Under the pieces are notes generated by a model. The model saw only the letters and a list, made by a program, of their open reading frames with translations. It ran no database searches and was not told where the DNA came from. Positions 1 through 64,000 of a stretch of 64,000 bases of DNA are shown one piece after another; positions within the stretch are counted from its first letter, which is position 1; each line of letters begins with the position of its first letter. A program made the translations under genes and the position numbers. Source of the stretch: an uncultured bacterium (GTDB lineage Bacteria > Pseudomonadota > Alphaproteobacteria > Sphingomonadales > Sphingomonadaceae); contig CALOGB020000012.1 in assembly GCA_942636505.2 (NCBI GenBank), positions 2,657 through 66,656 of the forward strand, written 5' to 3'.

Positions 1-1
1 C

Positions 2-673
2 TATGGCTGGCGGCTGTCGGCGCTGCTGGCGCTCGGCGCGTTCCAGGGCGCGATCGGCTGGTGGATGGTCGCCTCGGGCCTGTCCGTCCGCACCGACGTC
101 AGTCACATCCGACTCGCCGTCCATCTTCTGACCGCACTGACGATCCTCGCCGGGATCGTGTGGACCGCGCTCGACCTGATGGCACTGCACCGCAACCCGC
201 TCGCCGCCCCTGCCCGCCTCGCGCCCGTAGCGATCCTAGCGTTGGCACTGTTGTTCGTGCAGTTGGTCTACGGCGCCTTCACCGCCGGGCTCGACGCCGG
301 CTATGCCTTTGCGAGCTGGCCACTGATGGGTGACGGGCTGTTCCCCGCGGACGTGCCGATGGTAAATCCCGCCTGGAGCAACGCAGTCGACAATCCGATC
401 GTCGTCCAGTTCATCCACCGCTGGTTCGCGTTCGCCGCTGCCGCCGGGCTGATCTGGCTAGCCATTAAGGCGACCAAGACCGGCAGCAGCGCGGGGTTCT
501 TCGTCGTCGGACTCGTCACGCTCCAGATCATGCTCGGCATCGCGACGCTGATGACCGGCGTGCAGATCGACGTCGCGGTCGCACACCAGGGCAACGCCGC
601 GTTCCTCCTGATCGCCGCGATGTTCGCCGCCCACGCAGTCGGCACAACACCTCGCACAATGCAGCGGGTATAA
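2..673 (+). CDS. ctaA: heme A synthase (COX15/CtaA family), 5' end outside window
   Basis: Frame is open from the window edge. Multi-TM protein with His-bearing helices (HIRLAVHLL, FIHRWFA, VAHQGNA) as in COX15/CtaA. Confidence 0.7.
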   Translation, partial: YGWRLSALLALGAFQGAIGWWMVASGLSVRTDVSHIRLAVHLLTALTILAGIVWTALDLMALHRNPLAAPARLAPVAILALALLFVQLVYGAFTAGLDAGYAFASWPLMGDGLFPADVPMVNPAWSNAVDNPIVVQFIHRWFAFAAAAGLIWLAIKATKTGSSAGFFVVGLVTLQIMLGIATLMTGVQIDVAVAHQGNAAFLLIAAMFAAHAVGTTPRTMQRV

Positions 674-702
674 TGATACCCGTCAGGAAACCGGCGGAAA
701 GC

Positions 703-731
703 TTGACTTGAAGCCCCCCTTTCAGCATTAG
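703..731 (+). promoter_or_regulatory. possible sigma70-type promoter for rplM-rpsI
   Basis: TTGACT (703-708), 17-nt spacer, CATTAG (726-731), about 70 nt upstream of rplM. The -10 is a weak match. Confidence 0.25.
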
Positions 732-797
732 GCCGGCATTCGCGCTGCGGGGCCTCCCCTTGGTGCGCTTGCATTCAATCTGGAAGGTCTAACGCCC

Positions 798-1277
798 ATG
801 AAGGCGCTCATGAAGACCACCAAGTCGGCAAAGCCGGCAGAGGTGGACAAGCAGTGGCATATCGTCGACGCGGAAGGTCTCGTCGTCGGTCGTGCCGCAT
901 CGATCATCGCCAACGTCCTGCGCGGCAAGCACAAGGTGTCGTTCACCCCGCATGTCGATTGCGGTGACAACGTCGTCGTGATCAATGCCGACAAGATCCG
1001 CTTCACCGGCAACAAGGCCGCGAAGAAGATCTATTACAAGCACACCGGTTACGCCGGCGGCATCAAGGGCATCACTGCTGCCAAGGTCCTCGACGGCCGC
1101 TTCCCGGAGCGCGTTCTCGAAAAGGCCGTCGAGCGCATGATTCCGCGTGGGCCCCTGGGTCGTGAGCAGATGCGCAACCTGCGTATCTTCAAGGGCACCG
1201 AGCATCCGCACGAGGCACAGAACCCTGCCGTGCTCGACATCGGCAGCATGAACCGCAAGAACAAGGTGGGCGCATAA
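798..1277 (+). CDS. rplM: 50S ribosomal protein L13
   Basis: [24 protein letters not shown]...[12 protein letters not shown] is canonical L13. An alternative start is ATG 810. Confidence 0.95.
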
Positions 1278-1834
1278 TGTCCGACAACCGCCAGTCGCTC
1301 GCCGATCTCGCGAGCCTGACCAACCAGCCCGCGCCGGCTGCCCCTGCCGAGCAGGCTCTGCCGACCAGCGAAGGCGATCTCGCAGCACCGGTCTCGAACG
1401 AGCCCGTCCGCGAGCCGATGCCGCTGCGCGAGCAGATCCTCGACAAGCAGGGCCGCGCCTATGCGACCGGCCGTCGCAAGGACGCCGTCGCACGCGTCTG
1501 GGTCAAGCCCGGCACCGGCAAGATCACGATCAACGGTCGTGACCAGGAAGTGTATTTCGCACGTCCGACGCTGCGTCTCGTCATCAACCAGGTGTTCGGC
1601 ATCACCGAGCGCGAAGGTCAGTACGACGTCGTCTGCACCGTCAAGGGCGGTGGCCTTTCGGGCCAGGCCGGCGCGGTCAAGCACGGCATCAGCCAGGCAC
1701 TGACCCGCTTCGAGCCGGTGCTTCGCGCATCGGTCAAGGCAGCAGGCTTCCTGACCCGCGACAGCCGCGTCGTCGAGCGCAAGAAGTACGGCAAGGCGAA
1801 GGCTCGTCGCAGCTTCCAGTTCTCGAAGCGCTAA
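1277..1834 (+). CDS. rpsI: 30S ribosomal protein S9 (with Ala/Pro-rich N-terminal extension)
   Basis: The C-terminus [19 protein letters not shown]...[19 protein letters not shown] is canonical S9. Its start shares one base with the rplM stop (TAATG). Confidence 0.95.
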
Positions 1835-1860
1835 TCTCGCTTTCAGTATCCGCGTATCAG

Positions 1861-1896
1861 AAGGGCGGTCCGGCAACGGGCCGCCCTTTCTGGTTT
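1861..1896 (+). terminator. rho-independent terminator after rpsI
   Basis: GC-rich hairpin aagggcgg...ccgccctt followed by tctggttt. Confidence 0.6.
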
Positions 1897-1954
1897 GGGG
1901 TACAGCTTTGACGTCAAGGTGAGAGCTGCAACGAAGCCCAAACCCCAACGATCT

Positions 1955-2060
1955 CCCCTCCCTGAAAGGGAGGGGTCGGGGGTGGGTCGGCCAGCTTGAG
2001 CCCCAACGGTCGGACATGCGGAAGCCGACCCACCCCCAACCCCTCCCTTTTAGGGAGGGG
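1955..2060. repeat. REP-like composite palindrome, family A, copy 1
   Basis: CCCCTCCCTgaaAGGGAGGGG-tcGGGGGTGGGTCGG, a spacer, then CCGACCCACCCCC-aa-CCCCTCCCTtttAGGGAGGGG. The same architecture occurs at 5766-5873 and 8864-8972. Confidence 0.85.
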
Positions 2061-2180
2061 AGCCTGTTGGAGTTGGCGCGCAGCGTGGCTATTGCACATG
2101 CCACGGCGGTCGAACTTGTCGAACGTGATGTTCCCGCCAGATACGAAAGCGCGCCAAAGCCGCAGCGGCGCGGCCGTTTC

Positions 2181-2237
2181 TTGTTCTCCCGCGAAGGCGG
2201 GAGCCCAGTCTGGGTCCCCGCCTTCGCGGGGAAACAA
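2181..2237. repeat. 57-bp palindromic REP/MITE-like element, family B, copy 1
   Basis: ttgttctcccgcgaaggcgggagccc-agtct-gggtccccgccttcgcggggaaacaa. Near-identical copies lie at 12617, 20539 and 26616. Confidence 0.9.
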
Positions 2238-2245
2238 TCGACGCC

Positions 2246-3229
2246 TTACCCCAACGCCGCGATGATTTCTTCAAGCGAGGCGTTGCGGATCCCGCGGCGG
2301 TCGAACTCGTCCAGCATCGCGGTCCACCATGCATGAAAGCGCTTCAAGTCCGCCGCATCACGAACGTAAGGCGTGTGACCCGGGACCAAGGACGGCGAGT
2401 GGAAGGACAGGTTGAGCAACCGCAGCCCTTCGCCAACCGCCACCGCAACGGCCTCCAGAGCATCAGCGATCGGCATATCCTCGGGGGTGAGCGCGATCCT
2501 GGACAGCAGGTGCGCGCGTGCGAAGAGGCCCCTGCCCTTTGGAATGCGTCCGAGTGCCTGGTACAACTGCGCGCCACCCCGCCGTACGCCGCCCGTGAAG
2601 ACCGTGGTCAGCGGCAACTCGACGATCCCCTCTGCGCGATACGCGCCGGCGTCGGCCACCGAGAAGTCGGGACCTCCGTCAGCACTGTAATCATAGCCGG
2701 GACGAACCGAGCTATCGATCCGATAACCGAGCCCGGCGAGCAGCGCGAAACTGTTCGGACCGATACCGTAGCGGCCAGCCCGGTAAGCGCGGGGGGCCTT
2801 ACCGAACGCGGTCGTAATGGCCCGGGTAAGCGTTTCGAGCTTGGCGGCCTCCGATGCGGGCGGCAGGTTGCCGGCGTAACTCGATCCCGGCGGCGCGCTG
2901 TCCGGGAACGGCGGATTGACCCAGGCATGGAGCTGTGTGCCGATCTCCGACCGTCCGTCTTCGACGACACGCGACAAGATCGCGACGGCCGCCGGATCGG
3001 TAGCGACCGGATAGTCGACCATGCAGGCCAACGCGACGCCCCGTTCGGCGAACCGGCGATGCGCCTCTGGAAAGGCCCCCATCGCAGTCGTCGCGCGGTT
3101 GCGGCGATCCAGCGGGGCGTTCCAGTCGAATTCCTCTTCGACGTCCGCGAAGACGGTGAAGCGCGTGCCGAATTCCTCGGGCCATACCACGCGTTGTGCG
3201 TCGGTCGGGCGCGGGGGGCGATACGTCAC
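2246..3229 (-). CDS. polysaccharide deacetylase-family (NodB-fold-like) protein
   Basis: 327-aa ORF with good coding character. Motifs FADVEEEFDW and LHAWVNPP resemble a deacetylase family recalled from memory. Its start overlaps the stop of the upstream kinase gene by 4 nt. Confidence 0.55.
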   Translation of the reverse strand: MTYRPPRPTDAQRVVWPEEFGTRFTVFADVEEEFDWNAPLDRRNRATTAMGAFPEAHRRFAERGVALACMVDYPVATDPAAVAILSRVVEDGRSEIGTQLHAWVNPPFPDSAPPGSSYAGNLPPASEAAKLETLTRAITTAFGKAPRAYRAGRYGIGPNSFALLAGLGYRIDSSVRPGYDYSADGGPDFSVADAGAYRAEGIVELPLTTVFTGGVRRGGAQLYQALGRIPKGRGLFARAHLLSRIALTPEDMPIADALEAVAVAVGEGLRLLNLSFHSPSLVPGHTPYVRDAADLKRFHAWWTAMLDEFDRRGIRNASLEEIIAALG

Positions 3230-5109
3230 CGCTGTTCGTCGGCGGTCCGCTCCGCATCGACAGTATCAGCAGCCGGAAGCTGAAGGGTCAGGCGGTCGGC
3301 TCCGATCGTCAGCACGCCCCCCAGTTCGACCGCAAGGTTCTGTGCCAGCCGCAACGCGAACCCGGTCCCAAGCAAGGGCGCGCCATCGCCGTCACTCTCA
3401 TGTTCGGCATCGATGCTCAGCAGGACATCGGTGGCATGCGCGGCGAGCGCGGCGGGTCGGTCGAACTCGATCGTCACGGTATCGGCGACCGGCCGCACGA
3501 CCACGCCGAGCTGCTCGCCCTTCCGCCCTGCCGAAACCAGCGCGGCGAGCAACCGGCCGATCAACCGCTCGACCGCACGATCGTCGCCGAGGATGTCGCA
3601 GTCGCCCGCCGGCATCGCTACGCCCAGGCTCGTGCCCCTCAAGGTCGCGAGCGGCTGAAGATCGCGGGCGACCCGGTCGAGCAACGCACGAACCGGCACC
3701 GTCGTCGGGCGCAGGTCGAGCGCACGCCCTTCGATCCGCGCGGCAGTATCGAGATCGTCGATCGCCGCGAGCAGGTCGCCCGCCTGCGTGCGGATCGTGG
3801 TCGCACGGTCGCGGTAGGTCGGCGATACCGGACCCAGCAACTGCGTCTCGATCAGCTCCGCGAACCCGGCGATCGCATTGGTGGGCGTGCGCAGTTCATG
3901 AACGAGCTGGCGGAGCGAGTCGGACACTGGTGACGAGACGCGAACCGGCTCGGCCGTCTCGTCGCGACGAGGGCGACGCCCCGTTCCGCGGAAGCCGATG
4001 AAGCGACCCGACGCATGTTCGAACGCCGGTACGCCCGACAGCCGCCACGATCCGAACGCATCGGACAGGCCGCCCACTTCGAGCCGCGCATCGCTGAACC
4101 GCGAGCGTCGGCGGAACGCGCCTGCCGCAACTCCGTCGAGATGCGCCTCCCCCTGCTGCGCGGCATAGGCGAGCGACACGCCGACCAGTGCCGAGCGGGC
4201 GACGCCGTCGACCATCCGGATGACGCCTTGCGCGTCGGTCTCGAAGCGGAAGCCCTCGATTTCGGCCGCCGCGGGCGCTGGCGTAGCAGCATCGACGGTG
4301 CGGTCGCGATTGAACGCCTCGATGCGCGCGACGAGGTCGGAAATCTCGAACCGGTCCGCCGGCGCTGGTTCAGCTTCCTCGACGACATTCGGCTCGGTCT
4401 CGGCTAGCTTGGCGTGGCGAAACGCCTCGGCGACGAACGGCAGCCCGCGTGCGACCGCGCCGAGCGCCATGAACGGGGTTTCGCTCAGCGGCGCGGCGTA
4501 TTGGGACAGCTCGGGAATGTCGGTGGGAGCCGGTTCCGGACGCTTCGCGACCGGTTCATCGCGGACTGGCGCTTTTTCGATCGGCACCAGCTCGGGAGCG
4601 ATGGGCTCGGGCGCGACCGGTTCCGCCTCGGCCATCTCGATCAGCGCTTCGGGTTGCGGCAACACAAAGTCGGTCGGACCGAAGCTCTGCAACCCACGCT
4701 GGACCTCGGCGGGCAGATCACGTCGATGGCGCAGCACGGATCGGCTGGGCGGCGTCAGTCGCGGGAGAAGCGCGAGCCAATCGTCCGGCTCCAGCGTCGC
4801 CGTCCGCAACACCGGCGCGGCGATCGCCAGCACGTCTTCCGCGAAGAACCCGACGAGCCGCGCATCGGGCTTGGCAAACGCCAGCGCCCGCGCACTCGCG
4901 GCACGGACATCGACCGGCACCGCCTGCCGCAACAGCCGCAACCGTGCGATCGCCGGCTCGTCGACCACTGCACGACCGCGTCCCATCAGGTCGACCAGCT
5001 GCCGCCATGCCGATTGCGCACCGAAATCGGTGGCCATGTCGGCGGCAAGGATCGTCTTCAGGCTATCGTCGAACCGCACATCGTTCCCCGGCTTCAGCGG
5101 GCTTAGCAC
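3226..5109 (-). CDS. histidine kinase-like protein with intact H-box but degenerate ATPase domain
   Basis: H-box HELRTPTNAIAGFAELI. The expected N-box reads RLIGRLLAALVSAG with no Asn. The G1 box is absent. A G2-like GTGFALRLA is present. Confidence 0.75.
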   Translation of the reverse strand: MLSPLKPGNDVRFDDSLKTILAADMATDFGAQSAWRQLVDLMGRGRAVVDEPAIARLRLLRQAVPVDVRAASARALAFAKPDARLVGFFAEDVLAIAAPVLRTATLEPDDWLALLPRLTPPSRSVLRHRRDLPAEVQRGLQSFGPTDFVLPQPEALIEMAEAEPVAPEPIAPELVPIEKAPVRDEPVAKRPEPAPTDIPELSQYAAPLSETPFMALGAVARGLPFVAEAFRHAKLAETEPNVVEEAEPAPADRFEISDLVARIEAFNRDRTVDAATPAPAAAEIEGFRFETDAQGVIRMVDGVARSALVGVSLAYAAQQGEAHLDGVAAGAFRRRSRFSDARLEVGGLSDAFGSWRLSGVPAFEHASGRFIGFRGTGRRPRRDETAEPVRVSSPVSDSLRQLVHELRTPTNAIAGFAELIETQLLGPVSPTYRDRATTIRTQAGDLLAAIDDLDTAARIEGRALDLRPTTVPVRALLDRVARDLQPLATLRGTSLGVAMPAGDCDILGDDRAVERLIGRLLAALVSAGRKGEQLGVVVRPVADTVTIEFDRPAALAAHATDVLLSIDAEHESDGDGAPLLGTGFALRLAQNLAVELGGVLTIGADRLTLQLPAADTVDAERTADEQR

Positions 5110-5276
5110 GCTCTCCGTACCGATTCCTTAACGCGCGCGGCGATGCGAAGGAACAACCCATTTTGGTAGGCAAAGGCCTTCGTCGCATTGTGGGACAATT
5201 GCGTTTCGCCGCAACAATCTTATCGCTATGAAGAATGAATCGCTTGGTTTGCGATGCCCATCAGGAGTTGCGTGTA

Positions 5277-5744
5277 ATGAGTTTTGACCGGATCGATCGG
5301 CAGATCCTGTCGCTGTTGCAGGCCGACGGTCGGATGACCAATGTCGACCTGGCCGACCAGGTGGGGCTCACTGCGCCGCCGTGCCTCCGCCGCGTCCGCG
5401 CACTCGAGGAAGCCGGTGCCATTCGTGGCTATCACGCTGATCTCGATGCCAGCCGCCTGGGCTTCCCGATCACCGTGTTCGCGATGGTGTCGCTGCGCAG
5501 CCAGGCCGAGCACGACCTCGCCGCGTTCGAGCATCACATCGCCGACATTCCCGAAATCCGCGAATGCCACATGCTCAACGGCGAGATCGACTTCATCCTG
5601 AAGATCGTCGCGGCCGATCTGAAGAGCTTCCAGGAAATCCTGACGACGCACCTGACGCCCGCGCCCAACGTGGCGAGCGTCAAGACGTCGCTGACGATCC
5701 GGACGGCGAAGGCGCTGTCGGGTATCCCGGTGGTGATCGACTGA
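5277..5744 (+). CDS. Lrp/AsnC family transcriptional regulator
   Basis: MSFDRIDRQILSLLQADGRMTNVDLADQVGLTAPPCLRRVRALEEAGAIRGY is a typical Lrp HTH followed by an RAM domain. AGGAG lies 10 nt upstream of ATG 5277. Confidence 0.9.
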   Translation: MSFDRIDRQILSLLQADGRMTNVDLADQVGLTAPPCLRRVRALEEAGAIRGYHADLDASRLGFPITVFAMVSLRSQAEHDLAAFEHHIADIPEIRECHMLNGEIDFILKIVAADLKSFQEILTTHLTPAPNVASVKTSLTIRTAKALSGIPVVID

Positions 5745-5765
5745 TCTTCTGACTTCCAGCCTTCG

Positions 5766-5873
5766 CCCCTTCCTGGAAGGGAGGGGTTGGGGGTGGGTCG
5801 GGTTCCGCTTGGTTCGGACCTTCGTGACACGAGCAGGCCAACCCACCCCCTGCCCCTCCCTTTCAGGGAGGGG
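5766..5873. repeat. REP-like composite palindrome, family A, copy 2
   Basis: Same two-hairpin plus GGGGGTGGGTCGG/CCAACCCACCCCC architecture as 1955-2060. Confidence 0.85.
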
Positions 5874-5966
5874 AGTTCGGACGCCGTGATTGGCTAGCCA
5901 TACCTGCAAACGAAAACGGGGCGGCATTTCTGCCGCCCCGTTTCCCCATTCCAACGACGCCGCAGC

Positions 5967-7259
5967 TTACGCAGCCGGTGCGCCGAGCCAGGTCGTCCAC
6001 AGACCGGCAACGTCGGCCTTGGGCGAAGCCTTGACCGCGGAGAACGCCGTCGTGGCCCCAGCCTTGTCGCCCGACCGCGCGAGCGCGATGCCCATATGCA
6101 GGTTGACGTCGTCGGCATCGACGCCGCCCTTGGTCAGCGCCAGGCGATACAGCTCGATCGACTTGGCGTAGTTGTTCTGCCCCAGATAGGCATCGGCCGT
6201 ACCCGCGGCGAGCTTGCCGTTGGGCGCCGCCGCAGCGCGCTTCTCGAGGCCCGACAACGGACCGTCGTTGGCGATGTTCTTGCTCGCGTCCGCCAGCAGG
6301 CCCTTGGCCATCGTGTTCGACGCCGGGATCTTGCCCGACGCAAGACCTTCCTTGATCACCGCCTGCGCTTCGCTCGGCAAGCCGCGACGGTTCACGCTGT
6401 CAGCATACTGGAGATAGTCGGTCTGATCGGCGAGCGAATTGGTCGCACGCATCAGGCGGAACACGTCGACCTTCTGCGCTTCGTCGAGCGGGATCAGCGC
6501 GTTGGCCTGGATGCCCGACAGGATCAGCACGTCACGCCAGTTCTTTGCCGACGGGTATGCCGTGATCCACTTCTTCAGCCACGCCATCGTGTCGGCGTTG
6601 CGCTTGGCGGCGTAGGACTTGGCGATCGCGTACCGGTAATATTCCTCCGGCGCCTTCTGGCCCGATGCCGTCATCTGCGCGATGCTGGCCTCCAGGTCGG
6701 CGGTCGCACCGGCGACGTCGCCACTGTCCATCTTCGCCTTGATGACCTGCAGCGGCAGGTTCGGATCCGTGTAGCCGAGCTCCTTCGCCTTGGCGAAATA
6801 CTGCAGCGCGATCGGGTACTGCTTGCCGTTGAACGCGAGTGCGCCGCGGCGATAGGCGTAACGACCACGATCGGCAGCCGGCGTCGCCGGATTGGCGATC
6901 AGCGCGTCGAGCGGCTTTGCCAGCGTCGTCTCGTTCATCGGGGCGTTCGGGTTGGCGGTCTGCGCGGCGACCAGCTTCTCGTTCTCGAGCTGATAACGAA
7001 GCGCGGCGCCGATATACTTTTCGTAATCGGTCTTGGCGGCGGCATCGACCTGGTCGATCGCGGTCTGTGCGCCGGCATAGTCCTTGGCGGTCAGCGCGGT
7101 CTGCGCCGCGATGCCCGGCTTCTGGACTTCGGGGCTCAGCTTCATTGCCGGCGCCTCTTCGGCCTTCTTGTCCTTGGCGAACGCAGGCGCCGACAGCGCG
7201 AGGCCGCTCGTGCCGGTGGCAAACGCCGCAATCAGTGCAAGCTTGGAAATGGTCTTCAT
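5967..7259 (-). CDS. secreted TPR-repeat protein
   Basis: Signal peptide MKTISKLALIAAFATGTSGLALSAPAFA starts at ATG 7259. The rest is helical Ala/Tyr/Leu-rich repeats (AYRRGALAFNGKQYPIALQYFAKAKELGY). Confidence 0.65.
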   Translation of the reverse strand: MKTISKLALIAAFATGTSGLALSAPAFAKDKKAEEAPAMKLSPEVQKPGIAAQTALTAKDYAGAQTAIDQVDAAAKTDYEKYIGAALRYQLENEKLVAAQTANPNAPMNETTLAKPLDALIANPATPAADRGRYAYRRGALAFNGKQYPIALQYFAKAKELGYTDPNLPLQVIKAKMDSGDVAGATADLEASIAQMTASGQKAPEEYYRYAIAKSYAAKRNADTMAWLKKWITAYPSAKNWRDVLILSGIQANALIPLDEAQKVDVFRLMRATNSLADQTDYLQYADSVNRRGLPSEAQAVIKEGLASGKIPASNTMAKGLLADASKNIANDGPLSGLEKRAAAAPNGKLAAGTADAYLGQNNYAKSIELYRLALTKGGVDADDVNLHMGIALARSGDKAGATTAFSAVKASPKADVAGLWTTWLGAPAA

Positions 7260-7422
7260 GCGGAAACTCTCCCTCTGCGTCGGCCCGCTTACGTAAGTGG
7301 CGCGCCGCGACGCTATATGGTCCGTGGTGCATACGTTCAAGCAAGCGGTCCGGATCCCCTGCCTGCAAATTAGCGGGTGAACGTCGATTGAACGCGCTCC
7401 CCGCCAACGCTAGATCGCGACG

Positions 7423-8172
7423 ATGATCGCTGTCCTATCGCCCGCCAAGACGCTCGATTACGAGAGCGCGCTCCCCAAGCTCGACCCGACCACGCCGCAC
7501 TTCGCCGACGACGCAAAGACGCTGGCGCATGCCGCCGCGCACCTGACGCAAAAGAAGCTGTCGGAACTGATGCATATCTCGCCGGCACTGGCGAAATTGA
7601 ACGCGGACCGGTTCCGCGATTTCGACACACTGCCCGAGCGGCCGGCGATGTTCGCGTTCGCGGGCGACGTCTATACCGGGCTCGAGGCAAAGACGCTCGA
7701 CGAGGCCGCGGTGGACTACGCGCAGGATCACGTACGGATGCTGTCGGGGCTCTACGGTCTGCTGCGGCCGCTCGACCTGATGCGACCCTACCGGCTGGAA
7801 ATGGGCACGCGCTGGGCGCCGCGGAAAACGAAGCTTACCGACTGGTGGGGGGACCGGATCGCCAGGCTGCTCGCCGACGATGTCGAGGCGGAGGGGTCGG
7901 GGACGATCCTCAACCTCGCGAGCCAGGAATATTGGGCGGCAGCAGACGGCAAGCTGCCCAAGTCGATCCGCATTGTCGCGATCGATTTCCGCGAAGGCGA
8001 GGCGCAGAAGTTCGTTAGCTTCCACGCCAAGAAGGCGCGCGGCATGGTCGCGCGGTGGCTGGTCGAGCACCGCGTCGACGACATCGAGGGGATCAAGGGC
8101 TTCGACAGCGATGGCTACGCGTATGACGCGGCGGGCAGCAGCGACGCGCAGTTCAGGTTCGTGCGCAAGTGA
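7423..8172 (+). CDS. yaaA: YaaA/DUF328 family peroxide-stress protein
   Basis: The N-terminus MIAVLSPAKTLDYES and overall length are typical of YaaA. Confidence 0.85.
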   Translation: MIAVLSPAKTLDYESALPKLDPTTPHFADDAKTLAHAAAHLTQKKLSELMHISPALAKLNADRFRDFDTLPERPAMFAFAGDVYTGLEAKTLDEAAVDYAQDHVRMLSGLYGLLRPLDLMRPYRLEMGTRWAPRKTKLTDWWGDRIARLLADDVEAEGSGTILNLASQEYWAAADGKLPKSIRIVAIDFREGEAQKFVSFHAKKARGMVARWLVEHRVDDIEGIKGFDSDGYAYDAAGSSDAQFRFVRK

Positions 8173-8855
8173 GCAGCGCGGTCGTCATCGGCGTCTCGGG
8201 CGGGATCGGCAAGGCGCTGGAGGAAGCGCTGATCGAGGAAGGTGCGTTCGACAAGGTCTACGGGTTCGCGCGGTCGGAAAAAGGCGATCGGCATCTCGAT
8301 CTGGAGGATGAGGCGAGCATTGCTGCGGCAGCCGGGCGCGTGGGGTCGCCGACACTGGTGATCGTCGCGACGGGGTTGCTGCACGACGGCGACAAGGGTC
8401 CCGAGAAGGCGATGCGCGAGCTCGATCCGGTGTGGATGGCGCGCAACTTCGCGATCAATTCGATTGGGCCCGCGCTCGTGGCCAAGCACTTCCTGCCGAC
8501 GATGCCGAAGGCGGGGCGGATCGTGTTCGCCGTGCTCTCGGCGCGCGTGGGCAGCATCGGCGATAACAAGCTCGGCGGCTGGTACGGGTATCGTGCGTCG
8601 AAGGCTGCGCTGAACCAGCTGGTGAAGACGATCTCGATCGAGGACAAGCGCCGCAATTCGAGCGGGATCGTCGTCGGCCTGCATCCGGGCACGGTCGACA
8701 CCGGCCTGTCGAAGCCGTTCCAGGGCAACGTGACGCCTGGCAACCTATTCAAGCCGGACCGCGCGGCGGTACAGTTGCTCGACGTCATCGACGGCCTGCG
8801 CGCACCGGACAGCGGCAAGTTGTTCGCCTGGGACGGCGTCGAGGTCACGCCCTGA
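8169..8855 (+). CDS. short-chain dehydrogenase/reductase (C-factor-like SDR)
   Basis: VIGVSGGIGKAL glycine-rich loop and the YRASKAAL catalytic Y-x3-K. GTG start overlaps the yaaA stop. Confidence 0.85.
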   Translation: MSSAVVIGVSGGIGKALEEALIEEGAFDKVYGFARSEKGDRHLDLEDEASIAAAAGRVGSPTLVIVATGLLHDGDKGPEKAMRELDPVWMARNFAINSIGPALVAKHFLPTMPKAGRIVFAVLSARVGSIGDNKLGGWYGYRASKAALNQLVKTISIEDKRRNSSGIVVGLHPGTVDTGLSKPFQGNVTPGNLFKPDRAAVQLLDVIDGLRAPDSGKLFAWDGVEVTP

Positions 8856-8863
8856 CTTCTGCT

Positions 8864-8972
8864 CCCCTCCCTGAAAGGGAGGGGTTGGGGGTGGGTCGGC
8901 CGGTTGTAGACCACGACCGCGTAGCCATCGCGGAAACCGACCCACCCCCTGCCCCTCCCTTCCAGGGAGGGG
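8864..8972. repeat. REP-like composite palindrome, family A, copy 3
   Basis: Same architecture as copies 1 and 2, immediately after the SDR stop codon. Confidence 0.85.
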
Positions 8973-9087
8973 TAAGAAGTAAGCCCCGCGCATGACGCCG
9001 ATTTCACCTGCCCGCCATCACGCGTTCAGGTCCCCCGGCGCAGTCTCTCCGCATCGTCCACCAAGGCCGAAACGAGAGGATACCCGC

Positions 9088-9369
9088 ATGAAGAAGTCCC
9101 TCCCCCTCGCGATCCTCGCCGGTAGCGCGCTGCTCTCCGGCGGCGCAGCGGTTGCCGCCACTCAGGCTCAGACCAGCGTCAAGCCAAAGACCGTCGCGAC
9201 GCACACCACCACGACCAAGACGACCACGCCCGCCGGCAACACCAAGGTCGCCAAGCGCACGACCACCGTCGCCAAGGGCCGCATGGTTACCGCCAAGCTC
9301 GCGAACGGCAAGTCCGTCACCTACAATTGCTCGCTCGCCGGCAACAAGACCAAGACCGCGTGCAAATAA
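9088..9369 (+). CDS. small secreted Thr/Lys-rich protein with C-terminal Cys pair
   Basis: Signal peptide MKKSLPLAILAGSALLSGGAAVAA. Low-complexity T/K-rich body. C-terminus CSLAGNKTKTAC. Confidence 0.5.
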   Translation: MKKSLPLAILAGSALLSGGAAVAATQAQTSVKPKTVATHTTTTKTTTPAGNTKVAKRTTTVAKGRMVTAKLANGKSVTYNCSLAGNKTKTACK

Positions 9370-9450
9370 CCCGTAATTAACGATGAAACCCTTCTCCCTC
9401 GCGTGCGTACGCGTGCGCGGGGGTAGTAAGGTGCCCCCCCCTCGGCTAAG

Positions 9451-12251
<2,801 letters not shown>

Positions 12252-12255
<4 letters not shown>

Positions 12256-12602
12256 GCCGCGATCCGATCGCCTATAAGGTGCTGACGGGGGAGCAGCTGG
12301 CGACCCTGGAAACCGGGAGCTTTGCGGGCGCGCCGGTGGATCTGGCCGACGGCTATATCCACCTGTCGACCGCGGAGCAGCTGACGGAGACGGTCGACAA
12401 GCACTTTGCCGGTCAGTCGGACCTGCACGTCGCGGCGATCGATCTCGAAGCGCTCGGCGACGACGTGAAGTGGGAAGCGTCGCGTGGCGGACAGCTGTTC
12501 CCGCACATCTACGGCGGCCCGCTGCTGCTCGAGGTCGTGCTGTCCTACGGCCCGCTGGAGCGCGACGAAGACGGCAAGGTGAAGCTCCCCGTCGCCGGCT
12601 GA
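12252..12602 (+). CDS. DUF952 family protein
   Basis: DGYIHLSTAEQL and FPHIYG motifs. ATGA overlap with the gyrA stop. Confidence 0.8.
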
Positions 12603-12616
12603 CCCCGACCTAAAGC

Positions 12617-12673
12617 TTGTTCTCCCGCGAAGGCGGGAGCCCAGACTGGACTCCCGCCTTCGCGGGAGAACAA
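12617..12673. repeat. family B palindromic element, copy 2
   Basis: ttgttctcccgcgaaggcgggagccc-agact-ggactcccgccttcgcgggagaacaa. Confidence 0.9.
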
Positions 12674-12795
12674 GAAGCGGGAGATGGCGTTCGTTGCCGT
12701 CTCCGGGGAAGCTATCGGCATTGCATCAACACGAGCATCGGCAACTTCCAACGCCGCGAGTGCTTGTTGTCGAGAACGCGCTCCCCACCAAAGCA

Positions 12796-12899
12796 CCACC
12801 CCGGCGGAGGCCGGGGCCCAATTGGGGAAGCTAGCTAACGAAGCGCTTCCCTAAGTTACGCCGACCTTTCCAATTGGGCCCCGGCCTTCGCCGGGGTGG
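12796..12899. repeat. 104-bp MITE-like element with terminal inverted repeats, family C, copy 1
   Basis: CCACCCCGGCGGAGGCCGGGGCCCAATTGG, a 43-nt spacer, then CCAATTGGGCCCCGGCCTTCGCCGGGGTGG. The spacer is the reverse complement of the copy-2 spacer. Confidence 0.85.
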
Positions 12900-12920
12900 A
12901 CAAACTACTGGGGTAAACCC

Positions 12921-13868
12921 TCACCCAGCCGCAAACGCAGCCCTTACAAACCGCGCACACGCCTCAGGCGCAGTGATCGGGATCATGTGCCCGCCCTCGA
13001 TCGTGTCGATCTTAGCCCCGGGAATAACTGCCGCAGTCCGGTGACCATTCCAGGCCGGGTCGAGAATAGCATCCTGCCGCCCGAACAGGATCCGCACCGG
13101 CACGTCGATATCCGCATACCGCCCCACCATAGCCGTCACATCGTCGTTCGCCCCGGCAAGATCTGCCGCCGCCGCCGCGATCGCGATCGGCCGAGCCGAC
13201 AGCGCACCACCGCCCCGCGTCACGAAATCTTCCGGCACCGCCTCGGGCGCGAATATGCCTTCGAGCGTCCTCTTCGCGGTCAACCGACTCAGCGGCGTGC
13301 CGAGCACCTGCGCGAACGCCAGGCGGGCACCCGCGGGAATACGCGCGAGCCCGCGGAAACTCTCCGGCACCTGCTCCAACGGCTGCGTCAACGGTGCGAT
13401 CAAAGCCAGCGCGCGGACCAGATGCGGATGGTCGAGCCCGACCGCGAGGCTGAGCGCACCGCCCAGCGAATGCCCGACCAGCAACGGCCGATCGAGCCCG
13501 AGCTTCTGGATGAAGTCGGCGATGATCGCGCCCTGCCCGATGATCCCCGGCATCGCTCCCGTCGCGGTCGAATAGCCCGACCCCGGCCGATCGACGACGA
13601 TCACGCGGTAGTCGTCCTTGAGCAGGTCGACGAGCGCGTAGCTAAAATTGCGCAACTGCCCGGCGAGCCCGTGGACCATGACGATCGCCGGCCCGCTGCC
13701 GACATCGATATAGTGCAGCCGAGCGCCCGCGACGTCGAGAAAGCGCCCTTCCGCCGGCACCAGGTCCTCGGCAAGCCGCGCGACGCGGCTCGAATAGAGC
13801 GACAGCCCGATCCCCGATACCGCCGCCAGCAGCGCCCCGCCGATCAATCGCTTGCCCGTCCGTTTCAT
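12921..13868 (-). CDS. alpha/beta hydrolase with N-terminal membrane anchor/signal
   Basis: Nucleophile elbow VGHSLGGAL and VMVHGL oxyanion region. AAGGAG lies 6 nt upstream of ATG 13868. Confidence 0.85.
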   Translation of the reverse strand: MKRTGKRLIGGALLAAVSGIGLSLYSSRVARLAEDLVPAEGRFLDVAGARLHYIDVGSGPAIVMVHGLAGQLRNFSYALVDLLKDDYRVIVVDRPGSGYSTATGAMPGIIGQGAIIADFIQKLGLDRPLLVGHSLGGALSLAVGLDHPHLVRALALIAPLTQPLEQVPESFRGLARIPAGARLAFAQVLGTPLSRLTAKRTLEGIFAPEAVPEDFVTRGGGALSARPIAIAAAAADLAGANDDVTAMVGRYADIDVPVRILFGRQDAILDPAWNGHRTAAVIPGAKIDTIEGGHMIPITAPEACARFVRAAFAAG

Positions 13869-13947
13869 AGCCATCTCCTTCAAATCCTTAGTGCGCTGAA
13901 CGCCCGGCCTTGTCCAATGTCGCAGCCGCCCGCGCAGGGAACTCGTC

Positions 13948-14916
13948 GTGGCCACCAAACGTCCGACCCGCGAAGGAGATGCGCCGGTGGATCCACAGGC
14001 TCGAACGATACTCGACACGATACAGACGCTCGCCCCGGACGCCGATCCGCACGCGGACGACGCACAGTGGCTGGCCGACTTCCGCTACCAGACGGCGTTG
14101 CTGAAGACCTTCTCGGGCGATCCGGAACCGGTCCATGCGATCACGCACCTCATGCTGCCGTCCGAGTCCGGACCGCTGACTGTCCGGCTCTATCGCCCGA
14201 AGCCTGGCCCGTTGCCGCTGCTGCTGCACATCCACGGCGGCGGCGCGATCGCCGGGTCGATCGACGGCCATGATCCGGCGTTGCGCGCGCTGGCGAACCG
14301 GACCGGCTGGCTGGTCGCCGCGCCTGCCTATCGCCTGGCGCCCGAACACCGCTTCCCCGCGCAACTCGACGATAGCTGGACGGCGTTGCAAGGCCTCGTC
14401 GCGCAAGCCGGCGCTCTAGATATCGACCTGTCTCGGATCGTCGTCTCCGGGGACAGTATTGGCGGTACGCTCGCGACCGCCCTCGCCTCCCGCGCAGCGT
14501 CCGAAGGCGGACCAGCGCTACACGGCCAGATCCTGCTCTACCCGAACACCGACCTGCGCCGCGATACCGCCTACCCGTCGCGCCAAAGCGAAGACGGCAA
14601 CATCATCGATGCGAAGTCGCTGGAACAGCAGATCGACCTGTACCTAGCCTCGGACGCAGACCGAAACGACCCGCGCGCGTCTCCCATCTTGGCAGGTGAC
14701 CTCGCTGCCCTGCCCCCGACGCTGCTGGTATCCTGCGAGAACGACCCGCTACGCGACGAGGGCGAAGCCTATGGCCAGCGCCTGCGCGACGCGGGCGTCA
14801 CCGTCGACCACGACCGGTTCGACGGCATGATCCACGCGTTTCTACAAATGGGCGGCAGGCTGAACGCGACGAACAGGCTGCTCGATCGCATCGCCCGTTG
14901 GCTCGACGCCCGATGA
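13948..14916 (+). CDS. alpha/beta-fold esterase/lipase (HSL / family IV type)
   Basis: HIHGGGAI (HGGG oxyanion motif), GDSIGG nucleophile elbow, DPLRDEG, and His in MIHAF. Confidence 0.85.
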   Translation: MATKRPTREGDAPVDPQARTILDTIQTLAPDADPHADDAQWLADFRYQTALLKTFSGDPEPVHAITHLMLPSESGPLTVRLYRPKPGPLPLLLHIHGGGAIAGSIDGHDPALRALANRTGWLVAAPAYRLAPEHRFPAQLDDSWTALQGLVAQAGALDIDLSRIVVSGDSIGGTLATALASRAASEGGPALHGQILLYPNTDLRRDTAYPSRQSEDGNIIDAKSLEQQIDLYLASDADRNDPRASPILAGDLAALPPTLLVSCENDPLRDEGEAYGQRLRDAGVTVDHDRFDGMIHAFLQMGGRLNATNRLLDRIARWLDAR

Positions 14917-14925
14917 TAGGAAAAA

Positions 14926-15002
14926 TGGTGCACCCAGAGCGATTCGAACGCCCGACCCTCAGATTCGTAGTCTGATGCTCTATCCAGCTGAGCTATGGGT
15001 GC
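14926..15002 (-). tRNA. tRNA-Arg (anticodon ACG)
   Basis: Reverse complement is GCACCCATAGCTCAGCTGGATAGAGCATCAGACTACGAATCTGAGGGTCGGGCGTTCGAATCGCTCTGGGTGCACCA. It folds as a cloverleaf with anticodon loop CU-ACG-AA and an encoded CCA. Confidence 0.95.
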
Positions 15003-15052
15003 ATCGCCGTACCGTGACCGGTTCGACAAGCCCGCCGTGAAGCGGAAAATCC

Positions 15053-15129
15053 TGGTGCACCCAGAGCGATTCGAACGCCCGACCCTCAGATTCGTAGTCT
15101 GATGCTCTATCCAGCTGAGCTATGGGTGC
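15053..15129 (-). tRNA. tRNA-Arg (anticodon ACG), tandem identical copy
   Basis: Identical 77-nt sequence 50 nt after the first copy. Confidence 0.95.
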
Positions 15130-15223
15130 ACTGGAGGGGCGCTGATAGCAGGCATTTTCGGGGGCGCAAGGGCGTAGCGCGATAAAGTTGTGTCCCGCGA
15201 CGCGGACGCATAGAGCGGCGGGC

Positions 15224-15733
15224 ATGAAACTCGCCGCTCCGCTCCGCTCGCTGTCGCTCCTCGCCTTGCTCGCAGCGTCCGCGTGCAGCAAGGATACCAC
15301 CGCCTATCCGTCGCTCGGCCTACGCCCGGTCGAGAAGCTCGGATTCGCCGAGCCCGAGGTGAAGACCGCGGTGGCCGCGCCCGATCCTGCGCTCGATGCG
15401 GATATCCGGACGATATCGGGCAAGCTCGATGCGATCGCCACCGGCTTCACGCGCGATGCGGCCAAGGCGGAGGCGCTGGCACGGACCGCACGCGGCGCCG
15501 CAGTCGGCAGCGACGCGTGGCTAGCCGCACAGACCGCTCTCGCCGGCCTCGACGACTGGCGCGCGCAATCCTCTGCTCTGGTAACGGACATCGAACAACG
15601 CGCCACCGATCGCGCCGCCAAGCTGCAGCCCGACTATCCGGCGCTGGTCACGATCCGCGACAAGGCACAGGCGGAAAACGATCGCCAAGGCGCCACGATC
15701 ACGCGCATCCAGGCAAGCCTCCCCGCCGCTTGA
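15224..15733 (+). CDS. hypothetical lipoprotein
   Basis: MKLAAPLRSLSLLALLAASAC carries a lipobox (LAASAC). The body is Ala-rich and helical. Confidence 0.55.
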   Translation: MKLAAPLRSLSLLALLAASACSKDTTAYPSLGLRPVEKLGFAEPEVKTAVAAPDPALDADIRTISGKLDAIATGFTRDAAKAEALARTARGAAVGSDAWLAAQTALAGLDDWRAQSSALVTDIEQRATDRAAKLQPDYPALVTIRDKAQAENDRQGATITRIQASLPAA

Positions 15734-15775
15734 TCCACTGCTGATCCTCGCCCGACAGGGGGGAGGATCAGAACG

Positions 15776-18016
15776 CTAGAACCCCTTCAGCAACGGCAGG
15801 ATCGTCGAATAATCGTCGGTCCACGCGGTGAAGCCGTTGCGCGGCACCAGCGGTGCCCACTCGGGATCACCCGACCGCAACGCGGCAATCGCACGCGGAT
15901 CGCGCGACAACGCCACCCAGTCCGACGCAGACGCCCGATCGACCAGCAAGCTCGACGGGCGATATTTCAGCTCGACCGCAGTCCACCCGCCCTCGCGCGC
16001 CGCCGCCGCGATCACCGGCTCGAGATCGATGAACCGGTTGGAGATATGCGCCAGTAACAGGCCGCGCGGCGATAGCACCCGACCATAGGTCGCGAACGCC
16101 TCGCGCGTCATCAGGTGCATCGGCACCGAATCCGAAGAGAACGCATCGAGCGCGAGCAGGTCGAGACTGTCGGCCTCGTCATGCCCGAGCGCGATCCGCG
16201 CATCGCCCATCCGGATCTCCGACTTGGGCAGGCACCGCGACAGATAGGTAAACTGCCCGGTATCGCGCGCAATCCGCACCACCGCCGGATCGATCTCGTA
16301 GAACCGCCAGCGCTGCCCCGGCCGCGCATAGCAGGAGAGCGTCCCCGTCCCGAGCCCGACCACACCGATCCGCGCCTGCGGGCCGTACAAGGCAGGCGCG
16401 GCTCGCATCGCCTGCCCCACGCCCGATCCGACCGCGTAATAGGTCGTCGGCGTCCGCTCGCGCTCAGGCGAACCGCGCAACTGGATGCCGTGCACCGTCG
16501 TCCCATGATCGAGTTCGCGCGTGCCGCCGTTCGGCCCCGGCTCGTCTCGCACGGTGTAGACGCCGAAATAACTTCGCACCCGCGCGCCCGGATCGAGCGA
16601 GAACTCGAGCGACCGATACCCGCCGAACAGCACCAGCGAACCCGCCAGTACGACCATGTACGGCCGCCGCGCGCCGATCGCGACGAATCCGATCGCCGCT
16701 ATCACCAGGAACACAAGGCCCTGCCGCCCCTCGCCGAACACGCCATCGGGATTGCCGATCCGCAATGCGGTAAGGATGACCAACGCCACGACGATCGCGA
16801 GCAACGCGCCATGTTTCGCTGGCCCCTTGCCCATCCAAAGCGAGCGAAACCGTCCGAACAAATAAATCTGCGGCACCAGCGCACCCGCCGCGAGGATCAG
16901 CAGCGGATACTCATACGTCCAGTCGAACACCACCGGCGCCACCAGCGCAGCAAACACGCCACCGAGCGCACCACCCGCCGACATCGCAAGATAGAAGCCG
17001 GTCAGACGATCCGGCGCCGGCCGCTTGCGGTACAGCGTGGTGTGCAGCGCGACCGAGATCATGAACAGCAGCACCAGCGCGATCCCCGCGCTGAAGAACG
17101 GCCGCTCGTTGACCCCGCCCATGATGATCCCGCCAAACAGCAGAATCGTGATCGGAGCGATCCGCGTCAGCAGGTCGGCGAGCCAGCGATCATTCGCAAA
17201 CGCCACGCTGAAGCTCAGCAGGTACAGTCCGAGCGGGATCACCCACAGCAGCGGCATCGCGACGATATCGGTGGTAATGTACGTCGACGTCGCCAGCATC
17301 ATCCCCGACGGCACGAGCGCCAGCGCGATCCAATGCGCGATCCGCCGCGCGCCCGGCGGCGCGCTGGTCGCGGCGACATGATCGACAGCTGCGGTCTTGG
17401 GCAAGCGCGTGGCGCAGGCGAGCACCAGCATGATCAGCAGCAGATAGCCGCCGCTCCAAAGCAAGCTCTGCCCGTGCACCGCCATCAACGGCTCGACCAG
17501 CAACGGGTACGCGATCAGCCCCGCGAAACTGCCGAGATTGGACGCGGCATACAGCGCATAGGGATCGCCGCCGCCGCTCGCCGCGCTGAACCAGCGCTGG
17601 ATCAGCGGCGCCTGCGCGGAGACCGCAAAGAACAACGGTCCGATCGACAATCCGAGCAGCCACGGCACCCACAAGGCCGGCAACGCATCCGCCGGCAGGT
17701 CCATCGCGATCAACCCGATCGGCAACCACAGTGCCGCGACGATCAGCACGCCAAGGTGGATCGCCGCCTGCGCCCGCGGCCGCACCCGCCCGAGCCAATG
17801 CGCATACGCATAGCCCGCGAGCAGCAACGCCTGGTACACCAGCATCGCCGAGTTCCACACCGCCGGCGCGCCACCCAGCCGCGGCAACGCCATCCGCGCC
17901 ACCATCGGCTGGACGAGGAACAACAGGAACGAGCCCGTCAGGATCGTCGCGACGAACATCGTCCGGCACCAGCGCGCCATCAGCGGCTGGTCTTCGATCG
18001 ATACGGTCTCAGACAT
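15776..18016 (-). CDS. polytopic membrane protein fused to a spermidine-synthase-like methyltransferase-fold domain
   Basis: About 14 hydrophobic segments, then GVVGLGTGTLSCY...YEIDPAVV...LDAFSSDSVPMHL (PABS-like Rossmann). Start ATG 18016 was chosen to limit overlap with the upstream GNAT gene. Confidence 0.7.
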   Translation of the reverse strand: MSETVSIEDQPLMARWCRTMFVATILTGSFLLFLVQPMVARMALPRLGGAPAVWNSAMLVYQALLLAGYAYAHWLGRVRPRAQAAIHLGVLIVAALWLPIGLIAMDLPADALPALWVPWLLGLSIGPLFFAVSAQAPLIQRWFSAASGGGDPYALYAASNLGSFAGLIAYPLLVEPLMAVHGQSLLWSGGYLLLIMLVLACATRLPKTAAVDHVAATSAPPGARRIAHWIALALVPSGMMLATSTYITTDIVAMPLLWVIPLGLYLLSFSVAFANDRWLADLLTRIAPITILLFGGIIMGGVNERPFFSAGIALVLLFMISVALHTTLYRKRPAPDRLTGFYLAMSAGGALGGVFAALVAPVVFDWTYEYPLLILAAGALVPQIYLFGRFRSLWMGKGPAKHGALLAIVVALVILTALRIGNPDGVFGEGRQGLVFLVIAAIGFVAIGARRPYMVVLAGSLVLFGGYRSLEFSLDPGARVRSYFGVYTVRDEPGPNGGTRELDHGTTVHGIQLRGSPERERTPTTYYAVGSGVGQAMRAAPALYGPQARIGVVGLGTGTLSCYARPGQRWRFYEIDPAVVRIARDTGQFTYLSRCLPKSEIRMGDARIALGHDEADSLDLLALDAFSSDSVPMHLMTREAFATYGRVLSPRGLLLAHISNRFIDLEPVIAAAAREGGWTAVELKYRPSSLLVDRASASDWVALSRDPRAIAALRSGDPEWAPLVPRNGFTAWTDDYSTILPLLKGF

Positions 18017-18548
18017 AAGCGGGGCGATCGATCCGGTAGAGAACATGCCGACGAAGCGGGTCGTCTTCGGCGAGCTTCGGGTGGTCAAAATCGCCGTCGA
18101 CCACGCGGGTCATCCCGAGCCGCTCCATGAGCGCACGGCTGGCCGTGTTTGCAGGGACGGTGATCGCCCAGACCGTCGGCAAGTCCATCTCATGCCAACC
18201 CCAGGCGAGGGAAGCCTCCGCTGCCTCCGATGCGTATCCCCGCCCCCATTCGCTCTGGACGAGACTCCAGCCGATCTCGGGTTTCCCGTCGATCGGCGTA
18301 CCGACCGGGCCGGGCTTGATCCCGCACCAGCCAATGAACGCGCCGGTATCCCGTCGTTCGAGCACCCAGAAGCACGCGCCGTAGTCGGCGAACATCGCCT
18401 TCTGGCGTGCCACCACCGCGGCGGACTCGGCCAGCGTCGGCGCCGGCCCGAGATACGCCATCACCGCCGGATCGGCGCACATCGCATGATGCAAGGCGGC
18501 ATCGTCGTCACGCCAGCCGCGCAAGATCAGCCGTTCGGTCTGGATCAT
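18009..18548 (-). CDS. GNAT family N-acetyltransferase
   Basis: MIQTERLILRGW...WGRGYASEAAEASLAWG is a RimJ/RimL-like pattern. ATGA overlap with the hemB stop. Confidence 0.85.
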   Translation of the reverse strand: MIQTERLILRGWRDDDAALHHAMCADPAVMAYLGPAPTLAESAAVVARQKAMFADYGACFWVLERRDTGAFIGWCGIKPGPVGTPIDGKPEIGWSLVQSEWGRGYASEAAEASLAWGWHEMDLPTVWAITVPANTASRALMERLGMTRVVDGDFDHPKLAEDDPLRRHVLYRIDRPAYV

Positions 18549-19537
18549 CCGCCGAGCAATTTGGCCGCATGCGCCGCGTGATAGGTCAGCACGCCCGAGC
18601 AACCCGCGCGCTTGAACGACATCAGCGTCTCCAGCACCATCACGTCGCGCTCCGCCGCGCCCGCCGCGACCGCGTGCTCGATCATCGCGTATTCGCCTGA
18701 CACCTGGTACGCGAACACCGGCACCTCGAACGCCTGGCGGACGCGGACGATGATGTCGAGGTACGGCAGGCCGGGCTTGACCATCACCGTGTCGGCGCCC
18801 TCCGCCAGGTCCATCGCGACCTCTCGCAAGGCCTCTTCGGCGTTGGCGTTGTCCATCTGGTACGTCTTCTTGTCGCCCTTCAGCAGACCGCGCGAGCCGA
18901 CCGCATCGCGGAACGGGCCGTAGAACGCGCTGGCGTACTTGGCGGCGTAGGACATGATCTGGACGTTGTGGTGCGAGTCCGCCTCAAGCGCGCTGCGGAT
19001 CATGCCGATCCGCCCGTCCATCATGTCCGACGGCGCGATGATGTCGGCGCCCGCGTTCGCCTGGTTCAAGGCCTGCGCGACGAGCATCTCGGCGGTCGTG
19101 TCGTTGACGACATAGCCAGCCGCGTCGACCAGCCCGTCATGGCCGTGACTCGTATACGGATCGAGCGCGACGTCGGTCAGCACGCCGACCTCGGGCACGG
19201 CGTCCTTCAATGCGCGGATCGCCTGGCACATCAGATTGTCGGGGTTCAGCGCCTCACGACCGTCCTCGGTCCTACGCTCGACCTGCGTGTACGGGAACAG
19301 CGCGATGCACGGGATGCCGAGGTCGCGCGCCTCGCGGCCACGCGCGACGATCCCGTCGACCGACCAGCGCGACACGCCCGGCAGGCTGGCGATCGGTTGC
19401 TCGACGCCGGCTCCTTCGGTGACGAACAACGGCCAGATCAGGTCGGCGGGCGTCAGCACGGTCTCGGCATGGAGGCGGCGGCTCCAGGCGGAGGCGCGGG
19501 TGCGACGGAGGCGAAGCGCGGGATAGCTTGCGGTCAT
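18545..19537 (-). CDS. hemB: porphobilinogen synthase (delta-aminolevulinate dehydratase)
   Basis: DVALDPYTSHGHDG (Asp-rich metal site), APSDMMDGR, YASAFYGPFRDA, VMVKPG and YQVSGEYAM. Confidence 0.95.
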   Translation of the reverse strand: MTASYPALRLRRTRASAWSRRLHAETVLTPADLIWPLFVTEGAGVEQPIASLPGVSRWSVDGIVARGREARDLGIPCIALFPYTQVERRTEDGREALNPDNLMCQAIRALKDAVPEVGVLTDVALDPYTSHGHDGLVDAAGYVVNDTTAEMLVAQALNQANAGADIIAPSDMMDGRIGMIRSALEADSHHNVQIMSYAAKYASAFYGPFRDAVGSRGLLKGDKKTYQMDNANAEEALREVAMDLAEGADTVMVKPGLPYLDIIVRVRQAFEVPVFAYQVSGEYAMIEHAVAAGAAERDVMVLETLMSFKRAGCSGVLTYHAAHAAKLLGG

Positions 19538-19629
19538 GCGGCGGGCTTTGCGGGATGCGCGGCGACGGATCAAGTTTTACGGGCGAAGCGTTACGGGTGC
19601 GAAACCGCATGCCGTGCGTTGGGGGCCTT

Positions 19630-20514
19630 ATGTCGAACGATACGATCACGTCCGCCGCGCTCGTCGTCAACGCCAAGTCGCGCAAGGGTCAGAAGCTGTT
19701 CAAGCGCGCATGTGCGGCGATGTCGGGGCTGCCCTATGAGGTCGACGCGCATGCGGTCGAGGACCCCAAGGACCTCGAGGCGACGGTGCTAAGGGCGCTC
19801 GCGAAGAAGCCCGACCTGCTCATTCTCGGCGGCGGCGACGGCACGGTCAGCGGGTTGGTCGACCTGATGGTCGGCCACGACGTGATCCTCGGCGTGCTGC
19901 CGCTCGGCACCGCCAACAGTTTTGCGCGTACGCTCGGAATTCCATTGAATATCGAAGGCGCGGTCGAAGTGATCCGCACCGGCAAGCCTCGGCGGATCGA
20001 TCTCGGTATGATCGACGGCGATTATTTCGCGAACTGCGCCGCGATGGGCATCAGCCCCAAGATTGCCGAGACGGTCCCGCACGGGTTGAAGAAGGTCTTC
20101 GGCAAGGTCGGCTATCTGGCCTGGGCAACGTATCAATACATGCGCTTCCGCCCGTTCACGCTGATCGTCGGCGAAGGCCCGACCGCAGTGAAGATCCGCG
20201 TCGTCGAGGTGCGGATCTCGAACGGGCCGTATCATGGCGGCACCGAACTGGTGGATGCGGCGGCGGTCGATTCGGGCGAGATCGTGGTGCAGGCGGTGAT
20301 GGGGCATGTGAAGCGGCGGCTGGTGCAGAACTGGTATGCCAGCGTGTTCCGGCTGGAGTCACGGCACGAGAAGGTGCGCGATTTTCGGGGGAAGAGCCTG
20401 AAGATCAACACGATCCCGCCATTGCCGATCTCGATCGACGGCGAGGTGCTGGCGAAGACCCCGGTGACGGCCAAGGTCGCAGCCGGGATCATCCGGGTGA
20501 TGGCACCAGCCTGA
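19630..20514 (+). CDS. diacylglycerol/lipid kinase family protein (YegS-like)
   Basis: VVNAKSRKG, LILGGGDGTVSG and LPLGTANSFAR. Confidence 0.85.
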   Translation: MSNDTITSAALVVNAKSRKGQKLFKRACAAMSGLPYEVDAHAVEDPKDLEATVLRALAKKPDLLILGGGDGTVSGLVDLMVGHDVILGVLPLGTANSFARTLGIPLNIEGAVEVIRTGKPRRIDLGMIDGDYFANCAAMGISPKIAETVPHGLKKVFGKVGYLAWATYQYMRFRPFTLIVGEGPTAVKIRVVEVRISNGPYHGGTELVDAAAVDSGEIVVQAVMGHVKRRLVQNWYASVFRLESRHEKVRDFRGKSLKINTIPPLPISIDGEVLAKTPVTAKVAAGIIRVMAPA

Positions 20515-20538
20515 GGGCGAAGGCCAGCCCCCGCCCCC

Positions 20539-20595
20539 TTGTTCTCCCGCGAAGGCGGGAGCCCAGTCTGGGTCCCCGCCTTCGCGGGGAAACAA
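20539..20595. repeat. family B palindromic element, copy 3
   Basis: Same sequence as 2181-2237. Confidence 0.9.
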
Positions 20596-20623
20596 TTTGG
20601 TGGCGGGATTACCTATCCTCACA

Positions 20624-20727
20624 CCACCCCGGCGAAGGCCGGGGCCCAATTGGAAAGGTCGGAGTAACTGATCGCAATCCTACGTTAGCAACGTTCCTCA
20701 ATTGGGCCCCGGCCTCCGCCGGGGTGG
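20624..20727. repeat. family C MITE-like element, copy 2 (opposite orientation)
   Basis: Same terminal inverted repeats as 12796-12899. The internal spacer is inverted relative to copy 1. Confidence 0.85.
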
Positions 20728-20741
20728 AAGCTGAGGTGGGC

Positions 20742-21362
20742 TTACTTCACCCTACGCATGGTCAAAATCTTAACCGGCGCAGCAATCATCTGCCCCTTCA
20801 TCACGCCAACCCCAGCAGTCGGCGAAGTCGGCGCAGCAAGAATCCGCTTCACCACATCCATCCCCTCGACAACATGCCCGAACGCCGCGAACCCAGCCGT
20901 ATCTCCACTCCCCGTCGGGTTCGCGTCGAGCGACAACACCGGCCCGACCGTAATGAAGAAGTCCGCCGTAGCGCTCCCCGGCGCAAACCTTGCCATCGAG
21001 ATCGTCGCGTCAACATGCGACAACCCGGTCTGGCTGGTCGGCTCGTGCTTCACCGGCGGCAGCAGCCGCTTCGCATCACCCCGCGGCCCGCCCTGGATCA
21101 ACCCGGAATCCGCCCCGAGCTTCATCGCCCGGTAGAACGTAACCCCGTCGAGCCGCTTCTGGTCGACATAGCGCAGGAAATTCGCGGTCGTCAGCGGCGC
21201 ACGCTCCTTCTCCAGCGCCAGCGTGATCGGCCCCTCGCTCGTCGTCATCACGATCGAGACGGTCGCCGGAGCAACGGGCGGCGGCGCCGGCGGAGCCTCC
21301 TGCGCCGAGACGGAAACCGCGCCGAGGACGGCAAGAGCGAGCGTGACGAATCTGGAGATCAT
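20742..21362 (-). CDS. periplasmic cyclophilin-type peptidyl-prolyl isomerase
   Basis: Signal peptide MISRFVTLALAVLGAVSVSAQ, then TTANFLRYVDQKRLDGVTFYR...FFITVG...FGHVVEGMDVV. Confidence 0.9.
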   Translation of the reverse strand: MISRFVTLALAVLGAVSVSAQEAPPAPPPVAPATVSIVMTTSEGPITLALEKERAPLTTANFLRYVDQKRLDGVTFYRAMKLGADSGLIQGGPRGDAKRLLPPVKHEPTSQTGLSHVDATISMARFAPGSATADFFITVGPVLSLDANPTGSGDTAGFAAFGHVVEGMDVVKRILAAPTSPTAGVGVMKGQMIAAPVKILTMRRVK

Positions 21363-21476
21363 CCGCCACGCTACCGCGTCGCCCCCTTTCTGTCAGCGGC
21401 CCCGCGACACGATATTGCGCGCGGCAAAGTTTTGCTTGGGTTTGCACGCCCGCACGCAATGCGTATCCGGAGAGGG

Positions 21477-22382
21477 ATGACCGATCTCGCCATTCTCTAC
21501 GAGCACCCGCTCTGGTTCGAACCGCTGTTCGCCGCCCTCGACCGCCGCGGCGTCGCGTTCACCCGCGCGACACCCGACGGCTTCTGGAACCCCGCCGACC
21601 AGAGCGCCCCCGCCCCCGTCGTCTTCAACCGCATCGCGATGTCGAGCTTCCTGCGCAACGACGAGCATCCGATCTTCAACACGATGGCGATGCTCGATCA
21701 CTGGCGCCGCACCGGCGCACGCGTGATCAACGGCACCGACGTCCTCGCGATCGATGCCTCCAAGGCCCGCCAACTGTCACTGATCGCCTCGCTCGGTCTG
21801 GCGATCCCCGAGACCCGCGTCGTCCACCGCGCCGCCGACGTCGTCCCCGCCGCGCAGACGCTCCGCTTTCCGCTGGTCGTGAAGGCCAACATCGGCGGAT
21901 CAGGCGCAGGCATAATCCGCTTCGACAGCCTCGACGAACTCCGCACCGCCGTCGCTGACAGCGGCCTGCCAAGCAGCGTAGACGGCGTCCTGCTGGTCCA
22001 GGAATACGTCCCCGTCCGCGACGGCGCGATCACCCGGATCGAGACGCTCGACCGCAAGTTCCTCTACGCGATCGAGGTCGCCGGCGGCGGCGCGTTCGAT
22101 CTCTGCCCCGCGGACGCCTGCGTCGTCCCTGGCTCGGGCATCAGGATGGCCGCGGTCGAGCCCTCGCAGACCTTGAAGGACGCTGCCGAAGCGATCGCCC
22201 GCGCGGTCGATCTCGACGTAGGTGGCGTGGAAGTCATGATCGACGACCGCGACGGCGTCGCGCGTTTCTACGACATCAACGCACTGTCGAACTTCGTCGC
22301 CAAGCCCCTCGAAATGCTCGGCTGGGATCCGCACGACCGCCTCGTCGATTACCTGATCGAACACATCGAAAAGGCCCGCTGA
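21477..22382 (+). CDS. ATP-grasp domain protein (RimK-like fold)
   Basis: PLVVKANIGGSGAGI and LLVQEYV. GAGGG precedes ATG 21477. The 251 upstream codons of the tracked ORF are antisense to the PPIase gene. Confidence 0.7.
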   Translation: MTDLAILYEHPLWFEPLFAALDRRGVAFTRATPDGFWNPADQSAPAPVVFNRIAMSSFLRNDEHPIFNTMAMLDHWRRTGARVINGTDVLAIDASKARQLSLIASLGLAIPETRVVHRAADVVPAAQTLRFPLVVKANIGGSGAGIIRFDSLDELRTAVADSGLPSSVDGVLLVQEYVPVRDGAITRIETLDRKFLYAIEVAGGGAFDLCPADACVVPGSGIRMAAVEPSQTLKDAAEAIARAVDLDVGGVEVMIDDRDGVARFYDINALSNFVAKPLEMLGWDPHDRLVDYLIEHIEKAR

Positions 22383-23398
22383 TGCGCTATGGTTACTGGA
22401 CTCCCGTCTTCGGCGGCTGGCTTCGCAACGTCCCCGACGAGGGGATGGACGCGAGCTGGGCGTACACCAAAGCGCTGACGCAGAACGCCGAGCGCTGGGG
22501 CTATGACCTGACGCTGATCGCCGAGCTGAACCTCAACGACATCAAAGGCATCGAACAGCCCGCGCTCGACGCGTGGTCGACCGCGGCGGCACTCGCCGCG
22601 GTGACCGACAGCATCGAACTGATGGTCGCGGTCCGCCCGAACTTCCACCACCCCGCGCTGTTCGCCAAGGCGGCGGCGAACATCGACCGGATCTCGGGCG
22701 GACGGCTCGCGTTGAACGTCGTGTCGTCCTGGTGGGCGGACGAGGCCAAGCAATACGGCCTCCAGTTCGACCAGCACGACGATCGCTACGCGCGCACCGC
22801 CGAATGGTTGACCGTCGTCGACGGGTTGTGGACGCAGGAGCGGTTCGACTTCGCGGGCCAGTTCTACACCACCGAACAGGCGATCTGCTCACCCAAGCCC
22901 GCCAAGCGCCCGACCGTTTACGCGGGCGGCGAAAGCGAGAAGGCCAAGGCGATGATCGCCGCGCAGTGCGACGCCTACGTCATGCACGGCGACCCCGCCG
23001 ACGCGATCGCACCGAAGATCGCCGACATGGCGGCGCGACGCGAAGCAGCTGGCGGCGCGCCGATGCAATACGGCATGGCCGCCTACGCGATCGTCCGCGA
23101 CAGCGAGGCGGAAGCCAAGCGCGAGCTCGACCGCATCACCAGCGTCACCGAACTCCCCGCCGGCTACGCGAATTTCGATCAGTGGCTGTCGGGCACGCAA
23201 CTCGAACGCGAGTTGAAGATCCAGGAATACTCCGTCTCCAACCGCGGCCTGCGCCCCAATCTGGTCGGCACGCCCGAGCAACTGAAGGAGCGTATCGCCG
23301 AGTACGAAGCCGCCGGTCTCGACCTGCTGCTGCTCCAGATGAGCCCGCAGGCCGAGGAAATGGAGCGGTTCGCCGCGCAGGTCATGGGCACCGCATGA
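22382..23398 (+). CDS. LLM-class flavin-dependent monooxygenase (SfnG/SsuD-like)
   Basis: TIM-barrel luciferase-like pattern ([27 protein letters not shown]). Start overlaps the upstream stop (TGATG). Confidence 0.8.
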
Positions 23399-24129
23399 TC
23401 CGCCTGATCGACGTCGTTAAAACCTACCCGGCAAGCGAGGCGGCCGCCCTCGATGGCGTATCGCTCGAAATTCCCGCACGCGGCGTATTCGGCGTCATCG
23501 GCCAGTCGGGCGCAGGCAAGTCCACGCTGATCCGCCTGATCAACGCGCTCGAACGCCCAAGTTCAGGCCGGGTCGAGGTCGATGGCGTCGACGTGGCGGC
23601 GCTGTCGGCGGCGGACCTGCGCGCGCTACGCCGCCGGATCGGTATGATCTTCCAGAACTTCGGCCTGCTGTCATCGCGCACGGTCGCGGCCAACGTCGCG
23701 TTCCCGCTCGTGCTCGCGGGCGTATCCAAAGCCGAACGCGAGACGAAAGTCGCCGCACTGCTCGACCGCGTAGGCCTAGCCGATCACGCGGCCAAATACC
23801 CTGCCCAACTCTCCGGCGGCCAGAAGCAGCGCGTCGGCATCGCCCGCGCGCTCGCCACCGACCCCGACATTCTCCTCTGCGACGAAGCGACCAGCGCGCT
23901 GGATCCCGAAACCACCCGCTCGGTCCTCACCCTCCTCCGAGAGCTGAACCGAGACCTCGGCCTGACGATCGTCCTGATCACGCACGAAATGGACGTCGTC
24001 CGCTACGTCTGCGACCGCGTCGCCGTCCTCGAACGCGGCCGCATCGTCGAGACCGGAGACGTTACCGACATCTTCGCCAACGCGACCCACCCGGCAACGC
24101 AGCGCATGCTGGCGGCACTGGCAGCATGA
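23395..24129 (+). CDS. metN: methionine ABC transporter ATP-binding protein
   Basis: Walker [10 protein letters not shown], signature [15 protein letters not shown] and Walker [17 protein letters not shown] overlap with the upstream gene. Confidence 0.9.
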
Positions 24130-24788
24130 GCTTCTTCGCCAACATCGACTGGTCGGACATCGGCCAGGCCTGCCTCGACACGCTGATCATGCTTGGCGGA
24201 TCGCTGGTCCTCACGATCGCGTTCGGCCTGCCGCTCGGCGTCCTGCTCTACCTCACCGACCGGGGTCGGCTGTCGCAGAACCGCGCCGCCAACGCCGTGC
24301 TCGGGATCATCGTCAACATCCTCCGCTCGGTGCCGTTCATCATCCTGCTGATCGTGATGATCCCGCTCACCGTGATGCTCGTCGGCACCTCGCTAGGCGT
24401 CGCCGGCGCGGTCCCGCCGCTCGTCGTCGGCGCCGCGCCGTTCTACGCACGGCTCGTCGAGGGATCGCTCAAGGAAGTCGACCGCACCACGATCGAGGCG
24501 GTGCAGGCGATGGGCGCCACCACGCGCCAGATCGTCACCGGCGCGCTGATCCCCGAGGCGCTGCCCGGACTGATCGCAGGCGCCACCGTCACCGCGGTCG
24601 CGCTCGTCTCGTTCACCGCGATGGCGGGCGTGGTCGGCGCGGGCGGGCTCGGCGATCTCGCGATCCGGTTCGGCTATCAGCGCTTCCAGACCGACGTCAT
24701 GGTCGTCACCGTCGTGCTGCTGGTCGTGCTCGTCCAGATCATCCAATATGCCGGCGACGCGCTAGCCCGCCACTTCACCCGCCGCTAG
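24126..24788 (+). CDS. metI: methionine ABC transporter permease
   Basis: Five-TM MetI-type permease. ATGA overlap with metN. Confidence 0.9.
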
Positions 24789-24796
24789 GATTTCGT

Positions 24797-25591
24797 ATGA
24801 ACCGTCGCACCCTGCTCGCCTCGTTCTCGCTGCTCGCGCTCGCCGCTTGCGGTGGCACCAAGACCAATGACGGCAAGACATTGACCGTCGCCGCGACCGC
24901 CGTGCCGCATGCGGAAATCCTGGAATCGATCAAGCCCACGCTGGCGAAGGAAGGCGTCGACCTCCAGATCCGCGTCTTCAACGACTACGTCCAGCCCAAC
25001 CTCCAGGTCGAGCAGAAGCAGATCGACGTCAGCTATTTCGAGACCAAGCCGTATCTCGACCAGTTCAACGCCTCGCGCGGCACGCATCTGGTGACCTATG
25101 CCGGCGTCCATGTCGAACCGCTCGGCGCCTATTCCCGCAAGTGGAAGACGATCGCGCAGATCCCCAACGGCGCGACCGTCGCCATCCCAAACGAGCCGAG
25201 CAACGGCGGCCGCGCGCTGCTGCTGCTGCAAAAGGCCGGGCTGATCACGCTCAAGAACCCGACCAACCCGCTGTCGAGCCTCAACGATATCGCCACCAAC
25301 CCCAAAAACCTGCAGTTCAAGGAGCTGGAGGGCGCCACCCTGCCGCGCACGCTCGGCGAAGTCGATCTCGCGCTGATCAACACCAACTACGCGCTTGACG
25401 CGAAGCTCAACCCGGTTCGCGACGCGCTCGCGATCGAGGACAAGAACAGCCCCTACGTCAATTTCGTCGTCGGCCTGCCCGGCGGCGAGAAGGACCCGCG
25501 GGTCGTGAAACTGATCGCCGCGCTGCGCAGCCCGGCGACCAAGACCTTCATCGAGCAGCATTATCGGGGTGCGGTCCTCTCGGCGTTCTGA
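24797..25591 (+). CDS. metQ: MetQ/NlpA family lipoprotein (substrate-binding)
   Basis: Lipobox LLALAAC. Also VAATAVPHAEILE, IPNEPSNGGRAL and NTNYAL. Confidence 0.9.
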   Translation: MNRRTLLASFSLLALAACGGTKTNDGKTLTVAATAVPHAEILESIKPTLAKEGVDLQIRVFNDYVQPNLQVEQKQIDVSYFETKPYLDQFNASRGTHLVTYAGVHVEPLGAYSRKWKTIAQIPNGATVAIPNEPSNGGRALLLLQKAGLITLKNPTNPLSSLNDIATNPKNLQFKELEGATLPRTLGEVDLALINTNYALDAKLNPVRDALAIEDKNSPYVNFVVGLPGGEKDPRVVKLIAALRSPATKTFIEQHYRGAVLSAF

Positions 25592-25629
25592 TACCGGCCC
25601 GGCCTCGTTAGCGTAATCCCCGAGGCTCC

Positions 25630-26598
25630 ATGACGGTCGTCGCCGCGTATCTCTATCGCCATGGCAAGCGCGTCCGCGCGGTCTCGATCGACGAAAAGGT
25701 CGATTGTCCCGCGGATCGTTCCGAGTTCGTCTGGATCGGCATCTGCGACCCGACCGACGCCGAGATGCGGACGCTCAAGGACCAGTATAACCTCCACCCA
25801 CTGGCGGTGGAGGACGCGATCAAGGCGGATCAGCTCCCCAAGGTCGACGTCTATGGTGACCAGCTGTTCGTCGTCGCCCGCACCGCGCAACTGGAGCAGG
25901 ACAAGATCGCGTACGGCGAAACCGCGATCTTCGTCGGCCACAGCCACATCATCAGCGTCCGCCACGGCTCGGCACGCTCGCACAAGGCACTCCGCGAACA
26001 ACTCGAAGCCGCACCGACGTTGCTCATCAACGGCGTCGACTACGTCCTCCACGCGATCCTCGACTACGTCGTCGACGGCTATCTCCCGATCGTCGAGAGC
26101 ATCGAGGACGAGGTGCTGGCGATGGAGCAACGCACGATCGACGCCTTCCTAGGTCGCGACGAAATCGTCCGCATCTTTGGGCTCCGACGCGAGATGATCC
26201 GCTTCCAACGCATCCTCGGACCGATGGGCGAGGTCGCGAGCAAGATCGTCCGGCTCGATCTCCCCTGCATCGATACCGAGGCAAAACCCTATTTCAGCGA
26301 CGTGCTCGACCACGTCCGTCGCGTGCAGACGATGGTCGAGGGCCTGCGCGAAGTGCTGACGTCGGTGTTCGAATTCAGCAACCTGCTCGAACAACAACGC
26401 ACCGGCGCGATCACCCGCCAGCTCGCCGCCTGGGCCGCGATCCTCGCCGTGCCCACCGCGATCGCCGGGATCTACGGCATGAACTTCGAGAACATGCCCG
26501 AGTTGAAGACCGAATACGGGTATTTCGTCGTACTGGGGGTGATCGGGGTAGTCTGCGCCGCGCTGTACGTGAAGTTCAAGCAAGCGAAGTGGCTGTAG
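25630..26598 (+). CDS. corA: CorA family magnesium/cobalt transporter
   Basis: YGMNFENMPE (GMN motif) followed by the C-terminal TM pair. Confidence 0.9.
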   Translation: MTVVAAYLYRHGKRVRAVSIDEKVDCPADRSEFVWIGICDPTDAEMRTLKDQYNLHPLAVEDAIKADQLPKVDVYGDQLFVVARTAQLEQDKIAYGETAIFVGHSHIISVRHGSARSHKALREQLEAAPTLLINGVDYVLHAILDYVVDGYLPIVESIEDEVLAMEQRTIDAFLGRDEIVRIFGLRREMIRFQRILGPMGEVASKIVRLDLPCIDTEAKPYFSDVLDHVRRVQTMVEGLREVLTSVFEFSNLLEQQRTGAITRQLAAWAAILAVPTAIAGIYGMNFENMPELKTEYGYFVVLGVIGVVCAALYVKFKQAKWL

Positions 26599-26615
26599 CG
26601 GGGACCTAGCTCAAA

Positions 26616-26672
26616 TTGTTTCCCCGCGAAGGCGGGGACCCAGACTGGGCTCCCGCCTTCGCGGGAGAACAT
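26616..26672. repeat. family B palindromic element, copy 4 (inverted)
   Basis: ttgtttccccgcgaaggcggggaccc-agact-gggctcccgccttcgcgggagaaca. Confidence 0.9.
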
Positions 26673-26720
26673 AAGAGCGGCCGGAACACACGCAAAGTTC
26701 ATCCCCCGGCCGGCTCCCGC

Positions 26721-27722
26721 TCAAACCTTGACGAGCATCTTCCCCGTATTCCCACCCGAGAACAGCCCAAGGAACGCATCCGGCATCGTCTCGAGCCCCT
26801 CGTGCACGGTCTCCTGCCGCTTCAGCGTCCCCGCCGCCAGCATCCCGCCCATGTCCTTGTAGAACTCCTCGGCGCGATTCATGTAGTCGCTGACGATGAA
26901 CCCGCGGATCTGCACGCGGTTACCAATCAGCCGCGCGAGGTACTTCAACTGCGTCGCCGCGCCGCTGTTGTACACGTCGATCATCCCGCACACCGCGAAC
27001 CGCGCGTGCATCCGCGCATGCGCCAGCGCAGCATCGAGATGCTCGCCGCCGACATTGTCGAAATACACGTCGATCCCCCCAGAACCGACAGCGTGGGCAG
27101 CCTCACCGAGCGCCTTCACCACAGGAACGTCGCTCTTATAGTCGATCACCGCATCGGCACCGAGCGACTTCACCCACGCGCATTTCTCCGCGCCGCCGGC
27201 CGAGCCGATCACCGTCATGCCCTTAGCCTTGGCGACCTGCACGACCGTCGATCCGACCGCACCCGCCGCCGCCGACACGAACACCGTATCGCCCGCCTTC
27301 GCCTCGGCAACCTGGAGCAGGCCGAAATACCCCGTCATCCCCGGCATGCCGAGCTGACCCAGAAACGCCTGCGGAGGCACGTCGAGCGCGGGCAGCTTCT
27401 GCACCTGCGCGGCCGGCACCACCGCTTCGTCGCGCCAGCCGGCCATGTGCAGCACCATGTCGCCGATCTTGACGCCGTCGTCGTTACTCTCGACCACTTC
27501 GCCGACCGCGCCGCCCTGCATCGCCTCGCCCAGCGCGAACGGCGGGACATAGCTCTTCACGTCGTTCATCCGCCCGCGCATGTACGGGTCGACCGACAGC
27601 CAGCGATTGGCGATCCGCACCTCGCCGGCGCCGAGCGCAGACTGGTCGAGATCGATCATGGCGAAGTCGGTATGCTTCGGCATGCCTTGCGGACGTGCCT
27701 TCAGGCTCCATGCACGGGCCAT
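26721..27722 (-). CDS. NADP-dependent oxidoreductase (MDR superfamily, YncB/PTGR-like)
   Basis: AAAGAVGSTVVQVAK Rossmann motif and the C-terminus GGNTGKMLVKV. Start ATG 27722 (MARAWSLK). Confidence 0.85.
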   Translation of the reverse strand: MARAWSLKARPQGMPKHTDFAMIDLDQSALGAGEVRIANRWLSVDPYMRGRMNDVKSYVPPFALGEAMQGGAVGEVVESNDDGVKIGDMVLHMAGWRDEAVVPAAQVQKLPALDVPPQAFLGQLGMPGMTGYFGLLQVAEAKAGDTVFVSAAAGAVGSTVVQVAKAKGMTVIGSAGGAEKCAWVKSLGADAVIDYKSDVPVVKALGEAAHAVGSGGIDVYFDNVGGEHLDAALAHARMHARFAVCGMIDVYNSGAATQLKYLARLIGNRVQIRGFIVSDYMNRAEEFYKDMGGMLAAGTLKRQETVHEGLETMPDAFLGLFSGGNTGKMLVKV

Positions 27723-27863
27723 AAACTTGCTCCTGTCTTGATTATTCGTGTTGCGGGTATGGCGAAACGCACACTCAACGCAACCTGCAAAAAGGCCCGG
27801 ACGTTTCCGCCCGGGCCCCTGTTCGGCTGACATCATGCGACGCCAGCCAACGCTTTCAACCAG

Positions 27864-29186
27864 TTAGTACGTGGTCGAACCCGACTTGCCGAGCGTGTCC
27901 GACGTCGTGCCAGTGGTGGTGCCGCCGGTCGCCGTGCCCGAGGTCGATGCCGTGCCGGTCGCCGTGCTGCCCGTCTGCATGCTGCCCGTCTGCGAGCTCG
28001 AAGCATAGCCGCTGGTGCCGGCATCCTTCTTGTCGCCGCCCGTGCGATCGCCGTACTCGAACATCGCCGAGTTGCGCTCTTCTTCCTTCCACGCCGACTT
28101 GGCTTCGTCGGCCGACTTCGACAGCGTGACCTTGCCATCGACGGTCTTGATCCAGCGCGACGGGATCGAGTGGTGCACGCCGCCCGCATCGCGGTCGTTC
28201 TTGGTCAGCAGGATCCGGTCGCCCTTCACCTTGTCGACCGTGCCGACATGGCTGCCGTCGGAGCCGACGACTTCCATATGCTCGGTAACCTGCGACAGCG
28301 AACTGCGCTGGCCCTGGCGCTCATTACGCCACGACGAGAACTCATTCTCGAACTTCGAGCGGTTCTCGTTGCGATACTCGTCATAGTCACGGTCGAGCGC
28401 CGCGATCTGCGTGCTGCGCCAGCTATGGTAATGGTCGTCATGCGTGTTCGACGACCGATTGCCGAACGCACGGTTGTCCGAGTTACCATAGGACCGCTCG
28501 CCATAGCGCGCATCGGCTTCGCGGCGGCGCTCGGCCTCGTCGTCACCGAACCACGAGCGAACTTCGTCGCCTGCGCGCGCGATGAACCCGCGATCGTCAT
28601 AGTCATAGCCCTGTGGCTGACGACCATAGTCACGCCCCTCGTTACGGCTGCCGCCGCGCGAAGAGTTGCGGTTGTCGTCATCGGCATCGCGGTTGCGACC
28701 TACGTCCTCGAAGCGACGACCGTCCGATGCATAGCTGCCGTGATATTCGGTATCGCCCGAACCCTGGCTGCGCTGACCGTAGGACTGCTGGCCATAGCCC
28801 TGGCCGGAGCGCTGCTGGCCATAGCCCTGCTGCCCGTAACCTTGCTGGCCATAACCCTGGCCCGATCCCTGGCCATAGCGTGACTGTCCGTCGCGGTCGC
28901 CGCCCGATGGCTGCGAGCGGTCATTGTGGCCGCCATAATAGTCACGACCGCCCTGCTCGCGACCATATTGATCGCCGCGTCCCTGGTCGTCACGCCCCTG
29001 ATATCCCTGGCCGCGGCTGCTGCGGCTGTCGTCGCGATCATATTCGCCGGCGGCTTCATATTCACGCGCGCTGGAACGACCATAGCCGCCACCGTCTGCG
29101 CGGAAATCGCGACCATAGTCGTTCGAGTTCGGCCGACCGTAATAGTCGCCCGACTGGCGATCTCGGGTGTTGCGTTCGTAGACCAT
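27864..29186 (-). CDS. intrinsically disordered SWFGD-motif / DUF2171-like stress protein
   Basis: Strong RBS AGGAGG. About 300 aa of G/R/D/Y/Q low complexity with GYGQQ tandem units and a literal SWFGDDEAERRR. A folded-looking core follows (MEVVGSDGSHVGTVDKVKGDRILLTK...HHSIPSRWI), then a T/G/S-rich tail. Confidence 0.7.
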   Translation of the reverse strand: MVYERNTRDRQSGDYYGRPNSNDYGRDFRADGGGYGRSSAREYEAAGEYDRDDSRSSRGQGYQGRDDQGRGDQYGREQGGRDYYGGHNDRSQPSGGDRDGQSRYGQGSGQGYGQQGYGQQGYGQQRSGQGYGQQSYGQRSQGSGDTEYHGSYASDGRRFEDVGRNRDADDDNRNSSRGGSRNEGRDYGRQPQGYDYDDRGFIARAGDEVRSWFGDDEAERRREADARYGERSYGNSDNRAFGNRSSNTHDDHYHSWRSTQIAALDRDYDEYRNENRSKFENEFSSWRNERQGQRSSLSQVTEHMEVVGSDGSHVGTVDKVKGDRILLTKNDRDAGGVHHSIPSRWIKTVDGKVTLSKSADEAKSAWKEEERNSAMFEYGDRTGGDKKDAGTSGYASSSQTGSMQTGSTATGTASTSGTATGGTTTGTTSDTLGKSGSTTY

Positions 29187-29257
29187 AGGAACCTCCTAAT
29201 TGCTGTCCTGCGGTTGCCGGCCCCATCGATCGCGGGGTCGTACATTCCGAGGACTAC

Positions 29258-29282
29258 AAGCACCAAACTGGCGGAATGTTCC
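29258..29282 (-). promoter_or_regulatory. possible EcfG-type general-stress promoter upstream of the SWFGD gene
   Basis: The reverse complement reads GGAAC-N16-GCTT, against the consensus GGAAC-N16/17-CGTT. It lies about 70 nt upstream of the ATG. The -35 is perfect and the -10 imperfect. Confidence 0.25.
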
Positions 29283-29422
29283 TGCGATTGCGGCAGCTTG
29301 ACGGCGACACGACGCTCCGTTGCGACGACGCGCCGGAGGGAAGTTCGAGCCGTCTCACCAACCCGGTTGCAAGGCCCAAATCGAGCCGCTAGATCACCAT
29401 CCTGGCCTATGGCCAACCGCGC

Positions 29423-29498
29423 GGGGCCGTAGCTCAGATGGGAGAGCGCTGCAATCGCACTGCAGAGGTCAAGGGTTCGATTCCCTTCGGCTCCACCA
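29423..29498 (+). tRNA. tRNA-Ala (anticodon CGC)
   Basis: GGGGCCGTAGCTCAGATGGGAGAGCGCTGCAATCGCACTGCAGAGGTCAAGGGTTCGATTCCCTTCGGCTCCACCA. It has the G3:U70 Ala identity pair, anticodon loop AU-CGC-AC and an encoded CCA. Confidence 0.95.
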
Positions 29499-29531
29499 GC
29501 GCAACCGATTGAAAAGTAATCTTTTCTTAGA

Positions 29532-30767
29532 TCAGGCGGCGAGTGACGCTAGTATCAGCGTATCATTCGCGTATCGTAGATGAGCCGACGTGTGCTCCGA
29601 CAACGCCTCGAAGAAGGTATCAACCTCCCGGATCGCAGCCACCAGATAGTCGGGCGAGAGGTGTTCGTAATTGCGCGCGGTAGTATCCTGCGCGGCATGT
29701 CCGGCCAATGCCATGCGCTGCTCCTTGGGCACACCGCGTCTTGCGAGCCAGGTCAGCATTGTATGGCGTAGCGTTTTCGGCGTCGCGCCAACAATTCCCG
29801 CCTCGGCACATACGGCGTTCCAGACAGTCTTTACCGATCGAGTCTCTCGCTCGAAATGCGTTGGTCCGCCAGGGATCTGGTTACGCTCCGCGATCGGCAC
29901 GCGATACTTGATCAGCTTGCCCACGATTCCCGCAACCCAAGGGCGAACATGGCGTGCGATCGGCAGCACGGGCCGCCGCTTGCGCAAGTGAATTTTGCCG
30001 GCGGCGTTAAGGTTGATGAGATTGTTCTCGAGATCAACGTTCTGGTCGGTTAACTCGAGCACAGCCTCTGGACGACCAGCGGTTCCTAATTCGATGACGA
30101 TAAACGCGATCAGGTGTTCGCGTTCCGGCTTCCCCAAGCACGCATTCATGATCGCGGCGATCTCCTGCAAGGTCAGTACGCGGTCCCGCGCCGGTGCCTT
30201 TTGCTGTGGAGGGACATCGGCGATGAACGGCGCGTGTTCGAGCTTCTGGTTTTTCCAAGCCCAGTTCAGGGCACCCCGCAAAGCCGCTAGGTCCCGACTG
30301 ACCGTATGCCCGCCTGCGCCGGCCTTCGCTCGCGCGGTTCGAAACCGTGCCTGAAGGGGCGGCGTGAGATCCGCGACGGTAACCGCTGCGCCCAATCGCC
30401 CTGCCCTTCGTTCGCCATCAAAGAAGTCCATCCAGTGTACAACGGAAACCGCGTATCTGTCAGGCGCGGCGAGCGTCGACACATGATACTTCAGCCAGTC
30501 CGCCATAAGGTCTTCGACAAGCGCCTCATCGCGTCTTTGACGCACTGGGCGGCTGTGCTCCAGGTAATGAGCGGCTAACGCGTCTTTGGCTGCTGTAGGC
30601 GGCCGATCTGCCTCACCTCCTCGAACAGTCGTAGCCTTGCGCCTCGTGACGTCGCCTCCATTTCCGGGACGTTTTTCGAGCCAGCAGATGTTCCACGTTG
30701 CAGTGTCCGGTCGTTGCCAGAGCCAGAATTGTCCAAGTTGTTGTCGTTTGCCGTCGCGCTTACGCAT
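29532..30767 (-). CDS. tyrosine-type site-specific integrase
   Basis: C-terminal catalytic pattern: R (AGRPEAV region), TLRHTMLTWLARRG (HxxR) and LAGHAAQDTTARNYEH (catalytic Tyr). It ends 33 nt from tRNA-Ala. Confidence 0.9.
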   Translation of the reverse strand: MRKRDGKRQQLGQFWLWQRPDTATWNICWLEKRPGNGGDVTRRKATTVRGGEADRPPTAAKDALAAHYLEHSRPVRQRRDEALVEDLMADWLKYHVSTLAAPDRYAVSVVHWMDFFDGERRAGRLGAAVTVADLTPPLQARFRTARAKAGAGGHTVSRDLAALRGALNWAWKNQKLEHAPFIADVPPQQKAPARDRVLTLQEIAAIMNACLGKPEREHLIAFIVIELGTAGRPEAVLELTDQNVDLENNLINLNAAGKIHLRKRRPVLPIARHVRPWVAGIVGKLIKYRVPIAERNQIPGGPTHFERETRSVKTVWNAVCAEAGIVGATPKTLRHTMLTWLARRGVPKEQRMALAGHAAQDTTARNYEHLSPDYLVAAIREVDTFFEALSEHTSAHLRYANDTLILASLAA

Positions 30768-30943
30768 GCTCTTCTCATCTCCTCGGCCTCCATACGGGCC
30801 AAAATTTGGTAAATGTCGTGCCGCAGCAGGACTCGGGCGGCCTCGTTGGAGAGATGAAGCTTGCCGTTGGGCGTTTGTGCCGCACGCCGGAGCCGCTTCA
30901 TCAATTCAACGATCGGATCGATCTCGGTCACGGACATGTGCAT
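30575..30943 (-). CDS. hypothetical small protein upstream of the integrase (possible excision/regulatory factor)
   Basis: The N-terminal 60 aa look protein-like (MSVTEIDPIVELMKRLRRAAQ...). The ORF overlaps the annotated integrase start by about 190 nt, so one of the two models is wrong at this end. Confidence 0.3.
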   Translation of the reverse strand: MHMSVTEIDPIVELMKRLRRAAQTPNGKLHLSNEAARVLLRHDIYQILARMEAEEMRRACVSATANDNNLDNSGSGNDRTLQRGTSAGSKNVPEMEATSRGARLRLFEEVRQIGRLQQPKTR

Positions 30944-31147
30944 TTTGATCTAAGGAGATGCTCCATGCAGATGCTCGGGAGCGGTACGGGGAGTACGGCA
31001 TCGTTTACCGATGGCGCGGTTTTGCGGCTCTCATAGGGCCCGCCTTTTAGGTTGCTTTGCATTTGTTAGATCTATAACAATATATGGGCGGCGTCGAGTG
31101 GGAAATACCACAATATTCCCGGGCGCTCGCCATTTAAGAGGCTGATT

Positions 31148-31696
31148 GTGACGATTACCACAAGCGACGACCACCCACTCGCGCATACCCAAGCGACCAA
31201 GATGTTCGCGGAAGCGGTGGCGGCGAAGCAGAAGCAAGGCATTTCGCAAAAGGATCTGGCCGCGGCGCTCGGTCACAAATCGAGCGTGGTCGTAAGTCAC
31301 ATGGCGACAGGTCGAGCACCCATTCCGATCGATCGTTCGAGGGACATAAGTGATCTACTCGAACTCGACCGAAACGCATTTCTATTAGCCGTGCTCGAAC
31401 AACGATTGCCCATGCTTGATTTTCAATCTCTCGTTGGCAGCCGTTCGCCTGCCGACGGAAAACACGAGCACTTGATGAACCAGTCCGAGACGATCGGTGG
31501 GCGACCGCTGTCTGCGCTGCCTGATGACCTACTGGATCTCATTAAAGAGTGTGTTGCGGACAAGGATCCACGATCACGCTGGTTGACCCTAGATGAGTTG
31601 CCGGTCGTCGCTCTCATTCGCCAGCTTCGACCGACGTTTCGGAGTCAGGGCCTTACGCAAGCAGATCAGAAAAAGGTTCTGGAGGCACTGCGATGA
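31148..31696 (+). CDS. XRE-type helix-turn-helix protein
   Basis: GISQKDLAAALGHKSSVVVSHMATGRAPIP is HTH_3-like. Its stop overlaps the next ATG (ATGA). Confidence 0.6.
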   Translation: MTITTSDDHPLAHTQATKMFAEAVAAKQKQGISQKDLAAALGHKSSVVVSHMATGRAPIPIDRSRDISDLLELDRNAFLLAVLEQRLPMLDFQSLVGSRSPADGKHEHLMNQSETIGGRPLSALPDDLLDLIKECVADKDPRSRWLTLDELPVVALIRQLRPTFRSQGLTQADQKKVLEALR

Positions 31697-32283
31697 TTGC
31701 AGCGCCGCCGACCCCTTCGAAACGCGCATCGATCCCTCCTGCCACCTACAGGGATGGTCGCCCCGACCCGTTCTCCCGCGAAAGCATGCGTAACGGCATC
31801 AGGCACTTCATCATGACACAGGGATTTACGCACTCGCTAACGCTAAACTCAAACCGCGACCTGAGCATCCCCAACATCAGGGGCATGTTCGGTAATTTTT
31901 GCCGACGTGTGGATCAAGATAGATTTAAGAAACGCCACGTCGAACGCTTGCCGTCATGCTTTCGTTTTCGGGCGATCGCTTTTGTCGAACATGCCGCGTC
32001 TTACCCACACCTCCACTTAGCCATCGATCTTGGTCCGACCTGGCTTGCGAGCATTGTAGACGATCGCTTTGGTCGTCAGTTACAAGCGCACTGGGTCGAA
32101 GTCACTGGCGGCGCGGGCTCGATACAGCTTGACCCGATCGCATGCATCCAGGGCTGGAGCCGCTACATCACCAAGAACTACCGGCGAGATGACGAATACT
32201 TCCTCTCCAGCGATTTTCATTCGGACAAAAGTCTGATACAATCTTTTGAGTTGAGATGCGTTTTAGAGGCCATTGCCGCTTGA
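31693..32283 (+). CDS. HUH-endonuclease-like replication initiator (rolling-circle Rep-like)
   Basis: Ordered motifs FTHSLTLNS (motif I-like), YPHLHLAID (HUH) and SRYITKNY (YxxK). Confidence 0.45.
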   Translation: MIAAPPTPSKRASIPPATYRDGRPDPFSRESMRNGIRHFIMTQGFTHSLTLNSNRDLSIPNIRGMFGNFCRRVDQDRFKKRHVERLPSCFRFRAIAFVEHAASYPHLHLAIDLGPTWLASIVDDRFGRQLQAHWVEVTGGAGSIQLDPIACIQGWSRYITKNYRRDDEYFLSSDFHSDKSLIQSFELRCVLEAIAA

Positions 32284-32695
32284 CCGTCCATCCACGAGCC
32301 TTCCGCTCGATACACACTCGTTGGGGACCGCTTGTTCGTCGGTGCGCCCAGCTCACGCCGATGCACCGCTAGGCAAGGGCAAGACGTTTTCATCTTACCA
32401 ACCTGCCGGTGTTTCGCCAGCGGGCATTCGTAAGATATTGCCAATCGCATTGAGCTTCAAATCACCTTAAAATAACAAGGCAAGCCGCAGCGAAGCGAAG
32501 GTGCAGCCTCGTGCCGACGCAGTCGGCACATACCTGACCGGACATGAGCAACGCGCTAGGATCCACGCAAAGCGGGAATCCTCCAAATCGCAAATCGCCT
32601 ATGGCTTGACGCCGTGAAACGGTGGCTGGCCATCGCACCTTGACGAGGTCGAGGTGCCTGCGCGTCGGCTGTTGTCACAAGGACACTCTGCGATC

Positions 32696-33931
32696 TCACG
32701 CGACGCTAGAACGAACCCGGTCTGCGCGGAGCATCACCCTCTTGGCCAGGGCTTCACCAACCGCGGTATCCGAAGGCATCGTGTCGATAGCATCCATGAG
32801 TGATGTCGTGACCCGCGCGATCCTTTGGCGAAGCAAGGGATAGGTGATCCCTGCGCTCTCTGCGAATGCCTTCCATGTATCTTTGGTAACCTCGTCGATC
32901 GTGCCCGCGCTTCCCAGCCTCATGGCCATGCGTGATGCTAACGCAGGCCAATGGATCGTCGAGAGCAGATCATAGAACGGTGCCAGCCGTGGTCCACGGT
33001 CGTCTAGCACGAACGAGAAGTTCTTGCCGTGGGCGTCTGCGTTGCCGATCACGAGATTGAAGATCGCCACGTCGACCAGGTTCAACACCGCCGGCGCCGG
33101 TACCCTGACATAGGCCCGCGTCAGCGCGAACAGGTCGCGGAACGCTGGACCACCTTCTGCTGCGTACTTGCGCTCCGGTGGTACGCCCAGCGCCTGACAC
33201 GCGTCCTCCTGATGAAGCCGCGACGTGATGCCGCCCTCGGTGGTTACACGATCATAGCGTTCGACGAGCAGATACGGATGCCGCTCCGCCTGTCGTGCTT
33301 CGGCATGTGCCGTCGGCAGACCAACGCGGGCGGCGAGCGTCATGCACCACGCCTCGTTCTGAACCGAACCGGCAAAGCGTTCGATCTCCGGCTTGATGAT
33401 GTGGGTGGTCGGCTGCCCTGGTGCGGGGAGTGCCGGGTTTCCGTCGACCAGCACAACGGGAATCTTGGCCTGGGCACCAGCGAGGCTCAGGCGCAGTCCA
33501 TCCTCACCGGCAAGTAAGGGGCGGCCGGGTAACCTCGTGAGAATGTCGGCCAGCGCGCCATCGCTTAGAACGCGCGGTGCGCCAGTCGTCGAACGTTCCG
33601 GTGGATCCTGCCCTGGCGGCAATAGCATGATCGCGCCTGCGACATCGCCACCGAGGCGATCCAGCAAGGCGAAGTCATTGGCAACCGAAACACCCAATGC
33701 CGCCGCGGCGCCTTGTCGCTGGTCGGCTTCGGGCAACAATCCCCCGAAGAACGGACGGCAGGCCGCGCGGTTGAAGGGCTCATCGCGTAGCGGCAGGGAG
33801 CGGGACAACGGCCTGTTGTCGCTGCTTACCCACGCGGGGTCATATCCAAAGCTCAGATCGCCACTACGATCCTGAGTCAGCAGGCCGACGACGGCCTGGT
33901 CCCACCACACGACAAGCGCGCGGTCGGTCAA
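32696..33931 (-). CDS. hipA: type II toxin-antitoxin system HipA family kinase toxin
   Basis: SLAGAQAKIPV, HQEDACQALG, IGNADAHGKNFSF and APFYDLLST. Confidence 0.9.
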   Translation of the reverse strand: MTDRALVVWWDQAVVGLLTQDRSGDLSFGYDPAWVSSDNRPLSRSLPLRDEPFNRAACRPFFGGLLPEADQRQGAAAALGVSVANDFALLDRLGGDVAGAIMLLPPGQDPPERSTTGAPRVLSDGALADILTRLPGRPLLAGEDGLRLSLAGAQAKIPVVLVDGNPALPAPGQPTTHIIKPEIERFAGSVQNEAWCMTLAARVGLPTAHAEARQAERHPYLLVERYDRVTTEGGITSRLHQEDACQALGVPPERKYAAEGGPAFRDLFALTRAYVRVPAPAVLNLVDVAIFNLVIGNADAHGKNFSFVLDDRGPRLAPFYDLLSTIHWPALASRMAMRLGSAGTIDEVTKDTWKAFAESAGITYPLLRQRIARVTTSLMDAIDTMPSDTAVGEALAKRVMLRADRVRSSVA

Positions 33932-34197
33932 TGCTCAAGACCATCAAGGCTCAGCATCAACCCCAGTGCGGCAAGGACCGCCATCGCCTTGCCAAGCTGG
34001 ATGGTCGGCTTGCCCGCTTCGAGCTCGATTACGAACCGCGTGCCCACGCCTGCGACACCGGCGAGTTCCTCCTGGCGCAAGCCTTGCGCTTTGCGGGCGG
34101 CTCGGACTGCGGCGCCGAGTTCATACGTGGTGGCGAAGCTTTTGAATATCATCCTGATCGGGAAGATAGCGAATATATACGCCAGCGCAACCACCAT
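33928..34197 (-). CDS. hipB: HipB-like XRE-family antitoxin
   Basis: LGAAVRAARKAQGLRQEELAGVAGVGTRFVIELEAGKPTIQL. Four-nt overlap with the hipA start. The true start may be the internal ATG at 34152. Confidence 0.8.
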   Translation of the reverse strand: MVVALAYIFAIFPIRMIFKSFATTYELGAAVRAARKAQGLRQEELAGVAGVGTRFVIELEAGKPTIQLGKAMAVLAALGLMLSLDGLEH

Positions 34198-34336
34198 TAT
34201 TCCCGATCAGGAACATCGGTGTTGGTGTTCAGTGATAGGAGCTTCAAGATCCCGACCGGTAACATCATCACGGAAATGATCCCGCCCCTCACCTCTCAAT
34301 CTCCAGTGCCACGACCAGTCTCGGCGGTTTAACTAT

Positions 34337-34666
34337 TCAACTAATGGGAAGGTGGCGATCCAGTCGGGCATGCAGCAGCGTTATCAACGCCGGGTCCATG
34401 AACGCATAGTCGTCCGGTATGTCGAGACAGATCAGGCGCTTGCCGTTGAGCGACGATCGAAACCGTTGCTGCACCTTCCGGCGGTGGATTTTCTCCATCA
34501 CGACGATGACATCGGCCCACCTGACCAGCTCCGAGGTCAGCGGGTTCTCTGCATCGTTGTTCGTACCAGCGGAGTCGACCTCGAGATCGGGACGCGACGC
34601 GAAGACCTGTTCGGCGGTCGGACTACGGAGGCGGTTTTGGCTGCACACGAACAGAATCTTCTTCAC
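34337..34666 (-). CDS. small low-molecular-weight phosphatase-like protein (Cys-X5-Arg)
   Basis: VKKILFVCSQNRLRSPTAE (CX5R P-loop) and DIPDDY. GTG 34666 is preceded by GAGG at a 9-nt spacing. Length is about 109 aa. Confidence 0.7.
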   Translation of the reverse strand: MKKILFVCSQNRLRSPTAEQVFASRPDLEVDSAGTNNDAENPLTSELVRWADVIVVMEKIHRRKVQQRFRSSLNGKRLICLDIPDDYAFMDPALITLLHARLDRHLPIS

Positions 34667-34832
34667 ACTACCGCACCTCAAGGCCGACTTGTTTTCGATC
34701 GCGACCGCGTATCGGTCGGCGTCGTCGTGGCACGCATCATACGTAGATGGCCACTGGTCGCCCAGCGGGAGGACATGAGGGAGGCCGCACGCCGCGGGAT
34801 CGTTGTCGAGCCTCACAGGGAGCCACGCAGCA

Positions 34833-35754
34833 ATGAAACTCGACCAGATCGCCCACGAATCGCCGCCGAGATCCAGGCCGACGCAAAGGCTGTCGAGAAC
34901 GCGGCGGACGCAAAGATGCCGGGTCTCATACCCGGACCGTTCGGGATGGCGATCGCGATGGTCGATTGCTCGTTGATCCAGGCCGGATCACCAGAAACCT
35001 TCCCGATCCAGAGCATCTCGAAGGTCTTTGCGCTCAGCCTGGCGCTGGAGAAACTTGGCGATACGGTGTTCGAACGGGTGGGGCGCGAGCCCTCGGGCGA
35101 TTCGTTCAATTCGGTGCTCGATCTTGAGCGAACCCAAGGCATTCCGCGCAACCCGTTCATCAACGCCGGCGCGCTGGTCGTCGTCGACATGCTGGTCGAG
35201 CAGTTTGGCGATCGTGCGCGAAATGCCGTGCTCGATCTCGTGAAGGGCGGGATCAAGGATGCTAGGTCGAAAGCGGAAGTGATGCTCGACCCGGAGGTAT
35301 TGAACGAGGGCGGCGACCTCAACCGCGCGATGCTTCATTTTATGATGCATCACGACAATGTGTGCTCGCCGATCGACGCGATCATGGACGCTTATGCGCG
35401 GCAGTGCGCGGTCAGCGTGGATTGCGTCGGGCTTGCACAGGCCGGATGCTACTTGGCCGATACGCGCATCGCTGCCAACGCTGCGAACGATCGCGCCAAG
35501 CGCATGCGAACGACGCTCGCGCTAATGATGACGTGCGGCCATTACGACGGTTCGGGCGACTCCGCCGTCCGTGTCGGGCTTCCCGCCAAGAGCGGCGTCG
35601 GGGGCGGCATCCTGGCGATCGCGCCCGGCATTGCCTCGATCGCAGTGTGGTCGCCCAATCTGGATCAGCACGGCATTCGATTCTCGGCGTGTGTGCGCTC
35701 GAGATGCTCAACGCGCGCACCGGCTGGTCCGTCTTTGGTCCACCGGTCGACTGA
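34833..35754 (+). pseudogene. glsA: glutaminase A, frameshifted
   Basis: FPIQSISKVF, GREPSGDSFNS, GIPRNPFINAGAL and GLPAKSGVGGGILA are in one frame. The expected C-terminus SILGVCALEMLNARTGWSVF continues in another frame after about 35675. A possible second shift lies near 34859. Confidence 0.7.
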
Positions 35755-35825
35755 AAGGAGCGCCTCCGCACGCGCTTGCCGCCGAAGCGAACCTAGCACA
35801 TGATCCCTGAAAAGGGGGAACGCGC

Positions 35826-36857
35826 GTGAACAAGTGGCTGCTGATATTAGCGCTGGTCATCGCAACACCGGTCGCAGCGCGGGATCTAAGCGTACCGGCC
35901 GACAAGGGCTGGAAACATGCCGAAACCGGACTGATCCTTATGCCGCAACTGGCCGGTCTTTCGCGCACCACGCTCACCGATGCGACCGAGACCGAGCATG
36001 ACGTGGCTGCGCAATATGACGTGGCGGACAAGAGCGTGTTCGCGACGATCTACCTCTTCCACCCGGCAATTCCCGACGTGGCGTTGTGGTTCGATCGGTC
36101 GCAGACCGCACTCGAAACCCGCGACATCTTCCGCCATTCCGCCCCGGCGAGCGCCGATCCGATCGCCTTCGACGCAACGAACGGTGGGACGGCAACGTCC
36201 CTGCGCCAGGTCTATGCCACCCCCGGCGGCGCATATCGGAGCACGGCCCTTGCGGTCGTGCCGGTCGGCGAATGGATCGTCAGCATCCGCATGAGTGCGA
36301 AGACACTGACAGCGGACCAGCTCGACGCCAGCCTGCAACAGGTGATCAAGGCTGTCCGTTGGCCGCCCTCCACTGCCACCGCAACCATCGCGGCCGCGCC
36401 GGTCAAGACTTGCGCCACGCCGCTGACCTTCACCAAGGCCAAACAGGCCAAACCAAACGGTGGCGACCTCCTAATGTCGCTGATGGCCAGCACCATGGCA
36501 GCGAAGGCAAAAACGGAGGAGAAGCCGACTCCGCCCGTGCCGCATCCAAGCTGGTGTCGCGACGGCAGCGCGAGCACCGAATACGGCGTCTATCGGTCGA
36601 GCGCGGGCACGGGCGGCTACGTCATGGCACTCTACGATGCCGGTCGGGTCGTCAGCGTCTATCCTTCGGTGATGGGCCAGATCGACAAGAGCGGGACCTA
36701 TGCGGTGTCGTTGGAGGATGTCGAAGGCACGACGTCCGTCTTTCCGTCGTTCACAGCCCTGCCCTCGCCCAAGCAGGTGTGGGATCTGGTCGGGAGCGGC
36801 AAACGCAGCGGTACGATGAAGGGCAAGCAGATGACGATCTACCCGAAAGCTTTCTAA
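35826..36857 (+). CDS. hypothetical secreted protein
   Basis: GTG start and signal peptide MNKWLLILALVIATPVAA. No recognisable motif. Confidence 0.5.
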   Translation: MNKWLLILALVIATPVAARDLSVPADKGWKHAETGLILMPQLAGLSRTTLTDATETEHDVAAQYDVADKSVFATIYLFHPAIPDVALWFDRSQTALETRDIFRHSAPASADPIAFDATNGGTATSLRQVYATPGGAYRSTALAVVPVGEWIVSIRMSAKTLTADQLDASLQQVIKAVRWPPSTATATIAAAPVKTCATPLTFTKAKQAKPNGGDLLMSLMASTMAAKAKTEEKPTPPVPHPSWCRDGSASTEYGVYRSSAGTGGYVMALYDAGRVVSVYPSVMGQIDKSGTYAVSLEDVEGTTSVFPSFTALPSPKQVWDLVGSGKRSGTMKGKQMTIYPKAF

Positions 36858-36883
36858 CCAGGGCGCCTGCCCGAACTGAAGGG

Positions 36884-37591
36884 TCAACCGCGATTGATAC
36901 GATCGATCAGCGCGGGCAGTTCGGCGAGGCTTCCCAGCGTCTCGAAACGATCGGAATCCTCAGGGGGCGTCGCATGTTCATGAGCCCACGCGCCGTCCTG
37001 TGGAATATAGGCCGCCCATGCCCCAGCCTCCAGCGCCGGACGCACGTCGGAGCGCATCGAGTCCCCTGCCATCACCACCTCGGCAGGCTGCACCGCATAT
37101 CGCTTGAACAGCCGCGTGAAGGTATCGGCGGTCTTGTCGCTGACGATCTCGACACCGGCAAACCGATCGCCGAGGCCAGATGCGGCAAGCTTCGCCTCCT
37201 GATGCAATAGGTCGCCCTTCGTAACGAGGACAAGCCGACCGCGATCCGCCAGATCCTCCAGCGTCTGCGCGATCCCGTCGAATAGCTCGACCGGGTGCGC
37301 GAGCAGCAACCGGCCTGCCGCCAGGATGTCCGCGACCATAGTCGGCTTTAGGTCGGCACCGCAAAGCTCGATCGCAGTTTCGATCATCGAAAGCGTGAAG
37401 CCCTTGGCGCCGTACCCGTAGAGCGGCAGGTTACGCGCCTCGCATGCTTCCAGCGCTGGGCGAGCAACGTGCGCGTCGGCGAACGGGCGCAACATCTCGA
37501 GCAGCGCATCCTCGACTGCATTGAAATGCCGCATATTGTGCCAGAGCGTGTCGTCGGCATCGAGGCAGATGAGGCGTATTGTCATCGTCAC
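36884..37591 (-). CDS. HAD-superfamily hydrolase
   Basis: LICLDADDTLW (DxDxT), VLVTKGD and MAGDSMRSDV. Confidence 0.85.
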   Translation of the reverse strand: MTMTIRLICLDADDTLWHNMRHFNAVEDALLEMLRPFADAHVARPALEACEARNLPLYGYGAKGFTLSMIETAIELCGADLKPTMVADILAAGRLLLAHPVELFDGIAQTLEDLADRGRLVLVTKGDLLHQEAKLAASGLGDRFAGVEIVSDKTADTFTRLFKRYAVQPAEVVMAGDSMRSDVRPALEAGAWAAYIPQDGAWAHEHATPPEDSDRFETLGSLAELPALIDRINRG

Positions 37592-37851
37592 GCTTTACGC
37601 CCCGGCATTCTGTCAAACCATGCCTATCCGCCTACAGCGGGCGCACCGGAGACCATCAAGCCAGATCGTCCAGAAACGTTCAGGCGATGCGAATACCATT
37701 CGCTCCCACACCTAGAAAAGCACCCCGCGTGGTTGCGTTTAGTTGTCAAATAGTTGCGCGTTTTTGATGATTTAGACGCAACTCGATGCCACCCGCATCC
37801 CACCGTCAGGCATGCAATCACCGATCGTCAACAACGAACGAAGGTCACATT

Positions 37852-38151
37852 ATGCTCGATAACTTACCTCAATCGTCCGCGTCGCTAAGGCTCTATCAGG
37901 TGAGCTACGAGACATGGATCCCTCCGGTGATCGTGGCAGCTAGGGCGCCCCAGCGTGCTGCGGCGATCGCAACTTACGGCCGGCCCCCGGTGCCGGGTTC
38001 ACCGGGGACTATCGTTATCGACGTCACAGATGAGTTCGTGGCGCTTTCACCGATAGCTGCATCGCATGTTCAAGCCCTGACCTCGGGAAGGGTAGAAGGC
38101 GTGGTATCTTATGACGCGGAGGATGGCTGGGCATACGACGCCCTGCGCTAA
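37852..38151 (+). CDS. hypothetical protein
   Basis: ATG 37852 is preceded by GAAGG. 99 aa with no recognisable motif. Confidence 0.35.
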   Translation: MLDNLPQSSASLRLYQVSYETWIPPVIVAARAPQRAAAIATYGRPPVPGSPGTIVIDVTDEFVALSPIAASHVQALTSGRVEGVVSYDAEDGWAYDALR

Positions 38152-39084
38152 ATCAACGCTCGATCGAGGTGGCTGACGGCTGAATACCGCGGTGGTGATG
38201 TGCCAGGTTCCAGTCTTTGTGATGCTTGGCGCACTCCAAGCCACCCTCCGGCAAACGACGGCTTGGTATAGAAATCGCGAAAGTGAGGCATGGCGGTTGG
38301 TTGCACCACGCAACCGGCCGCCGTCCGAGGCAGTCCGCGCCAACGAGAGGCTCGGAAATGGTGGGGCAAGGCTCGCAAGACAGCGCAAACGCTCACTCCG
38401 CAACTATGCGGCTACCACCACCGGTTATGCACTTTTCAGACCTCAAATCTAATTAGGTCCACTTCGTACCAAAATGAACAAAAAATAACCCCGTTATTAT
38501 ATATCTACTAAGTAAGATATATACCGGTTCCAGCGCGACTTTCACGATCAAGCTCGAACCCAGCGCAAGCCGAGAATCTCTGATGCGCGTACGCGAGCGC
38601 ACACGCCTAGCGCGCATACGCGAGCACGCGCACGAGACCTGAAATCCCGCGGCGATCAGCGCGAAGCGCGGCAATGCGGTTTAGGCTCGTTGATCCCCCG
38701 CCGATCGTGCTCAGGTCGGCCTATGCCGTGCCACCGCATTGCTGGCACCGAAGCGCGCATAGTGGGGCTTACGAAGGCTTCTTCGCCGGCAGAGGGTCGA
38801 CGGAAGGTACCAAGGGCTCGTTTAAGGCGCTTCCGGGCCCGCCAGGACGCCAAAAACTATAAATAGCTAGTCTCGCCCACCTCGCGCTTAGATTGCTGCT
38901 GTAGGGGCCTTAGCAGCGGGTCGCCACGCTTCGTTACCATCATAAGCCCATTCCGTTCGGCCTTGGCGTTGACGTTGGCGACGCAACGATGATCGACCTG
39001 CCCGGCCCTTGGGCCTCGCCTGCGCGCCTAACCGTCTTGGTTAAAGTTCAACGCGATTGGGTTGAGGCAAACTTGGTTCGGCGT

Positions 39085-39390
39085 TCAATGCGCTAGAATG
39101 ACGAATTTTGTGAATAGCACGCCGAAAGAGAACAGCGCGATCCCGGCAGCCATGCCTAACCCGGAAAGGATCCACGGGGATGTCGCCCATCCATCGAGCC
39201 TGTTCAAAGCCGCTAGATGTTGTTCCAGGGATTTCTCCATGATCTGCTGATTGAGTAGTTCAATTCGCTTGGCACGATTTTGCGACTCGTTGTCCTCTGC
39301 GAGCCGAGTTGTCAGCGTCGTCGGCTCGGATCGGGTCATGGATCGCTTCTCCATCTCGCGCTGCGTGTAATTGGAAGGTTGGCGACTCAT
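39085..39390 (-). CDS. small coiled-coil protein with C-terminal transmembrane anchor (cassette gene 3)
   Basis: Charged helical N-terminal half, then WILSGLGMAAGIALFSFGVLFTKFVIL. ATGA overlap with the upstream gene's stop. Confidence 0.45.
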   Translation of the reverse strand: MSRQPSNYTQREMEKRSMTRSEPTTLTTRLAEDNESQNRAKRIELLNQQIMEKSLEQHLAALNRLDGWATSPWILSGLGMAAGIALFSFGVLFTKFVILAH

Positions 39391-39767
39391 GTGATCCGCC
39401 ATGTCGCCAGAGGATGGCCTGTCACCGGTAATTCGACGATGCGAGCCGATGGGAGAATGCCGTGCCGTTGCGCACTCTCTAGCAGGCCACGCATGTTCGC
39501 ACGGCCAACGGGATTGGCGCTGTGCAGCACGACCAGCCTGAGTTGATCGAATCCTGTCGGCCGATCCATCGCTTCGTCTATCAGCAGATGCATACAGTGC
39601 TGCCCGCTCGGCAATGCGAAGCCAGCACCATCGCTACCGAGGTCGTGATCGAACGCTATTATCGTCGGTCGATACGAGCGGATTGCGGCTAGGAAAGCAG
39701 TTGCATCACGAACAACGTGCCAGTCCCAGGTGGGCGGAGACCTCTCGTCATCGAGAAATATTCGCAT
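39387..39767 (-). CDS. receiver-fold protein resembling the phage 'cyclic-phosphate processing receiver' (cREC) domain (cassette gene 2)
   Basis: MRIFLDDERSPPTWDWHVVRDA...IIAFDHDLGSDG...LVVLHSANPVGRANM matches my recollection of the cREC pattern (M-x-I-x-LDD-x-R...W...DHDLG...HS-x-NP-x-G). Confidence 0.45.
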   Translation of the reverse strand: MRIFLDDERSPPTWDWHVVRDATAFLAAIRSYRPTIIAFDHDLGSDGAGFALPSGQHCMHLLIDEAMDRPTGFDQLRLVVLHSANPVGRANMRGLLESAQRHGILPSARIVELPVTGHPLATWRIT

Positions 39768-39769
39768 AA

Positions 39770-39985
39770 TCAGATCTCGTTCTCGTATATCGCCTCCAGT
39801 TCTCGCGCGAGATCAGGGTGATTATTTTCAAAATAGTAAGAGATAACCCTGAGGAAGAACTTCCACCTGTGTGCGTATCCTTCTCTATGTTGAGCTATGC
39901 CAATCATCCCTAAAACCGGACTTAATACTAAAGCTGAAAAAGTCGCCTTACCCGACATGAACAAAACCCCATACCGCCATTGCAT
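39770..39985 (-). CDS. small hydrophobic-N-terminus protein (cassette gene 1)
   Basis: Contains FSALVLSPVLGMIGIA. Its stop is 2 nt before the next start. Low GC. Confidence 0.35.
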   Translation of the reverse strand: MQWRYGVLFMSGKATFSALVLSPVLGMIGIAQHREGYAHRWKFFLRVISYYFENNHPDLARELEAIYENEI

Positions 39986-40353
39986 TGCTGCGAGTCGGAC
40001 CTACCAATACATGGCCTATCTCCCGATGTCGCCCAAAGAAATATCATTCTGTTAGTCAACGGGTTAGAATCGCATAGTCAACCACACACATGCACTTGAT
40101 GGTTTTACTTATTAATAACGAACTGTAAGCCAGAAGATGACGTCTACACGGTCCATTGTGCTTCAACCGTGACCGGTTTTCCAAATCTTTTTGGCACGAA
40201 GTCCTAAAGGCAATCAATACCAAATGACCCGGGTACTGCCTATCGCCGGCGTCATAATCGAGCCCAAGCCATCCGCGGCTGACCAAGTTGTGGTAGACTT
40301 GGTTACCTTTTTCGCGCCTTATCGCCGCAAGTATCGCGAGGCGGGGGCGGAAA

Positions 40354-43300
40354 TTGGCTACAGTACCGAGTATCGAGCAGGACGAGCCGACCGTTTCGGT
40401 GTTCCAGAGCGACCTTCCCATAGATGAGAAGCTGGATCGCGCGCGGACGGAGCTCCTCGATCTCTCGGCGAGAAACCGGCTGCTCAATATGCCACGCGCG
40501 GCGAAAGGTGCGAAGGCGGTCGAAGTCGTCGACGAGGTCAGCAGCGAGATTTTCCGCATGCTCGTCGTTGAGACGCGCCCCTTCTCGTTCCTCGCGGGCA
40601 AAGCGGCATCTGCCGGTGAGCAAGCCAGCGAAGACGTGCCCGCGGAGGAGTCGGACGAGATTGCCGATCTCGCGCAACCCGAGGATGACGTTGCCGATGA
40701 ACGCGGTGTTTTTTCGCGCCACGTCGATACCCGTCTCCAGACCCGACTAACGCCAAAGGGCCTGCAAAAGCGCCTGCTCGAGCTCTACTTCGACGCGCGC
40801 ACGCTGGAGGAGGAGCAGGGCGTCAACATCCTCTATCTAACGCTTGGTGCGCTCAAGTGGATCGACCCTAACAATGCCGCGAACATCCGGTTCGCACCCC
40901 TGGTACTCGTACCCGTGCAACTCGAGCGCGGCAATGCGGGCGAGAAGTTCAAGCTGAGGATGCGGCAGGAGGACTACGCGTCCAACCTGTCGCTGGAGGC
41001 TTTTCTCGACCGCGCGCACGGCATCCGGCTGCCGACGTTTGAGGGCGGTGAGGATTTCGATCCGGTCGCCTATTTCAAGGACGTCGCCGAGGCTGTGTCG
41101 TCGAAACCGGGCTGGGAGGTTCAGCCCGACGTCGTCGTGCTCGGCTTCTTCTCGTTCGCCAAGTTCCTGATGTACCGCGATCTCGATCCGCAGACCTGGC
41201 CGAACGGCGGCAAGATCACCGAGCGTGCGCTCGTCCGCGGGCTGCTGGCCGACGGGTTCGAGGGCAGCGCGGGCATGATCCCCGAAGATGCCAATATCGA
41301 TCCGTTCATCCCGCCGTCCGAGATGCTCCACATCGTCGACGCCGACAGCTCGCAGGCCTTGGCTGTGCACGAGGTGCGTGGCGGTCGCGACATGGTCATC
41401 CAGGGGCCGCCGGGAACGGGAAAGAGCCAGACGATCGCCAACATCATCGCGTCCGCGATCGCCGACGGAAAGACCGTGCTGTTTGTCGCGGAGAAGATGG
41501 CCGCACTCGAAGTGGTCAAACGACGGCTCGACGCGACCGGCGTCGGCGATGCGTGTCTCGAGCTCCACAGCAACAAGGCCAACAAGCGCGCGGTGCTCGA
41601 AGAACTGCGCCGGACGTGGGAGCTCGGCGCCCCCAAGCATCAGGATGCCGGGAGCCTGCATGCCCGCCTAACGATCGCGCGCGATAGCCTGAACGGTCAC
41701 GTCCAGCGGATGCACGCGCCGCATCCGGCATCCGGGCTGACCCCCTATCAGGTCATCGGCCAGTTGAGCCGGCTACGGCTGGACGGCGAGAAGCCCGGCG
41801 ATCTGACGCTGGTCGAGCCGGAAACTTGGTCGGTCGATGATTTCGCCGAGCGTCACAATGTGATCGGCGAGCTTGCCGAACGGATCACGCTTATCGGTCG
41901 TCCCGGCGAGCACGCATGGCGCGGGGTCGGCCTGTCCTCGATCCTGCCGACCGAGGTTGAGCGGCTGGAGGAACGGCTCTCGGTAGTGATCGAGAAGCTC
42001 GCCGCACTCGACGGGGCGCAGAGCAGTCTTGCGACCCGTCTCGAACTGCCGCCGATGGCGTCGCTCGGCGACATCGGAGTCCTCGTCGTGCTGGCGAACC
42101 GGGTTGCACAGGCGCCCGCGATCGAGGGCACTGCACTCGCGGACACGGTTTGGGAGCATCGCTTCGACGAGATCGACCGGCTGCTCGTAACCGGCCAGCG
42201 CCACGCCCATCTCCGTGGCCATCTCGTATCGTCTGTAACCGAGAGCGGGTGGACGACCGACCTGTCGGAAGCGATCGCCGCCCTGCGCTCGCTGCCGTCG
42301 ACGTTCGCGCTCGCGGATTTCGAACAGGTCGGTGCGCTGGCGGCAGCGCTGCCCCGATTGCAAGCCGAAGCGGGAGCGTTGGCGCGGACGATCGGCCGTG
42401 ATGCGCCCAATTCAATCGACGAAGCCCGTAAGCTTGCCGCGATCGGTGAGCGCGTTGCCAATGCACCTCATGCCGACGCGGATGCCTTTGCCTCCGACGT
42501 CTGGAACTCGGGAGTCGAACGCGCCGCCGATGTCGTCGATGCGGTTGCCGCGTACGAGGACGCGGTCGCGGGGACGACCGGAAAGCTGACCGATGCAGCC
42601 TGGGATATGGAGCTGACGGCTGCGCGGGTCACGCTCGCCTCGCACGGCAGCGGGTTCATGAAGATGTTCAGCGGAGAGTGGCGACGTACGAACCGGCTCG
42701 TCCGATCCGTGCTGACGTCGCCGACAACACCGCTCGACGAGACTCTGCTTTTGCTGGACGCGCTCGCGAAAGGGCAGGCCGCGAAGCGGACGATCGAGCA
42801 GGAGAATGATTTTGCGCGCTCCGCCTTCGGGGCGGAATGGCGCGGCGAGCGCTCGACGTCGGCGCCGCTGTTGAGCGTGGTCGAGTGGATGCGCTCGCTC
42901 CGCGGGCTAGGCGCCGAACCCCGCATCATCGCCGCGCGCCGGCCCGACCGCAGCGAGATCAGCACGCGCGCTTCACGAACGACGGCGTTGATCGAGCAGT
43001 TGGCACCTTCACTGTCAGCTCTGTGGTCCAGCTTGGGTGACGTGCAGGCGCTGGCGTTCGGCGATGTGTCGGCAGCGGACCGCGCCGATCTCGAAGCCTT
43101 GATGACCGTCGTGACACGGCTGCATGCCGCCGACACCGCCAGTTCGGCCGTGCTGGTTTCCGCGCCTGCTAATCTCAACGATCGCCGCCAGATTCTGGAC
43201 GATCTCGCCGAGCTTCAGCGCAAGGATGCAGCGATCGCCGAACTGGCAGAGGTTGGCACCGCGGCGTTCGGAACGGCATGGCGTGGGACTTCGTCCGAAT

Positions 43301-45960
43301 GGAACGCTTTGCGCGCCACCGCCGACTGGATCCGGGCCAACGGCGACATACGCCTTCTGATCAGCAGGATCGACGACCGTGCGGAGCCTGCTGCGGATGC
43401 TGCTTTGGTCGAAGCGAATGCCAAGGCCCTCCTCGATGATCTGACTGCGATCGGCGAGCAGCTTCGCCTCGATCTGGGCGTCGCGCTCGGGCGCGAGACG
43501 TTCGCCGCCACGCCGCTTGTCGATCTGCGCACGCATCTGGAGCGTTGGCACGAGTCAGGCGAGCGCCTGACGCAGTGGACGGCATATCGTGACCGCGCGG
43601 AGCGGACGTCGAAGCTCGGCTGTGACGATGTCGTCAAGCGGCTCGCCGACGGTCGCCTTGGAACGGACGGCGCCGTGCCCGCCTTCGAGATGGCCTATTA
43701 CGAGGCGGTCTATGCCGACCAGATCAGGGCCGATCCCGACCTCGGCACGTTCGACGGCACGTTGCATGGCCGGCTGGCGCGCGAGTTCGCCGACATGGAC
43801 CGCCAGCGAATCGCGACCGCGAGCTTCGAGGTCGTGAAGGCGCATCACCAGGCAGTCCCGGCACGGGATGGCGGCGCAGTCGGTCCGCTCGGCGTGCTGC
43901 GCGCAGAGATCGCCCGCAAGCGCGGTCACATGCCGATCCGTCGCCTCATGGAGAAAGCCGCCCCCGCGGTGCAGGCGTTGAAGCCGGTATTCATGATGAG
44001 CCCCCTGTCCGTGGCGCAGTTCCTGGCACCCGGCCTGTTCGACTTCGATCTGCTGGTCATGGACGAAGCGAGCCAAATCCAGCCGGTCGATGCGCTTGGC
44101 GCGGTCGCGCGGGCCAAGCAGGTCGTCGTTGTCGGCGACCCGAAGCAGCTTCCGCCCACCGCCTTCTTCTCAAAAATGACCGGCGGCGGCGCGGACGATG
44201 ACGACGATGCAGGCACCCGCGTGACCGACATCGAAAGCATTCTCGGCCTGTTCACAGCCCGCGGCCTGCCGATGCGGATGCTGCGCTGGCATTACCGCAG
44301 CAAGCACCAGTCGCTGATCGCGGTCAGCAACCGCCAGTTCTACGAGAACAAGCTGTTCATCGTCCCCAGTCCCTACACCGCCGAGGCGGGCATGGGGCTG
44401 CGCTTCCATCGCATTCCGCAGGGCGTGTTCGATGCCGGCGCCACGCGGACCAACATGGTCGAGGCGAAGGTCGTGGCGCAGGCGATCGTCGCGCACGCGC
44501 GCGACCATCCCGAACTGTCGCTCGGCGTCGCCGCCTTCTCCGCCGCCCAGCGCCGCGCGATCATGGACCAGCTCGAAATCCTTCGTCGCGGCCTCCCAGC
44601 CGCGGTCGAGACGTTCTTCCAGATGCATCACTCCGAGCCGTTCTTCGTCAAGAACCTCGAAAACGTGCAGGGCGACGAGCGCGACGTGATCTTCATTTCG
44701 GTCGGCTACGGACCGACCGTCCCGGGCGGTCGCGTGCTGATGAGGTTCGGGCCGCTCGGCATGGACGGCGGCGAACGGCGATTGAACGTCCTCATCAGCC
44801 GCGCCAAGCAGCGGTGCGAAGTGTTTGCCTCGATGTCGGACGAGGACATCGACCCGGATTTCGCTGGCACCCGCAAGGGGATCCTCGCCTTCAAGCTGTT
44901 CCTGCACTTCGCGCGCACCGGCAAGATGACCATGGCAGAGAGCACCGGCCGCGATCACGACAGCGTGTTCGAGGAGCAGGTCGCCAAGGCGCTGCAAGCC
45001 AGGGGCTATCAGGTCCACCGGCAGGTCGGCCTTGCGGGCTTCTTCATCGATCTCGCGGTGTCCGATGCAGACCGACCCGGCCGCTATCTCATCGGCATCG
45101 AGTGCGACGGCGCATCGTATCACGATGCACGTTCGGCCCGCGATCGCGACCGACTTCGCCAGTCGGTCCTGGAGAGTCATGGCTGGACCATCCACCGTAT
45201 CTGGAGCACCGACTGGTTCCAGCGACCCAAGGAACAGATCGATCTCGTCATTGCGCGGATCGAGGCGGCCAAGGCCGAGCACGATTCCCAGGCCGCCGGC
45301 GTAAAGGCCACGCGTGCCGTGAACGTCGAGATTACCACCCTCGAACGCGAAGGCTTCACCGAGGTCGGCTTGGCCGCGCCCGACGGGGAACCTGCGAACG
45401 GCCTTTACGAAGAAGCCGAAATTACCAGACCTAGGCATCTGCTGGGCGAGCTTCACGACACGCCGCGCGGCGCCTTGTCCGCGCTGGCAGAAGAAGTCGT
45501 GCGGATCGAAGGCCCTGTTCACGCGTGCGAGGTCGTCAACCGTATCCGCGACGCCTGGGGACTGAAGCGGGCCGGCGCCCGCATTCAGGAAGCGGTAGAG
45601 GCAGCGATCGCGGTTTCGGTTCGCGAAGGACGTATAACGGACAAGGACGATTTTCTCGACCTACCGGGCCGGACGCCAAAGGTACGAGACCGCAGTGCGG
45701 TTCGCTCAGCCTCGTTACGGAAGTCCGATACGCTACCGCCGGCTGAGCTCGAGATCGCGATCCTCGACGTCGTGCGGATCAACTACGGCGCGACCGACGA
45801 TCAGGTCATGCAAGCAGCCGCCCGCGCCGTAGGCTTCAAATCGACCAGTAGCCAACTGCGCGACCTGCTGGCGGACGTGATAGCCGCCGCAATCAAGGGC
45901 AACCGACTTGCACGGCAAAGTGGCATGCTTGTGCTCGGCTCTTCGGAGGCGAGGACTTGA
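40354..45960 (+). CDS. giant Upf1-like SF1 helicase with DUF4011-type N-terminus, DUF559/MTES_1575-like REase domain and DUF3320-like C-terminus
   Basis: - N-terminus: LLDLSARNRLLN...GVNILYLTLGALKW...PLVLVPVQLER.
- Walker A: GPPGTGKSQ (41404-41427).
- A helical insert of about 640 aa containing the paralogous segments AFGAEWRG...EWMRSL and AFGTAWRG...DWIRAN.
- VMDEASQ, VVGDPKQLPPT, WHYRSKHQSLI, VQGDERDVIF and RLNVLISRAK.
- REase domain: FFIDLAV...IGIECDGASYHD...HGWTIHRIWSTDW.
- TTG start. Confidence 0.88.
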   Translation: MATVPSIEQDEPTVSVFQSDLPIDEKLDRARTELLDLSARNRLLNMPRAAKGAKAVEVVDEVSSEIFRMLVVETRPFSFLAGKAASAGEQASEDVPAEESDEIADLAQPEDDVADERGVFSRHVDTRLQTRLTPKGLQKRLLELYFDARTLEEEQGVNILYLTLGALKWIDPNNAANIRFAPLVLVPVQLERGNAGEKFKLRMRQEDYASNLSLEAFLDRAHGIRLPTFEGGEDFDPVAYFKDVAEAVSSKPGWEVQPDVVVLGFFSFAKFLMYRDLDPQTWPNGGKITERALVRGLLADGFEGSAGMIPEDANIDPFIPPSEMLHIVDADSSQALAVHEVRGGRDMVIQGPPGTGKSQTIANIIASAIADGKTVLFVAEKMAALEVVKRRLDATGVGDACLELHSNKANKRAVLEELRRTWELGAPKHQDAGSLHARLTIARDSLNGHVQRMHAPHPASGLTPYQVIGQLSRLRLDGEKPGDLTLVEPETWSVDDFAERHNVIGELAERITLIGRPGEHAWRGVGLSSILPTEVERLEERLSVVIEKLAALDGAQSSLATRLELPPMASLGDIGVLVVLANRVAQAPAIEGTALADTVWEHRFDEIDRLLVTGQRHAHLRGHLVSSVTESGWTTDLSEAIAALRSLPSTFALADFEQVGALAAALPRLQAEAGALARTIGRDAPNSIDEARKLAAIGERVANAPHADADAFASDVWNSGVERAADVVDAVAAYEDAVAGTTGKLTDAAWDMELTAARVTLASHGSGFMKMFSGEWRRTNRLVRSVLTSPTTPLDETLLLLDALAKGQAAKRTIEQENDFARSAFGAEWRGERSTSAPLLSVVEWMRSLRGLGAEPRIIAARRPDRSEISTRASRTTALIEQLAPSLSALWSSLGDVQALAFGDVSAADRADLEALMTVVTRLHAADTASSAVLVSAPANLNDRRQILDDLAELQRKDAAIAELAEVGTAAFGTAWRGTSSEWNALRATADWIRANGDIRLLISRIDDRAEPAADAALVEANAKALLDDLTAIGEQLRLDLGVALGRETFAATPLVDLRTHLERWHESGERLTQWTAYRDRAERTSKLGCDDVVKRLADGRLGTDGAVPAFEMAYYEAVYADQIRADPDLGTFDGTLHGRLAREFADMDRQRIATASFEVVKAHHQAVPARDGGAVGPLGVLRAEIARKRGHMPIRRLMEKAAPAVQALKPVFMMSPLSVAQFLAPGLFDFDLLVMDEASQIQPVDALGAVARAKQVVVVGDPKQLPPTAFFSKMTGGGADDDDDAGTRVTDIESILGLFTARGLPMRMLRWHYRSKHQSLIAVSNRQFYENKLFIVPSPYTAEAGMGLRFHRIPQGVFDAGATRTNMVEAKVVAQAIVAHARDHPELSLGVAAFSAAQRRAIMDQLEILRRGLPAAVETFFQMHHSEPFFVKNLENVQGDERDVIFISVGYGPTVPGGRVLMRFGPLGMDGGERRLNVLISRAKQRCEVFASMSDEDIDPDFAGTRKGILAFKLFLHFARTGKMTMAESTGRDHDSVFEEQVAKALQARGYQVHRQVGLAGFFIDLAVSDADRPGRYLIGIECDGASYHDARSARDRDRLRQSVLESHGWTIHRIWSTDWFQRPKEQIDLVIARIEAAKAEHDSQAAGVKATRAVNVEITTLEREGFTEVGLAAPDGEPANGLYEEAEITRPRHLLGELHDTPRGALSALAEEVVRIEGPVHACEVVNRIRDAWGLKRAGARIQEAVEAAIAVSVREGRITDKDDFLDLPGRTPKVRDRSAVRSASLRKSDTLPPAELEIAILDVVRINYGATDDQVMQAAARAVGFKSTSSQLRDLLADVIAAAIKGNRLARQSGMLVLGSSEART

Positions 45961-45990
45961 GGGGCTCGGACGTGGTTTTAGGGGCGGGCC

Positions 45991-48900
45991 ATGGGGGATA
46001 AGACTGGCAATTTCGCATTCCTGGCAGCCCACAGCCCGCAGCTGACCAAGCTGGGTCAACTCGCCGAACGGTATTTTTCGGATGACCCCCCCGCCGCGCT
46101 GGTCAAGTTGCGACAGTTTGCGGAAATCACGGCGAAGACCGTTGCTGCGCGGCATGCCCTGCTTCCCACACAGACAGTGTCGTTCGATGACGTTCTGAGG
46201 ACGCTGCGAGCCCGGTCGATCCTGCCGCGTGAAATCGCCGATCTGTTCTATCACCTGAAGCGCGCTGGGAATGTCGCTGCTCACGAGGATACGGGCAGCG
46301 CGGCCGATGTGCTGACGTCGCTAAAGATTGCTCGTGAGATCGGCATCTGGTTTCACCGGAGTTACGAAGGTCACCCCGATTTTAAACCGGGTCCGTTCGT
46401 CCCGCCGGTGCCGCCGACCGATTTCGGCAGGGCGCTCGCCGACGAACTCGCGCAGTTGAAGAGAACCATCGCTACGAGCGCGGATAGCGAAGCGAAGGCT
46501 GTCCTTGCCGCGCAGGACGCCGAACAAAGACGGCGGGTAAGCGAAAATCGGGCGGAGCAGAACGCGCGGGACAAGGTGTTCTGGGAGAGCTACGCAGCCG
46601 AGACCGAAGCGGCGTTGCGTTCCGCAGAAGCCGCTCTGTCGGGCATGCAGTCCCAAGCCGCTGCGATCCCGCAACATCAGCTCGATATGCTGACGAACCT
46701 AGCCGCCGACGGTGCGAAGCGGGTGGAACTGGATGAGCGGACAACGCGCGTTCTGATCGACGACCGACTCCGGGCCGCTGGATGGACTGTCGATAGTGTG
46801 GGCCTCCGGCACGCGCTTGGGGCCAGGCCAGATTATGTCACGCCGATCGCGATCGCGGAGTGGCCGACCAAGAGCGGTCCCGTTGACTATGCCCTGTTCA
46901 TCGAGGGCCGCTGTGTCGGCGTGATCGAGGCTAAGCGCCAGAGCAGCGACGTGCCCGGCCGGATCGGTCAAGCTAAGCGCTACGCCCGCGACATCACGCT
47001 GACGCCGGACGAGCTGCCCGTCGGTGGCCCTTGGACCCAGAACGAAGACCGTTTTCGCATACCCTTCGTCTTCGCCACCAACGGCCGGGCTTATGTGAAG
47101 CAGCTGGCGACCAAGTCCGGCACTTGGTTCTGGGATGCCCGTGTCCCCGGCGATCCGCCGCGTGCGCTTGTCGAGTGGTTCTCGCCCCGCGATCTCAGCG
47201 AGCGACTGGAGCAGGACATTGCCGCCGAGCCCAGCATCGTCGCCGATCGCGAACTTGGCGTTACCGGACTGCGCCCCTATCAGCGCGATGCGATCACCGC
47301 GGTCGAGAGCGCCATTGCCCGCGGGCAACGCCAGATCCTTCTCGCAATGGCGACCGGCACCGGTAAAACCCGCCTCGCTATCGCGCTGATGTACGAACTG
47401 CTCCGCACTCAGCGCTTTCGCCGCATCCTGTTCCTTGTCGATCGCAATGCGCTCGGTCGCCAGACGCTCGACGCGATGAGCACCACCGACACCAGCGGCT
47501 TCTACAAGTTCGATCAGGTCTTCCCCGTAGCCGACATGACGCGCAAATTCCCCGAGGCGACCGACCGCGTCCAGGTCGCCACCGTGCAGGCCATGATCCA
47601 CCGCGTCTTCGACAATCCCGGCGCCGACCGACCCACCCCCGGCACCTACGACCTCGTGATCGTCGACGAAGCGCACCGCGGCTACACGCTCGATGCCGAG
47701 CTGCGAGAAGACGATCTTGGCTTTCGCAACCTCGACGATTACCTGTCCGCCTATCGCCGCGTGCTCGACTATTTCGACGCCACCAAGGTCGCGCTGACCG
47801 CCACCCCGGCGCTCCACACCCGTGAGATCTTCGGCGCGCCGGTGTTCCGCTATGGCTATCGTCAGGCGGTGATCGACGGCTATCTGATCGATCACCGCCC
47901 GCCGCGCCGCATCACCACCGCGCTCAGCCAGACCGGGATCAGCTTCGAACAAGGCGAGGAGGTCACGATCTTCGACCCGCGCACCGGCGAGGTCGACCTG
48001 TTCGATCTTGAGGACCAGGTCGATTTCGAGATCGCGCAGTTCAACAAGAAGGTTCACACCCGCGCCTTCAACCGCGCGGTCGCCGAAGCCATCGCCGCCG
48101 AATGCCCGCCCGACCAGCCCGGGAAGACGCTGCTCTTCGCCGCGCGGGACGACCATGCCGACATCCTCGTCGACGAACTCCGTGCCGCGCTTACGGCGGA
48201 ATACGGACCGCAACCGCACGACCTCGTCGAGAAGATCACCGGCTCGATCGACAAGCCGCTCGACCGCATCAAGGCGTTCAAGAACGATCCGCGCCCCAAA
48301 TACGTCGTCACCGTCGACCTTCTTACGACCGGCATCGACGTCCCCGCGATCACCAACCTGGTGTTCGTCCGCCGCGTCAACAGCCGCATCCTCTACGACC
48401 AGATGATCGGCCGCGCGACGCGCCGCTGCGACGAGATCGGCAAGGAGTATTTCCGTATCTTCGACGCGGTCGACATTTACGCCAACCTTCAGGACGTCAC
48501 CGACATGCGCCCGGTCGTGGTCAATCCCGGCCTGTCCTTCGGAACGCTGGTTGGCGACATCGAGCGCGCCACCACTGACGAGGACCGCGCCTTCGTCCGC
48601 GACCAGATCGTCGTCAAACTCCGCCAGCGAATCAAATACATCAACGACGACCGCCGCGACGCCCTCGAACCTGTCGTCGGCCCTCTCGGCGACCTTGCCG
48701 ACCGCCTCAAGGACGCGCCCGCCGCCGACACCATCGCGCTCTTCCGCCAGCACCCGTCGCTCGCCACCGTGCTCGATGCCGCCAACCCGGCCCGCACCGG
48801 TGACGGCATCTACATCTCCGAGCACGACGACGAACTCGTCTCGATCGAAGATGATTTCGGCGAAAAGGCGACCCCCGGCGATTATATCGAGAGCTTCGAG

Positions 48901-49380
48901 GCGTATGTCCGCGACAACATGAACGCGGTCCCCGCAATGATCGCCGCCACCCAGCGCCCGCGCGAGCTGACCCGCAAGGAGCTAAAGGAACTCGCCATCC
49001 TTCTAGACGCCAAGGGCTTCTCCGAGGCGAGACTCCGCCGCGCCTATGGCAGCGCGCGCAACGCCGACATCGCTGCGCATATCATTGGTTTCGTCCGCCA
49101 GGCAGCGCTGGGCGACCCGCTCGTCGCGTATGAAACGCGCGTCGACAACGGCGTCCAGCGCATCCTCGCCAGTCGTACCTGGACAGCCAAGCAGAAGCAG
49201 TGGCTCGCCCGCATCGGTCGCGTCCTGCGCGCGCAGCCGGTCGGCGATCCCGAGATACTCTCGGACCCCTTATTTGCACAACATGGCGGCTTCGCAGTGG
49301 TCGACCGGGAGTTCGATTCCGGGCTAGGGGAGGTGCTCAAAGACCTGAACGCCGCGATCTGGGATACCCGCGCGGCATGA
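45991..49380 (+). CDS. hsdR: type I restriction enzyme R subunit (COG4096-type) with DUF4145-like N-terminal domain
   Basis: - N-terminus: FAEITAKTVAA...HLKRAGNVAAHE.
- Nuclease motif: VDYALFIEGRCVGVIEAKR.
- Helicase motifs: LRPYQRDAI, MATGTGKT, VIVDEAHRG and LTATP.
- It starts 30 nt after the helicase stop. Confidence 0.9.
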   Translation: MGDKTGNFAFLAAHSPQLTKLGQLAERYFSDDPPAALVKLRQFAEITAKTVAARHALLPTQTVSFDDVLRTLRARSILPREIADLFYHLKRAGNVAAHEDTGSAADVLTSLKIAREIGIWFHRSYEGHPDFKPGPFVPPVPPTDFGRALADELAQLKRTIATSADSEAKAVLAAQDAEQRRRVSENRAEQNARDKVFWESYAAETEAALRSAEAALSGMQSQAAAIPQHQLDMLTNLAADGAKRVELDERTTRVLIDDRLRAAGWTVDSVGLRHALGARPDYVTPIAIAEWPTKSGPVDYALFIEGRCVGVIEAKRQSSDVPGRIGQAKRYARDITLTPDELPVGGPWTQNEDRFRIPFVFATNGRAYVKQLATKSGTWFWDARVPGDPPRALVEWFSPRDLSERLEQDIAAEPSIVADRELGVTGLRPYQRDAITAVESAIARGQRQILLAMATGTGKTRLAIALMYELLRTQRFRRILFLVDRNALGRQTLDAMSTTDTSGFYKFDQVFPVADMTRKFPEATDRVQVATVQAMIHRVFDNPGADRPTPGTYDLVIVDEAHRGYTLDAELREDDLGFRNLDDYLSAYRRVLDYFDATKVALTATPALHTREIFGAPVFRYGYRQAVIDGYLIDHRPPRRITTALSQTGISFEQGEEVTIFDPRTGEVDLFDLEDQVDFEIAQFNKKVHTRAFNRAVAEAIAAECPPDQPGKTLLFAARDDHADILVDELRAALTAEYGPQPHDLVEKITGSIDKPLDRIKAFKNDPRPKYVVTVDLLTTGIDVPAITNLVFVRRVNSRILYDQMIGRATRRCDEIGKEYFRIFDAVDIYANLQDVTDMRPVVVNPGLSFGTLVGDIERATTDEDRAFVRDQIVVKLRQRIKYINDDRRDALEPVVGPLGDLADRLKDAPAADTIALFRQHPSLATVLDAANPARTGDGIYISEHDDELVSIEDDFGEKATPGDYIESFEAYVRDNMNAVPAMIAATQRPRELTRKELKELAILLDAKGFSEARLRRAYGSARNADIAAHIIGFVRQAALGDPLVAYETRVDNGVQRILASRTWTAKQKQWLARIGRVLRAQPVGDPEILSDPLFAQHGGFAVVDREFDSGLGEVLKDLNAAIWDTRAA

Positions 49381-49393
49381 TGAAAGACTTCGC

Positions 49394-50872
49394 ATGAATC
49401 CCTCCGCCGATCTGGTGAACAAGCTGTGGCGCCTGTGCACGCTGCTCCGCAAGGATGGCGTGACCTACCAGCAATATGTCACCGAGCTTACCTATCTGCT
49501 CTTCCTCAAGATGGCATCCGAGCAGAAGGACGAGAGCCGCATCCCCGAGCAGTATCGCTGGAGCGCGCTGAAATCCACGAACGAGACCGAGGTGTTGACG
49601 CGCTATCGCCAAGCGCTGATTGATCTCGGCGACGGCGCCAAGATCTCCGACCGCTCGATCGTCGCGATCTTCCAGAACGCTGCGACGATCGTGCGCGAGC
49701 CCGTCAATCTGCGCAAGCTGATCGATGCGATCGATGGCCTGCACTGGTATAGCGAGGAGCGCGATGCGTTCGGCGATGCCTATGAGGGCCTGCTCCAGAA
49801 GATGGCGGAGGAAACTAAGCGCGGCGCCGGCCAGTATTTCACCCCGCGCGTGCTCATCGACGTGATCGTCCACCTGATGCAGCCCGAGCCGGGCGAGGTC
49901 ATCCAGGATCCAGCGGCGGGCACTGGCGGCTTCCTGATCGCCGCCGACCGCTACATGCGCGCGACCACGGACGATTATTTCACGCTTTCGCCCAAGCAGC
50001 AGGCATTCCAGCTGAACCAGGCACTGCGCGGCGTCGAGAACGTGCCCGACACCTTTCGCCTGCTCCAGATGAACCTGCATTTGCATAACATCGACCCCGA
50101 TCACCTCGATCTGGCCGATACGCTAAGCCCGCGCGGCGCGGCACCGAAGTACAAGAATGCAGACCTGATCCTGACCAACCCGCCGTTCGGCCCGGCCGGC
50201 GGCCCCCCGACGCGCGACGACCTGACGATTACCGATAGCGTCTCGTCCTATCAGTTCCCGTTCGTCGAACACGTCATCCGCTCGCTCAAACTCGGCGGTC
50301 GCGCCGCGGTAGTGGTGCCTGACAACGTCCTATTCGACGATGGCAAGGGCAAGCTCCTGCGCCAGCGTTTAATGAGCTGGTGCAACCTCCACACCATTCT
50401 GCGCTTGCCGGTCGGCATCTTCTACGCGCAGGGCGTGAAGACCAATGTCCTCTTTTTCACCCGCGCTGACGACGAAGCCCCGCTCAAAGACGCGACCGAA
50501 GCCGTCTGGATCTACGACGCCCGCGCCAACATGCCGAATTATGGCAAGACCAATCCGTTCAAGGCGTCTGATCTTGGCGATTTTGTCGCAGCGTTTGGTG
50601 ACGATCCCGATGGCGGTTTGGAGCGTACCGACGAGGGCGAGACTGGGCGATTCCGTTGCTTCAAGCGTGAAGAGATCACGGCGCGGGGCGACAATCTTGA
50701 TATTGGCTGGCTCAAGGATACCAGCGGGGATCCTGAGGATGGTCTGGAAACGCCAGACGAGATCTCTGCGGCTATCGAATTGCATTTGGCAAACGCGATG
50801 GTCGAGGTTCGCGCACTGATTGACGAGTTAGACGATGGTGCAACTGAACCACTTCTGGCGTCCGCGGAATGA
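49394..50872 (+). CDS. hsdM: type I R-M N6-adenine DNA methyltransferase subunit
   Basis: GQYFTPR, DPAAGTGGFL and LILTNPPFG. Confidence 0.93.
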   Translation: MNPSADLVNKLWRLCTLLRKDGVTYQQYVTELTYLLFLKMASEQKDESRIPEQYRWSALKSTNETEVLTRYRQALIDLGDGAKISDRSIVAIFQNAATIVREPVNLRKLIDAIDGLHWYSEERDAFGDAYEGLLQKMAEETKRGAGQYFTPRVLIDVIVHLMQPEPGEVIQDPAAGTGGFLIAADRYMRATTDDYFTLSPKQQAFQLNQALRGVENVPDTFRLLQMNLHLHNIDPDHLDLADTLSPRGAAPKYKNADLILTNPPFGPAGGPPTRDDLTITDSVSSYQFPFVEHVIRSLKLGGRAAVVVPDNVLFDDGKGKLLRQRLMSWCNLHTILRLPVGIFYAQGVKTNVLFFTRADDEAPLKDATEAVWIYDARANMPNYGKTNPFKASDLGDFVAAFGDDPDGGLERTDEGETGRFRCFKREEITARGDNLDIGWLKDTSGDPEDGLETPDEISAAIELHLANAMVEVRALIDELDDGATEPLLASAE

Positions 50873-52197
50873 CCTTGCCGAAGGGTTGGGCGCTTGGGCG
50901 CGTAGATGAACTAGCTGGACCGAACGGACTTGTTAGTGACGGGGACTGGGTGGAATCAAAGGATCAAGAACCTGGTGGTGACGTCCGGCTCACCCAACTC
51001 GCGGACGTTGGGGAAGGAAGATTTCGAAACAAATCATTCCGCTTTATGACTAAATCAGCGGCCGACCGGCTTCGCTGCACATTCCTGAAGCCGGGCGACG
51101 TTTTGATCGCGCGTATGCCCGATCCAATTGGTCGTGCATGCATCTTCCCGGGGCTAGAGCAACCGGCGGTTACGGCGGTCGACGTTATGATCTGGCGGAC
51201 CGACGGCGGAGTCGCCGAAGCGGAGTGGTTTGTTCGTTGCGTTAATAGTCCCGAAGTTCGCATTTTGATGGCAGCAGGAGCAGGAGGAACAACACGTCAG
51301 CGGATCGCTGGGGGCCGTATAAAGGAACTGGTACTTCCGCTACCTCCCAAAAATGAACAGCGCCGCATCGTTGCAAAGCTGGACGCGCTAATGACCCGCA
51401 TTTCCCTTACCAGGAAGGAACTGGATCGTGTGCCGGGACTTGCCGAACGATTGCGGATCGCAATTTTAAGCCGAGCTTTTACTGGGAAAGCCCCGTCGAA
51501 GACCGTCCGAGAACTAGTTCAGTTTGTAACTAGCGGATCGAGAGGGTGGGCAAAATATTATTCGGATACGGGGCCAGCATTCATTCGTGTCGGGGACGTG
51601 CGCCGACGCGACATAGCACTCGACCTTAACGATATTCAGTCTGTTCAGCCGCCGAGGGGAGCCGAGGGGGCTCGAACCGGAGTTCGTGGAGGTGATGTTG
51701 TTATCACGATAACGGCTGACCTTGGTAGAGTTGGTGTCGTACCTGAAAGTTTGGGGCTAGGTTTCGTCAATCAACATGTCGCGCTAGCGCGGCCGCGTGA
51801 TGTTGGAATGGCGCCCTGGATAGGCTGGTACTTGTCCTCTGACGCGGGTCAGAAACAAATGCTTGCGAAGAACAGAGGTGTCACAAAGGCGGGACTCGGT
51901 TTGGACGACATCCGTGATGTCCTCATTCCAGTTCCAACGCCGGATGTACGAGCTGCCATGTTGAATGAGATCAACATGGCCTTCGCCCGCGCCGACCGTC
52001 TCGAAGCCGAAGCCGCCCGCGCCCGCGCCCTCCTCGACCGGCTCGAGTCCGCGATCCTCGCTAAGGCGTTCCGCGGCGAATTGGTGCCGCAGGATCCAAA
52101 CGACGAGCCCGCCAGCGTCCTGCTCGACCGCATCCGGGCCGAACGTGCGGCCTCGCCGAAACCGAAACGCGGGCGTCGCGCGGCGGCAGACGCCTGA
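50869..52197 (+). CDS. hsdS: type I R-M specificity subunit (two target-recognition domains)
   Basis: Two TRDs are separated by a conserved helix (EQRRIVAKLDAL). The C-terminal conserved helix is LDRLESAILAKAFRGELVPQDPNDEPA. ATGA overlap with hsdM. Confidence 0.9.
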   Translation: MTLPKGWALGRVDELAGPNGLVSDGDWVESKDQEPGGDVRLTQLADVGEGRFRNKSFRFMTKSAADRLRCTFLKPGDVLIARMPDPIGRACIFPGLEQPAVTAVDVMIWRTDGGVAEAEWFVRCVNSPEVRILMAAGAGGTTRQRIAGGRIKELVLPLPPKNEQRRIVAKLDALMTRISLTRKELDRVPGLAERLRIAILSRAFTGKAPSKTVRELVQFVTSGSRGWAKYYSDTGPAFIRVGDVRRRDIALDLNDIQSVQPPRGAEGARTGVRGGDVVITITADLGRVGVVPESLGLGFVNQHVALARPRDVGMAPWIGWYLSSDAGQKQMLAKNRGVTKAGLGLDDIRDVLIPVPTPDVRAAMLNEINMAFARADRLEAEAARARALLDRLESAILAKAFRGELVPQDPNDEPASVLLDRIRAERAASPKPKRGRRAAADA

Positions 52198-52289
52198 CGA
52201 TGCCGATCCGCCACATCATTTGAAGGGTCGGCAGCGCGCCCGCGCCACTCGGCGAGTCTTCGCTGCCGAGCGAGGCTCTGCTTGAACAG

Positions 52290-52778
52290 ATGATCGTCGG
52301 CGCGCCGCAGATCCTCTCCGACGAATGGATGATCATCGGCCGTCAGGAGGATACCGGCTTCGGCGGCCGGATCGATCGGCTCGCGATCGCCCCCGACGGC
52401 GGTCTGGTCCTGATCGAACTGAAACGCGGGCGCACACCGCGCGACGTCGTGGCGCAGGCGATCGACTATCCCACCTGGACTGACGCGCTCGATGCGGAGG
52501 CGATCGGCCGCGTTTATGCGCGCTTCTCGAACGGCGGCAATCTCGCCGCGGATTTCCGCGCGCGGTTCAGCCTGCTGCTCGACGAGGCGACGCTCAACCA
52601 GAGCCTGCAAATCGTGATCGTCGCGGCCAGCCTTGATGCCAGTTCGGAGCGAATCGTCGGCCGTCTCGCCAAACGCGGGATCGCGATCAACGTGCTGTGC
52701 TTTCAGGTGTTCGACACCGACGCTGGCCAACTCCTAGGTGTTTCATCCCACGGTTTGATGGTGCGATCCTTTCGTTGA
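52290..52778 (+). CDS. NucS/RecB-like PD-(D/E)xK nuclease-domain protein, 3' end replaced by IS sequence
   Basis: GGRIDRLAIAPDGGLVLIELKRGRTPRDVVAQAIDY carries the D...E-x-K core. The last 14 codons and the stop lie inside the IS left end. Confidence 0.55.
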   Translation: MIVGAPQILSDEWMIIGRQEDTGFGGRIDRLAIAPDGGLVLIELKRGRTPRDVVAQAIDYPTWTDALDAEAIGRVYARFSNGGNLAADFRARFSLLLDEATLNQSLQIVIVAASLDASSERIVGRLAKRGIAINVLCFQVFDTDAGQLLGVSSHGLMVRSFR

Positions 52779-53753
52779 AATAGAAGGAAGCAGTATGGGA
52801 CAGGTACGTCACGGGAGCGCCACGACCACGCACGCCGTCAGAGCAACAATACAGCGATCGCGAGCTTCGCTCTCGATGCTGAGCCGGGAGCTCGGGATCA
52901 ACCCGAAGACGTTGGCGAAGTGGCGTAAACGAGCGACGGTTGAGGATTTGAAGACCGGGCCGAAGGCCCCTCACTCCACGACCTTGATCCACGCGGAGGA
53001 GGCAGCGGTCATCGCATTCCGGCCTCACACATTACTGCCGCTCGACGATTGCCTCTACGCGTTGCAGCCCTCGATCCCGCAGCTGACACGCTCAGCGCTG
53101 CACCGCTGCCTCCAGCGTTCTGGCATATCCCGTCTGCCGGACATCGAGGGGGACAAGCCGAATCGACAGCGCTTCAAGCGCTACCCGATCGGTTTCTTTC
53201 ACATAGACATCGCCGAGGTTCAGACTGCCGAAGGCAAGCTCTACCTGTTCGTCGGCATCGACCGCACGGGCAAGTTCGCGGCCACCCAGCTCGTCGACAA
53301 GGCAGACAGGCGAACGGCTTGGGAGTTCCTTGAACACTCGCTGAAAGCCGTGCCCTACCGCATTCACACGATCCTGACCGACAACGGCATCCAGTTCGCC
53401 GAGCAACCGCGCAACCGCAACACTGCCTGGTCGCGCCAAATGCGCTTCGACATGATCTGCGAGGCCAATGACATTGAGCACCGGCTTACCAAGCCGAACC
53501 ATCTTTGGACCAACGGTCAGGTCGAGCGGATGAACCGCACGATTAAGGAAGCGACCGTCAAACGCTTTCACTACGAGAGCCACGAGCAGTTGCGGGTTCA
53601 CCTCGCCGACTTCATGGCGGCCTACAATTTCGCCCGGCGGCTCAAAACGCTCAACGGCCTCACGCCTTACGAATACATCGCCAAAATCTGGACGTCAGAG
53701 CCGGATAGGTTCATCGTCGATACGATTTGACAGATGCCGGGACAAAACACCTA
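52735..53753 (+). mobile_element. IS481-family insertion sequence (ends approximate, +/-3 nt)
   Basis: Imperfect terminal inverted repeats TAGGTGTTTCATCCC (left) and GGGACAAAACACCTA (right) flank a DDE transposase. No target-site duplication was visible by eye. Confidence 0.8.
52795..53730 (+). CDS. IS481 family DDE transposase
   Basis: N-terminal HTH (LSRELGINPKTLAKWRKR). Catalytic pattern FFHIDI...ILTDNGIQF...WTNGQVERMN. Confidence 0.92.
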   Translation: MGQVRHGSATTTHAVRATIQRSRASLSMLSRELGINPKTLAKWRKRATVEDLKTGPKAPHSTTLIHAEEAAVIAFRPHTLLPLDDCLYALQPSIPQLTRSALHRCLQRSGISRLPDIEGDKPNRQRFKRYPIGFFHIDIAEVQTAEGKLYLFVGIDRTGKFAATQLVDKADRRTAWEFLEHSLKAVPYRIHTILTDNGIQFAEQPRNRNTAWSRQMRFDMICEANDIEHRLTKPNHLWTNGQVERMNRTIKEATVKRFHYESHEQLRVHLADFMAAYNFARRLKTLNGLTPYEYIAKIWTSEPDRFIVDTI

Positions 53754-54524
53754 ACTACGTTGTCGGAAGCGATCAATAACAAGGGCCTCAATCTGCGTTG
53801 CCTGGAGTCTTAGACTTGAGTTCCCGGCTCGGCGATATACGATCTCATCGCCATCTCTGCCTTTCTTGCAAACGGTTATCCTGTCGCGTCGTGGCTCGAT
53901 GGCCATTACACAGTAAGTCCCATTTTCCCATTCGACGACATGAGTGCGGAGGTAGCCGAGTGCCAGCCTATAATCAGGCAAGTTTGACTCCAGGGCATTG
54001 CCCAAGCGCAACATCCAGCCATCGTGGCTACTATTGCCCGCAATGTATGGATATTCGTTTTGGATCCCAAAAGCGGTGCCGTCATCGCAAAGTCCAATGA
54101 CTAAAGTCCCTCCATCAGCATTCATGAACGCAACGACCGTCTTAATGACCTCCTGAACGATTTGCTCATCAAACAAAACGTCAGCAGGAGTGTTCGGCTG
54201 AGCGATCAAGCGTCGTGTATTCAGACCCAGCGTTTGTTTGTATTCGACTAAGTGCCCCTCGCCAAGGCGGACAGCCTCGTCGAAAAGTCGTCGGCCATCG
54301 TCTGCACTAAATGCACTTCGAAAGGTCCGTGCGGTTTCCAATTCGCCTTCGTCAAGCGGGGGGTTGCACGTCAGATTCGTTTGGTGACAAATATCTTTGA
54401 TGCGACCAACCGCTGCAAGGGCGCCTAGGCCACCGAACTCAGGAAGAGAACGAAAGTCGTTAATCGAGCATTCGACAAGACCTTTTGATGCCGTTGCAAC
54501 GAAATCGAGGAGAGTCCGCAGCAC
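53751..54524 (-). CDS. AlbA_2 / Schlafen-type putative DNA-binding domain protein with uncharacterised N-terminal ~110 aa
   Basis: EGHLVEYKQTL...VIKTVVAFMNADGGTLVIGLCDDGTAFGI...VYRRAGNSS. The GTG start is 1 nt after the upstream gene's stop. Its stop codon coincides with the IS right end. Confidence 0.6.
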   Translation of the reverse strand: MLRTLLDFVATASKGLVECSINDFRSLPEFGGLGALAAVGRIKDICHQTNLTCNPPLDEGELETARTFRSAFSADDGRRLFDEAVRLGEGHLVEYKQTLGLNTRRLIAQPNTPADVLFDEQIVQEVIKTVVAFMNADGGTLVIGLCDDGTAFGIQNEYPYIAGNSSHDGWMLRLGNALESNLPDYRLALGYLRTHVVEWENGTYCVMAIEPRRDRITVCKKGRDGDEIVYRRAGNSSLRLQATQIEALVIDRFRQRS

Positions 54525-54525
54525 C

Positions 54526-56460
54526 TTACGCTACCAGCCGACAGCGCCCCAGAAGATCATCCGCCATTAAGGCGGCTCGTCCCTCCCAAAATCCCAGAAG
54601 CTGCGGGGGATCAGAGATCAAGTCATCGTAGCATGAGCGGTCTATAAAGACTTTGGAAAAGAAATCTGATCCACTCTCAAAGGTTATCAAATGCTCGGCA
54701 AGAAACGTTGCAGGTAGCTTCGCTTTCCACAAGTTATTAGTCGATCGAGATAAAGGCATAAGATTGGCAATACAATTCACGTAATCTCGTCCGGCTATAT
54801 CTTTCACAAGAATACCACGCTTATCACCCGATGCGTTGTCCGCACACCACCCCTTTGGAACAATGTGATGTAGTTCCGAACCTCCTGCAGAGTTGATCCC
54901 GATCTCGACACCATCAATATCACGCGACGTTGATGCGAGCATTGGGAGTAGCACGGCTGCCTGCTTAGCTCCACCAGGCCGTCCATTCGTTAAAATGTCA
55001 ACGAGGGCTTCCTTTTCGGGCAATGCCGTTTTGAAGAGCTCGCCAAATACGCTGTCGCAATACGCCAACCAACGCGACTTCGAGTCGTAATCGACCCGAC
55101 GACGGAGGAGGGCTTTCATCGCGCCTAAATCTTTCGGAAGCTGAGTCAAGAAGCCCTGATCGTATCGGCTTGTAAGCGCGTTACGCCAGAAAAACGCTTT
55201 ATATAGAGAATTAAGATCTCCTATCTCCCATCCTAAATGGAAGCTTGGTGGATCAAACTCCTTATGCCATCGCAGCGCGGCGTATATGGTAGCTGTGACT
55301 GGATAGGGGCACTTATCGTATCCAAACGTGCCATCAGCAACCACATGTTGGAAGTCGCCGAGGAAACGAGCAAGAAGAACATCATTGGCCACTACATGTT
55401 GCCAGTGCTCCGCAGGCGTCGCGAGCAGGTCCGGTGACTTAATTGAATCAATTGTGGTGATGCGCTTGGCGCCACTTACCTGGCGTGGTTCAGGCTTATC
55501 AGGACGATCAAGAGCAACATAGGTCGCAGTGACGAGTTGTGCGGTGAGCTCTGGCCGACGTTCTGGCACGGCCCAGCCGACGGCACCGTCGATTTGTCCA
55601 AGATCGCGAATCCAATCTCTGATTTGTATCGGACCGTCAGCTGCTCCCTCCGTTTCCCGGTAAATCCAAGCATTGATCAAATCCACTGTTGATACCTTCA
55701 TGCCACTGAGGTTGAGGGTCTCAAAAATGTCGCAGATTTTTCCCAGATCATAAGTTTCCGGCACGATGCACGCTGCAAGTCGGGTCTCAGAAATTCCATC
55801 AAAGGCACTTTGAACAATCGAATCGCGTCGGTTCAGCTCCTCCGCATCAGGCAAAACGCCGCCAGGATAGTTTGCTGGGTTCTTGATTTCCTGTGCATAG
55901 CGATACCACTGACGAAGAACCGTCTCGCCGGGTATGTCACTTGCCAAGGGGAACAGGCCTTGACCGATGCACGCTGCGCTGGTTGTCAATCCGGCCCGAT
56001 CAAGATCTATAGTTTTTCGAAATATCACCCGTTCTAACGGATCCGGCTGGGCAGCGTTCAGAAAATACTTCCCAGCATATTTATTTGCTCGGTAATCGGG
56101 AGTGAAGCCAGCGAACGCCATTGCAATAGCCGTGCAACGTTGGCGACCGTCCAAAATTGCGTAAATCTTTGTAGCGTTTTCATCGTCGCCAAAGAAGCGG
56201 GTAACCGGCGACTTGGTCGACGCATTGTAATCTTGGAGAGACAGGCGCTCAAGATCGAGCGGATTCTTATCCGATTGGGCCCACAATGTGATCATGCCTA
56301 TCGGGTAGGCATCAATGATCGATGTCGCCAGGGACGCCACTGCAGAGGTGTCCCATACGAACTCTCGCTGGAATTTTGGAACCTGCCAGACTGCTGTCCT
56401 CAGCGAGTCAATCATCTGCGAAATTGTATGTTCACTGATTCGTATTCCGCTCACTGTCAC
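54526..56460 (-). CDS. DUF262 (ParB-like NTPase) + DUF1524 (His-Me/HNH) protein, GmrSD/SspE/BrxU-like type IV restriction candidate
   Basis: N-terminus WQVPKFQREFVWD...YPIGMITLW...ILDGRQRCTAI. C-terminus GSELHHIVPKGW...NCIANLMPLSRSTNN. Confidence 0.75.
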   Translation of the reverse strand: MTVSGIRISEHTISQMIDSLRTAVWQVPKFQREFVWDTSAVASLATSIIDAYPIGMITLWAQSDKNPLDLERLSLQDYNASTKSPVTRFFGDDENATKIYAILDGRQRCTAIAMAFAGFTPDYRANKYAGKYFLNAAQPDPLERVIFRKTIDLDRAGLTTSAACIGQGLFPLASDIPGETVLRQWYRYAQEIKNPANYPGGVLPDAEELNRRDSIVQSAFDGISETRLAACIVPETYDLGKICDIFETLNLSGMKVSTVDLINAWIYRETEGAADGPIQIRDWIRDLGQIDGAVGWAVPERRPELTAQLVTATYVALDRPDKPEPRQVSGAKRITTIDSIKSPDLLATPAEHWQHVVANDVLLARFLGDFQHVVADGTFGYDKCPYPVTATIYAALRWHKEFDPPSFHLGWEIGDLNSLYKAFFWRNALTSRYDQGFLTQLPKDLGAMKALLRRRVDYDSKSRWLAYCDSVFGELFKTALPEKEALVDILTNGRPGGAKQAAVLLPMLASTSRDIDGVEIGINSAGGSELHHIVPKGWCADNASGDKRGILVKDIAGRDYVNCIANLMPLSRSTNNLWKAKLPATFLAEHLITFESGSDFFSKVFIDRSCYDDLISDPPQLLGFWEGRAALMADDLLGRCRLVA

Positions 56461-57253
56461 CCCCGACGATACTATCGGCCGATGCTACATAAAGGTCGGT
56501 GAGTGGCCAACCCTTGGCGCAACTTTCGCTACAGCATAGGTAACAAAACTCGCTACAGGGGTGCTGTAAGAAAACCTTCAAACTCAATGGCCTGACGGAG
56601 ATTGGTCAGGGAGACAGGATGCTAGCCGTCTATTTTGACGGTCAACCAACGGAATGCGGAATGGCGATGCCGGTTGGCGTATCAGAACCGTGACCTTGGC
56701 CCGGCGCATCATGTCGACGCCGTTCGCGCTGTAGCCCCTGTAGGTGTGAAGCCGCCATCACACCCGCCAATTTGTGGCCGATCGGTTCATGGCATGGCTG
56801 CACGTTCGATCATGCCGGTTCGGTATACCGAGTAGAACGAAACGTTATTGTCTTGTGGAAGCGATTGCTTTCCTGCTTCGGTTAGGCAGACCAGGTCAAT
56901 CGCACCATGCCGGACCTCGACTTGTTCTGGCAGAAGAAAGCCAGCGCAACTGACCCCGGCCGTTGCCGCCATCGGCTGAGACGTCCGCTGAGATCGTCGA
57001 TAGCCTAGAGACTCGTGGGAAAATCCGATCGGGGCGGCAAAACACGGTTAATCTTTGGTATCGCGCTGGTATCGCGAATTACTCGTTCTTGCCTACATTA
57101 CCGTCTCGATCGACGAGGGATCCACGGTATTCTGCGGTTTTCTGTTGCTCACCGCACATTTGTAATGCGGGGTAAGGTGATCGATTACCCAAGGGCCCAG
57201 CCCGGGGTCATGTTGGATGATTGGCTTGTGGGTGTAGTTGCGCTCGTCGTCTA

Positions 57254-58834
57254 CTAACGTGCCAACGGAAGACGGATAACAAAGGTAGTTATCTCGCCAT
57301 CCATTATACTTAGACTGCCCTTTTGAACTTCAATCAGAGAACGGGATATTGCGAGTCCGAGGCCGGTCCCACCGGTATCTCGCTTTGTTGTGAAGAATGG
57401 CTCGAACAGCCGGCCTCGATCGGCGAGTGGAACGCCGGGCCCGTCGTCATTCACGCGAACTTCCAATTGAGTATCCATGGTCGACAACTGGATCGTCACG
57501 GATTGGGCCCCAGCCTGCCTACTGTTTTCCAGAAGCGTCGCGAGTACGGCTTCCAGAGTCGGTGCTGGTACAGTTACAATTGGCAGGACGATTAAGCCCA
57601 CGATTTCGATAGAGAAACCAGCCGTTCGCGAAACATCTGCAACCCGCGTCACTACGTCGGCGGCGTCGGTTCTTTCTTCACCCGGCTCAGCCATGTCGGC
57701 GCGCGCGAGATCGAGCAAGCGCGTGACCAGCAACGTGAGACGGCGCGCGTCCGCATCGGCGTTGGCGAGAAAGCGACGTCGGTCTTCCGCTGCCATGTCC
57801 GGGTGATCCTGAAGCAATTCCACCGCGCCGCGGATGCCAGCGAGCGGGGTCTTGAACTCGTGGCTGACCGCGTGGGCGAAGTCGCGCAGATAGCGCGAGC
57901 GACGCTCGATTGCCGCCGCCATCACCGCGAAATCGGCGTAGAGGCCCTGAATCTCGATCGCCGCGGTCGGTGGCGGATCGGGGACACGACCGCGGCCGCT
58001 TGCAACTGCGCGCGTCTCCGCGCCGAGTTGCTCGATAGGGCGCGTGACGCCTCGGGAGATGACGCCGCTGAGCACCACGAGCAGTCCGAAGATCGCAGCG
58101 ATCCCCAGCGCTATCTTGCCGCGGTCTTCATACAATCCCCTGAACAGCGCACGGGCGGAACGCGACAGCAGGAGCACGCCAACCACACGGTTGCCGACGA
58201 TGATCGGGCGCGCGTAGTGGACGCGGATCGCTGCGGCTCGGGACAGCCATTCGAAGCGGTAGGTCGCGCGGTATGCGCCGTTGCGGCGGAGGAAGGTCGA
58301 GGCGCTGCCGGCCAGTGCAGCGGCAACTTCGGGGAGAGCGGCGTAGCTGCCAACGGCCGAACTCCCGCCGACGATGCTGCCGTTGCGGTCGAGGAGGATG
58401 ATCGAGGCCAGCGTGGTGGACCGCGTTGCGTCCATGATCGGCGAAAGCCGCGCGGCGGCCGCCAACGCATCGGGCGACGGTTTCGCGCCGGCCGCGACCG
58501 GTGGTCGTTCCGCACGGATAGGCGTCGTGCTGAGGTCGATACCGGAAGATGGCGCATCCAGGCTGTAGGGATGGTTCCCGGCTGAAACATCGTGATGCGC
58601 AACCCGACCCGGCGGGGCGGCAGGCCAGAGCGCCGCCGCCGTCGCGGACAGCGCTGCACCCTGCGCGACCAGTTCCGCCTCGGTCTGCCGAACGAGCGTG
58701 TTCTCATAGACGCGCAGGAACACCGCGCCGAAACCCGGGAGCGCGGCGACCAGGAACAATGTCGCAAATAGGATCGTCCGCAAGCGCATCCGCGGCCAGT
58801 GGCGTTTTGCCCAGTCCTTGATCCCGCCGATCAC
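57254..58834 (-). CDS. two-component sensor histidine kinase
   Basis: Two TM segments. H-box HAVSHEFKTPLAGIRG, N-box LLENSRQAG, G1 DDGPGV and G2 GGTGLGLAIS. GTGA overlap with the response regulator stop. Confidence 0.88.
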   Translation of the reverse strand: MIGGIKDWAKRHWPRMRLRTILFATLFLVAALPGFGAVFLRVYENTLVRQTEAELVAQGAALSATAAALWPAAPPGRVAHHDVSAGNHPYSLDAPSSGIDLSTTPIRAERPPVAAGAKPSPDALAAAARLSPIMDATRSTTLASIILLDRNGSIVGGSSAVGSYAALPEVAAALAGSASTFLRRNGAYRATYRFEWLSRAAAIRVHYARPIIVGNRVVGVLLLSRSARALFRGLYEDRGKIALGIAAIFGLLVVLSGVISRGVTRPIEQLGAETRAVASGRGRVPDPPPTAAIEIQGLYADFAVMAAAIERRSRYLRDFAHAVSHEFKTPLAGIRGAVELLQDHPDMAAEDRRRFLANADADARRLTLLVTRLLDLARADMAEPGEERTDAADVVTRVADVSRTAGFSIEIVGLIVLPIVTVPAPTLEAVLATLLENSRQAGAQSVTIQLSTMDTQLEVRVNDDGPGVPLADRGRLFEPFFTTKRDTGGTGLGLAISRSLIEVQKGSLSIMDGEITTFVIRLPLAR

Positions 58835-59538
58835 GCGCCCGTGCACGATCCGAGGCGATAACCGATCCCCGCCCGCGTCTCGATCAGGTCGTCGGCGCCG
58901 GCTTTCGCAAACTTGCCGCGCAGGTTGCGGATGTGACTGTCGATCGTGCGGTCGGTGACCGCGAAACCGGGGCCGTGCAACCGGTCGATGATCGCGTCGC
59001 GGCTGAATACCCGACCCGGCATCGACGCGAGCAGCCGCAGGATCTGGAACTCGGTAACGGTCAGCGCGATCTCGACCTCGCCCCAGAGCGCGCGCCAGCC
59101 TTCCAGGTCGAGCCGCAACCGACCGTGCGACAGATCGCGCCCATCCTCGGTGTTCGGTGCCCGCGCGGACGTGCGGCGCAGGATCGCCATCACCCGCGCG
59201 ACCACCTCGCGCGGCGAAAACGGCTTCACAACATAGTCGTCGGCGCCGAGTTCGATGCCGAGCACCCGGTCGATCTCGTCGTCGCGGCTCGACAGGAAGA
59301 GGATCGGTATGTCCGCCCTGCCCTCTCCACCACGGAGGCGTCGACACACCTCCAGCCCATCCATCCGCGGCATGTTGATGTCGAGCACCACAAGGTCGGG
59401 CGCATGCGTCTCGACGAGTGCCAGCGCGGCTTCGCCGTCCGCCGCCTCGATCGCGCCGAGCCCGGCCTTGTCGAACGCGAACACGAGCAGCTGGCGGATA
59501 TGAGGATCGTCATCAACGACCAGAATGGTGCGAGGCAT
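58831..59538 (-). CDS. OmpR-family response regulator
   Basis: ILVVDDDP, DLVVLDINMP and VVKPF receiver motifs, plus a winged helix (LTVTEFQILRLL...GIGYRL). Confidence 0.92.
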   Translation of the reverse strand: MPRTILVVDDDPHIRQLLVFAFDKAGLGAIEAADGEAALALVETHAPDLVVLDINMPRMDGLEVCRRLRGGEGRADIPILFLSSRDDEIDRVLGIELGADDYVVKPFSPREVVARVMAILRRTSARAPNTEDGRDLSHGRLRLDLEGWRALWGEVEIALTVTEFQILRLLASMPGRVFSRDAIIDRLHGPGFAVTDRTIDSHIRNLRGKFAKAGADDLIETRAGIGYRLGSCTGA

Positions 59539-59549
59539 CGGGCACAGGA

Positions 59550-61151
59550 TCATTGTTGGGCGCCCGGCGTCAACGGCTTTGGTGCAAGCTTGGTAGGTAC
59601 GGGCGTCTGCGGTGCTGGAGCGGACGGTGGTGCTGACGGAACCTCCACCGTAGGAGGCGGCAGGATCACCCCGTCGCAGCGCCGTCCGTCCGGTGCGGGC
59701 CGCAAACGCGGCGCCTTGGTGCCGAACATCCCGCGGACGGTCGCAAGCCGTCTCGCGTTGCGCGGCGTCCACAGACGCCAATCGGCCTGCGCATCTGCCG
59801 TTTCGGCCTGATGTTCCCATCGCAGATACGTCAGACGCTCACGCAGTCGCGGCTCGCGTGCATGCTGCTCCAGCGTCGCCAGCGACACGAGCGACGACGA
59901 CCCCAGCCGCGCCATGTAGCACAGGTCGAGCGGCGGCCCCGCCTTACCCTTTGCGAGCGCTATGCGGACATTCCACGCCGCCGCAACCGCGCCAAGATCG
60001 ACAACGCTCGCCGTCACCAGCACCGTCGCAGCCGCCATCGCATTGGCGTTGATCAGCCATGACGCCGACCTATCCGCAAGCAATCGCCAGCCGATCAGCG
60101 CCAGCCCCGTGGCGACCAGGCCCATCCATGCGAGCGCCGACAGGCGCAACACCGTCATCCCGTAGGCGTCGACATAATCGAGCGTTCGCAGTGCACTCGA
60201 CGCCACCAGCAGCAGGTTCTGCACGATCCAGACCGTCACCAGTCCTCGCACCAGCGGGCTCGCCGCGGCTGCGCTGCCCGGACGCAAAGCCAGCAGCACG
60301 AACACGCCGGCGAGCACCGCGGTCACGATCAACGAATACGCGCCCCGATGCGCATAGTCCGCCATCGTCACGCCCGCAGGCAGTCCCGCACCGCTCCACA
60401 GGAACGCGATGTCGAGCGCATTCTCGACTGCGAAAATCGCATTGAACGTCACAAGCGAAAGGATCAGCGTCGCCACCCCCGGCTCGAATGCCATGCCGAT
60501 CGAGCGTTCATTGATACGCCATGCCCGCGTCGTGCGCCGACTTGGCCGCAAGCTTGCCCAGATCGTAACCAGCGCACAGAGCCCGAACATCGTCCGCCAT
60601 GTCACCGCCCACGGATCCGGCAGCACGATCCGCGAAAATGCCTGACCGATCAGCGGATTGGCGTTAGCGAACAGCCCAAGGAAAACCGCGCCGCCCACCA
60701 AGGGCAAGGCGACGACAGCCCCGATCGCGCGGATGCCGCCGGAGGGCGGCCCTCGACGCTGGTGGACCATCGACAGCCGCGCAGCATCCTTCAGCGGCGC
60801 AACGGCGGCGGACATCGCGTGCCAGCCAAGCCTGCGCATCCAGGCGAGCGCATCGTCGAACCCGTGGCGCGGCAGGAGTGCGGCAACCGAGACAGCCGTC
60901 CAGAACAGAACCCAGCCGAGGAAGCTTGGATCGTCGACGAGCACCGCCGCCAATCCGGCGCCGGCGACCAACGCCAGTCGCGCCGATCCGTCATTCCAGA
61001 TCGCTCGTCGCGTCAGCAACAGGGCGGTGATCCAAGCGAAAGCGAACCCACCCACCACCGCGCCATTGCCATCAGCGATTAGTATCTCCGCCAGGACGAT
61101 CAGCGCCAGGGCAGCGCCGATCTTGGTAATCAGTCTTCCATTGCGGTTCAT
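59550..61151 (-). CDS. polytopic membrane protein (DUF4173/DUF4153-like)
   Basis: More than 10 hydrophobic segments, directly upstream of the RR-HK pair on the same strand. The family name is from memory only. Confidence 0.55.
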   Translation of the reverse strand: MNRNGRLITKIGAALALIVLAEILIADGNGAVVGGFAFAWITALLLTRRAIWNDGSARLALVAGAGLAAVLVDDPSFLGWVLFWTAVSVAALLPRHGFDDALAWMRRLGWHAMSAAVAPLKDAARLSMVHQRRGPPSGGIRAIGAVVALPLVGGAVFLGLFANANPLIGQAFSRIVLPDPWAVTWRTMFGLCALVTIWASLRPSRRTTRAWRINERSIGMAFEPGVATLILSLVTFNAIFAVENALDIAFLWSGAGLPAGVTMADYAHRGAYSLIVTAVLAGVFVLLALRPGSAAAASPLVRGLVTVWIVQNLLLVASSALRTLDYVDAYGMTVLRLSALAWMGLVATGLALIGWRLLADRSASWLINANAMAAATVLVTASVVDLGAVAAAWNVRIALAKGKAGPPLDLCYMARLGSSSLVSLATLEQHAREPRLRERLTYLRWEHQAETADAQADWRLWTPRNARRLATVRGMFGTKAPRLRPAPDGRRCDGVILPPPTVEVPSAPPSAPAPQTPVPTKLAPKPLTPGAQQ

Positions 61152-61454
61152 CTTCGCACTCCCCGATTGTCGAGGATCGGCTTTGCCGCGGTCCCGTGAG
61201 CGTCAGATCGCGAGGTCCGTGTGCGGACCGTTCGCTTGTCGTGCAGATCCTGTGCAGAATGATGAATCCAAACCCGGTCGGTTTCCCTCGACCTGCGTTG
61301 CGAATGCCTCGGCGTAGGGCTAGCCTTGCTCCGGGGAGTATCGACACATGGAGTGCAAAGACCGGATCGGCCGGCGTTTCGTAACGAAGCGTTGTCGTCT
61401 GTCCGCTACCCGTTCGTCGATGCAGAATCAGAGTCCTCACCCGCGCCACGGCCT

Positions 61455-62075
61455 ATGTTCGCGATCTTCCTGACGCCGGCTTACGCGCCGTTCGCGATCG
61501 CGTTCGTCGTGATGATCGGGATCGGACTGATCGAGGCGATCGGTCTTGGGCTCGGCCATCTCGATCTCCACGCGGACGTTCATGCCGAAGTCGATGGCGG
61601 CGGCGTCCTTGACTGGCTCGGGCTCGGCCATGAACTGCCGATCCTTATCTGGCTGACCTCGTTGCTTGGCTGCTTCACGCTGGCCGGGATCGCCATCCAG
61701 CAGGGCGCGACCGCGATGGCCGGCGGCCCGCTGCACTGGGGCCTCGCTTCGGGTGGCGCGCTGATCGCCGGCGGCCTGCTCAATACGCTCGCCGCGAGCG
61801 GCCTCGCCCGGGTCATGCCCGGCTTCGAAACGAGCGTAATCTCGACCGACGACTTTCTTCGCCGCCGCGGCACCATCCTCGAGGGCACCGCCCGCCGTGG
61901 ATCGCCGGCTCGCGCAAAGATTGTCGACGAGCACGGCCAGGCGCATTTCATCATGGTCGAGCCGCATGACGACACCGACGCGATCGCCACCGGCGAAACA
62001 GCGCTGATCGTCCGCCGCGACGGCAAACTTTTCTACGCGCTGCCCGAAGCCAACGCGCTCCTGCAGTCGATCTGA
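61455..62075 (+). CDS. YqiJ/NfeD-like membrane protein (DUF1449-like) partner of flotillin
   Basis: N-terminal TM segments and a C-terminal soluble beta-rich part (RGTILEGTARRGSPARAKIVDEHGQAHFIMVEP). Lies immediately upstream of flotillin. Confidence 0.6.
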   Translation: MFAIFLTPAYAPFAIAFVVMIGIGLIEAIGLGLGHLDLHADVHAEVDGGGVLDWLGLGHELPILIWLTSLLGCFTLAGIAIQQGATAMAGGPLHWGLASGGALIAGGLLNTLAASGLARVMPGFETSVISTDDFLRRRGTILEGTARRGSPARAKIVDEHGQAHFIMVEPHDDTDAIATGETALIVRRDGKLFYALPEANALLQSI

Positions 62076-62101
62076 CCACAATCATAACCGGGGAGGGTTT
62101 C

Positions 62102-63838
62102 ATGCCCGCACAGCTTCTGAACGTCCTGATCTATGCCGGTATCGTGCTGTTCGCGCTCGTCGTGATCGGCGTCATCCTGACCCGGCTCTACCGCCGCGCG
62201 ACCAAGGACGTCGCGTTGATCCGCACCGGATTCGGTGGCGAGAAAGTCGTCCTCAACGGCGGCATCATGGTCATTCCAGTACTCCACGAACTGATGCAGG
62301 TCCGCCTGACGACCGTGAAGCTGGAGGTGTCGCGCCTCAACAAGGATGCGCTGATCACGCTCGACAAGTTGCGCGTCGACGTCGTCGGGCTGTTCCATAT
62401 CAAGGTGAAGCCCGACGCGGAGTCGATCGCCGCCGCCGCACAGACCCTGGGTGACTCGGTCAACAGCCCCGACGCGGTGAAGTCGCTGCTCGACGGCAAG
62501 CTCGTCTCCGCGCTGCGTTCGGTGGCGGCAACGATGACGATGGAGCATCTCCACGCCAACCGCGCCGACTTCATCCAGAAGGTGCAGGAGGCGTTGATGA
62601 CCGATCTGGACATGAACGGCTTCCAGCTCGAATCGGTCAGCATCACGCATTTCGACCAGACCGCGTTCGAGCATTTCAACGAGAACAACGCGTTCGATGC
62701 CGAGGGGCTGACCGTGCTCACGCGGACGATCGAGGAGCGCAAAAAGATCCGCAACGACATCGTCGCCACCAACCGCGTCGAGATCGAGCAGCGCAACCTC
62801 GACGCGAACAACCAGTCGCTTGAGATCGCGCAGGCCGCCGAACAGGCCCGCCTGACGCAGGAGCAGACGCTCTCGGCCCGCCGCGCCGAACAGGCGACCG
62901 CGATCGCCACCGCCGAGGCCGAGCAGACCCGCCTCGCCGAGATCGCGCGGATCACCGCCGGCCAGGCGCAGACCGTCGCGCAGACCGAGGCGGACAAGGT
63001 CATCCAGACCGCCACGATCGCGCGCGACGGCGCGATCCAGACCGCGACGATCGAACGCGACCGGACGATCGAGATCGCGCGCATCACGACCGCCGTGCAG
63101 ACCGCGCAGAAGTCCGAAGAGGAATCGACCGCGACCGCGGCCGCAAACGAAGCGCGTGCGCTTGCCGTCCGCGCGGAGGAAAGCGTCGCCACCGCCAAGG
63201 CGACCGAGATCGCCAACCGCAACAAGAACGTCGCGGTGATCGCGGCGACGCAGCGCGCGCAGGAGGAGGCGGTCGGCATCACCGTCGCCGCGACCGCCGA
63301 GAAGGAAGCCGCCGAAGCCCGCGCCAGTGCGCTGCGCACCGAGGCGACCGCCGAAGCCGATGCCGAGAAGGCCCGCGCAGAAGGGCGCGAGGCGGCGTTC
63401 AAGGTCGATGCGGCAGGCCAGGCATCGCTCAACGAGGCGACCAACCTGCTGAGCGATGCACAGACCGCGCTGCTGGTCCGCCGTGCGATGCTCGAGGCGT
63501 TGCCCGCGATCATCGCCGCGGCGAGCAAGCCGATGGAGAATATCGACAAGATCAGCATCCTCGACGCGCGAGGGCTACACGGTGACGGCGGTAGCGACGG
63601 CGCGTCCGGCGGCGGTCAGGGCAATCTCGCCGATGCCGCGGTGGCGGCCGCCATGCGCTACCGCGTCGGTGGCCCGCTGATCGATGGCCTGATGGCGGAA
63701 CTGGGGATGACCGGCAGTTCGTTGAACGGCATGCTCGCCGGCAGCAGCGCTGACGCGACGCCTGCCCGAAGCTCCTCCCCCGATGCTCACAAACAGCCCG
63801 CCGCACTCAACGGCGGATCGGGCAACCCACCGGCCTGA
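62102..63838 (+). CDS. flotillin / SPFH (band-7) family protein (YqiK-like)
   Basis: N-terminal TM segment, an SPFH core, then a long Ala/Glu/Gln/Arg-rich coiled coil (EAEQTRLAEIARITAGQAQTVAQTEA...). Confidence 0.85.
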   Translation: MPAQLLNVLIYAGIVLFALVVIGVILTRLYRRATKDVALIRTGFGGEKVVLNGGIMVIPVLHELMQVRLTTVKLEVSRLNKDALITLDKLRVDVVGLFHIKVKPDAESIAAAAQTLGDSVNSPDAVKSLLDGKLVSALRSVAATMTMEHLHANRADFIQKVQEALMTDLDMNGFQLESVSITHFDQTAFEHFNENNAFDAEGLTVLTRTIEERKKIRNDIVATNRVEIEQRNLDANNQSLEIAQAAEQARLTQEQTLSARRAEQATAIATAEAEQTRLAEIARITAGQAQTVAQTEADKVIQTATIARDGAIQTATIERDRTIEIARITTAVQTAQKSEEESTATAAANEARALAVRAEESVATAKATEIANRNKNVAVIAATQRAQEEAVGITVAATAEKEAAEARASALRTEATAEADAEKARAEGREAAFKVDAAGQASLNEATNLLSDAQTALLVRRAMLEALPAIIAAASKPMENIDKISILDARGLHGDGGSDGASGGGQGNLADAAVAAAMRYRVGGPLIDGLMAELGMTGSSLNGMLAGSSADATPARSSSPDAHKQPAALNGGSGNPPA

Positions 63839-63842
63839 TCGA

Positions 63843-64000
63843 ATGAACGTGAAGGCCCAGCCCCTGGAAATCGATCTGCGCTTTGAGGAAGACGGAGCGC
63901 AGATCTTTGCGGGCGCCTTAGATAACGCCGCATGTCTATCGATCGAACAGGCGATCGCAGACCTACCCAGCGACGTCCCAGGCGTGAGGATCGGGTTCGC
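63843..64000 (+). CDS. hypothetical protein, 3' end outside window
   Basis: ATG 63843 lies 5 nt after the flotillin stop. The frame stays open to the window end (MNVKAQPLEIDLRFEEDGAQIFAG...). Confidence 0.3.
   Translation, partial: MNVKAQPLEIDLRFEEDGAQIFAGALDNAACLSIEQAIADLPSDVPGVRIGF

Follow-up and report, generated by a model that had tools for sequence, protein, structure and literature searches.

A three-gene operon on the minus strand of a 64,000-nucleotide stretch of DNA (hereafter, the window) encodes, as its middle product, a bona fide cREC_REC domain protein. Comparison with related loci shows that the conserved core of the operon consists of this gene and the one downstream of it, which we call C, and that the upstream position is exchangeable, with at least three occupants, one of them being the first gene here, which we call A. 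The clade to which the operon belongs sits chromosomally, where it occupies a single variable slot within a defense island that carries an integrase gene. What we describe is a predicted domain that was already known, found in a new context, and not a demonstrably new system.

The cREC family was defined by comparative genomics, and its members were predicted to be phosphoesterases acting on cyclic phosphates and cADPr derivatives (PMC7824862, PMC9503650). That activity is a prediction only, for the whole of a widespread, mostly phage-borne family that is found in as many as 18% of jumbo phages (PMC9503650). We found no experimental literature on cREC beyond these two comparative-genomics papers (PMC7824862, PMC9503650).

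A tightly coupled operon under purifying selection

Gene A (39770–39958, minus strand) encodes 62 amino acids, or 71 if the ORF is extended mechanically to 39985. The cREC gene (39387–39767, minus strand) encodes a stand-alone cREC_REC protein of 126 amino acids, and gene C (39085–39390, minus strand) encodes 101 amino acids counted from the ATG at 39390 (105 for the whole ORF, 39085–39402). Reading across the junctions, the TGA stop codon of A (39772–39770) is followed by 'tt' and then by the cREC ATG at 39767, leaving a 2-nt gap, and the TGA of cREC (39389–39387) overlaps the ATG of C (39390–39388) in the sequence ATGA, which bears out the first-pass annotation of three coupled minus-strand genes at 39085–39985. 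The low GC content reported there was also exact (26/60 at 39781–39840); over the whole genes it is 0.44 for A, 0.58 for cREC and 0.54 for C, compared with a window-wide value of 0.635 and with 0.65 in the neighboring helicase gene.

Purifying selection acts on each of the three ORFs, with NG86 dN/dS ratios, calculated between related contigs, of 0.06–0.42 (0.06–0.27 for A, 0.13–0.39 for cREC and 0.12–0.42 for C) at dS values reaching 0.7–1.3. They are real genes, beyond chance ORFs. None of the three matched a family in PADLOC-DB v2.0.0 at E values up to 1. An Rfam scan of the window matched tRNAs alone, a promoter consensus scan returned no promoter-like site, and a terminator scan returned one terminator-like hairpin that did not rise above shuffled controls.

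The middle gene encodes an intact-looking cREC protein

Several lines of evidence agree on the identity of the middle protein and uphold its initial assignment to cREC. It matched Pfam family PF20274 (cREC_REC) with an E value of 5.3e-19 and a score of 69.1 bits, far above the cutoff of 27, over profile positions 1–87 of 88, and it matched phrog_1479 with an E value of 4.4e-22. Its AF2 model, predicted with high confidence (pLDDT 95, pTM 0.88), has five strands with intervening helices in a Rec-like alpha/beta fold, and Foldseek aligned this model to phage cREC proteins with TM scores of 0.63–0.68 and E values of about 1e-6. The motifs MRIFLDDERSPPTWDW, DHDLG and HSANPVG, on which the assignment had been based, are all present, the DDxR, (S)xDHDLG and HSxN motifs of the family are conserved, and the protein keeps every residue that is invariant or near-invariant over 43 diverse sequences (D6, D7, R9, D40, H41, D42, L43, G44, H82, S83 and N85), among them the putative acidic active-site residues, with two Asp following strand 1 and one following strand 3, and the His/Ser/Asn motif of the family. 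It looks catalytically intact and is a putative enzyme. It differs from the rest of the family in carrying a C-terminal extension, at about residues 98–126, that is specific to the clade.

A sequence search found no solved structure of a cREC relative. The best matches of the AF2 model among structures in the PDB were receiver domains, including those of NtrX, GacS (D1), PorX and CheY, with TM scores of about 0.5, and these share with cREC an acidic pocket located where strands 1 and 3 end. The resemblance has limits, however: identity is only 10–22%, a loop replaces helix 1, the His-containing DHDLG and HSxN motifs are peculiar to cREC, and cREC family members are predicted to work as enzymes rather than as phospho-switches. 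Nor does cREC have a cognate histidine kinase, a trait shared across its family. The nearest histidine kinase gene (57254–59347) lies 17 kb from cREC, past low-GC island genes, and no kinase was found in the operon or in the ~25 related loci.

The genomic context is also unlike that published for the family, although both lie in DNA associated with biological conflict. The published partners include RNA ligases, KptA, sirtuin, Nudix, 2H, WYL and polynucleotide kinase; the absence of ligases and kinases had already been noted and was confirmed for the operon and its immediate surroundings. We found no RNA ligase, KptA, sirtuin, Nudix, 2H or WYL gene in the window's island or in the loci of the Sphingomonas clade, and no TIR, CD-NTase, sirtuin, RNase, ligase or kinase gene in or next to the operon. 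Among the distant cREC loci, neighbors included SIR2 (five times) and KptA, WYL and Metallophos (twice each). The link to RNA-repair, NAD+ or ADPr neighborhoods is a contextual feature and does not define the cREC domain. Conversely, none of the distant cREC genes (L013–L055) had an A-like or C-like gene beside it, and they had no consistent transmembrane neighbor. The description of this cREC as 'phage-type' holds for the wider family, with its 72 phage records, but not for the clade studied here, which is chromosomal and has no close cREC relatives in viral contigs or plasmids.

The downstream gene encodes a lineage-restricted, predicted tail-anchored protein

Alignment of 21 homologues divided C into a variable N terminus, a conserved amphipathic helix (about residues 38–67), an SPW motif, a transmembrane segment (about residues 72–98) and a 3-residue tail. 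The C-terminal hydrophobic segment is clear, with a Kyte–Doolittle 19-residue mean of 2.06 at residues 82–100, which together with the alignment supports the C-terminal anchor originally proposed; from these features, C is predicted to be a tail-anchored protein of the (inner) membrane.

Judging from sequence searches, C is an orphan protein of this lineage only. Its family comprises 54 clusters, all with at least 66% identity, and a profile search of 1.84e9 representatives returned only its own two clusters. There were no relatives in viral contigs or plasmids, and when every ORF of 70 loci was scanned with an HMM, none appeared outside the clade.

The upstream gene is a short orphan linked to cREC

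Gene A is real, but it is shorter than the 71 amino acids first assigned to it. Its homologues (including P0092 and P0093) have an ATG, TTG or GTG at exactly the codon at 39958, one locus (L067) has a stop codon between the upstream ATG and this codon, and on its upstream side an indel appears and nucleotide identity falls from 87% to 69%. The conserved coding part thus begins at the ATG at 39958, which is most likely the start codon, giving 62 amino acids.

In the protein, an uncharged hydrophobic segment (residues 5–23) precedes a basic central stretch, and the tail is acidic. Its portrayal as a membrane protein held only in part: the hydrophobic segment is present but borderline (Kyte–Doolittle 19-residue mean of 1.62 over residues 5–23), the AF2 monomer was a low-confidence arrangement of three helices (pLDDT 66), and the only distant homologue, an extension at the N terminus of P0028, a cREC protein (30.8 bits), is non-hydrophobic. 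We regard A as no more than a possible membrane protein. Among 5.8 billion proteins A formed only four clusters, each encoded directly upstream of cREC, and it had no match in Pfam, NCBIfam, PHROG, PADLOC or the PDB. A is linked to cREC by a 2-nt spacing that recurs among related loci and by one locus (L056) in which an A-like sequence is fused to cREC.

Two candidate identities for A were considered. Descent from the GmrSD gene that occupies the slot in related loci was rejected, in that tblastn of A against GmrSD-type loci returned only noise (E above 5). A pattern shared with the P0028 extension had suggested a ribbon-helix-helix regulator, which found no support: there was no Pfam match at E values up to 10, no PDB match, and an hhalign probability of 0.1% against a ribbon-helix-helix set.

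cREC and C form the core, and the upstream position is exchangeable

We found the cREC–C pair in about 20 related contigs; every one of them is Sphingomonas-like and has the pair at the same slot of the island. C lies downstream of cREC in every cREC-bearing locus of the Sphingomonas clade except the fusion locus, which has no C, and in most loci with both genes complete the stop and start codons overlap (as ATGA or by 1 nt). Because the A–cREC–C trio recurs in eight contigs, the outcomes that the first-pass annotation had named as counting against it, such as homologues that never co-occur, did not arise.

Its picture of a fixed three-gene unit did not survive the comparison. In addition to A (eight contigs), the upstream position is occupied by a GmrSD nuclease of the HEC-05 type (about nine contigs) or, again directly upstream, by an RPA plasmid-replication initiator (three contigs: L007, L060 and L066). 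The GmrSD protein of the related loci has 585 amino acids, matches HEC-05, a PADLOC family of candidate type IV restriction genes, with an E value of 1.7e-177, combines DUF262 (GmrSD_N) with a His-Me nuclease (GmrSD_C), and is encoded 8–60 nt upstream of cREC–C; no such gene is present in the window's cassette, where the slot holds A instead. The window does contain a GmrSD gene of its own (54526–56460), which is 15 kb away and gives a different, weaker match to HEC-05.

The core pair is itself not strictly interdependent, because C occurs without cREC (L064 and L066, both with C intact) and cREC occurs without C (L056). The cREC gene is truncated or deleted in L060, L064 and L066. Synonymous divergence is also discordant between the two genes, with dS between the window and L008 being 0.25 for cREC and 0.93 for C, and that between the window and L057 being 0.94 for cREC and 0.42 for C. 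Such discordance indicates recombination between cREC and C and counts against their tight co-evolution.

The slot lies in a defense island

On the upstream side, the operon faces a divergently transcribed helicase–nuclease gene (40354–45960, plus strand) that encodes an 1868-amino-acid protein with the architecture DUF4011–SF1 helicase–MTES_1575 nuclease–DUF3320, assigned by PADLOC as PDC-S37/Hhe-like. This gene borders the slot in nearly every related locus that has enough flanking sequence. The island also contains a tRNA-Ala gene, an integrase gene, HipA, a type I R-M system, GmrSD with an AlbA_2/Schlafen gene, and an IS3 element; a search for its boundary turned up neither a further copy of the tRNA-Ala 3′ end nor any long direct repeat.

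The AT-rich region upstream of A (39959–40225, GC 0.49) forms the left part of the variable slot. Breakpoints in blastn alignments fall at 40226 and 39668, with homology to GmrSD- and RPA-type loci ending at 40226, and even among A-type loci the region has only 68–73% identity, with indels. Within it, a 22-nt motif on the minus strand, GCATGTGTGTGGTTGACTATGC (40072–40093, about 115 nt upstream of the A start), contains TTGACT and is invariant at 19 of its 22 positions in six A-type loci despite diverged flanks (alignment A5), which makes it a candidate promoter or operator.

A tentative function and its alternatives

Our preferred reading, which we put forward as a reasonable possibility still short of probable, is that the operon is a conflict-related, membrane-associated module built around a putative cyclic-phosphate phosphoesterase. 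Following the family prediction, cREC would be a small Asp/His-based phosphoesterase whose cyclic-phosphate-bearing ligand might be a 2′,3′-cyclic-phosphate RNA end, an ADP-ribose cyclic phosphate, or else a signal molecule, either cADPR-type or a cyclic nucleotide. C would tether cREC to the inner membrane, on the cytoplasmic side, via the conserved amphipathic helix, A might modulate or co-anchor cREC, and by clearing or sensing such molecules the module would aid the island in its conflict with phages or mobile elements, without being part of classical ligase-dependent RNA repair. In favor of this reading are the identity and intact motifs of cREC, the purifying selection, the coupling of the genes and the recurrence of the cREC–C pair, the A-like fusion, the island with a candidate defense gene among the slot occupants, and the prediction for the family. 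Against it count the absence of a signal-generating enzyme (TIR, CD-NTase or sirtuin) and of an RNase, ligase or kinase in or beside the operon, the lack of PADLOC matches, the loci in which C or cREC occurs without the other, and the discordant dS values. Location in a defense island is weak, guilt-by-association evidence for such a function. That cREC–C, with A optional, might amount to an unrecognized self-contained immune or counter-immune module, with a putative membrane-sited cREC acting on a cyclic-phosphate signal or RNA end, we consider unlikely.

Defense systems that pair a sensor with a small transmembrane effector are known, among them Pycsar with PycTM, CBASS with its transmembrane effectors, and the receiver modules of Detocs. 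The operon resembles these in combining a small nucleotide- or phosphate-handling domain with a small membrane protein, here in a defense island, and differs in having no cyclase, kinase, sensor–transmembrane fusion or PADLOC homology and in having its membrane protein also occur alone. In an alternative reading, cREC might sense a cyclic-phosphate ligand produced during infection and release or activate C, which would oligomerize through its amphipathic helix and permeabilize the inner membrane, with A as a regulator. The tight translational coupling of the small cytosolic domain to the small transmembrane protein, the low GC content and the island would suit autonomous abortive infection of this kind. 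We nonetheless think it doubtful, since none of the genes matches PADLOC, the conserved and catalytic-looking D, H, S and N residues favor an enzyme over a pure sensor, and C has but one transmembrane segment and an external tail of only 3 residues; moreover, intact C without cREC in two loci is hard to square with a toxic effector that needs a cognate controller. An addiction module that stabilizes the island, in which A would be antitoxin or repressor to a cREC toxin or cREC the antidote to a membrane toxin C, is very improbable. The small overlapping genes do recall a type II toxin–antitoxin layout, with a 62-amino-acid gene 2 nt before a 126-amino-acid gene, and HipA is also encoded in the island, but the obligate co-occurrence of partners that typifies type II systems fails in each direction (cREC occurs without A in GmrSD- and RPA-type loci, and C and cREC are each also found without the other), and no ribbon-helix-helix or other antitoxin fold found support in A.

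Two further explanations draw on the surroundings of the operon. It might be cargo of a plasmid, ICE or phage (a moron), with an anti-defense or establishment role, in which cREC would serve the element, as has been proposed for phage cRECs, by breaking down immune signals of the host or by RNA repair, or with no current role, the genes hitch-hiking in a recombination hot spot. The predominance of phages in the family (72 phage records; PMC9503650), the RPA alleles, the ongoing decay of cREC in three loci, the GC content below that of the host and the integrase in the island would all fit. Set against these are the clear purifying selection on all three genes at dS up to about 1, the use of one chromosomal slot in many strains, and the absence of C and of close cREC relatives from viral contigs and plasmids, so that we regard this account, too, as unlikely. 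The other explanation, that the operon tunes or licenses the PDC-S37/Hhe-like protein as an accessory or regulatory unit, with divergent transcription from a shared control region, would account for the near-constant adjacency of the helicase gene and for the 22-nt motif and the highly conserved 5′ leader between the two. PDC-S37 and Hhe act as single-gene systems, however, and they bear single-gene system names in PADLOC-DB; one locus (L001) has GmrSD–cREC–C beside hsdR and no helicase; and a slot that takes cargo as unrelated as GmrSD and RPA better fits a hot spot. We judge the accessory role improbable.

Where cREC has been described before, it mostly sits in large RNA-repair or NAD+ neighborhoods with many enzymes, and what the domain itself contributes there is difficult to separate out. 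The operon is a minimal, two-to-three-gene context in a cultivable alphaproteobacterial lineage and comes with natural variants (A, GmrSD or RPA upstream, cREC deleted, or A fused to cREC), so that it offers genetics a convenient starting point for asking what cREC acts on, whether it works for or against defense, and why it is linked to a membrane protein. If the pair were a self-contained module, it would provide the first functional handle on cREC, with a set of two or three partner genes that includes no ligase or NAD+ enzyme. If it were inert cargo, it would still record a recombination hot spot beside a PDC-S37/Hhe-like helicase at which defense candidates are exchanged.

Genes downstream of the operon

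A HAD gene 1.5 kb downstream of the operon was considered as a partner phosphatase for cREC and rejected, with no sign of linkage: it encodes a generic HAD-IA hydrolase, and a convergent gene lies between. Across related loci the conservation of the HAD-IA gene is 94–97%, compared with 70–98% for cREC. Also downstream, about 0.9 kb beyond C and convergent to the operon, is ORF D (37852–38151, plus strand), which encodes a conserved hypothetical protein of 99 amino acids that had no match in a family search. Homologues of ORF D occupy the same relative position in L002 (81% identity), in L008 and L010 (60%), and in the divergent L056 locus (26% over 87 amino acids, 37 bits), and on the strength of this conserved position ORF D is possibly a fourth associated gene.

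Three constrained genes in a coupled operon

In a mechanical ORF list, three minus-strand ORFs lie head to tail: gene A (39770–39985, 71 aa), the gene for a cyclic-phosphate processing receiver (cREC) protein (39387–39767, 126 aa) and gene C (39085–39402). Reading the reverse strand confirmed the tight spacing noted in the first-pass annotation: the A stop codon (TGA, 39772–39770) is followed 2 bases on by the cREC ATG at 39767, and the cREC TGA (39389–39387) overlaps an ATG (39390–39388) as ATGA, the latter opening a 101-aa version of the third ORF. The low GC count at 39781–39840 (26/60) was exact on recount, and the peptide motifs quoted for the middle protein were all there. GC content is 0.44 in A, 0.58 in cREC and 0.54 in C, with 0.635 across the window and 0.65 in the adjoining helicase gene.

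When copies from related contigs were compared with the window copy by the Nei-Gojobori method, dN/dS was 0.13–0.39 for cREC (dS up to 1.3), 0.12–0.42 for C (dS up to 0.9) and 0.06–0.27 for A (dS up to 0.69); all three genes are therefore protein-coding and constrained. The constrained portion of A starts at an ATG at 39958, which yields 62 aa and matches the N terminus of its database homologues, and the codon at exactly this position is ATG, TTG or GTG depending on the contig. At one related locus (L067) a stop codon separates the upstream ATG from this start, and against three others (L008–L010) A is 87% identical without indels while the DNA just upstream is 69% identical with an indel. 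The C start within ATGA is backed by a stop/start overlap (ATGA or 1-nt) kept in most loci in which both genes are complete, and by the absence from two homologues of the internal methionine that many gene callers choose.

The middle gene encodes a cREC protein

The proposal that the middle protein is a cREC held up. It matched Pfam PF20274 (cREC_REC) over nearly the full profile (E 5.3e-19, 69.1 bits, gathering cutoff 27), and also phrog_1479, a family of unknown function. An AlphaFold2 model built with 19 homologues as input (pLDDT 95, pTM 0.88) places strands at residues 2–5, 16–19, 36–39, 78–81 and 109–112, with helices in between. Among predicted viral structures, Foldseek matched it to proteins of Aeromonas, Pectobacterium and Klebsiella phages that carry the annotation "cyclic-phosphate processing receiver domain protein" (TM 0.63–0.68, E ~1e-6); in the PDB the top matches were the two-component receiver domains of NtrX, GacS D1, PorX and CheY4 (TM ~0.5, E at least 1e-3), and no solved structure of a relative was detectable by sequence search. 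In a 43-sequence alignment drawn from very different bacteria, D6, D7, R9, D40, H41, D42, L43, G44, H82, S83 and N85 (numbered as in the window) are invariant or close to it, and because the window protein retains all 11 of them its membership of the family is secure.

The family has been defined by comparative genomics alone, with hydrolysis of cyclic ADP-ribose derivatives or of RNA 2',3'-cyclic phosphates as its predicted activity, and is explicitly called experimentally uncharacterised (PMC7824862, PMC9503650); our literature search found no later experimental paper on cREC. The domain family of the middle protein is thus known but uncharacterised.

The flanking genes encode small orphan proteins

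The C protein had no match in Pfam, NCBIfam, PHROGs or PADLOC and no relatives in IMG/VR contigs or PLSDB plasmids, and when 1.84 billion cluster representatives were searched with a profile, only its own two clusters came back. In the databases it forms 54 clusters, none below 66% identity, whose sources are Sphingomonas or metagenome contigs without a name. An alignment of homologues begins with a variable N terminus and continues into an amphipathic helix rich in invariant residues (RAKRIxLLNQQIxEKSLEQHLAALNRLDGW), then an SPW motif and a C-terminal hydrophobic stretch (Kyte-Doolittle 2.06), after which three residues remain. Both the alignment and the hydropathy back the C-terminal transmembrane anchor originally ascribed to this protein, and make it a tail-anchored membrane protein.

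A is rarer, with four clusters, each directly upstream of a cREC gene, and has no family or PDB match. Most likely 62 aa long and not 71, it is at most a candidate for the membrane protein first described: residues 5–23 are uncharged, but their mean Kyte-Doolittle value of 1.62 sits right at the usual threshold, and its only more distant relative is non-hydrophobic (0.51). That relative is the N-terminal extension of P0028, a cREC protein of 182 aa whose cREC domain has an A-like segment fused to it in the same reading frame (30.8 bits; 29% identity across 49 residues, no gaps). The fusion speaks for A and cREC working together physically, and the character of its extension speaks against any need for the A fold to be embedded in a membrane. 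AlphaFold2 run on four sequences gave three helices at low confidence (pLDDT 66). The idea of A as a ribbon-helix-helix protein was also tested and gained no support.

The gene upstream of cREC is exchangeable

Homologues of cREC at 56–96% identity form 36 clusters, every named one from Sphingomonas. By exact-protein look-up, genome scan and metagenome scan we fetched 27 Sphingomonas-clade contig loci (one retrieved twice), onto which seven reference proteins were mapped. A-cREC-C occurs in the window and in L005, L006 (=L011), L008, L009, L010, L062 and L067. In L001, L002, L003, L004, L012, L057, L058, L061, L069 and L070 the first gene instead encodes GmrSD, a full-length protein with GmrSD_N and GmrSD_C that matches the PADLOC candidate HEC-05 (E 1.7e-177), and in L007 a replication initiator (RPA) matching PF10134, as the slot RPA proteins do at 1e-26 to 1e-43. 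The remaining arrangements are RPA, a truncated cREC and then C (L060), RPA-C without cREC (L066), C without cREC behind 1.3 kb of repeat-containing DNA (L064), and the A-like::cREC fusion without C (L056).

Between the window and the GmrSD- or RPA-type loci, nucleotide homology ends at 40226 and restarts at 39668 or 39767, within cREC or where it begins; ~0.56 kb of the window therefore stands in for ~2.3 kb elsewhere. Where enough flanking DNA was available, the slot was bounded by a divergent DUF4011 helicase-nuclease gene on one side and by a convergent 99-aa ORF and then a HAD gene on the other, the sole exception being L001, which has hsdR in place of the helicase. The survey therefore identifies cREC-C as the constant unit and the first position as a cargo slot, with A-cREC-C as one recurrent allele, and shows that cREC can persist without C, and C without cREC. 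Unequal dS values (cREC 0.25 and C 0.93 against L008; 0.94 and 0.42 against L057) show recombination between the two. Homologues of all three genes do co-occur, and the three-gene cassette first described recurs across contigs, but it is not fixed, since its first gene swaps with GmrSD or RPA.

Several further features of these loci were noted. The 99-aa ORF (37852–38151, plus strand; no family match) has homologues that are likewise placed in L002, L008 and L010, and a 26%-identical one closely downstream of the fusion gene in L056. A second small variable patch without a convincing ORF, a stretch of ~650 nt on the downstream side of C (38420–39075), is missing in L004 and unalignable with L002. 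The slot of L064 holds two tandem ~300-nt copies (1660–2270), whose two ORFs share a MIAEAETARSPRPGIDCL peptide at their start, which suggests a repeat element or duplicated remnant. In L056, a 323-aa protein (2092–3063, minus strand) with an H-V-H motif ('PHVHGLV'), read by eye without a Pfam record, lies beside an HTH gene and an integrase and is a possible HUH-type Rep from a small integrative element.

A possible membrane-positioned phosphoesterase

Across 41 other bacterial genomes, distant cREC genes had no A-like or C-like neighbours; several adjoined sirtuins (5), KptA/Tpt1 (2), WYL/WCX (2) and calcineurin-like phosphoesterases (2), exactly the contexts published for cREC. The Sphingomonas clade has thus departed from the usual partner set. 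Because the operon has no PADLOC match and, unlike published cREC contexts, none of their partners, it is outside every described system. What is new is a partner set made up of two small orphans, one or both of which are membrane-anchored, together with chromosomal, lineage-restricted, slot-like genomic behavior. The operon is nevertheless less striking than the first-pass annotation held, because the unit is not fixed, the partners of cREC are orphans of narrow distribution and no specific mechanism is indicated as yet.

The operon combines three constrained genes: a cREC gene whose motif set is intact, a tail-anchored partner translationally coupled to it, and an exchangeable first gene, fused to cREC in one relative. 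It resides in a defence-island slot that also houses a restriction-type nuclease. As the family prediction has it, cREC would be a small phosphoesterase acting on a cyclic-phosphate ligand; C would place it at the inner membrane via its conserved cytoplasmic helix, A might modulate or co-anchor it, and the module would serve phage or mobile-element conflict rather than ligase-dependent RNA repair. We hold this reading tentatively, as possible though somewhat short of probable. An abortive-infection sensor-effector pair seems unlikely, weakened as it is by loci that carry C only. Cargo of a mobile element, either anti-defence in its role or currently without one, would fit both the RPA alleles in the slot and the phage bias of the family (relatives below 40% identity include 72 phage records, mostly from large phages, and 11 plasmids), but strong purifying selection and the fixed chromosomal position leave this, too, doubtful. 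That the operon is an accessory of the adjoining helicase is quite improbable given L001, and a toxin-antitoxin module is hardly to be expected, since the partners occur singly. A membrane-positioned phosphoesterase is our preferred reading, and the operon, as a compact natural system, would lend itself to testing the cREC prediction.

The surrounding island

The region from 29423 to 57000 looks like an integrative defence island. It starts with tRNA-Ala(cgc) (29423–29498) and a tyrosine integrase (29532–30767), followed by an HTH protein, a HipA kinase (32696–33931), a glutaminase-like protein and a HAD hydrolase. Beyond the operon come a PDC-S37/Hhe-like helicase-nuclease (40354–45960), a complete type I R-M system (hsdR/M/S, 45991–52197), an IS3-family transposase (52795–53730), and an AlbA_2/Schlafen protein with a second GmrSD (53751–56460), after which follows a histidine kinase gene of host GC. 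The far boundary was not found, nor was an attR copy matching the 3' end of the tRNA.

Ahead of the helicase start codon, 165 nt (40190–40353) are nearly invariant in six loci while adjacent DNA has diverged; the stretch contains a stem-loop (40280–40305) and an overlapping 78-aa ORF (40191–40427), and for the helicase gene it may serve as a structured 5' leader or an upstream ORF. The glutaminase homologue (34352–35803, 483 aa) has ~190 additional N-terminal residues without any match, and its gene was called only as fragments in L004 and L008, which indicates variable decay within the island. Elsewhere in the window, two identical tRNA-Arg(acg) genes stand in tandem at 14926–15129, 127 nt start to start.

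What the first reader, a model, noticed from the sequence alone, without database searches (positions are those of the whole stretch)
40354..52197. Giant DUF4011-type helicase-nuclease apparently co-operonic with a complete type I R-M: candidate four-gene composite defence module
Four same-strand genes are packed head to tail. The gaps are 30 nt (helicase to hsdR) and 13 nt (hsdR to hsdM), and hsdM-hsdS share an ATGA overlap. I saw no hairpin/T-tract terminator between them.

The first gene encodes 1868 aa. It has a DUF4011-like N-terminus and an Upf1-like SF1 helicase split by a helical insert of about 640 aa. It then carries a Vsr/DUF559-like PD-(D/E)xK module (IGIECDGASYHD...HRIWSTDW) and a DUF3320-like tail.

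hsdR carries an extra DUF4145-like N-terminal domain and a coiled coil. To my knowledge the helicase-nuclease architecture has no assigned biological function, and I know of no described coupling to type I R-M.

Both large proteins combine a translocase with a PD-(D/E)xK nuclease. This could mean a layered or cooperative system, for example a second effector acting on DNA that escapes or stalls the R-M. It could also be an independent single-gene defence that hitch-hikes on the R-M promoter.
Basis: partly seen in the sequence, partly recalled or inferred. Interest (0 to 1): 0.8.

Follow-up and report, generated by a model that had tools for sequence, protein, structure and literature searches.

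The report
Two separable defence modules, side by side
The four genes are real, but they are two already-catalogued anti-phage systems: a ProA/Hhe-like helicase-nuclease and a type I restriction-modification cassette. They sit next to each other in a Sphingomonas defence island where the restriction cassette is repeatedly swapped, so this is not a dedicated four-gene machine.

Summary
Four same-strand ORFs lie at 40354-52197 with 30-nt and 13-nt gaps and an ATGA overlap, and the domain calls are essentially right.

The interpretation does not hold in two respects.

1. The 1868-aa protein is not an orphan. It passes NCBIfam's equivalog cut-off for 'anti-phage protein ProA'. It is PADLOC candidate PDC-S37, and a relative of the experimentally validated single-gene system Hhe.

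2. The adjacency to type I R-M is not a family trait.
- Of 80 species-representative loci of the family, only one has an hsdM within 10 kb, and it belongs to the window's own lineage.
- Of 59 relatives of this hsdR, only two have the giant gene upstream. A 94%-identical cassette instead follows Zorya zorCD.
- Within the narrow Sphingomonas lineage (92-96% identity), the slot after the giant gene holds three unrelated type I cassettes. One is on the opposite strand, and the types are interleaved on the giant-gene tree.

Best reading: two independent modules in a tRNA-Ala defence island, with an R-M exchange slot that begins in the giant gene's last few codons. In this lineage the R-M carries only about 34 nt of leader, so read-through co-transcription is plausible but untested. 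Interest is low.

The parts
29423..29498 (+). tRNA-Ala(CGC), the probable integration site at the left end of the island
   Evidence: ARAGORN. GC falls from about 0.66 to 0.52-0.62 between roughly 28 and 58 kb. In L001 the same tRNA flank is followed directly by an integrase and then the giant gene.
29532..30767 (-). Tyrosine integrase of the island
   Evidence: Pfam Phage_integrase, 1.6e-14. Integrases are also present at the left end of L082, L083, L143 and L144.
40225..40353 (+). Conserved 5' leader that travels with the giant gene; includes the hairpin at 40280-40305
   Evidence: Nucleotide homology with all lineage members starts at 40225-40287 whatever lies further upstream.
40354..45960 (+). 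ProA / PDC-S37 (Hhe-like) single-polypeptide helicase-nuclease, 1868 aa
   Evidence: NCBIfam NF058533.1 antiphage_ProA, 1595 bits against a cut-off of 1500. PADLOC PDC-S37 1857 bits and Hhe 771 bits. Pfam architecture.
40450..41007 (+). DUF4011 N-terminal domain (aa 33-218)
   Evidence: Pfam PF13195, 4.8e-40.
41536..44040 (+). All-alpha insert of about 835 aa splitting the SF1B helicase core (aa 395-1229); the fastest-diverging part of the gene
   Evidence: It lies between Walker A (aa 351) and motif II (aa 1237). The AlphaFold model has mean pLDDT 82.6 and is entirely helical. No solved structural relative was found. Nucleotide identity is 75-82% here against 90-95% at the gene ends between sub-clades.
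44968..45261 (+). Vsr-fold PD-(D/E)xK nuclease domain (MTES_1575/DUF559; IECDG at aa 1582-1586)
   Evidence: Pfam PF18741, 1.9e-37. E1583 and D1585 are invariant in 15 homologues.
45448..45591 (+). DUF3320, described in the literature as a winged helix-turn-helix
   Evidence: Pfam PF11784, 2.9e-16. The wHTH assignment is from PMC3710099.
45940..45990 (+). Module junction: the last ~6 codons and stop of the giant gene, plus the 30-nt spacer carrying the hsdR ribosome-binding site
   Evidence: The C-terminal residues co-vary with cassette type: SSEART (A), SAxSxL (B), PEAPGVW (C). Homology with B and C loci ends at 45938-45946. Homology with the giant-less cassette-A locus L086 starts at 45957.
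45991..49380 (+). hsdR, type I restriction subunit (1129 aa, with the DUF4145 N-terminus typical of its subfamily)
   Evidence: NCBIfam NF008521, 1394 bits against a cut-off of 729. PADLOC REase_I over its full length. Pfam.
49394..50872 (+). hsdM, type I N6-adenine methyltransferase
   Evidence: Pfam N6_Mtase 9.4e-67 and HsdM_N. PADLOC MTase_I, 612 bits.
50869..52197 (+). hsdS, specificity subunit; its target-recognition domains are swapped relative to close relatives
   Evidence: PADLOC Specificity_I over its full length. Nucleotide homology to L081, L082 and L086 breaks at about 50838 and resumes at about 51979.
52200..52735 (+). PDC-S11 (NucS_C-like) defence-candidate gene, a pseudogene in this window
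   Evidence: The intact 375-aa homologue in L082 hits PADLOC PDC-S11 at 484 bits. In the window there is a TGA at codon 8 and the gene is cut at codon ~179.
52735..53753 (+). IS element (rve transposase at 52795-53730) that truncates PDC-S11
   Evidence: Pfam rve/rve_3. 15-nt imperfect inverted repeats at 52735-52749 and 53739-53753. Homology to L082, L086 and L143 stops at 52735.

Best explanation
Window 40354-52197 holds two independent, separately mobile anti-phage modules. They lie next to each other in a Sphingomonas genomic island that starts at a tRNA-Ala and integrase.

Module 1 is a stand-alone ProA/PDC-S37 (Hhe-like) protein. The sequence shows that it fuses a DUF4011 domain, an Upf1/Sen1-like SF1B helicase split by an ~835-aa helical insert, a Vsr-fold nuclease and a DUF3320 winged helix. 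By inference from Hhe and its relatives, the helicase loads on or senses an infection-specific nucleic-acid structure, and the nuclease then cuts DNA.

Module 2 is an ordinary type I R-M (R-M-S order). It methylates the host target sequence and cuts unmodified DNA after translocation.

The space between the giant gene's last few codons and the next gene (PDC-S11) is a cassette-exchange slot. Different type I systems have been dropped into it repeatedly.

In the window's version the R-M cassette brings only about 34 nt of leader. It is therefore probably transcribed by read-through from, or from a promoter inside, the giant gene. That would be an accidental operon fusion, not a four-component machine. 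This last step is inferred, not shown.
For: Identity of module 1:
- NCBIfam ProA equivalog above cut-off.
- PADLOC PDC-S37 and Hhe.
- Hhe is a validated single-gene system that depends on its nuclease, with phage triggers and counters mapped.

Module 1 is stand-alone across the family:
- In 80 species-representative loci, 145 downstream ORFs fall into 119 clusters and 220 upstream ORFs into 194 clusters.
- Pfam and PADLOC show no recurrent R-M among the neighbours.
- An HsdM-like gene within 10 kb occurs only in L001.
- The nearest outgroup, at 81% identity, has no R-M nearby.

Module 2 is independent:
- Of 59 hsdR relatives, only L084 and L085 have the giant gene upstream.
- L086 (HsdR 94% identical) follows Zorya zorC-zorD with a 185-nt gap.
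- The other loci mostly have 60-600-nt upstream gaps, often with a divergent neighbouring gene.

The slot:
- Cassette A (R1129-M-S) is in the window, L081, L082, L084 and L085.
- Cassette B (R910-S-M) is in L001, L083 and L144.
- Cassette C (S-M-R760, opposite strand) is in L143.
- The types are interleaved on the giant-gene tree.
- The junction lies in the last ~6 codons, which co-vary with cassette type.

Precedents:
- A large DUF4011 gene is a conserved boundary of the P. aeruginosa defence hotspot cDHS1.
- Type I R-M loci commonly embed a second defence system.
Against: - All nine contigs of the 92-96% lineage keep some type I R-M immediately after the giant gene, across at least three island contexts. 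Three of three independent occupants of the slot are type I, which is more uniform than a random draw of defence systems would give and could reflect selection for the pairing.
- No expression data exist, so neither co-transcription nor independence is shown.
- The function of ProA-family proteins in Sphingomonas is untested. The equation ProA = 'Prometheus' could not be verified because the primary paper was not available.
Confidence: 0.8

Rival explanations
1. Lineage-specific functional partnership. In this Sphingomonas lineage the ProA-like helicase-nuclease and whichever type I R-M sits beside it act synergistically. For instance, ProA might process DNA ends or R-loops produced by, or escaping, type I restriction. 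Selection would then keep 'a type I R-M' next to the gene even as cassettes are exchanged.
For: - All nine lineage contigs have a type I R-M directly after the giant gene, in at least three different island contexts. The three unrelated cassettes are all type I.
- Gaps are tight in A (30 nt) and B (67 nt).
- Synergy between co-localised defence systems is documented for other pairs (title and abstract of PMC13463889, listed).
Against: - Cassette C is convergent, so no shared transcript is needed.
- The association vanishes at 82% identity or below: 0 of 79 other species loci, and none in the nearest outgroup.
- The same cassette A also sits after Zorya.
- There are only about three independent events, all within one island lineage.
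- From my own knowledge, not checked here: type I for type I allelic replacement at a fixed locus occurs in the E. coli immigration control region without any functional tie to the neighbouring genes.
Confidence: 0.12
2. A dedicated four-gene composite system. The giant helicase-nuclease would be an obligatory fourth subunit or effector of this type I R-M, expressed from one operon.
For: - Same strand, with a 30-nt gap and no detectable terminator or promoter between the genes.
- The arrangement recurs in five contigs.
Against: - Both parts occur alone far more often than together.
- Both are complete, recognised systems by curated profiles.
- Cassette exchange, including an inverted orientation.
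- The terminator scan has no power here.
Confidence: 0.04
3. The adjacency is a decaying remnant. The giant gene in this lineage is a 3'-truncated derivative that lost its AlbA_2 domain when the R-M cassette inserted, and it may be non-functional.
For: The closest outgroup proteins (82% identity, 2043 aa) continue into a C-terminal AlbA_2 domain exactly where the window protein ends and the cassette begins.
Against: - Many more distant family members of about 1860 aa also lack AlbA_2.
- The ORF is intact, and all catalytic motifs are conserved.
- The gene is kept at 85-92% nucleotide identity without disruption in nine contigs.
Confidence: 0.04

Closest known systems
ProA (NCBIfam NF058533.1 'anti-phage protein ProA'), equivalent to PADLOC candidate PDC-S37
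   Same: Full-length match above NCBI's equivalog cut-off (1595 against 1500 bits). It is the best PADLOC hit (1857 bits). Same architecture: DUF4011, split SF1B helicase, Vsr-fold nuclease and DUF3320. It is a stand-alone gene.
   Different: Nothing structural was detected. The source publication for the name could not be read. I infer that ProA belongs to the 'Prometheus' system of van den Berg et al. 2024, which a citing paper says acts through R-loops. That link is unverified.
Hhe (single-gene defence system; per the preprint read, citing its reference 25, which I take from memory to be Gao et al. 2020)
   Same: One giant polypeptide with DUF4011, an SF1 helicase and a Vsr-type endonuclease. 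Defence depends on the nuclease (an E-to-A mutant is inactive). Activation appears to follow phage DNA-metabolism functions.
   Different: The window protein scores below the Hhe equivalog cut-off (1067 against 2000 bits). Enterobacterial members of the window's family have no DNA match in 5,426 E. coli genomes. It is a sister family, not Hhe itself.
Type I restriction-modification (HsdR/HsdM/HsdS), NF008521/PRK11448-type HsdR with EcoEI_R_C
   Same: All three subunits are present with full-length curated-profile matches in R-M-S order. HsdS target-recognition domains are shuffled between close relatives.
   Different: In this lineage hsdR lacks the 60-600-nt upstream region seen in most relatives and starts 30 nt after another gene.
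Defence hotspots bounded by conserved genes, and type I R-M loci with embedded or abutting second systems (P. aeruginosa cDHS1; Pseudomonas GI hotspots)
   Same: A conserved large DUF4011 gene flanks a variable defence region. R-M type I and Prometheus are among the commonest cargo of one hotspot. R-M type I loci often contain a second system.
   Different: Here the slot is in a tRNA-linked island of Sphingomonas, the junction lies within the last codons of the DUF4011 gene, and so far only type I cassettes have been seen in it.

Membership tests
ProA / PDC-S37 | Whole-protein score at or above the curated equivalog cut-off of NF058533.1 | tested here: met
   1595.2 bits against a cut-off of 1500. 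PADLOC PDC-S37 scores 1856.8 bits, E=0.
ProA / PDC-S37 | Architecture of DUF4011, SF1B helicase, Vsr-fold nuclease and DUF3320, with intact catalytic motifs | tested here: met
   Pfam. GPPGTGKS, DEASQ and IECDG are present and invariant in homologues.
ProA / PDC-S37 | Acts as a single-gene system (no conserved partner gene) | tested here: met
   No recurrent neighbour in 80 loci beyond within-genus synteny.
ProA / PDC-S37 | Confers phage resistance | not testable with these tools
   Needs plaque assays with the cloned gene.
Hhe | Whole-protein score at or above the curated equivalog cut-off of NF042953.1 | tested here: not met
   1067.2 bits against a cut-off of 2000. The PADLOC Hhe score (771 bits) is well below the PDC-S37 score.
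Hhe | DUF4011 helicase fused to a Vsr-type endonuclease in one polypeptide | tested here: met
   The Hhe profile aligns over aa 27-1654.
Type I R-M | HsdR with an N-terminal nuclease region, an SF2 translocase and a C-terminal domain | tested here: met
   HSDR_N, ResIII, Helicase_C and EcoEI_R_C. NF008521 scores 1394 against a cut-off of 729.
Type I R-M | HsdM N6-adenine methyltransferase adjacent to HsdS with two target-recognition domains | tested here: met
   N6_Mtase 9.4e-67 and HsdM_N. PADLOC Specificity_I aligns over aa 2-437.
Type I R-M | Sequence-specific m6A methylation and restriction activity | not testable with these tools
   Needs SMRT/ONT methylome data and restriction assays.
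Multi-gene composite system (giant gene + hsdRMS) | Gene adjacency and order conserved across divergent homologues of either component | tested here: not met
   1 of 80 giant-family loci. 2 of 59 hsdR-family loci. Orientation is inverted in L143.
Multi-gene composite system (giant gene + hsdRMS) | Single transcription unit | tested here: inconclusive
   No promoter or terminator is predicted at the junction. The scan also finds none at a convergent junction, and it does not detect the giant gene's own promoter either.

The most novel reading that the evidence does not exclude
In this Sphingomonas lineage the ProA-like helicase-nuclease and a neighbouring type I R-M form a selected functional pair, whichever of three unrelated cassettes is present. 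ProA might act on DNA or R-loop intermediates created when type I enzymes stall or cleave. The last codons of the ProA gene would then serve as a dedicated docking point for type I cassettes.
Probability: 0.12. Interest if true: 0.55.

Novelty: new member of a known kind. Interest (0 to 1): 0.2.

Why it matters
As it stands, this is a clean worked example of defence-island modularity. A catalogued single-gene helicase-nuclease system borders a slot in which complete type I R-M cassettes are exchanged, and the recombination junction can be mapped to the last few codons of the flanking gene.

It corrects the impression that this architecture is uncharacterised, and it removes a candidate 'new four-gene system'.

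If the minority reading were true (selected pairing of ProA with type I R-M), it would add a testable case of cooperation between a helicase-nuclease system and restriction, and a hint about what ProA senses. The present evidence for that is three exchange events in one lineage.

Tried and rejected
- Attachment-site repeat: I searched for a duplicated copy of the tRNA-Ala 3' end to delimit the island. No copy of 14 nt or more was found, so the right boundary is only inferred from GC content and gene content.
- Promoter and terminator scans gave nothing across 38.5-54 kb on the relevant strand. I rejected this as evidence for an operon after the L143 convergent-junction control was also empty. 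Folding the junction RNA gave z = 0.41.
- E. coli homologue: I looked for one, to align with the published Hhe E1731A mutant, using an enterobacterial relative's DNA. There was no match in E. coli genomes.
- Solved structures: sequence search found only weak Upf1-like hits (IGHMBP2, Sen1) and RecA P-loop hits. An AlphaFold model of the 836-aa insert was confident and all-helical, but Foldseek against the PDB gave no match with E of 0.001 or better, only generic coiled-coil proteins with TM-scores of 0.12 or less. A self-BLAST of the insert found no internal sequence repeats.
- Literature on 'PDC-S37' and 'ProA' returned nothing usable. The probable source paper (van den Berg et al. 2024) is not held, so ProA = Prometheus remains an inference.
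- First Pfam tabulation of neighbours exceeded the residue limit. It was redone on cluster representatives.
- Conserved partner gene: I considered the cREC_REC gene and the small ORF upstream. I rejected them because they are missing in L001 and separated from the giant gene by a GmrSD gene in L143 and L144.
Full report
OBSERVATION

The junctions are exact: a 30-nt gap between the giant gene and hsdR, a 13-nt gap between hsdR and hsdM, and an ATGA overlap of hsdM and hsdS.

Pfam confirms the giant protein's layout:
- DUF4011 at aa 33-218.
- An SF1B (Upf1/IGHMBP2/Sen1-like) helicase. Walker A (GPPGTGKS, aa 351) and motif II (DEASQ, aa 1237) are separated by an insert of about 835 aa.
- A Vsr-fold nuclease (MTES_1575/DUF559, IECDG at aa 1582).
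- DUF3320, which has been described as a winged helix-turn-helix (PMC3710099).

The TTG start fits the conserved family N-terminus. HsdR, HsdM and HsdS are complete. The DUF4145 N-terminus of HsdR is not an add-on. It is part of the full-length profile of this HsdR subfamily (PADLOC PDLC03042, NCBIfam NF008521), and it is retained in relatives down to 36% identity.

WHAT THE GIANT GENE IS

It is not an orphan.
- NCBIfam places it above the curated equivalog cut-off of NF058533.1, 'anti-phage protein ProA' (1595 against 1500 bits).
- PADLOC's best hit is the single-gene defence candidate PDC-S37 (1857 bits), followed by Hhe (771 bits).
- It falls below the Hhe equivalog cut-off (1067 against 2000 bits), so it is a sister family of Hhe rather than Hhe itself.

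Hhe is a validated one-gene system with a Vsr endonuclease domain. It is active against lambda, T3, T7 and PhiV-1, and is inactivated by a nuclease point mutation (10.1101/2022.06.16.496414). Genetic screens suggest it responds to the activity of phage DNA-metabolism genes rather than to one protein (10.1101/2024.10.10.617714), and phage-encoded counters exist.

The family is very large.

I infer, but could not verify, that ProA is the protein of the 'Prometheus' system of van den Berg et al. 2024. A citing paper describes that system as R-loop-dependent. The primary paper is not held.

IS THE ADJACENCY CONSERVED?

From the giant gene's side:
- A scan of one genome per GTDB species found 507 relatives. 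The best 80 (45-95% identity) were fetched with 10-kb flanks.
- tblastn with the window's HsdR, HsdM and HsdS, and an HMM built from nine diverse HsdMs, found a type I R-M in only one of them, L001. That locus belongs to the window's own lineage (95% identity).
- The immediate neighbours are heterogeneous. 145 downstream ORFs fall into 119 clusters and 220 upstream ORFs into 194 clusters.
- Pfam and PADLOC show scattered housekeeping and defence genes (Gabija, Hachiman, Thoeris and others, each in one or two loci), with no recurrent R-M.
- The nearest outgroup, at 81% identity, has no R-M nearby.

From the R-M side:
- A metagenome scan with HsdR returned 59 loci, all with the same R-M-S order where sequence was available.
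- Only two (L084 and L085, HsdR 97% identical) have the giant gene upstream.
- L086, whose HsdR is 94% identical, sits 185 nt downstream of Zorya zorC-zorD instead.
- In the remaining loci hsdR is preceded mostly by 60-600 nt of intergenic DNA, often with a divergent neighbour.

So each module occurs alone far more often than together.

THE LINEAGE THAT KEEPS THE PAIRING

All nine contigs whose giant protein is 92-96% identical to the window's carry a type I R-M right after it, but in three unrelated versions:
- Cassette A: R (1129 aa)-M-S on the same strand, 30-nt gap. Found in the window, L081, L082, L084 and L085.
- Cassette B: R (910 aa, 29% identical to A)-S-M on the same strand, 67-nt gap, followed by McrBC. 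Found in L001, L083 and L144.
- Cassette C: S-M-R (760 aa) on the opposite strand, 112 nt away. Found in L143.

On the giant-gene tree the types are interleaved. One sub-clade holds A, B and C, and the other holds A and B. The cassette has therefore been exchanged repeatedly.

Nucleotide homology blocks define the modules. The giant unit runs from 40225 to about 45940. Cassette A runs from 45957 to about 52160 and is followed by PDC-S11. The last four to six codons of the giant gene co-vary with cassette type, so the recombination junction lies inside the 3' end of the ORF.

That point is also where the closest outgroup proteins (82% identity, 2043 aa) continue into a C-terminal AlbA_2 domain.

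A convergent cassette cannot share a transcript with the giant gene, so an obligatory four-gene operon is excluded.

CO-TRANSCRIPTION IN THE WINDOW ITSELF

There is no promoter-like or terminator-like site at the junction, and the junction RNA is unstructured (z = 0.41). This is weak evidence. The same scan finds no terminator at the convergent L143 junction, and it does not find the giant gene's own promoter.

The better argument is comparative. Cassette A brings only about 34 nt of leader. In L086 it has a further ~150 nt of unrelated upstream DNA, and most relatives have longer upstream regions. Read-through from the giant gene, or a promoter embedded in its 3' end, is therefore likely. I rate that as probable but untested.

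CONTEXT

The genes lie in a low-GC stretch that begins at tRNA-Ala (29423-29498) and an integrase. The stretch contains:
- HipA (32696-33931) with a candidate small partner ORF just upstream (33928-34197; not checked)
- a cREC_REC gene
- the two modules
- a PDC-S11 gene, killed by a nonsense codon and an IS insertion
- an AlbA_2 plus GmrSD_N pair

This is a defence island.

There are direct precedents. A large DUF4011 gene is the conserved right boundary of the P. aeruginosa core defence hotspot cDHS1 (10.1101/2022.11.11.516204). In Pseudomonas genomic-island hotspots, Prometheus and R-M type I are among the most abundant cargo, and type I R-M loci usually contain a second defence system (PMC12629846).

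MECHANISM

Shown by sequence: an intact SF1B motor, an intact Vsr-fold nuclease and a winged-helix domain in one chain; and a complete type I R-M.

Inferred: the ProA-like protein acts on its own. It uses the helicase to engage an infection-associated nucleic-acid structure and the nuclease to cut DNA, as proposed for Hhe and its relatives.

The ~835-aa insert is predicted with confidence to be an all-helical array (mean pLDDT 82.6). It has no solved structural relative. It is the fastest-diverging part of the gene. That would suit a sensor or interaction surface, but this is speculation.

The R-M works in the usual way and independently.

VERDICT

The 'novel composite four-gene system' is not supported. 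What is there is a new member of known kinds, placed in an instructive cassette-exchange slot.

A residual possibility is that the ProA and type I pairing is selected in this lineage. I put it at about 12%. It rests on three exchange events that all delivered type I systems. It deserves a simple genetic test, but it does not justify a high score.

Noticed in passing
window 52200-53753: The PDC-S11 (NucS_C-like) defence-candidate gene that follows hsdS in relatives is a pseudogene here. It has a TGA at codon 8 and is truncated at codon ~179 by an ~1-kb IS (rve transposase; 15-nt imperfect inverted repeats at 52735-52749 and 53739-53753).
   Followed up: yes
L013-L015, L017, L019, L020, L068-L070, L076 (about 100-1300 nt downstream of the giant-gene homologue): A Metallophos (~420 aa) plus SMC/AAA_27-like ATPase (~1157 aa) pair, SbcCD-like, recurs on the same strand after the giant-gene homologue in Mesorhizobium, Microvirga and Caulobacter. 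It is the only neighbour pattern that crosses genera, and it might be a real accessory module of that sub-clade.
   Followed up: partly
P0006-P0035 and similar (~2040-aa relatives); window 45940-45960: Many close relatives carry a C-terminal AlbA_2 (Schlafen-like) domain. It starts exactly where the window protein ends and the R-M cassette begins, so the cassette junction coincides with a domain boundary.
   Followed up: partly
L086 1-4683: The same R-M cassette A (HsdR 94% identical) lies directly downstream of a Zorya type I zorC-zorD pair (ZorD 1524 bits in PADLOC). This is a second case of the cassette abutting a helicase-nuclease gene.
   Followed up: yes
window 39085-39767 (- strand): A cREC_REC (cyclic-phosphate-processing receiver) gene of 126 aa overlaps a 105-aa ORF. 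The pair is conserved upstream of the giant gene in several lineage members (L081, L082, L144) but missing in L001. Function here is unknown.
   Followed up: partly
window 53751-56460 (- strand): An AlbA_2 (Schlafen-like) protein and a GmrSD_N/DUF262 protein lie back to back (weak PADLOC HEC-05 hits). This is probably a type IV-restriction-like pair at the right end of the island.
   Followed up: partly
window 41536-44040: The helical insert of the giant gene is far more diverged between the two lineage sub-clades (75-82% nucleotide identity) than the flanking helicase and nuclease parts (90-95%). This suggests either recombination or faster evolution of that region.
   Followed up: partly
window 50838-51979: The target-recognition regions of hsdS have no nucleotide homology to those of otherwise 88-92% identical cassettes. 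This is classic specificity-domain shuffling, so this strain's recognition sequence will differ from its relatives'.
   Followed up: partly
window 32696-34197 (- strand): HipA (411 aa, Pfam HipA_C plus Couple_hipA) lies inside the island, with a small 89-aa ORF immediately upstream that could be its HipB partner. HipA-like genes also recur among neighbours of giant-gene homologues elsewhere (2 of 119 neighbour clusters).
   Followed up: no
window 14926-15129 (- strand): Two tandem tRNA-Arg(ACG) genes lie 50 nt apart.
   Followed up: no

What the first reader, a model, noticed from the sequence alone, without database searches (positions are those of the whole stretch)
53751..56460. Low-GC two-gene operon: GmrSD-like DUF262/DUF1524 enzyme translationally coupled to an AlbA_2/Schlafen-like protein
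The 644-aa protein has the DUF262 NTPase N-terminus (KFQREFVWD, DGRQR) and a DUF1524 His-Me finger C-terminus (HHIVPKGW...N). This is the architecture of GmrSD, BrxU and SspE modification-dependent nucleases.

Its TAA stop is followed after a single nucleotide by the GTG start of a 257-aa protein. That protein has an AlbA_2 (Schlafen-type) C-terminal domain and an unrecognisable N-terminal 110 aa.

Both genes are far below host GC (28/60 by hand count at 54601-54660). Single-gene GmrSD systems are the described norm. An obligately coupled AlbA_2 partner could be a sensor, an inhibitor/antitoxin or a specificity factor.
Basis: partly seen in the sequence, partly recalled or inferred. Interest (0 to 1): 0.7.

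Follow-up and report, generated by a model that had tools for sequence, protein, structure and literature searches.

The report
Split GmrSD-like nuclease plus Schlafen operon
This is a horizontally acquired two-gene cassette, a GmrSD-type DNA nuclease followed by a small Schlafen-type nuclease, that stays together across several bacterial phyla. It is most likely a two-protein version of the DUF262-Schlafen fusion that was recently shown to defend E. coli against phages.

Summary
Two minus-strand ORFs (54526-56460 and 53751-54524) are joined by TAA-G-GTG. Their GC is 51-52%, against 64% for the window.

ORF1 is a GmrSD-family protein:
- Pfam GmrSD_N, E 8e-23.
- Invariant DGRQR and HHxxP...N...N motifs.
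- An AlphaFold model that matches BrxU over its full length.

ORF2 has two parts:
- An 85-aa N-terminal domain found only in this family.
- A Schlafen/AlbA_2 nuclease domain with the catalytic E-x4-E-x-K motif invariant.

The pairing recurs. In 18 of 19 loci with enough sequence, from Alpha- and Gammaproteobacteria, Actinomycetota and Acidobacteriota, the same ~255-aa Schlafen gene lies within about 13 nt downstream of the GmrSD-like gene. Flanking genes differ between loci. The two proteins' divergences track each other (r = 0.89).

A separate family fuses DUF262-DUF1524 and Schlafen into one ~707-aa protein. That architecture is published: AlbA_2 as an extra GmrSD domain (2017), and EcoSlfn7, a DUF262-Slfn fusion that defends against T7 (Nat Microbiol 2026).

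The window therefore carries an apparently undescribed split, two-gene variant of a known kind. The partner is most likely an RNase effector, not an antitoxin. Interest is moderate.

The parts
54526..56460 (-). GmrSD-like gene (DUF262 + DUF1524-type His-Me finger). It is 644 aa from the first GTG. The probable real start is the GTG at 56454 (642 aa).
   Evidence: ORF. Pfam GmrSD_N, E 8e-23. More than 500 full-length homologues. AF2 model pLDDT 89.7. Foldseek: BrxU E 1e-14, then SspE and DndI. Start position.
55663..56421 (-). DUF262 / ParB-like NTPase domain (res 14-266) with FQREFVW and DGRQR motifs.
   Evidence: Pfam PF03235 covers res 14-266. The profile matches BrxU 7p9k at E 6e-13 over res 10-134. 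Invariant columns are listed.
54691..54888 (-). His-Me finger (DUF1524-type) region, res ~525-590: ELHHIVPKGWC...NLMPLSRSTNNLWK.
   Evidence: H531, H532, P535, N566 and N575 are invariant in 29 homologues. 21/29 members hit PF07510. The region aligns to the BrxU HNH region 468-571.
54522..54528 (-). Gene junction TAA-G-GTG (stop of gene 1, one base, start of gene 2).
   Evidence: Sequence read. The start is confirmed by alignment with homologues that begin MPxxxxDFV. Called gene-to-gene distances in the other loci with gene calls run from a 1-nt overlap to 13 nt, apart from one start call in L081 that overlaps by 35 nt and is likely called too far upstream.
53751..54524 (-). Partner gene, 257 aa: family-specific N-terminal domain plus Schlafen/AlbA_2 nuclease domain.
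   Evidence: ORF. Pfam SLFN_AlbA_2. AF2 pLDDT 93, pTM 0.89. Foldseek top hits are the SAMD9 tRNase domain, SLFN13/14/12/5/11 and bacterial AlbA_2 structures 2kyy and 3lmm.
54270..54524 (-). N-terminal domain of the partner (res 1-85). Predicted topology is H-E-H-H-E-E. It has no Pfam match.
   Evidence: Secondary structure. A profile search of 1.84 billion representatives gave 49 hits. All were N-termini of 250-264-aa proteins or fragments, except two spurious repeat proteins. All 8 sampled full-length hits carry PF04326.
54237..54260 (-). Schlafen catalytic motif E89-x4-E94-x-K96 (EGHLVEYK).
   Evidence: E89, E94 and K96 are invariant across 27 and 35 family members. The motif is defined as catalytic in PMC13056530 and 10.1101/2025.07.24.666596.
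56461..57253 (.). 793-bp upstream region of intermediate GC (55%), presumably holding the promoter. It is not shared with the closest related locus.
   Evidence: GC. blastn homology to L081 stops at 56454. The scan found no convincing sigma-70 site in this stretch; the one promoter-like match in the scanned region lies inside the GmrSD-like gene (56252-56224).
52735..53753 (+). IS481-family element that abuts the 3' end of the operon. Its right inverted repeat contains the partner's stop codon.
   Evidence: NCBIfam transpos_IS481, E 6e-76. Inverted repeats at 52735-52749 and 53739-53753. Sequence reads.

Best explanation
The two genes form a self-contained, horizontally mobile anti-phage module. 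It is a split (two-polypeptide) counterpart of the published DUF262-Schlafen fusion defence proteins.

Gene 1 encodes a GmrSD-family enzyme with a ParB-like NTPase head and a His-Me finger DNA nuclease. Such enzymes recognise foreign, often modified, DNA. Gene 2 encodes a Schlafen-type nuclease with an intact E-x4-E-x-K active site. An 85-aa N-terminal domain, found only in this family, precedes it.

Proposed mechanism:
1. The tight junction keeps the two proteins made together.
2. The N-terminal domain docks the Schlafen nuclease onto the GmrSD-like protein, replacing the covalent link of the fusion form.
3. When the GmrSD-like subunit engages phage DNA, invading DNA is cut by the His-Me finger.
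4. The Schlafen subunit cleaves RNA (tRNA, by analogy), shutting down translation as a second, abortive layer.

Shown here: domain identities, motif conservation, conserved gene order, co-divergence, and the fact that the pair is the only unit conserved between loci. Shown in the literature: defence by a DUF262-Slfn fusion. Inferred: the physical complex, the activation logic and the substrates.
For: Domain identity:
- Pfam hits for both proteins.
- The profile matches BrxU.
- High-confidence AF2 models. Foldseek best hits are BrxU, SspE and DndI for gene 1, and the SAMD9 tRNase domain and SLFN13/14/12 for gene 2.

Active sites:
- DGRQR, HHxxP, N566 and N575 are invariant.
- E89-x4-E94-x-K96 is invariant down to 19-27% identity. 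It matches the catalytic motif whose mutation abolishes pSlfn defence.

Linkage:
- 18 of 19 loci have the Schlafen partner directly downstream: L001-L004 and L007-L010; L081; L165-L167; L168-L172; L173.
- These loci span four phyla and have unrelated flanking genes.
- DNA homology to the closest relative covers exactly the two genes, 53773-56454.
- The pairwise-identity matrices of the two proteins correlate at r = 0.893, with 0 of 2000 Mantel permutations reaching that value.

Fusion evidence (same domains in one protein):
- About 17 genome loci and 5 metagenome loci encode ~707-aa GmrSD_N + GmrSD_C + SLFN_AlbA_2 fusions.

Literature:
- AlbA_2 is listed as a C-terminal extra domain of DUF1524 proteins (PMC5714182).
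- DUF262-Slfn fusions make up 1.8% of prokaryotic Schlafens. EcoSlfn7 reduces T7 plating about 540-fold (PMC13056530).

Context:
- The pair lies at the edge of a defence island holding a type I R-M system, a PDC-S11 remnant and a DUF4011 helicase-nuclease.
- Its low GC and GC3 indicate horizontal acquisition.
Against: - No experiment exists on this family. The physical interaction was not tested, because no multimer prediction was available.
- The window's GmrSD-like protein falls below Pfam's reach for GmrSD_C. It matches PADLOC models (HEC-05, PDC-M55C) only over its first ~120 residues.
- The fusion family is not the closest relative of the split family. Stand-alone DUF262-DUF1524 proteins score higher against the family HMM. 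The fusions' Schlafen domains are no closer to the partner than those of unrelated architectures. The analogy is therefore convergent rather than a simple gene fission.
- One locus (L005) has the GmrSD-like gene without the partner.
- Schlafen/AlbA_2 folds also bind DNA, as the SAMD9 DNA-bound structure 7ksp shows. RNA is therefore not a proven substrate.
- The mechanism of EcoSlfn7 itself has not been reported.
Confidence: 0.6

Rival explanations
1. The partner is a non-catalytic nucleic-acid-binding or specificity subunit. Its AlbA_2 fold and winged-helix-like N-terminal domain would target or tether the GmrSD-like nuclease to particular DNA or RNA. All cleavage would then be done by the His-Me finger.
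For: - The AlbA superfamily is classically a DNA/RNA-binding fold (PMC5714182).
- Foldseek hits include the SAMD9 domain bound to DNA (7ksp) and SLFN5, described as DNA/RNA binding.
- The N-terminal domain has an H-E-H-H-E-E topology compatible with a winged helix.
- Public annotation reads 'AlbA family DNA-binding domain-containing protein'.
Against: - The E-x4-E-x-K catalytic triad is invariant across sequences only 19-27% identical. A pure binding module would not be expected to keep it.
- Mutating the same motif abolishes defence in a characterised prokaryotic Schlafen.
- The winged-helix reading of the N-terminal domain rests on topology and on low-probability Foldseek hits only.
Confidence: 0.18
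2. The partner is an inhibitor or antitoxin that holds a toxic GmrSD-like nuclease in check until infection. Alternatively the roles are reversed, with the GmrSD-like protein restraining a toxic Schlafen.
For: - The stop-start junction and tight gene spacing resemble toxin-antitoxin operons.
- SspE-type DUF262-DUF1524 proteins can arrest growth when unbalanced (PMC12707154).
- The partner evolves faster than the GmrSD-like protein, at 27% vs 45% mean identity.
Against: - Stand-alone GmrSD enzymes and single-chain DUF262-Slfn fusions work without a separate inhibitor.
- An inhibitor would not need a conserved nuclease active site.
- A locus exists with an apparently intact GmrSD-like gene and no partner (L005). 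This argues against an essential antidote.
- In L010 the GmrSD-like gene is disrupted by an IS while the partner ORF remains open.
Confidence: 0.1
3. The module is not primarily anti-phage. It could be a selfish addiction or exclusion cassette of mobile elements, or a DNA/RNA-processing pair with a housekeeping or stress role.
For: - Many loci sit between housekeeping genes rather than in defence islands (L081, L169, L170, L173).
- About 30% of prokaryotic Schlafen genes are not defence-associated.
- Integrases or recombinases flank some loci.
Against: - Both domain families are established immune nucleases.
- The window copy and L168 lie beside other defence genes: type I R-M and PDC-S11 in the window, and an AAA_15 + DUF4276 pair in L168.
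- The patchy distribution across four phyla, with low GC in the window, is typical of defence cargo.
Confidence: 0.08
4. The adjacency is fortuitous, or an artefact such as a fusion gene broken by a sequencing error.
For: None beyond the fact that single-chain fusions of the same domains exist.
Against: - The two-gene form, with its own stop codon, its own start and a partner-specific 85-aa N-terminal domain, recurs in 18 loci from independent assemblies.
- The fusions lack that N-terminal domain. They match partner HMM positions ~70-250 only.
Confidence: 0.01

Closest known systems
EcoSlfn7 / DUF262-Slfn fusions (prokaryotic Schlafen class; Perez Taboada et al., Nat Microbiol 2026, PMC13056530)
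   Same: - The same three modules are present: a DUF262 NTPase head, a DUF1524-type HHxxP His-Me finger, and a Schlafen nuclease with E-x4-E-x-K.
- The order is the same, with Schlafen last.
- Both occur as isolated cargo or in defence islands.
- Defence is shown experimentally for the fusion.
   Different: - Here the Schlafen module is a separate polypeptide with an extra 85-aa N-terminal domain that the fusions lack.
- The GmrSD-like part is ~100 aa longer. It is only distantly related to the fusions' GmrSD part (HMM E ~1e-16 for the first 120 aa).
- The fusions match PADLOC PDC-M55C and HEC-05 over their full length. The window protein does not.
BrxU / GmrSD / SspE / DndI (GmrSD-family type IV restriction and PT-sensing nucleases)
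   Same: - The fold and domain order match over the full length (Foldseek BrxU E 1e-14, SspE 3e-5, DndI 2e-4).
- The DGxQR NTPase motif and the H-N-N His-Me finger are present.
   Different: - Those enzymes act as single genes, as GmrS+GmrD, or as accessories of BREX/Ssp/Dnd. None is described with a dedicated Schlafen subunit.
- The nuclease motif here is HHxxP rather than (D/E)HxxP.
- Sequence identity to BrxU is only ~15%.
RorSlfn5 and other single-gene prokaryotic Schlafens (sensor-Slfn fusions)
   Same: - Schlafen nuclease core with the same catalytic motif.
- The modular sensor + effector logic applies.
- tRNA anticodon-arm cleavage and abortive infection are shown for RorSlfn5.
   Different: - In those systems the sensor is fused in cis and recognises a phage protein.
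- Here the presumed sensor is a separate GmrSD-type DNA enzyme that is itself a nuclease.
PADLOC candidates HEC-05 and PDC-M55C
   Same: They are DUF262-containing candidate defence proteins. The window protein's first ~120 residues match them (E 3e-20 and 6e-10).
   Different: The match covers the N-terminal head only, so the window protein is not a full-length member. The partner matches nothing meaningful in PADLOC 2.0.

Membership tests
GmrSD family (DUF262 + DUF1524 type IV restriction-like nucleases) | N-terminal DUF262 / ParB-like NTPase domain with the DGxQR motif. | tested here: met
   Pfam PF03235, E 8e-23, res 14-266. DGRQR at 104-108 is invariant in the family. The profile matches BrxU at E 6e-13.
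GmrSD family (DUF262 + DUF1524 type IV restriction-like nucleases) | C-terminal DUF1524 His-Me finger ((D/E)HxxP ... N ... N). | tested here: met
   PF07510 is not detected in the window protein itself. It is detected in 21/29 aligned family members, best E 1.6e-6. H531, H532, P535, N566 and N575 are invariant. The full-length Foldseek match to BrxU has E 1e-14. The motif variant is HHxxP.
GmrSD family (DUF262 + DUF1524 type IV restriction-like nucleases) | NTP-stimulated cleavage of modified (hmC, glc-hmC, m5C or PT) DNA. | not testable with these tools
   This needs biochemistry or phage assays.
Prokaryotic Schlafen (pSlfn) nucleases | SLFN/AlbA_2 fold. | tested here: met
   Pfam PF04326, E 6.5e-9. 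The AF2 model has pLDDT 93. Foldseek gives probability ~1.0 to the SAMD9 tRNase domain, SLFN13, SLFN14, SLFN12 and 2kyy/3lmm.
Prokaryotic Schlafen (pSlfn) nucleases | Catalytic E-x4-(E/D)-x-K motif. | tested here: met
   E89-GHLV-E94-Y-K96. All three residues are invariant in alignments A3 and A4.
Prokaryotic Schlafen (pSlfn) nucleases | Phage-triggered tRNA cleavage or defence phenotype. | not testable with these tools
   This needs an experiment.
DUF262-Slfn fusion class (EcoSlfn7-type) | DUF262 and Schlafen domains in one polypeptide. | tested here: not met
   The two ORFs are separated by TAA plus one base. The same two-gene organisation is found in 18 loci. True fusions (~707 aa) form a distinct family.
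PADLOC HEC-05 / PDC-M55C | Full-length match to the system's profile HMM. | tested here: not met
   Only res 10-119 match (profile positions 25-133 of 600). By contrast, the fusion proteins match PDC-M55C over positions 9-531 of 554.
Type II toxin-antitoxin pair | A small antidote gene that neutralises a toxin and has no catalytic requirement of its own. | tested here: inconclusive
   The tight operon fits. The partner's conserved nuclease active site and the partner-less locus L005 argue against it. Toxicity was not testable.

The most novel reading that the evidence does not exclude
This would be the first multi-subunit Schlafen immune system. A GmrSD-type, NTP-dependent DNA sensor-nuclease would recruit and license in trans a Schlafen RNase through a dedicated 85-aa adaptor domain. 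One complex would then couple type IV-style restriction of phage DNA with tRNA-level translational shutdown. Because sensor and effector are naturally separate proteins, it would be directly testable how a DUF262 head controls a Schlafen nuclease. That question is still open even for the published fusion.
Probability: 0.35. Interest if true: 0.6.

Novelty: new variant of a known kind. Interest (0 to 1): 0.45.

Why it matters
Prokaryotic Schlafens have been presented as single-gene sensor-effector fusions. GmrSD enzymes have been presented as stand-alone nucleases or as BREX/Ssp/Dnd accessories.

A conserved operon, in which a GmrSD-type enzyme and a Schlafen nuclease are separate but co-inherited proteins, shows three things:
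- The DUF262-Schlafen partnership has arisen more than once.
- It adds an unannotated family to defence catalogues. Members are currently labelled 'ATP-binding protein' or 'hypothetical'.
- It offers a naturally split system for dissecting which module senses and which one kills.

The advance is incremental rather than conceptual, because the fused form is already published and shown to defend.

Tried and rejected
It returned only 12 full-length family members, none above 54% identity. Closer relatives had to be fetched one at a time with the look-up of encoding contigs.
- The metagenome-contig scan with the partner alignment used a generic AlbA_2 motif. It returned only other Schlafen architectures plus 5 DUF262-Slfn fusions, and no split pairs. 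It said nothing about reverse linkage.
- One look-up (P0003) was redundant, because it returned the same locus as P0024.
- A sequence search of PDB with the partner alone found nothing. The profile search gave only marginal Schlafen hits. The fold comparison was needed to settle the question.
- PADLOC and NCBIfam gave no assignment for the partner and no full-length assignment for the GmrSD-like protein.
- No split pair was found in PLSDB plasmids or in INPHARED phages.
- The supplementary tables of the Schlafen paper are not held as text. I could not check whether this partner family is among its 'unannotated fusions'.
- The promoter/terminator scan of the operon region found fewer sites than the shuffled controls, so it was uninformative.
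- Rfam found nothing in the region.
- I considered that IS481 had truncated the partner. I rejected this because the protein is full length relative to 22 homologues.
- I considered the 'broken fusion' artefact. I rejected it, as set out under the rival explanations.

Full report
**Observation**

The window carries two minus-strand ORFs at the stated coordinates: 54526-56460 (644 aa, GTG start) and 53751-54524 (257 aa, GTG start).
- GC is 51.2% and 51.9% for the two genes, against 63.5% for the whole window.
- Third-position GC is 0.51-0.52, against 0.78-0.80 in the neighbouring hsdM and hsdR.
- The low-GC tract runs from about 53.5 to 57.5 kb.

Four small corrections apply.
- The more likely start of gene 1 is the second GTG, at 56454. 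This gives MSGIRISE... as in homologues, and DNA homology to the closest relative also starts there.
- The unrecognised N-terminal part of gene 2 is about 85 aa, not 110.
- Pfam sees only GmrSD_N in the window's gene 1 product, not GmrSD_C.
- The partner's TAG stop lies inside the inverted repeat of an adjacent IS481 element.

**Gene 1**

Gene 1 encodes a GmrSD-family protein.
- Pfam GmrSD_N matches residues 14-266 at E 8e-23.
- The protein has more than 500 homologues in the large protein collection. The top 120 are nearly all of similar length (592-691 aa) and 46-100% identical.
- An alignment of 29 of them is conserved end to end. Invariant features are FQRxFxW, DGRQR, the IFETLN...VS.VDLI block, and a C-terminal HHxxP...N...N His-Me finger (H531, H532, P535, N566, N575).
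- 21 of the 29 reach Pfam GmrSD_C/DUF1524 at E <= 0.1, best 1.6e-6.
- A profile of the family hits BrxU (7p9k). The head matches at E 6e-13. The His-Me region aligns weakly but colinearly with BrxU residues 468-571.
- The AlphaFold model (pLDDT 89.7, pTM 0.83) finds BrxU over its full length (Foldseek E 1e-14), then SspE and DndI. Nothing else is significant.
- PADLOC models (HEC-05, PDC-M55C, SspE) match only the first ~120 residues. NCBIfam has no model for it.

**Gene 2**

Gene 2 encodes a Schlafen-type protein with an extra N-terminal domain.
- Pfam SLFN_AlbA_2 matches residues 89-237 (E 6.5e-9).
- The model is very confident (pLDDT 93, pTM 0.89).
- Its best structural neighbours are the SAMD9 tRNase domain, SLFN13, SLFN14, SLFN12, SLFN5, SLFN11 and the bacterial AlbA_2 domains 2kyy and 3lmm, with probability ~1.
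- Residues E89-x4-E94-x-K96 are invariant in alignments that reach 19-27% identity.
- This is the E-x4-(E/D)-x-K motif reported as catalytic in human and prokaryotic Schlafens. Its mutation abolishes defence and RNA cleavage by RorSlfn5.
- The first 85 residues have predicted topology H-E-H-H-E-E and no Pfam match.
- A profile of this domain alone, searched against 1.84 billion representative proteins, found 49 hits. All were N-termini of 250-264-aa proteins or fragments, apart from two spurious repeat proteins. All 8 sampled full-length hits carry PF04326. The domain is therefore exclusive to this partner family.
- The protein is full length relative to its homologues.

**Linkage**

I examined every locus I could obtain with enough sequence on the relevant side.

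| Source | Loci | Result |
|---|---|---|
| Species-representative genomes | L001-L004, L007-L010 | A partner homologue lies directly downstream of the GmrSD-like gene (HMM E 1e-22 to 1e-34) |
| Closest relative (82% / 66% identity) | L081 | The pair sits alone between unrelated chromosomal genes (an OmpA-family protein and a BipA/TypA-type GTPase) |
| Forward look-ups (GmrSD-like at 47-61% identity: Mesorhizobium, Thalassospira, Alcanivorax, two metagenomic contigs) | L168-L172 | All five show a 252-261-aa SLFN_AlbA_2 gene 0-13 nt downstream |
| A further forward look-up (GmrSD-like P0059, named in its source as from Hoeflea sp. AS16) | L173 | Same arrangement |
| Reverse look-ups from distant partner homologues | L165-L167 | All three show the GmrSD-like gene immediately upstream; in L167 it is cut by the contig end |

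- In total, 18 of 19 loci are paired.
- The exception, L005, is a Brevundimonas MAG that has a convergent DUF3883-like ORF instead of the partner.
- In L010 an IS3-type element has split the GmrSD-like gene.
- Flanking genes differ in every locus. They range from housekeeping genes to integrases and other defence genes.
- blastn homology between the window and L081 covers 53773-56454 only, which is exactly the two genes.
- Across 16 pairs, the pairwise-identity matrices of the two proteins correlate at r = 0.893, and 0 of 2000 Mantel permutations reach that value. The partner diverges faster, at mean 27% vs 45% identity.
- The hosts span Alpha- and Gammaproteobacteria, Actinomycetota (Arthrobacter, Nocardioides) and Acidobacteriota. 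An incomplete betaproteobacterial locus (Aromatoleum) also carries the GmrSD-like gene.
The linkage is real.

**A second, fused form**

The same searches exposed a separate family of ~707-aa proteins with Pfam GmrSD_N + weak GmrSD_C + C-terminal SLFN_AlbA_2.
- Their hosts include Rhodobacterales, Halomonas, Nitrosopumilus, Gracilibacteria and Flavobacteriales.
- Their GmrSD part matches PADLOC PDC-M55C and HEC-05 over its full length.
- It also carries an HHxxP His-Me motif.
- They lack the partner's N-terminal domain, matching partner HMM positions ~70-250 only.
- They are not the nearest relatives of the split family. Several stand-alone DUF262-DUF1524 proteins score higher against the family HMM. 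The fusions' Schlafen domains are no closer to the partner than those of other architectures.
- The GmrSD-Schlafen partnership therefore appears to have been assembled at least twice, once by fusion and once by operon. This inference rests on score comparisons, not on a tree.

**Literature**

- Jablonska et al. 2017 list AlbA_2 among the additional C-terminal domains of DUF1524/GmrSD proteins (PMC5714182).
- Perez Taboada et al. (bioRxiv 2025; Nat Microbiol 2026) surveyed 5,930 prokaryotic Schlafens. They found 1.8% fused to DUF262.
- They also showed that the DUF262-Slfn fusion EcoSlfn7 from E. coli UC4224 reduces T7 plating about 540-fold and acts on a broad range of phages.
- In the same work, an Ig-like-Slfn fusion cleaves tRNA anticodon arms on sensing a phage protein.
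- They describe Schlafen immunity as single-gene sensor-effector fusions. No two-gene DUF262 + Slfn system is mentioned.
- Machnicka et al. 2015 do not list AlbA_2 among the domains enriched near GmrSD genes.
- Searches combining GmrSD or DUF262 with Schlafen or AlbA_2 returned nothing further.
- Public annotations of partner homologues read 'ATP-binding protein', 'AlbA family DNA-binding domain-containing protein' or 'hypothetical protein'.

**Interpretation**

The best-supported reading is a self-contained, mobile, two-protein defence module that is functionally analogous to the DUF262-Slfn fusions.
- The GmrSD-like subunit supplies an NTPase head and a DNA-cutting His-Me finger. By family precedent it recognises foreign DNA.
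- The Schlafen subunit keeps an intact nuclease site. It is most plausibly an RNase effector.
- Its family-specific N-terminal domain is the obvious candidate for docking onto the GmrSD-like protein, in place of a covalent link.
- The near-zero intergenic distance favours co-production of the two proteins.

Shown here: domain identities, motif invariance, conserved adjacency, co-divergence, and delimitation of the cassette. Shown by others: defence by the fused form. Inferred: complex formation, trigger, substrates, and whether the outcome is direct restriction, abortive infection or both.

The rivals are less likely.
- A non-catalytic binding or specificity subunit, or an inhibitor/antitoxin, would not need the conserved catalytic motif.
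- Fused, inhibitor-free forms exist.
- One locus has the GmrSD-like gene without the partner.

**Context in the window**

The cassette sits at the edge of a defence island.

| Coordinates | Feature |
|---|---|
| 40354-45960 | 1868-aa DUF4011 / SF1 helicase / MTES_1575 nuclease / DUF3320 protein |
| 45991-52197 | hsdR-hsdM-hsdS (type I R-M) |
| 52290-~52740 | PDC-S11 gene, truncated at profile position 179 of 358 exactly where the IS begins |
| 52735-53753 | IS481 element, whose right end supplies the partner's stop codon |

The DNA on the two sides of the IS is not contiguous. The IS therefore accompanied a deletion or rearrangement. It may have replaced the operon's native 3' end.

**Verdict**

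The recurrent-linkage prediction is borne out. The finding is a new, apparently undescribed split variant of a known and recently validated kind, not a new kind of system. Interest is moderate. The split organisation offers a convenient way to separate sensor and effector functions, but a specialist aware of the DUF262-Slfn fusions would not be greatly surprised.

Noticed in passing
window 52735-53753: An IS481-family element (311-aa transposase at 52795-53730) with 15-nt terminal inverted repeats at 52735-52749 and 53739-53753. No clean target-site duplication is visible. The right repeat contains the TAG stop of the Schlafen partner gene, so the operon's native 3' end and terminator have been replaced.
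   Followed up: partly
window 52290-52778: A remnant of a PADLOC PDC-S11 candidate defence gene (E 1e-55). It matches only profile positions 31-179 of 358. Homology stops at the left end of the IS481 element and the missing half is not on the other side. The IS is therefore flanked by non-contiguous DNA, pointing to a deletion or rearrangement.
   Followed up: partly
window 40354-45960: An 1868-aa ORF with DUF4011, SF1-helicase (AAA_11/AAA_12), MTES_1575 restriction-endonuclease-like and DUF3320 domains. It lies directly upstream of a type I R-M operon: hsdR 45991-49380, hsdM 49394-50872 and hsdS 50869-52197. Together these form a defence island next to the finding.
   Followed up: no
window 50500-52000: GC dips to 0.55-0.57 over the 3' end of hsdM and over hsdS, against ~0.63-0.69 on either side. 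This may reflect exchange of the specificity subunit.
   Followed up: no
window 56461-57253: A 793-bp stretch of intermediate GC (55%) lies upstream of the GmrSD-like gene. It has only short ORFs (61-80 aa), no Rfam hit and no homology to the closest related locus. Its content is unexplained; it could hold the promoter or be a remnant of the mobile element.
   Followed up: partly
window 14926-15129 and 29423-29498: Two tandem identical-scoring tRNA-Arg(ACG) genes, and a tRNA-Ala(CGC) gene.
   Followed up: no
L010 7224-8431: In an Acidobacteriaceae MAG, the GmrSD-like gene of the same two-gene module is split by an IS3-type insertion (transposase ORFs on the opposite strand). The Schlafen partner ORF stays open.
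   Followed up: partly
L005 5977-9327: This is the only unpaired locus. A Brevundimonas MAG carries an apparently intact 638-aa GmrSD-like gene. It is followed by a convergent 308-aa ORF with a DUF3883-like C-terminus (IEVKST...) instead of the Schlafen partner. The assembly contains ambiguous bases.
   Followed up: partly
L056 2096-4297, and P0059 (locus L173): Hoeflea sp. AS16 appears to carry both forms. L056, on contig NZ_JBBMQQ010000011.1 (130,929 bp), holds a 734-aa DUF262-Slfn fusion. P0059, a split-family GmrSD-like protein, has a longest contig of the same length. Co-residence on one contig is inferred from the matching contig length only.
   Followed up: partly
L168 6193-7938: In Mesorhizobium (CP034444.1) the pair sits between a tyrosine integrase and an AAA_15/AAA_21 ATPase followed by a DUF4276 protein. 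That pair resembles a PARIS-like defence pair.
   Followed up: no
L086, L087, L092, L103, L104, L109 (metagenome contigs): Very large ORFs (1244-1319 aa) carry a C-terminal Schlafen domain. Many 300-670-aa proteins also have C-terminal Schlafen domains with unidentified N-terminal regions. These architectures were not examined further.
   Followed up: no
window 56416-56460 (P0023): The collection's own gene call for the GmrSD-like protein is 629 aa, starting at the internal ATG (M16). This would remove conserved N-terminal residues. Homologues support the GTG at 56454.
   Followed up: yes
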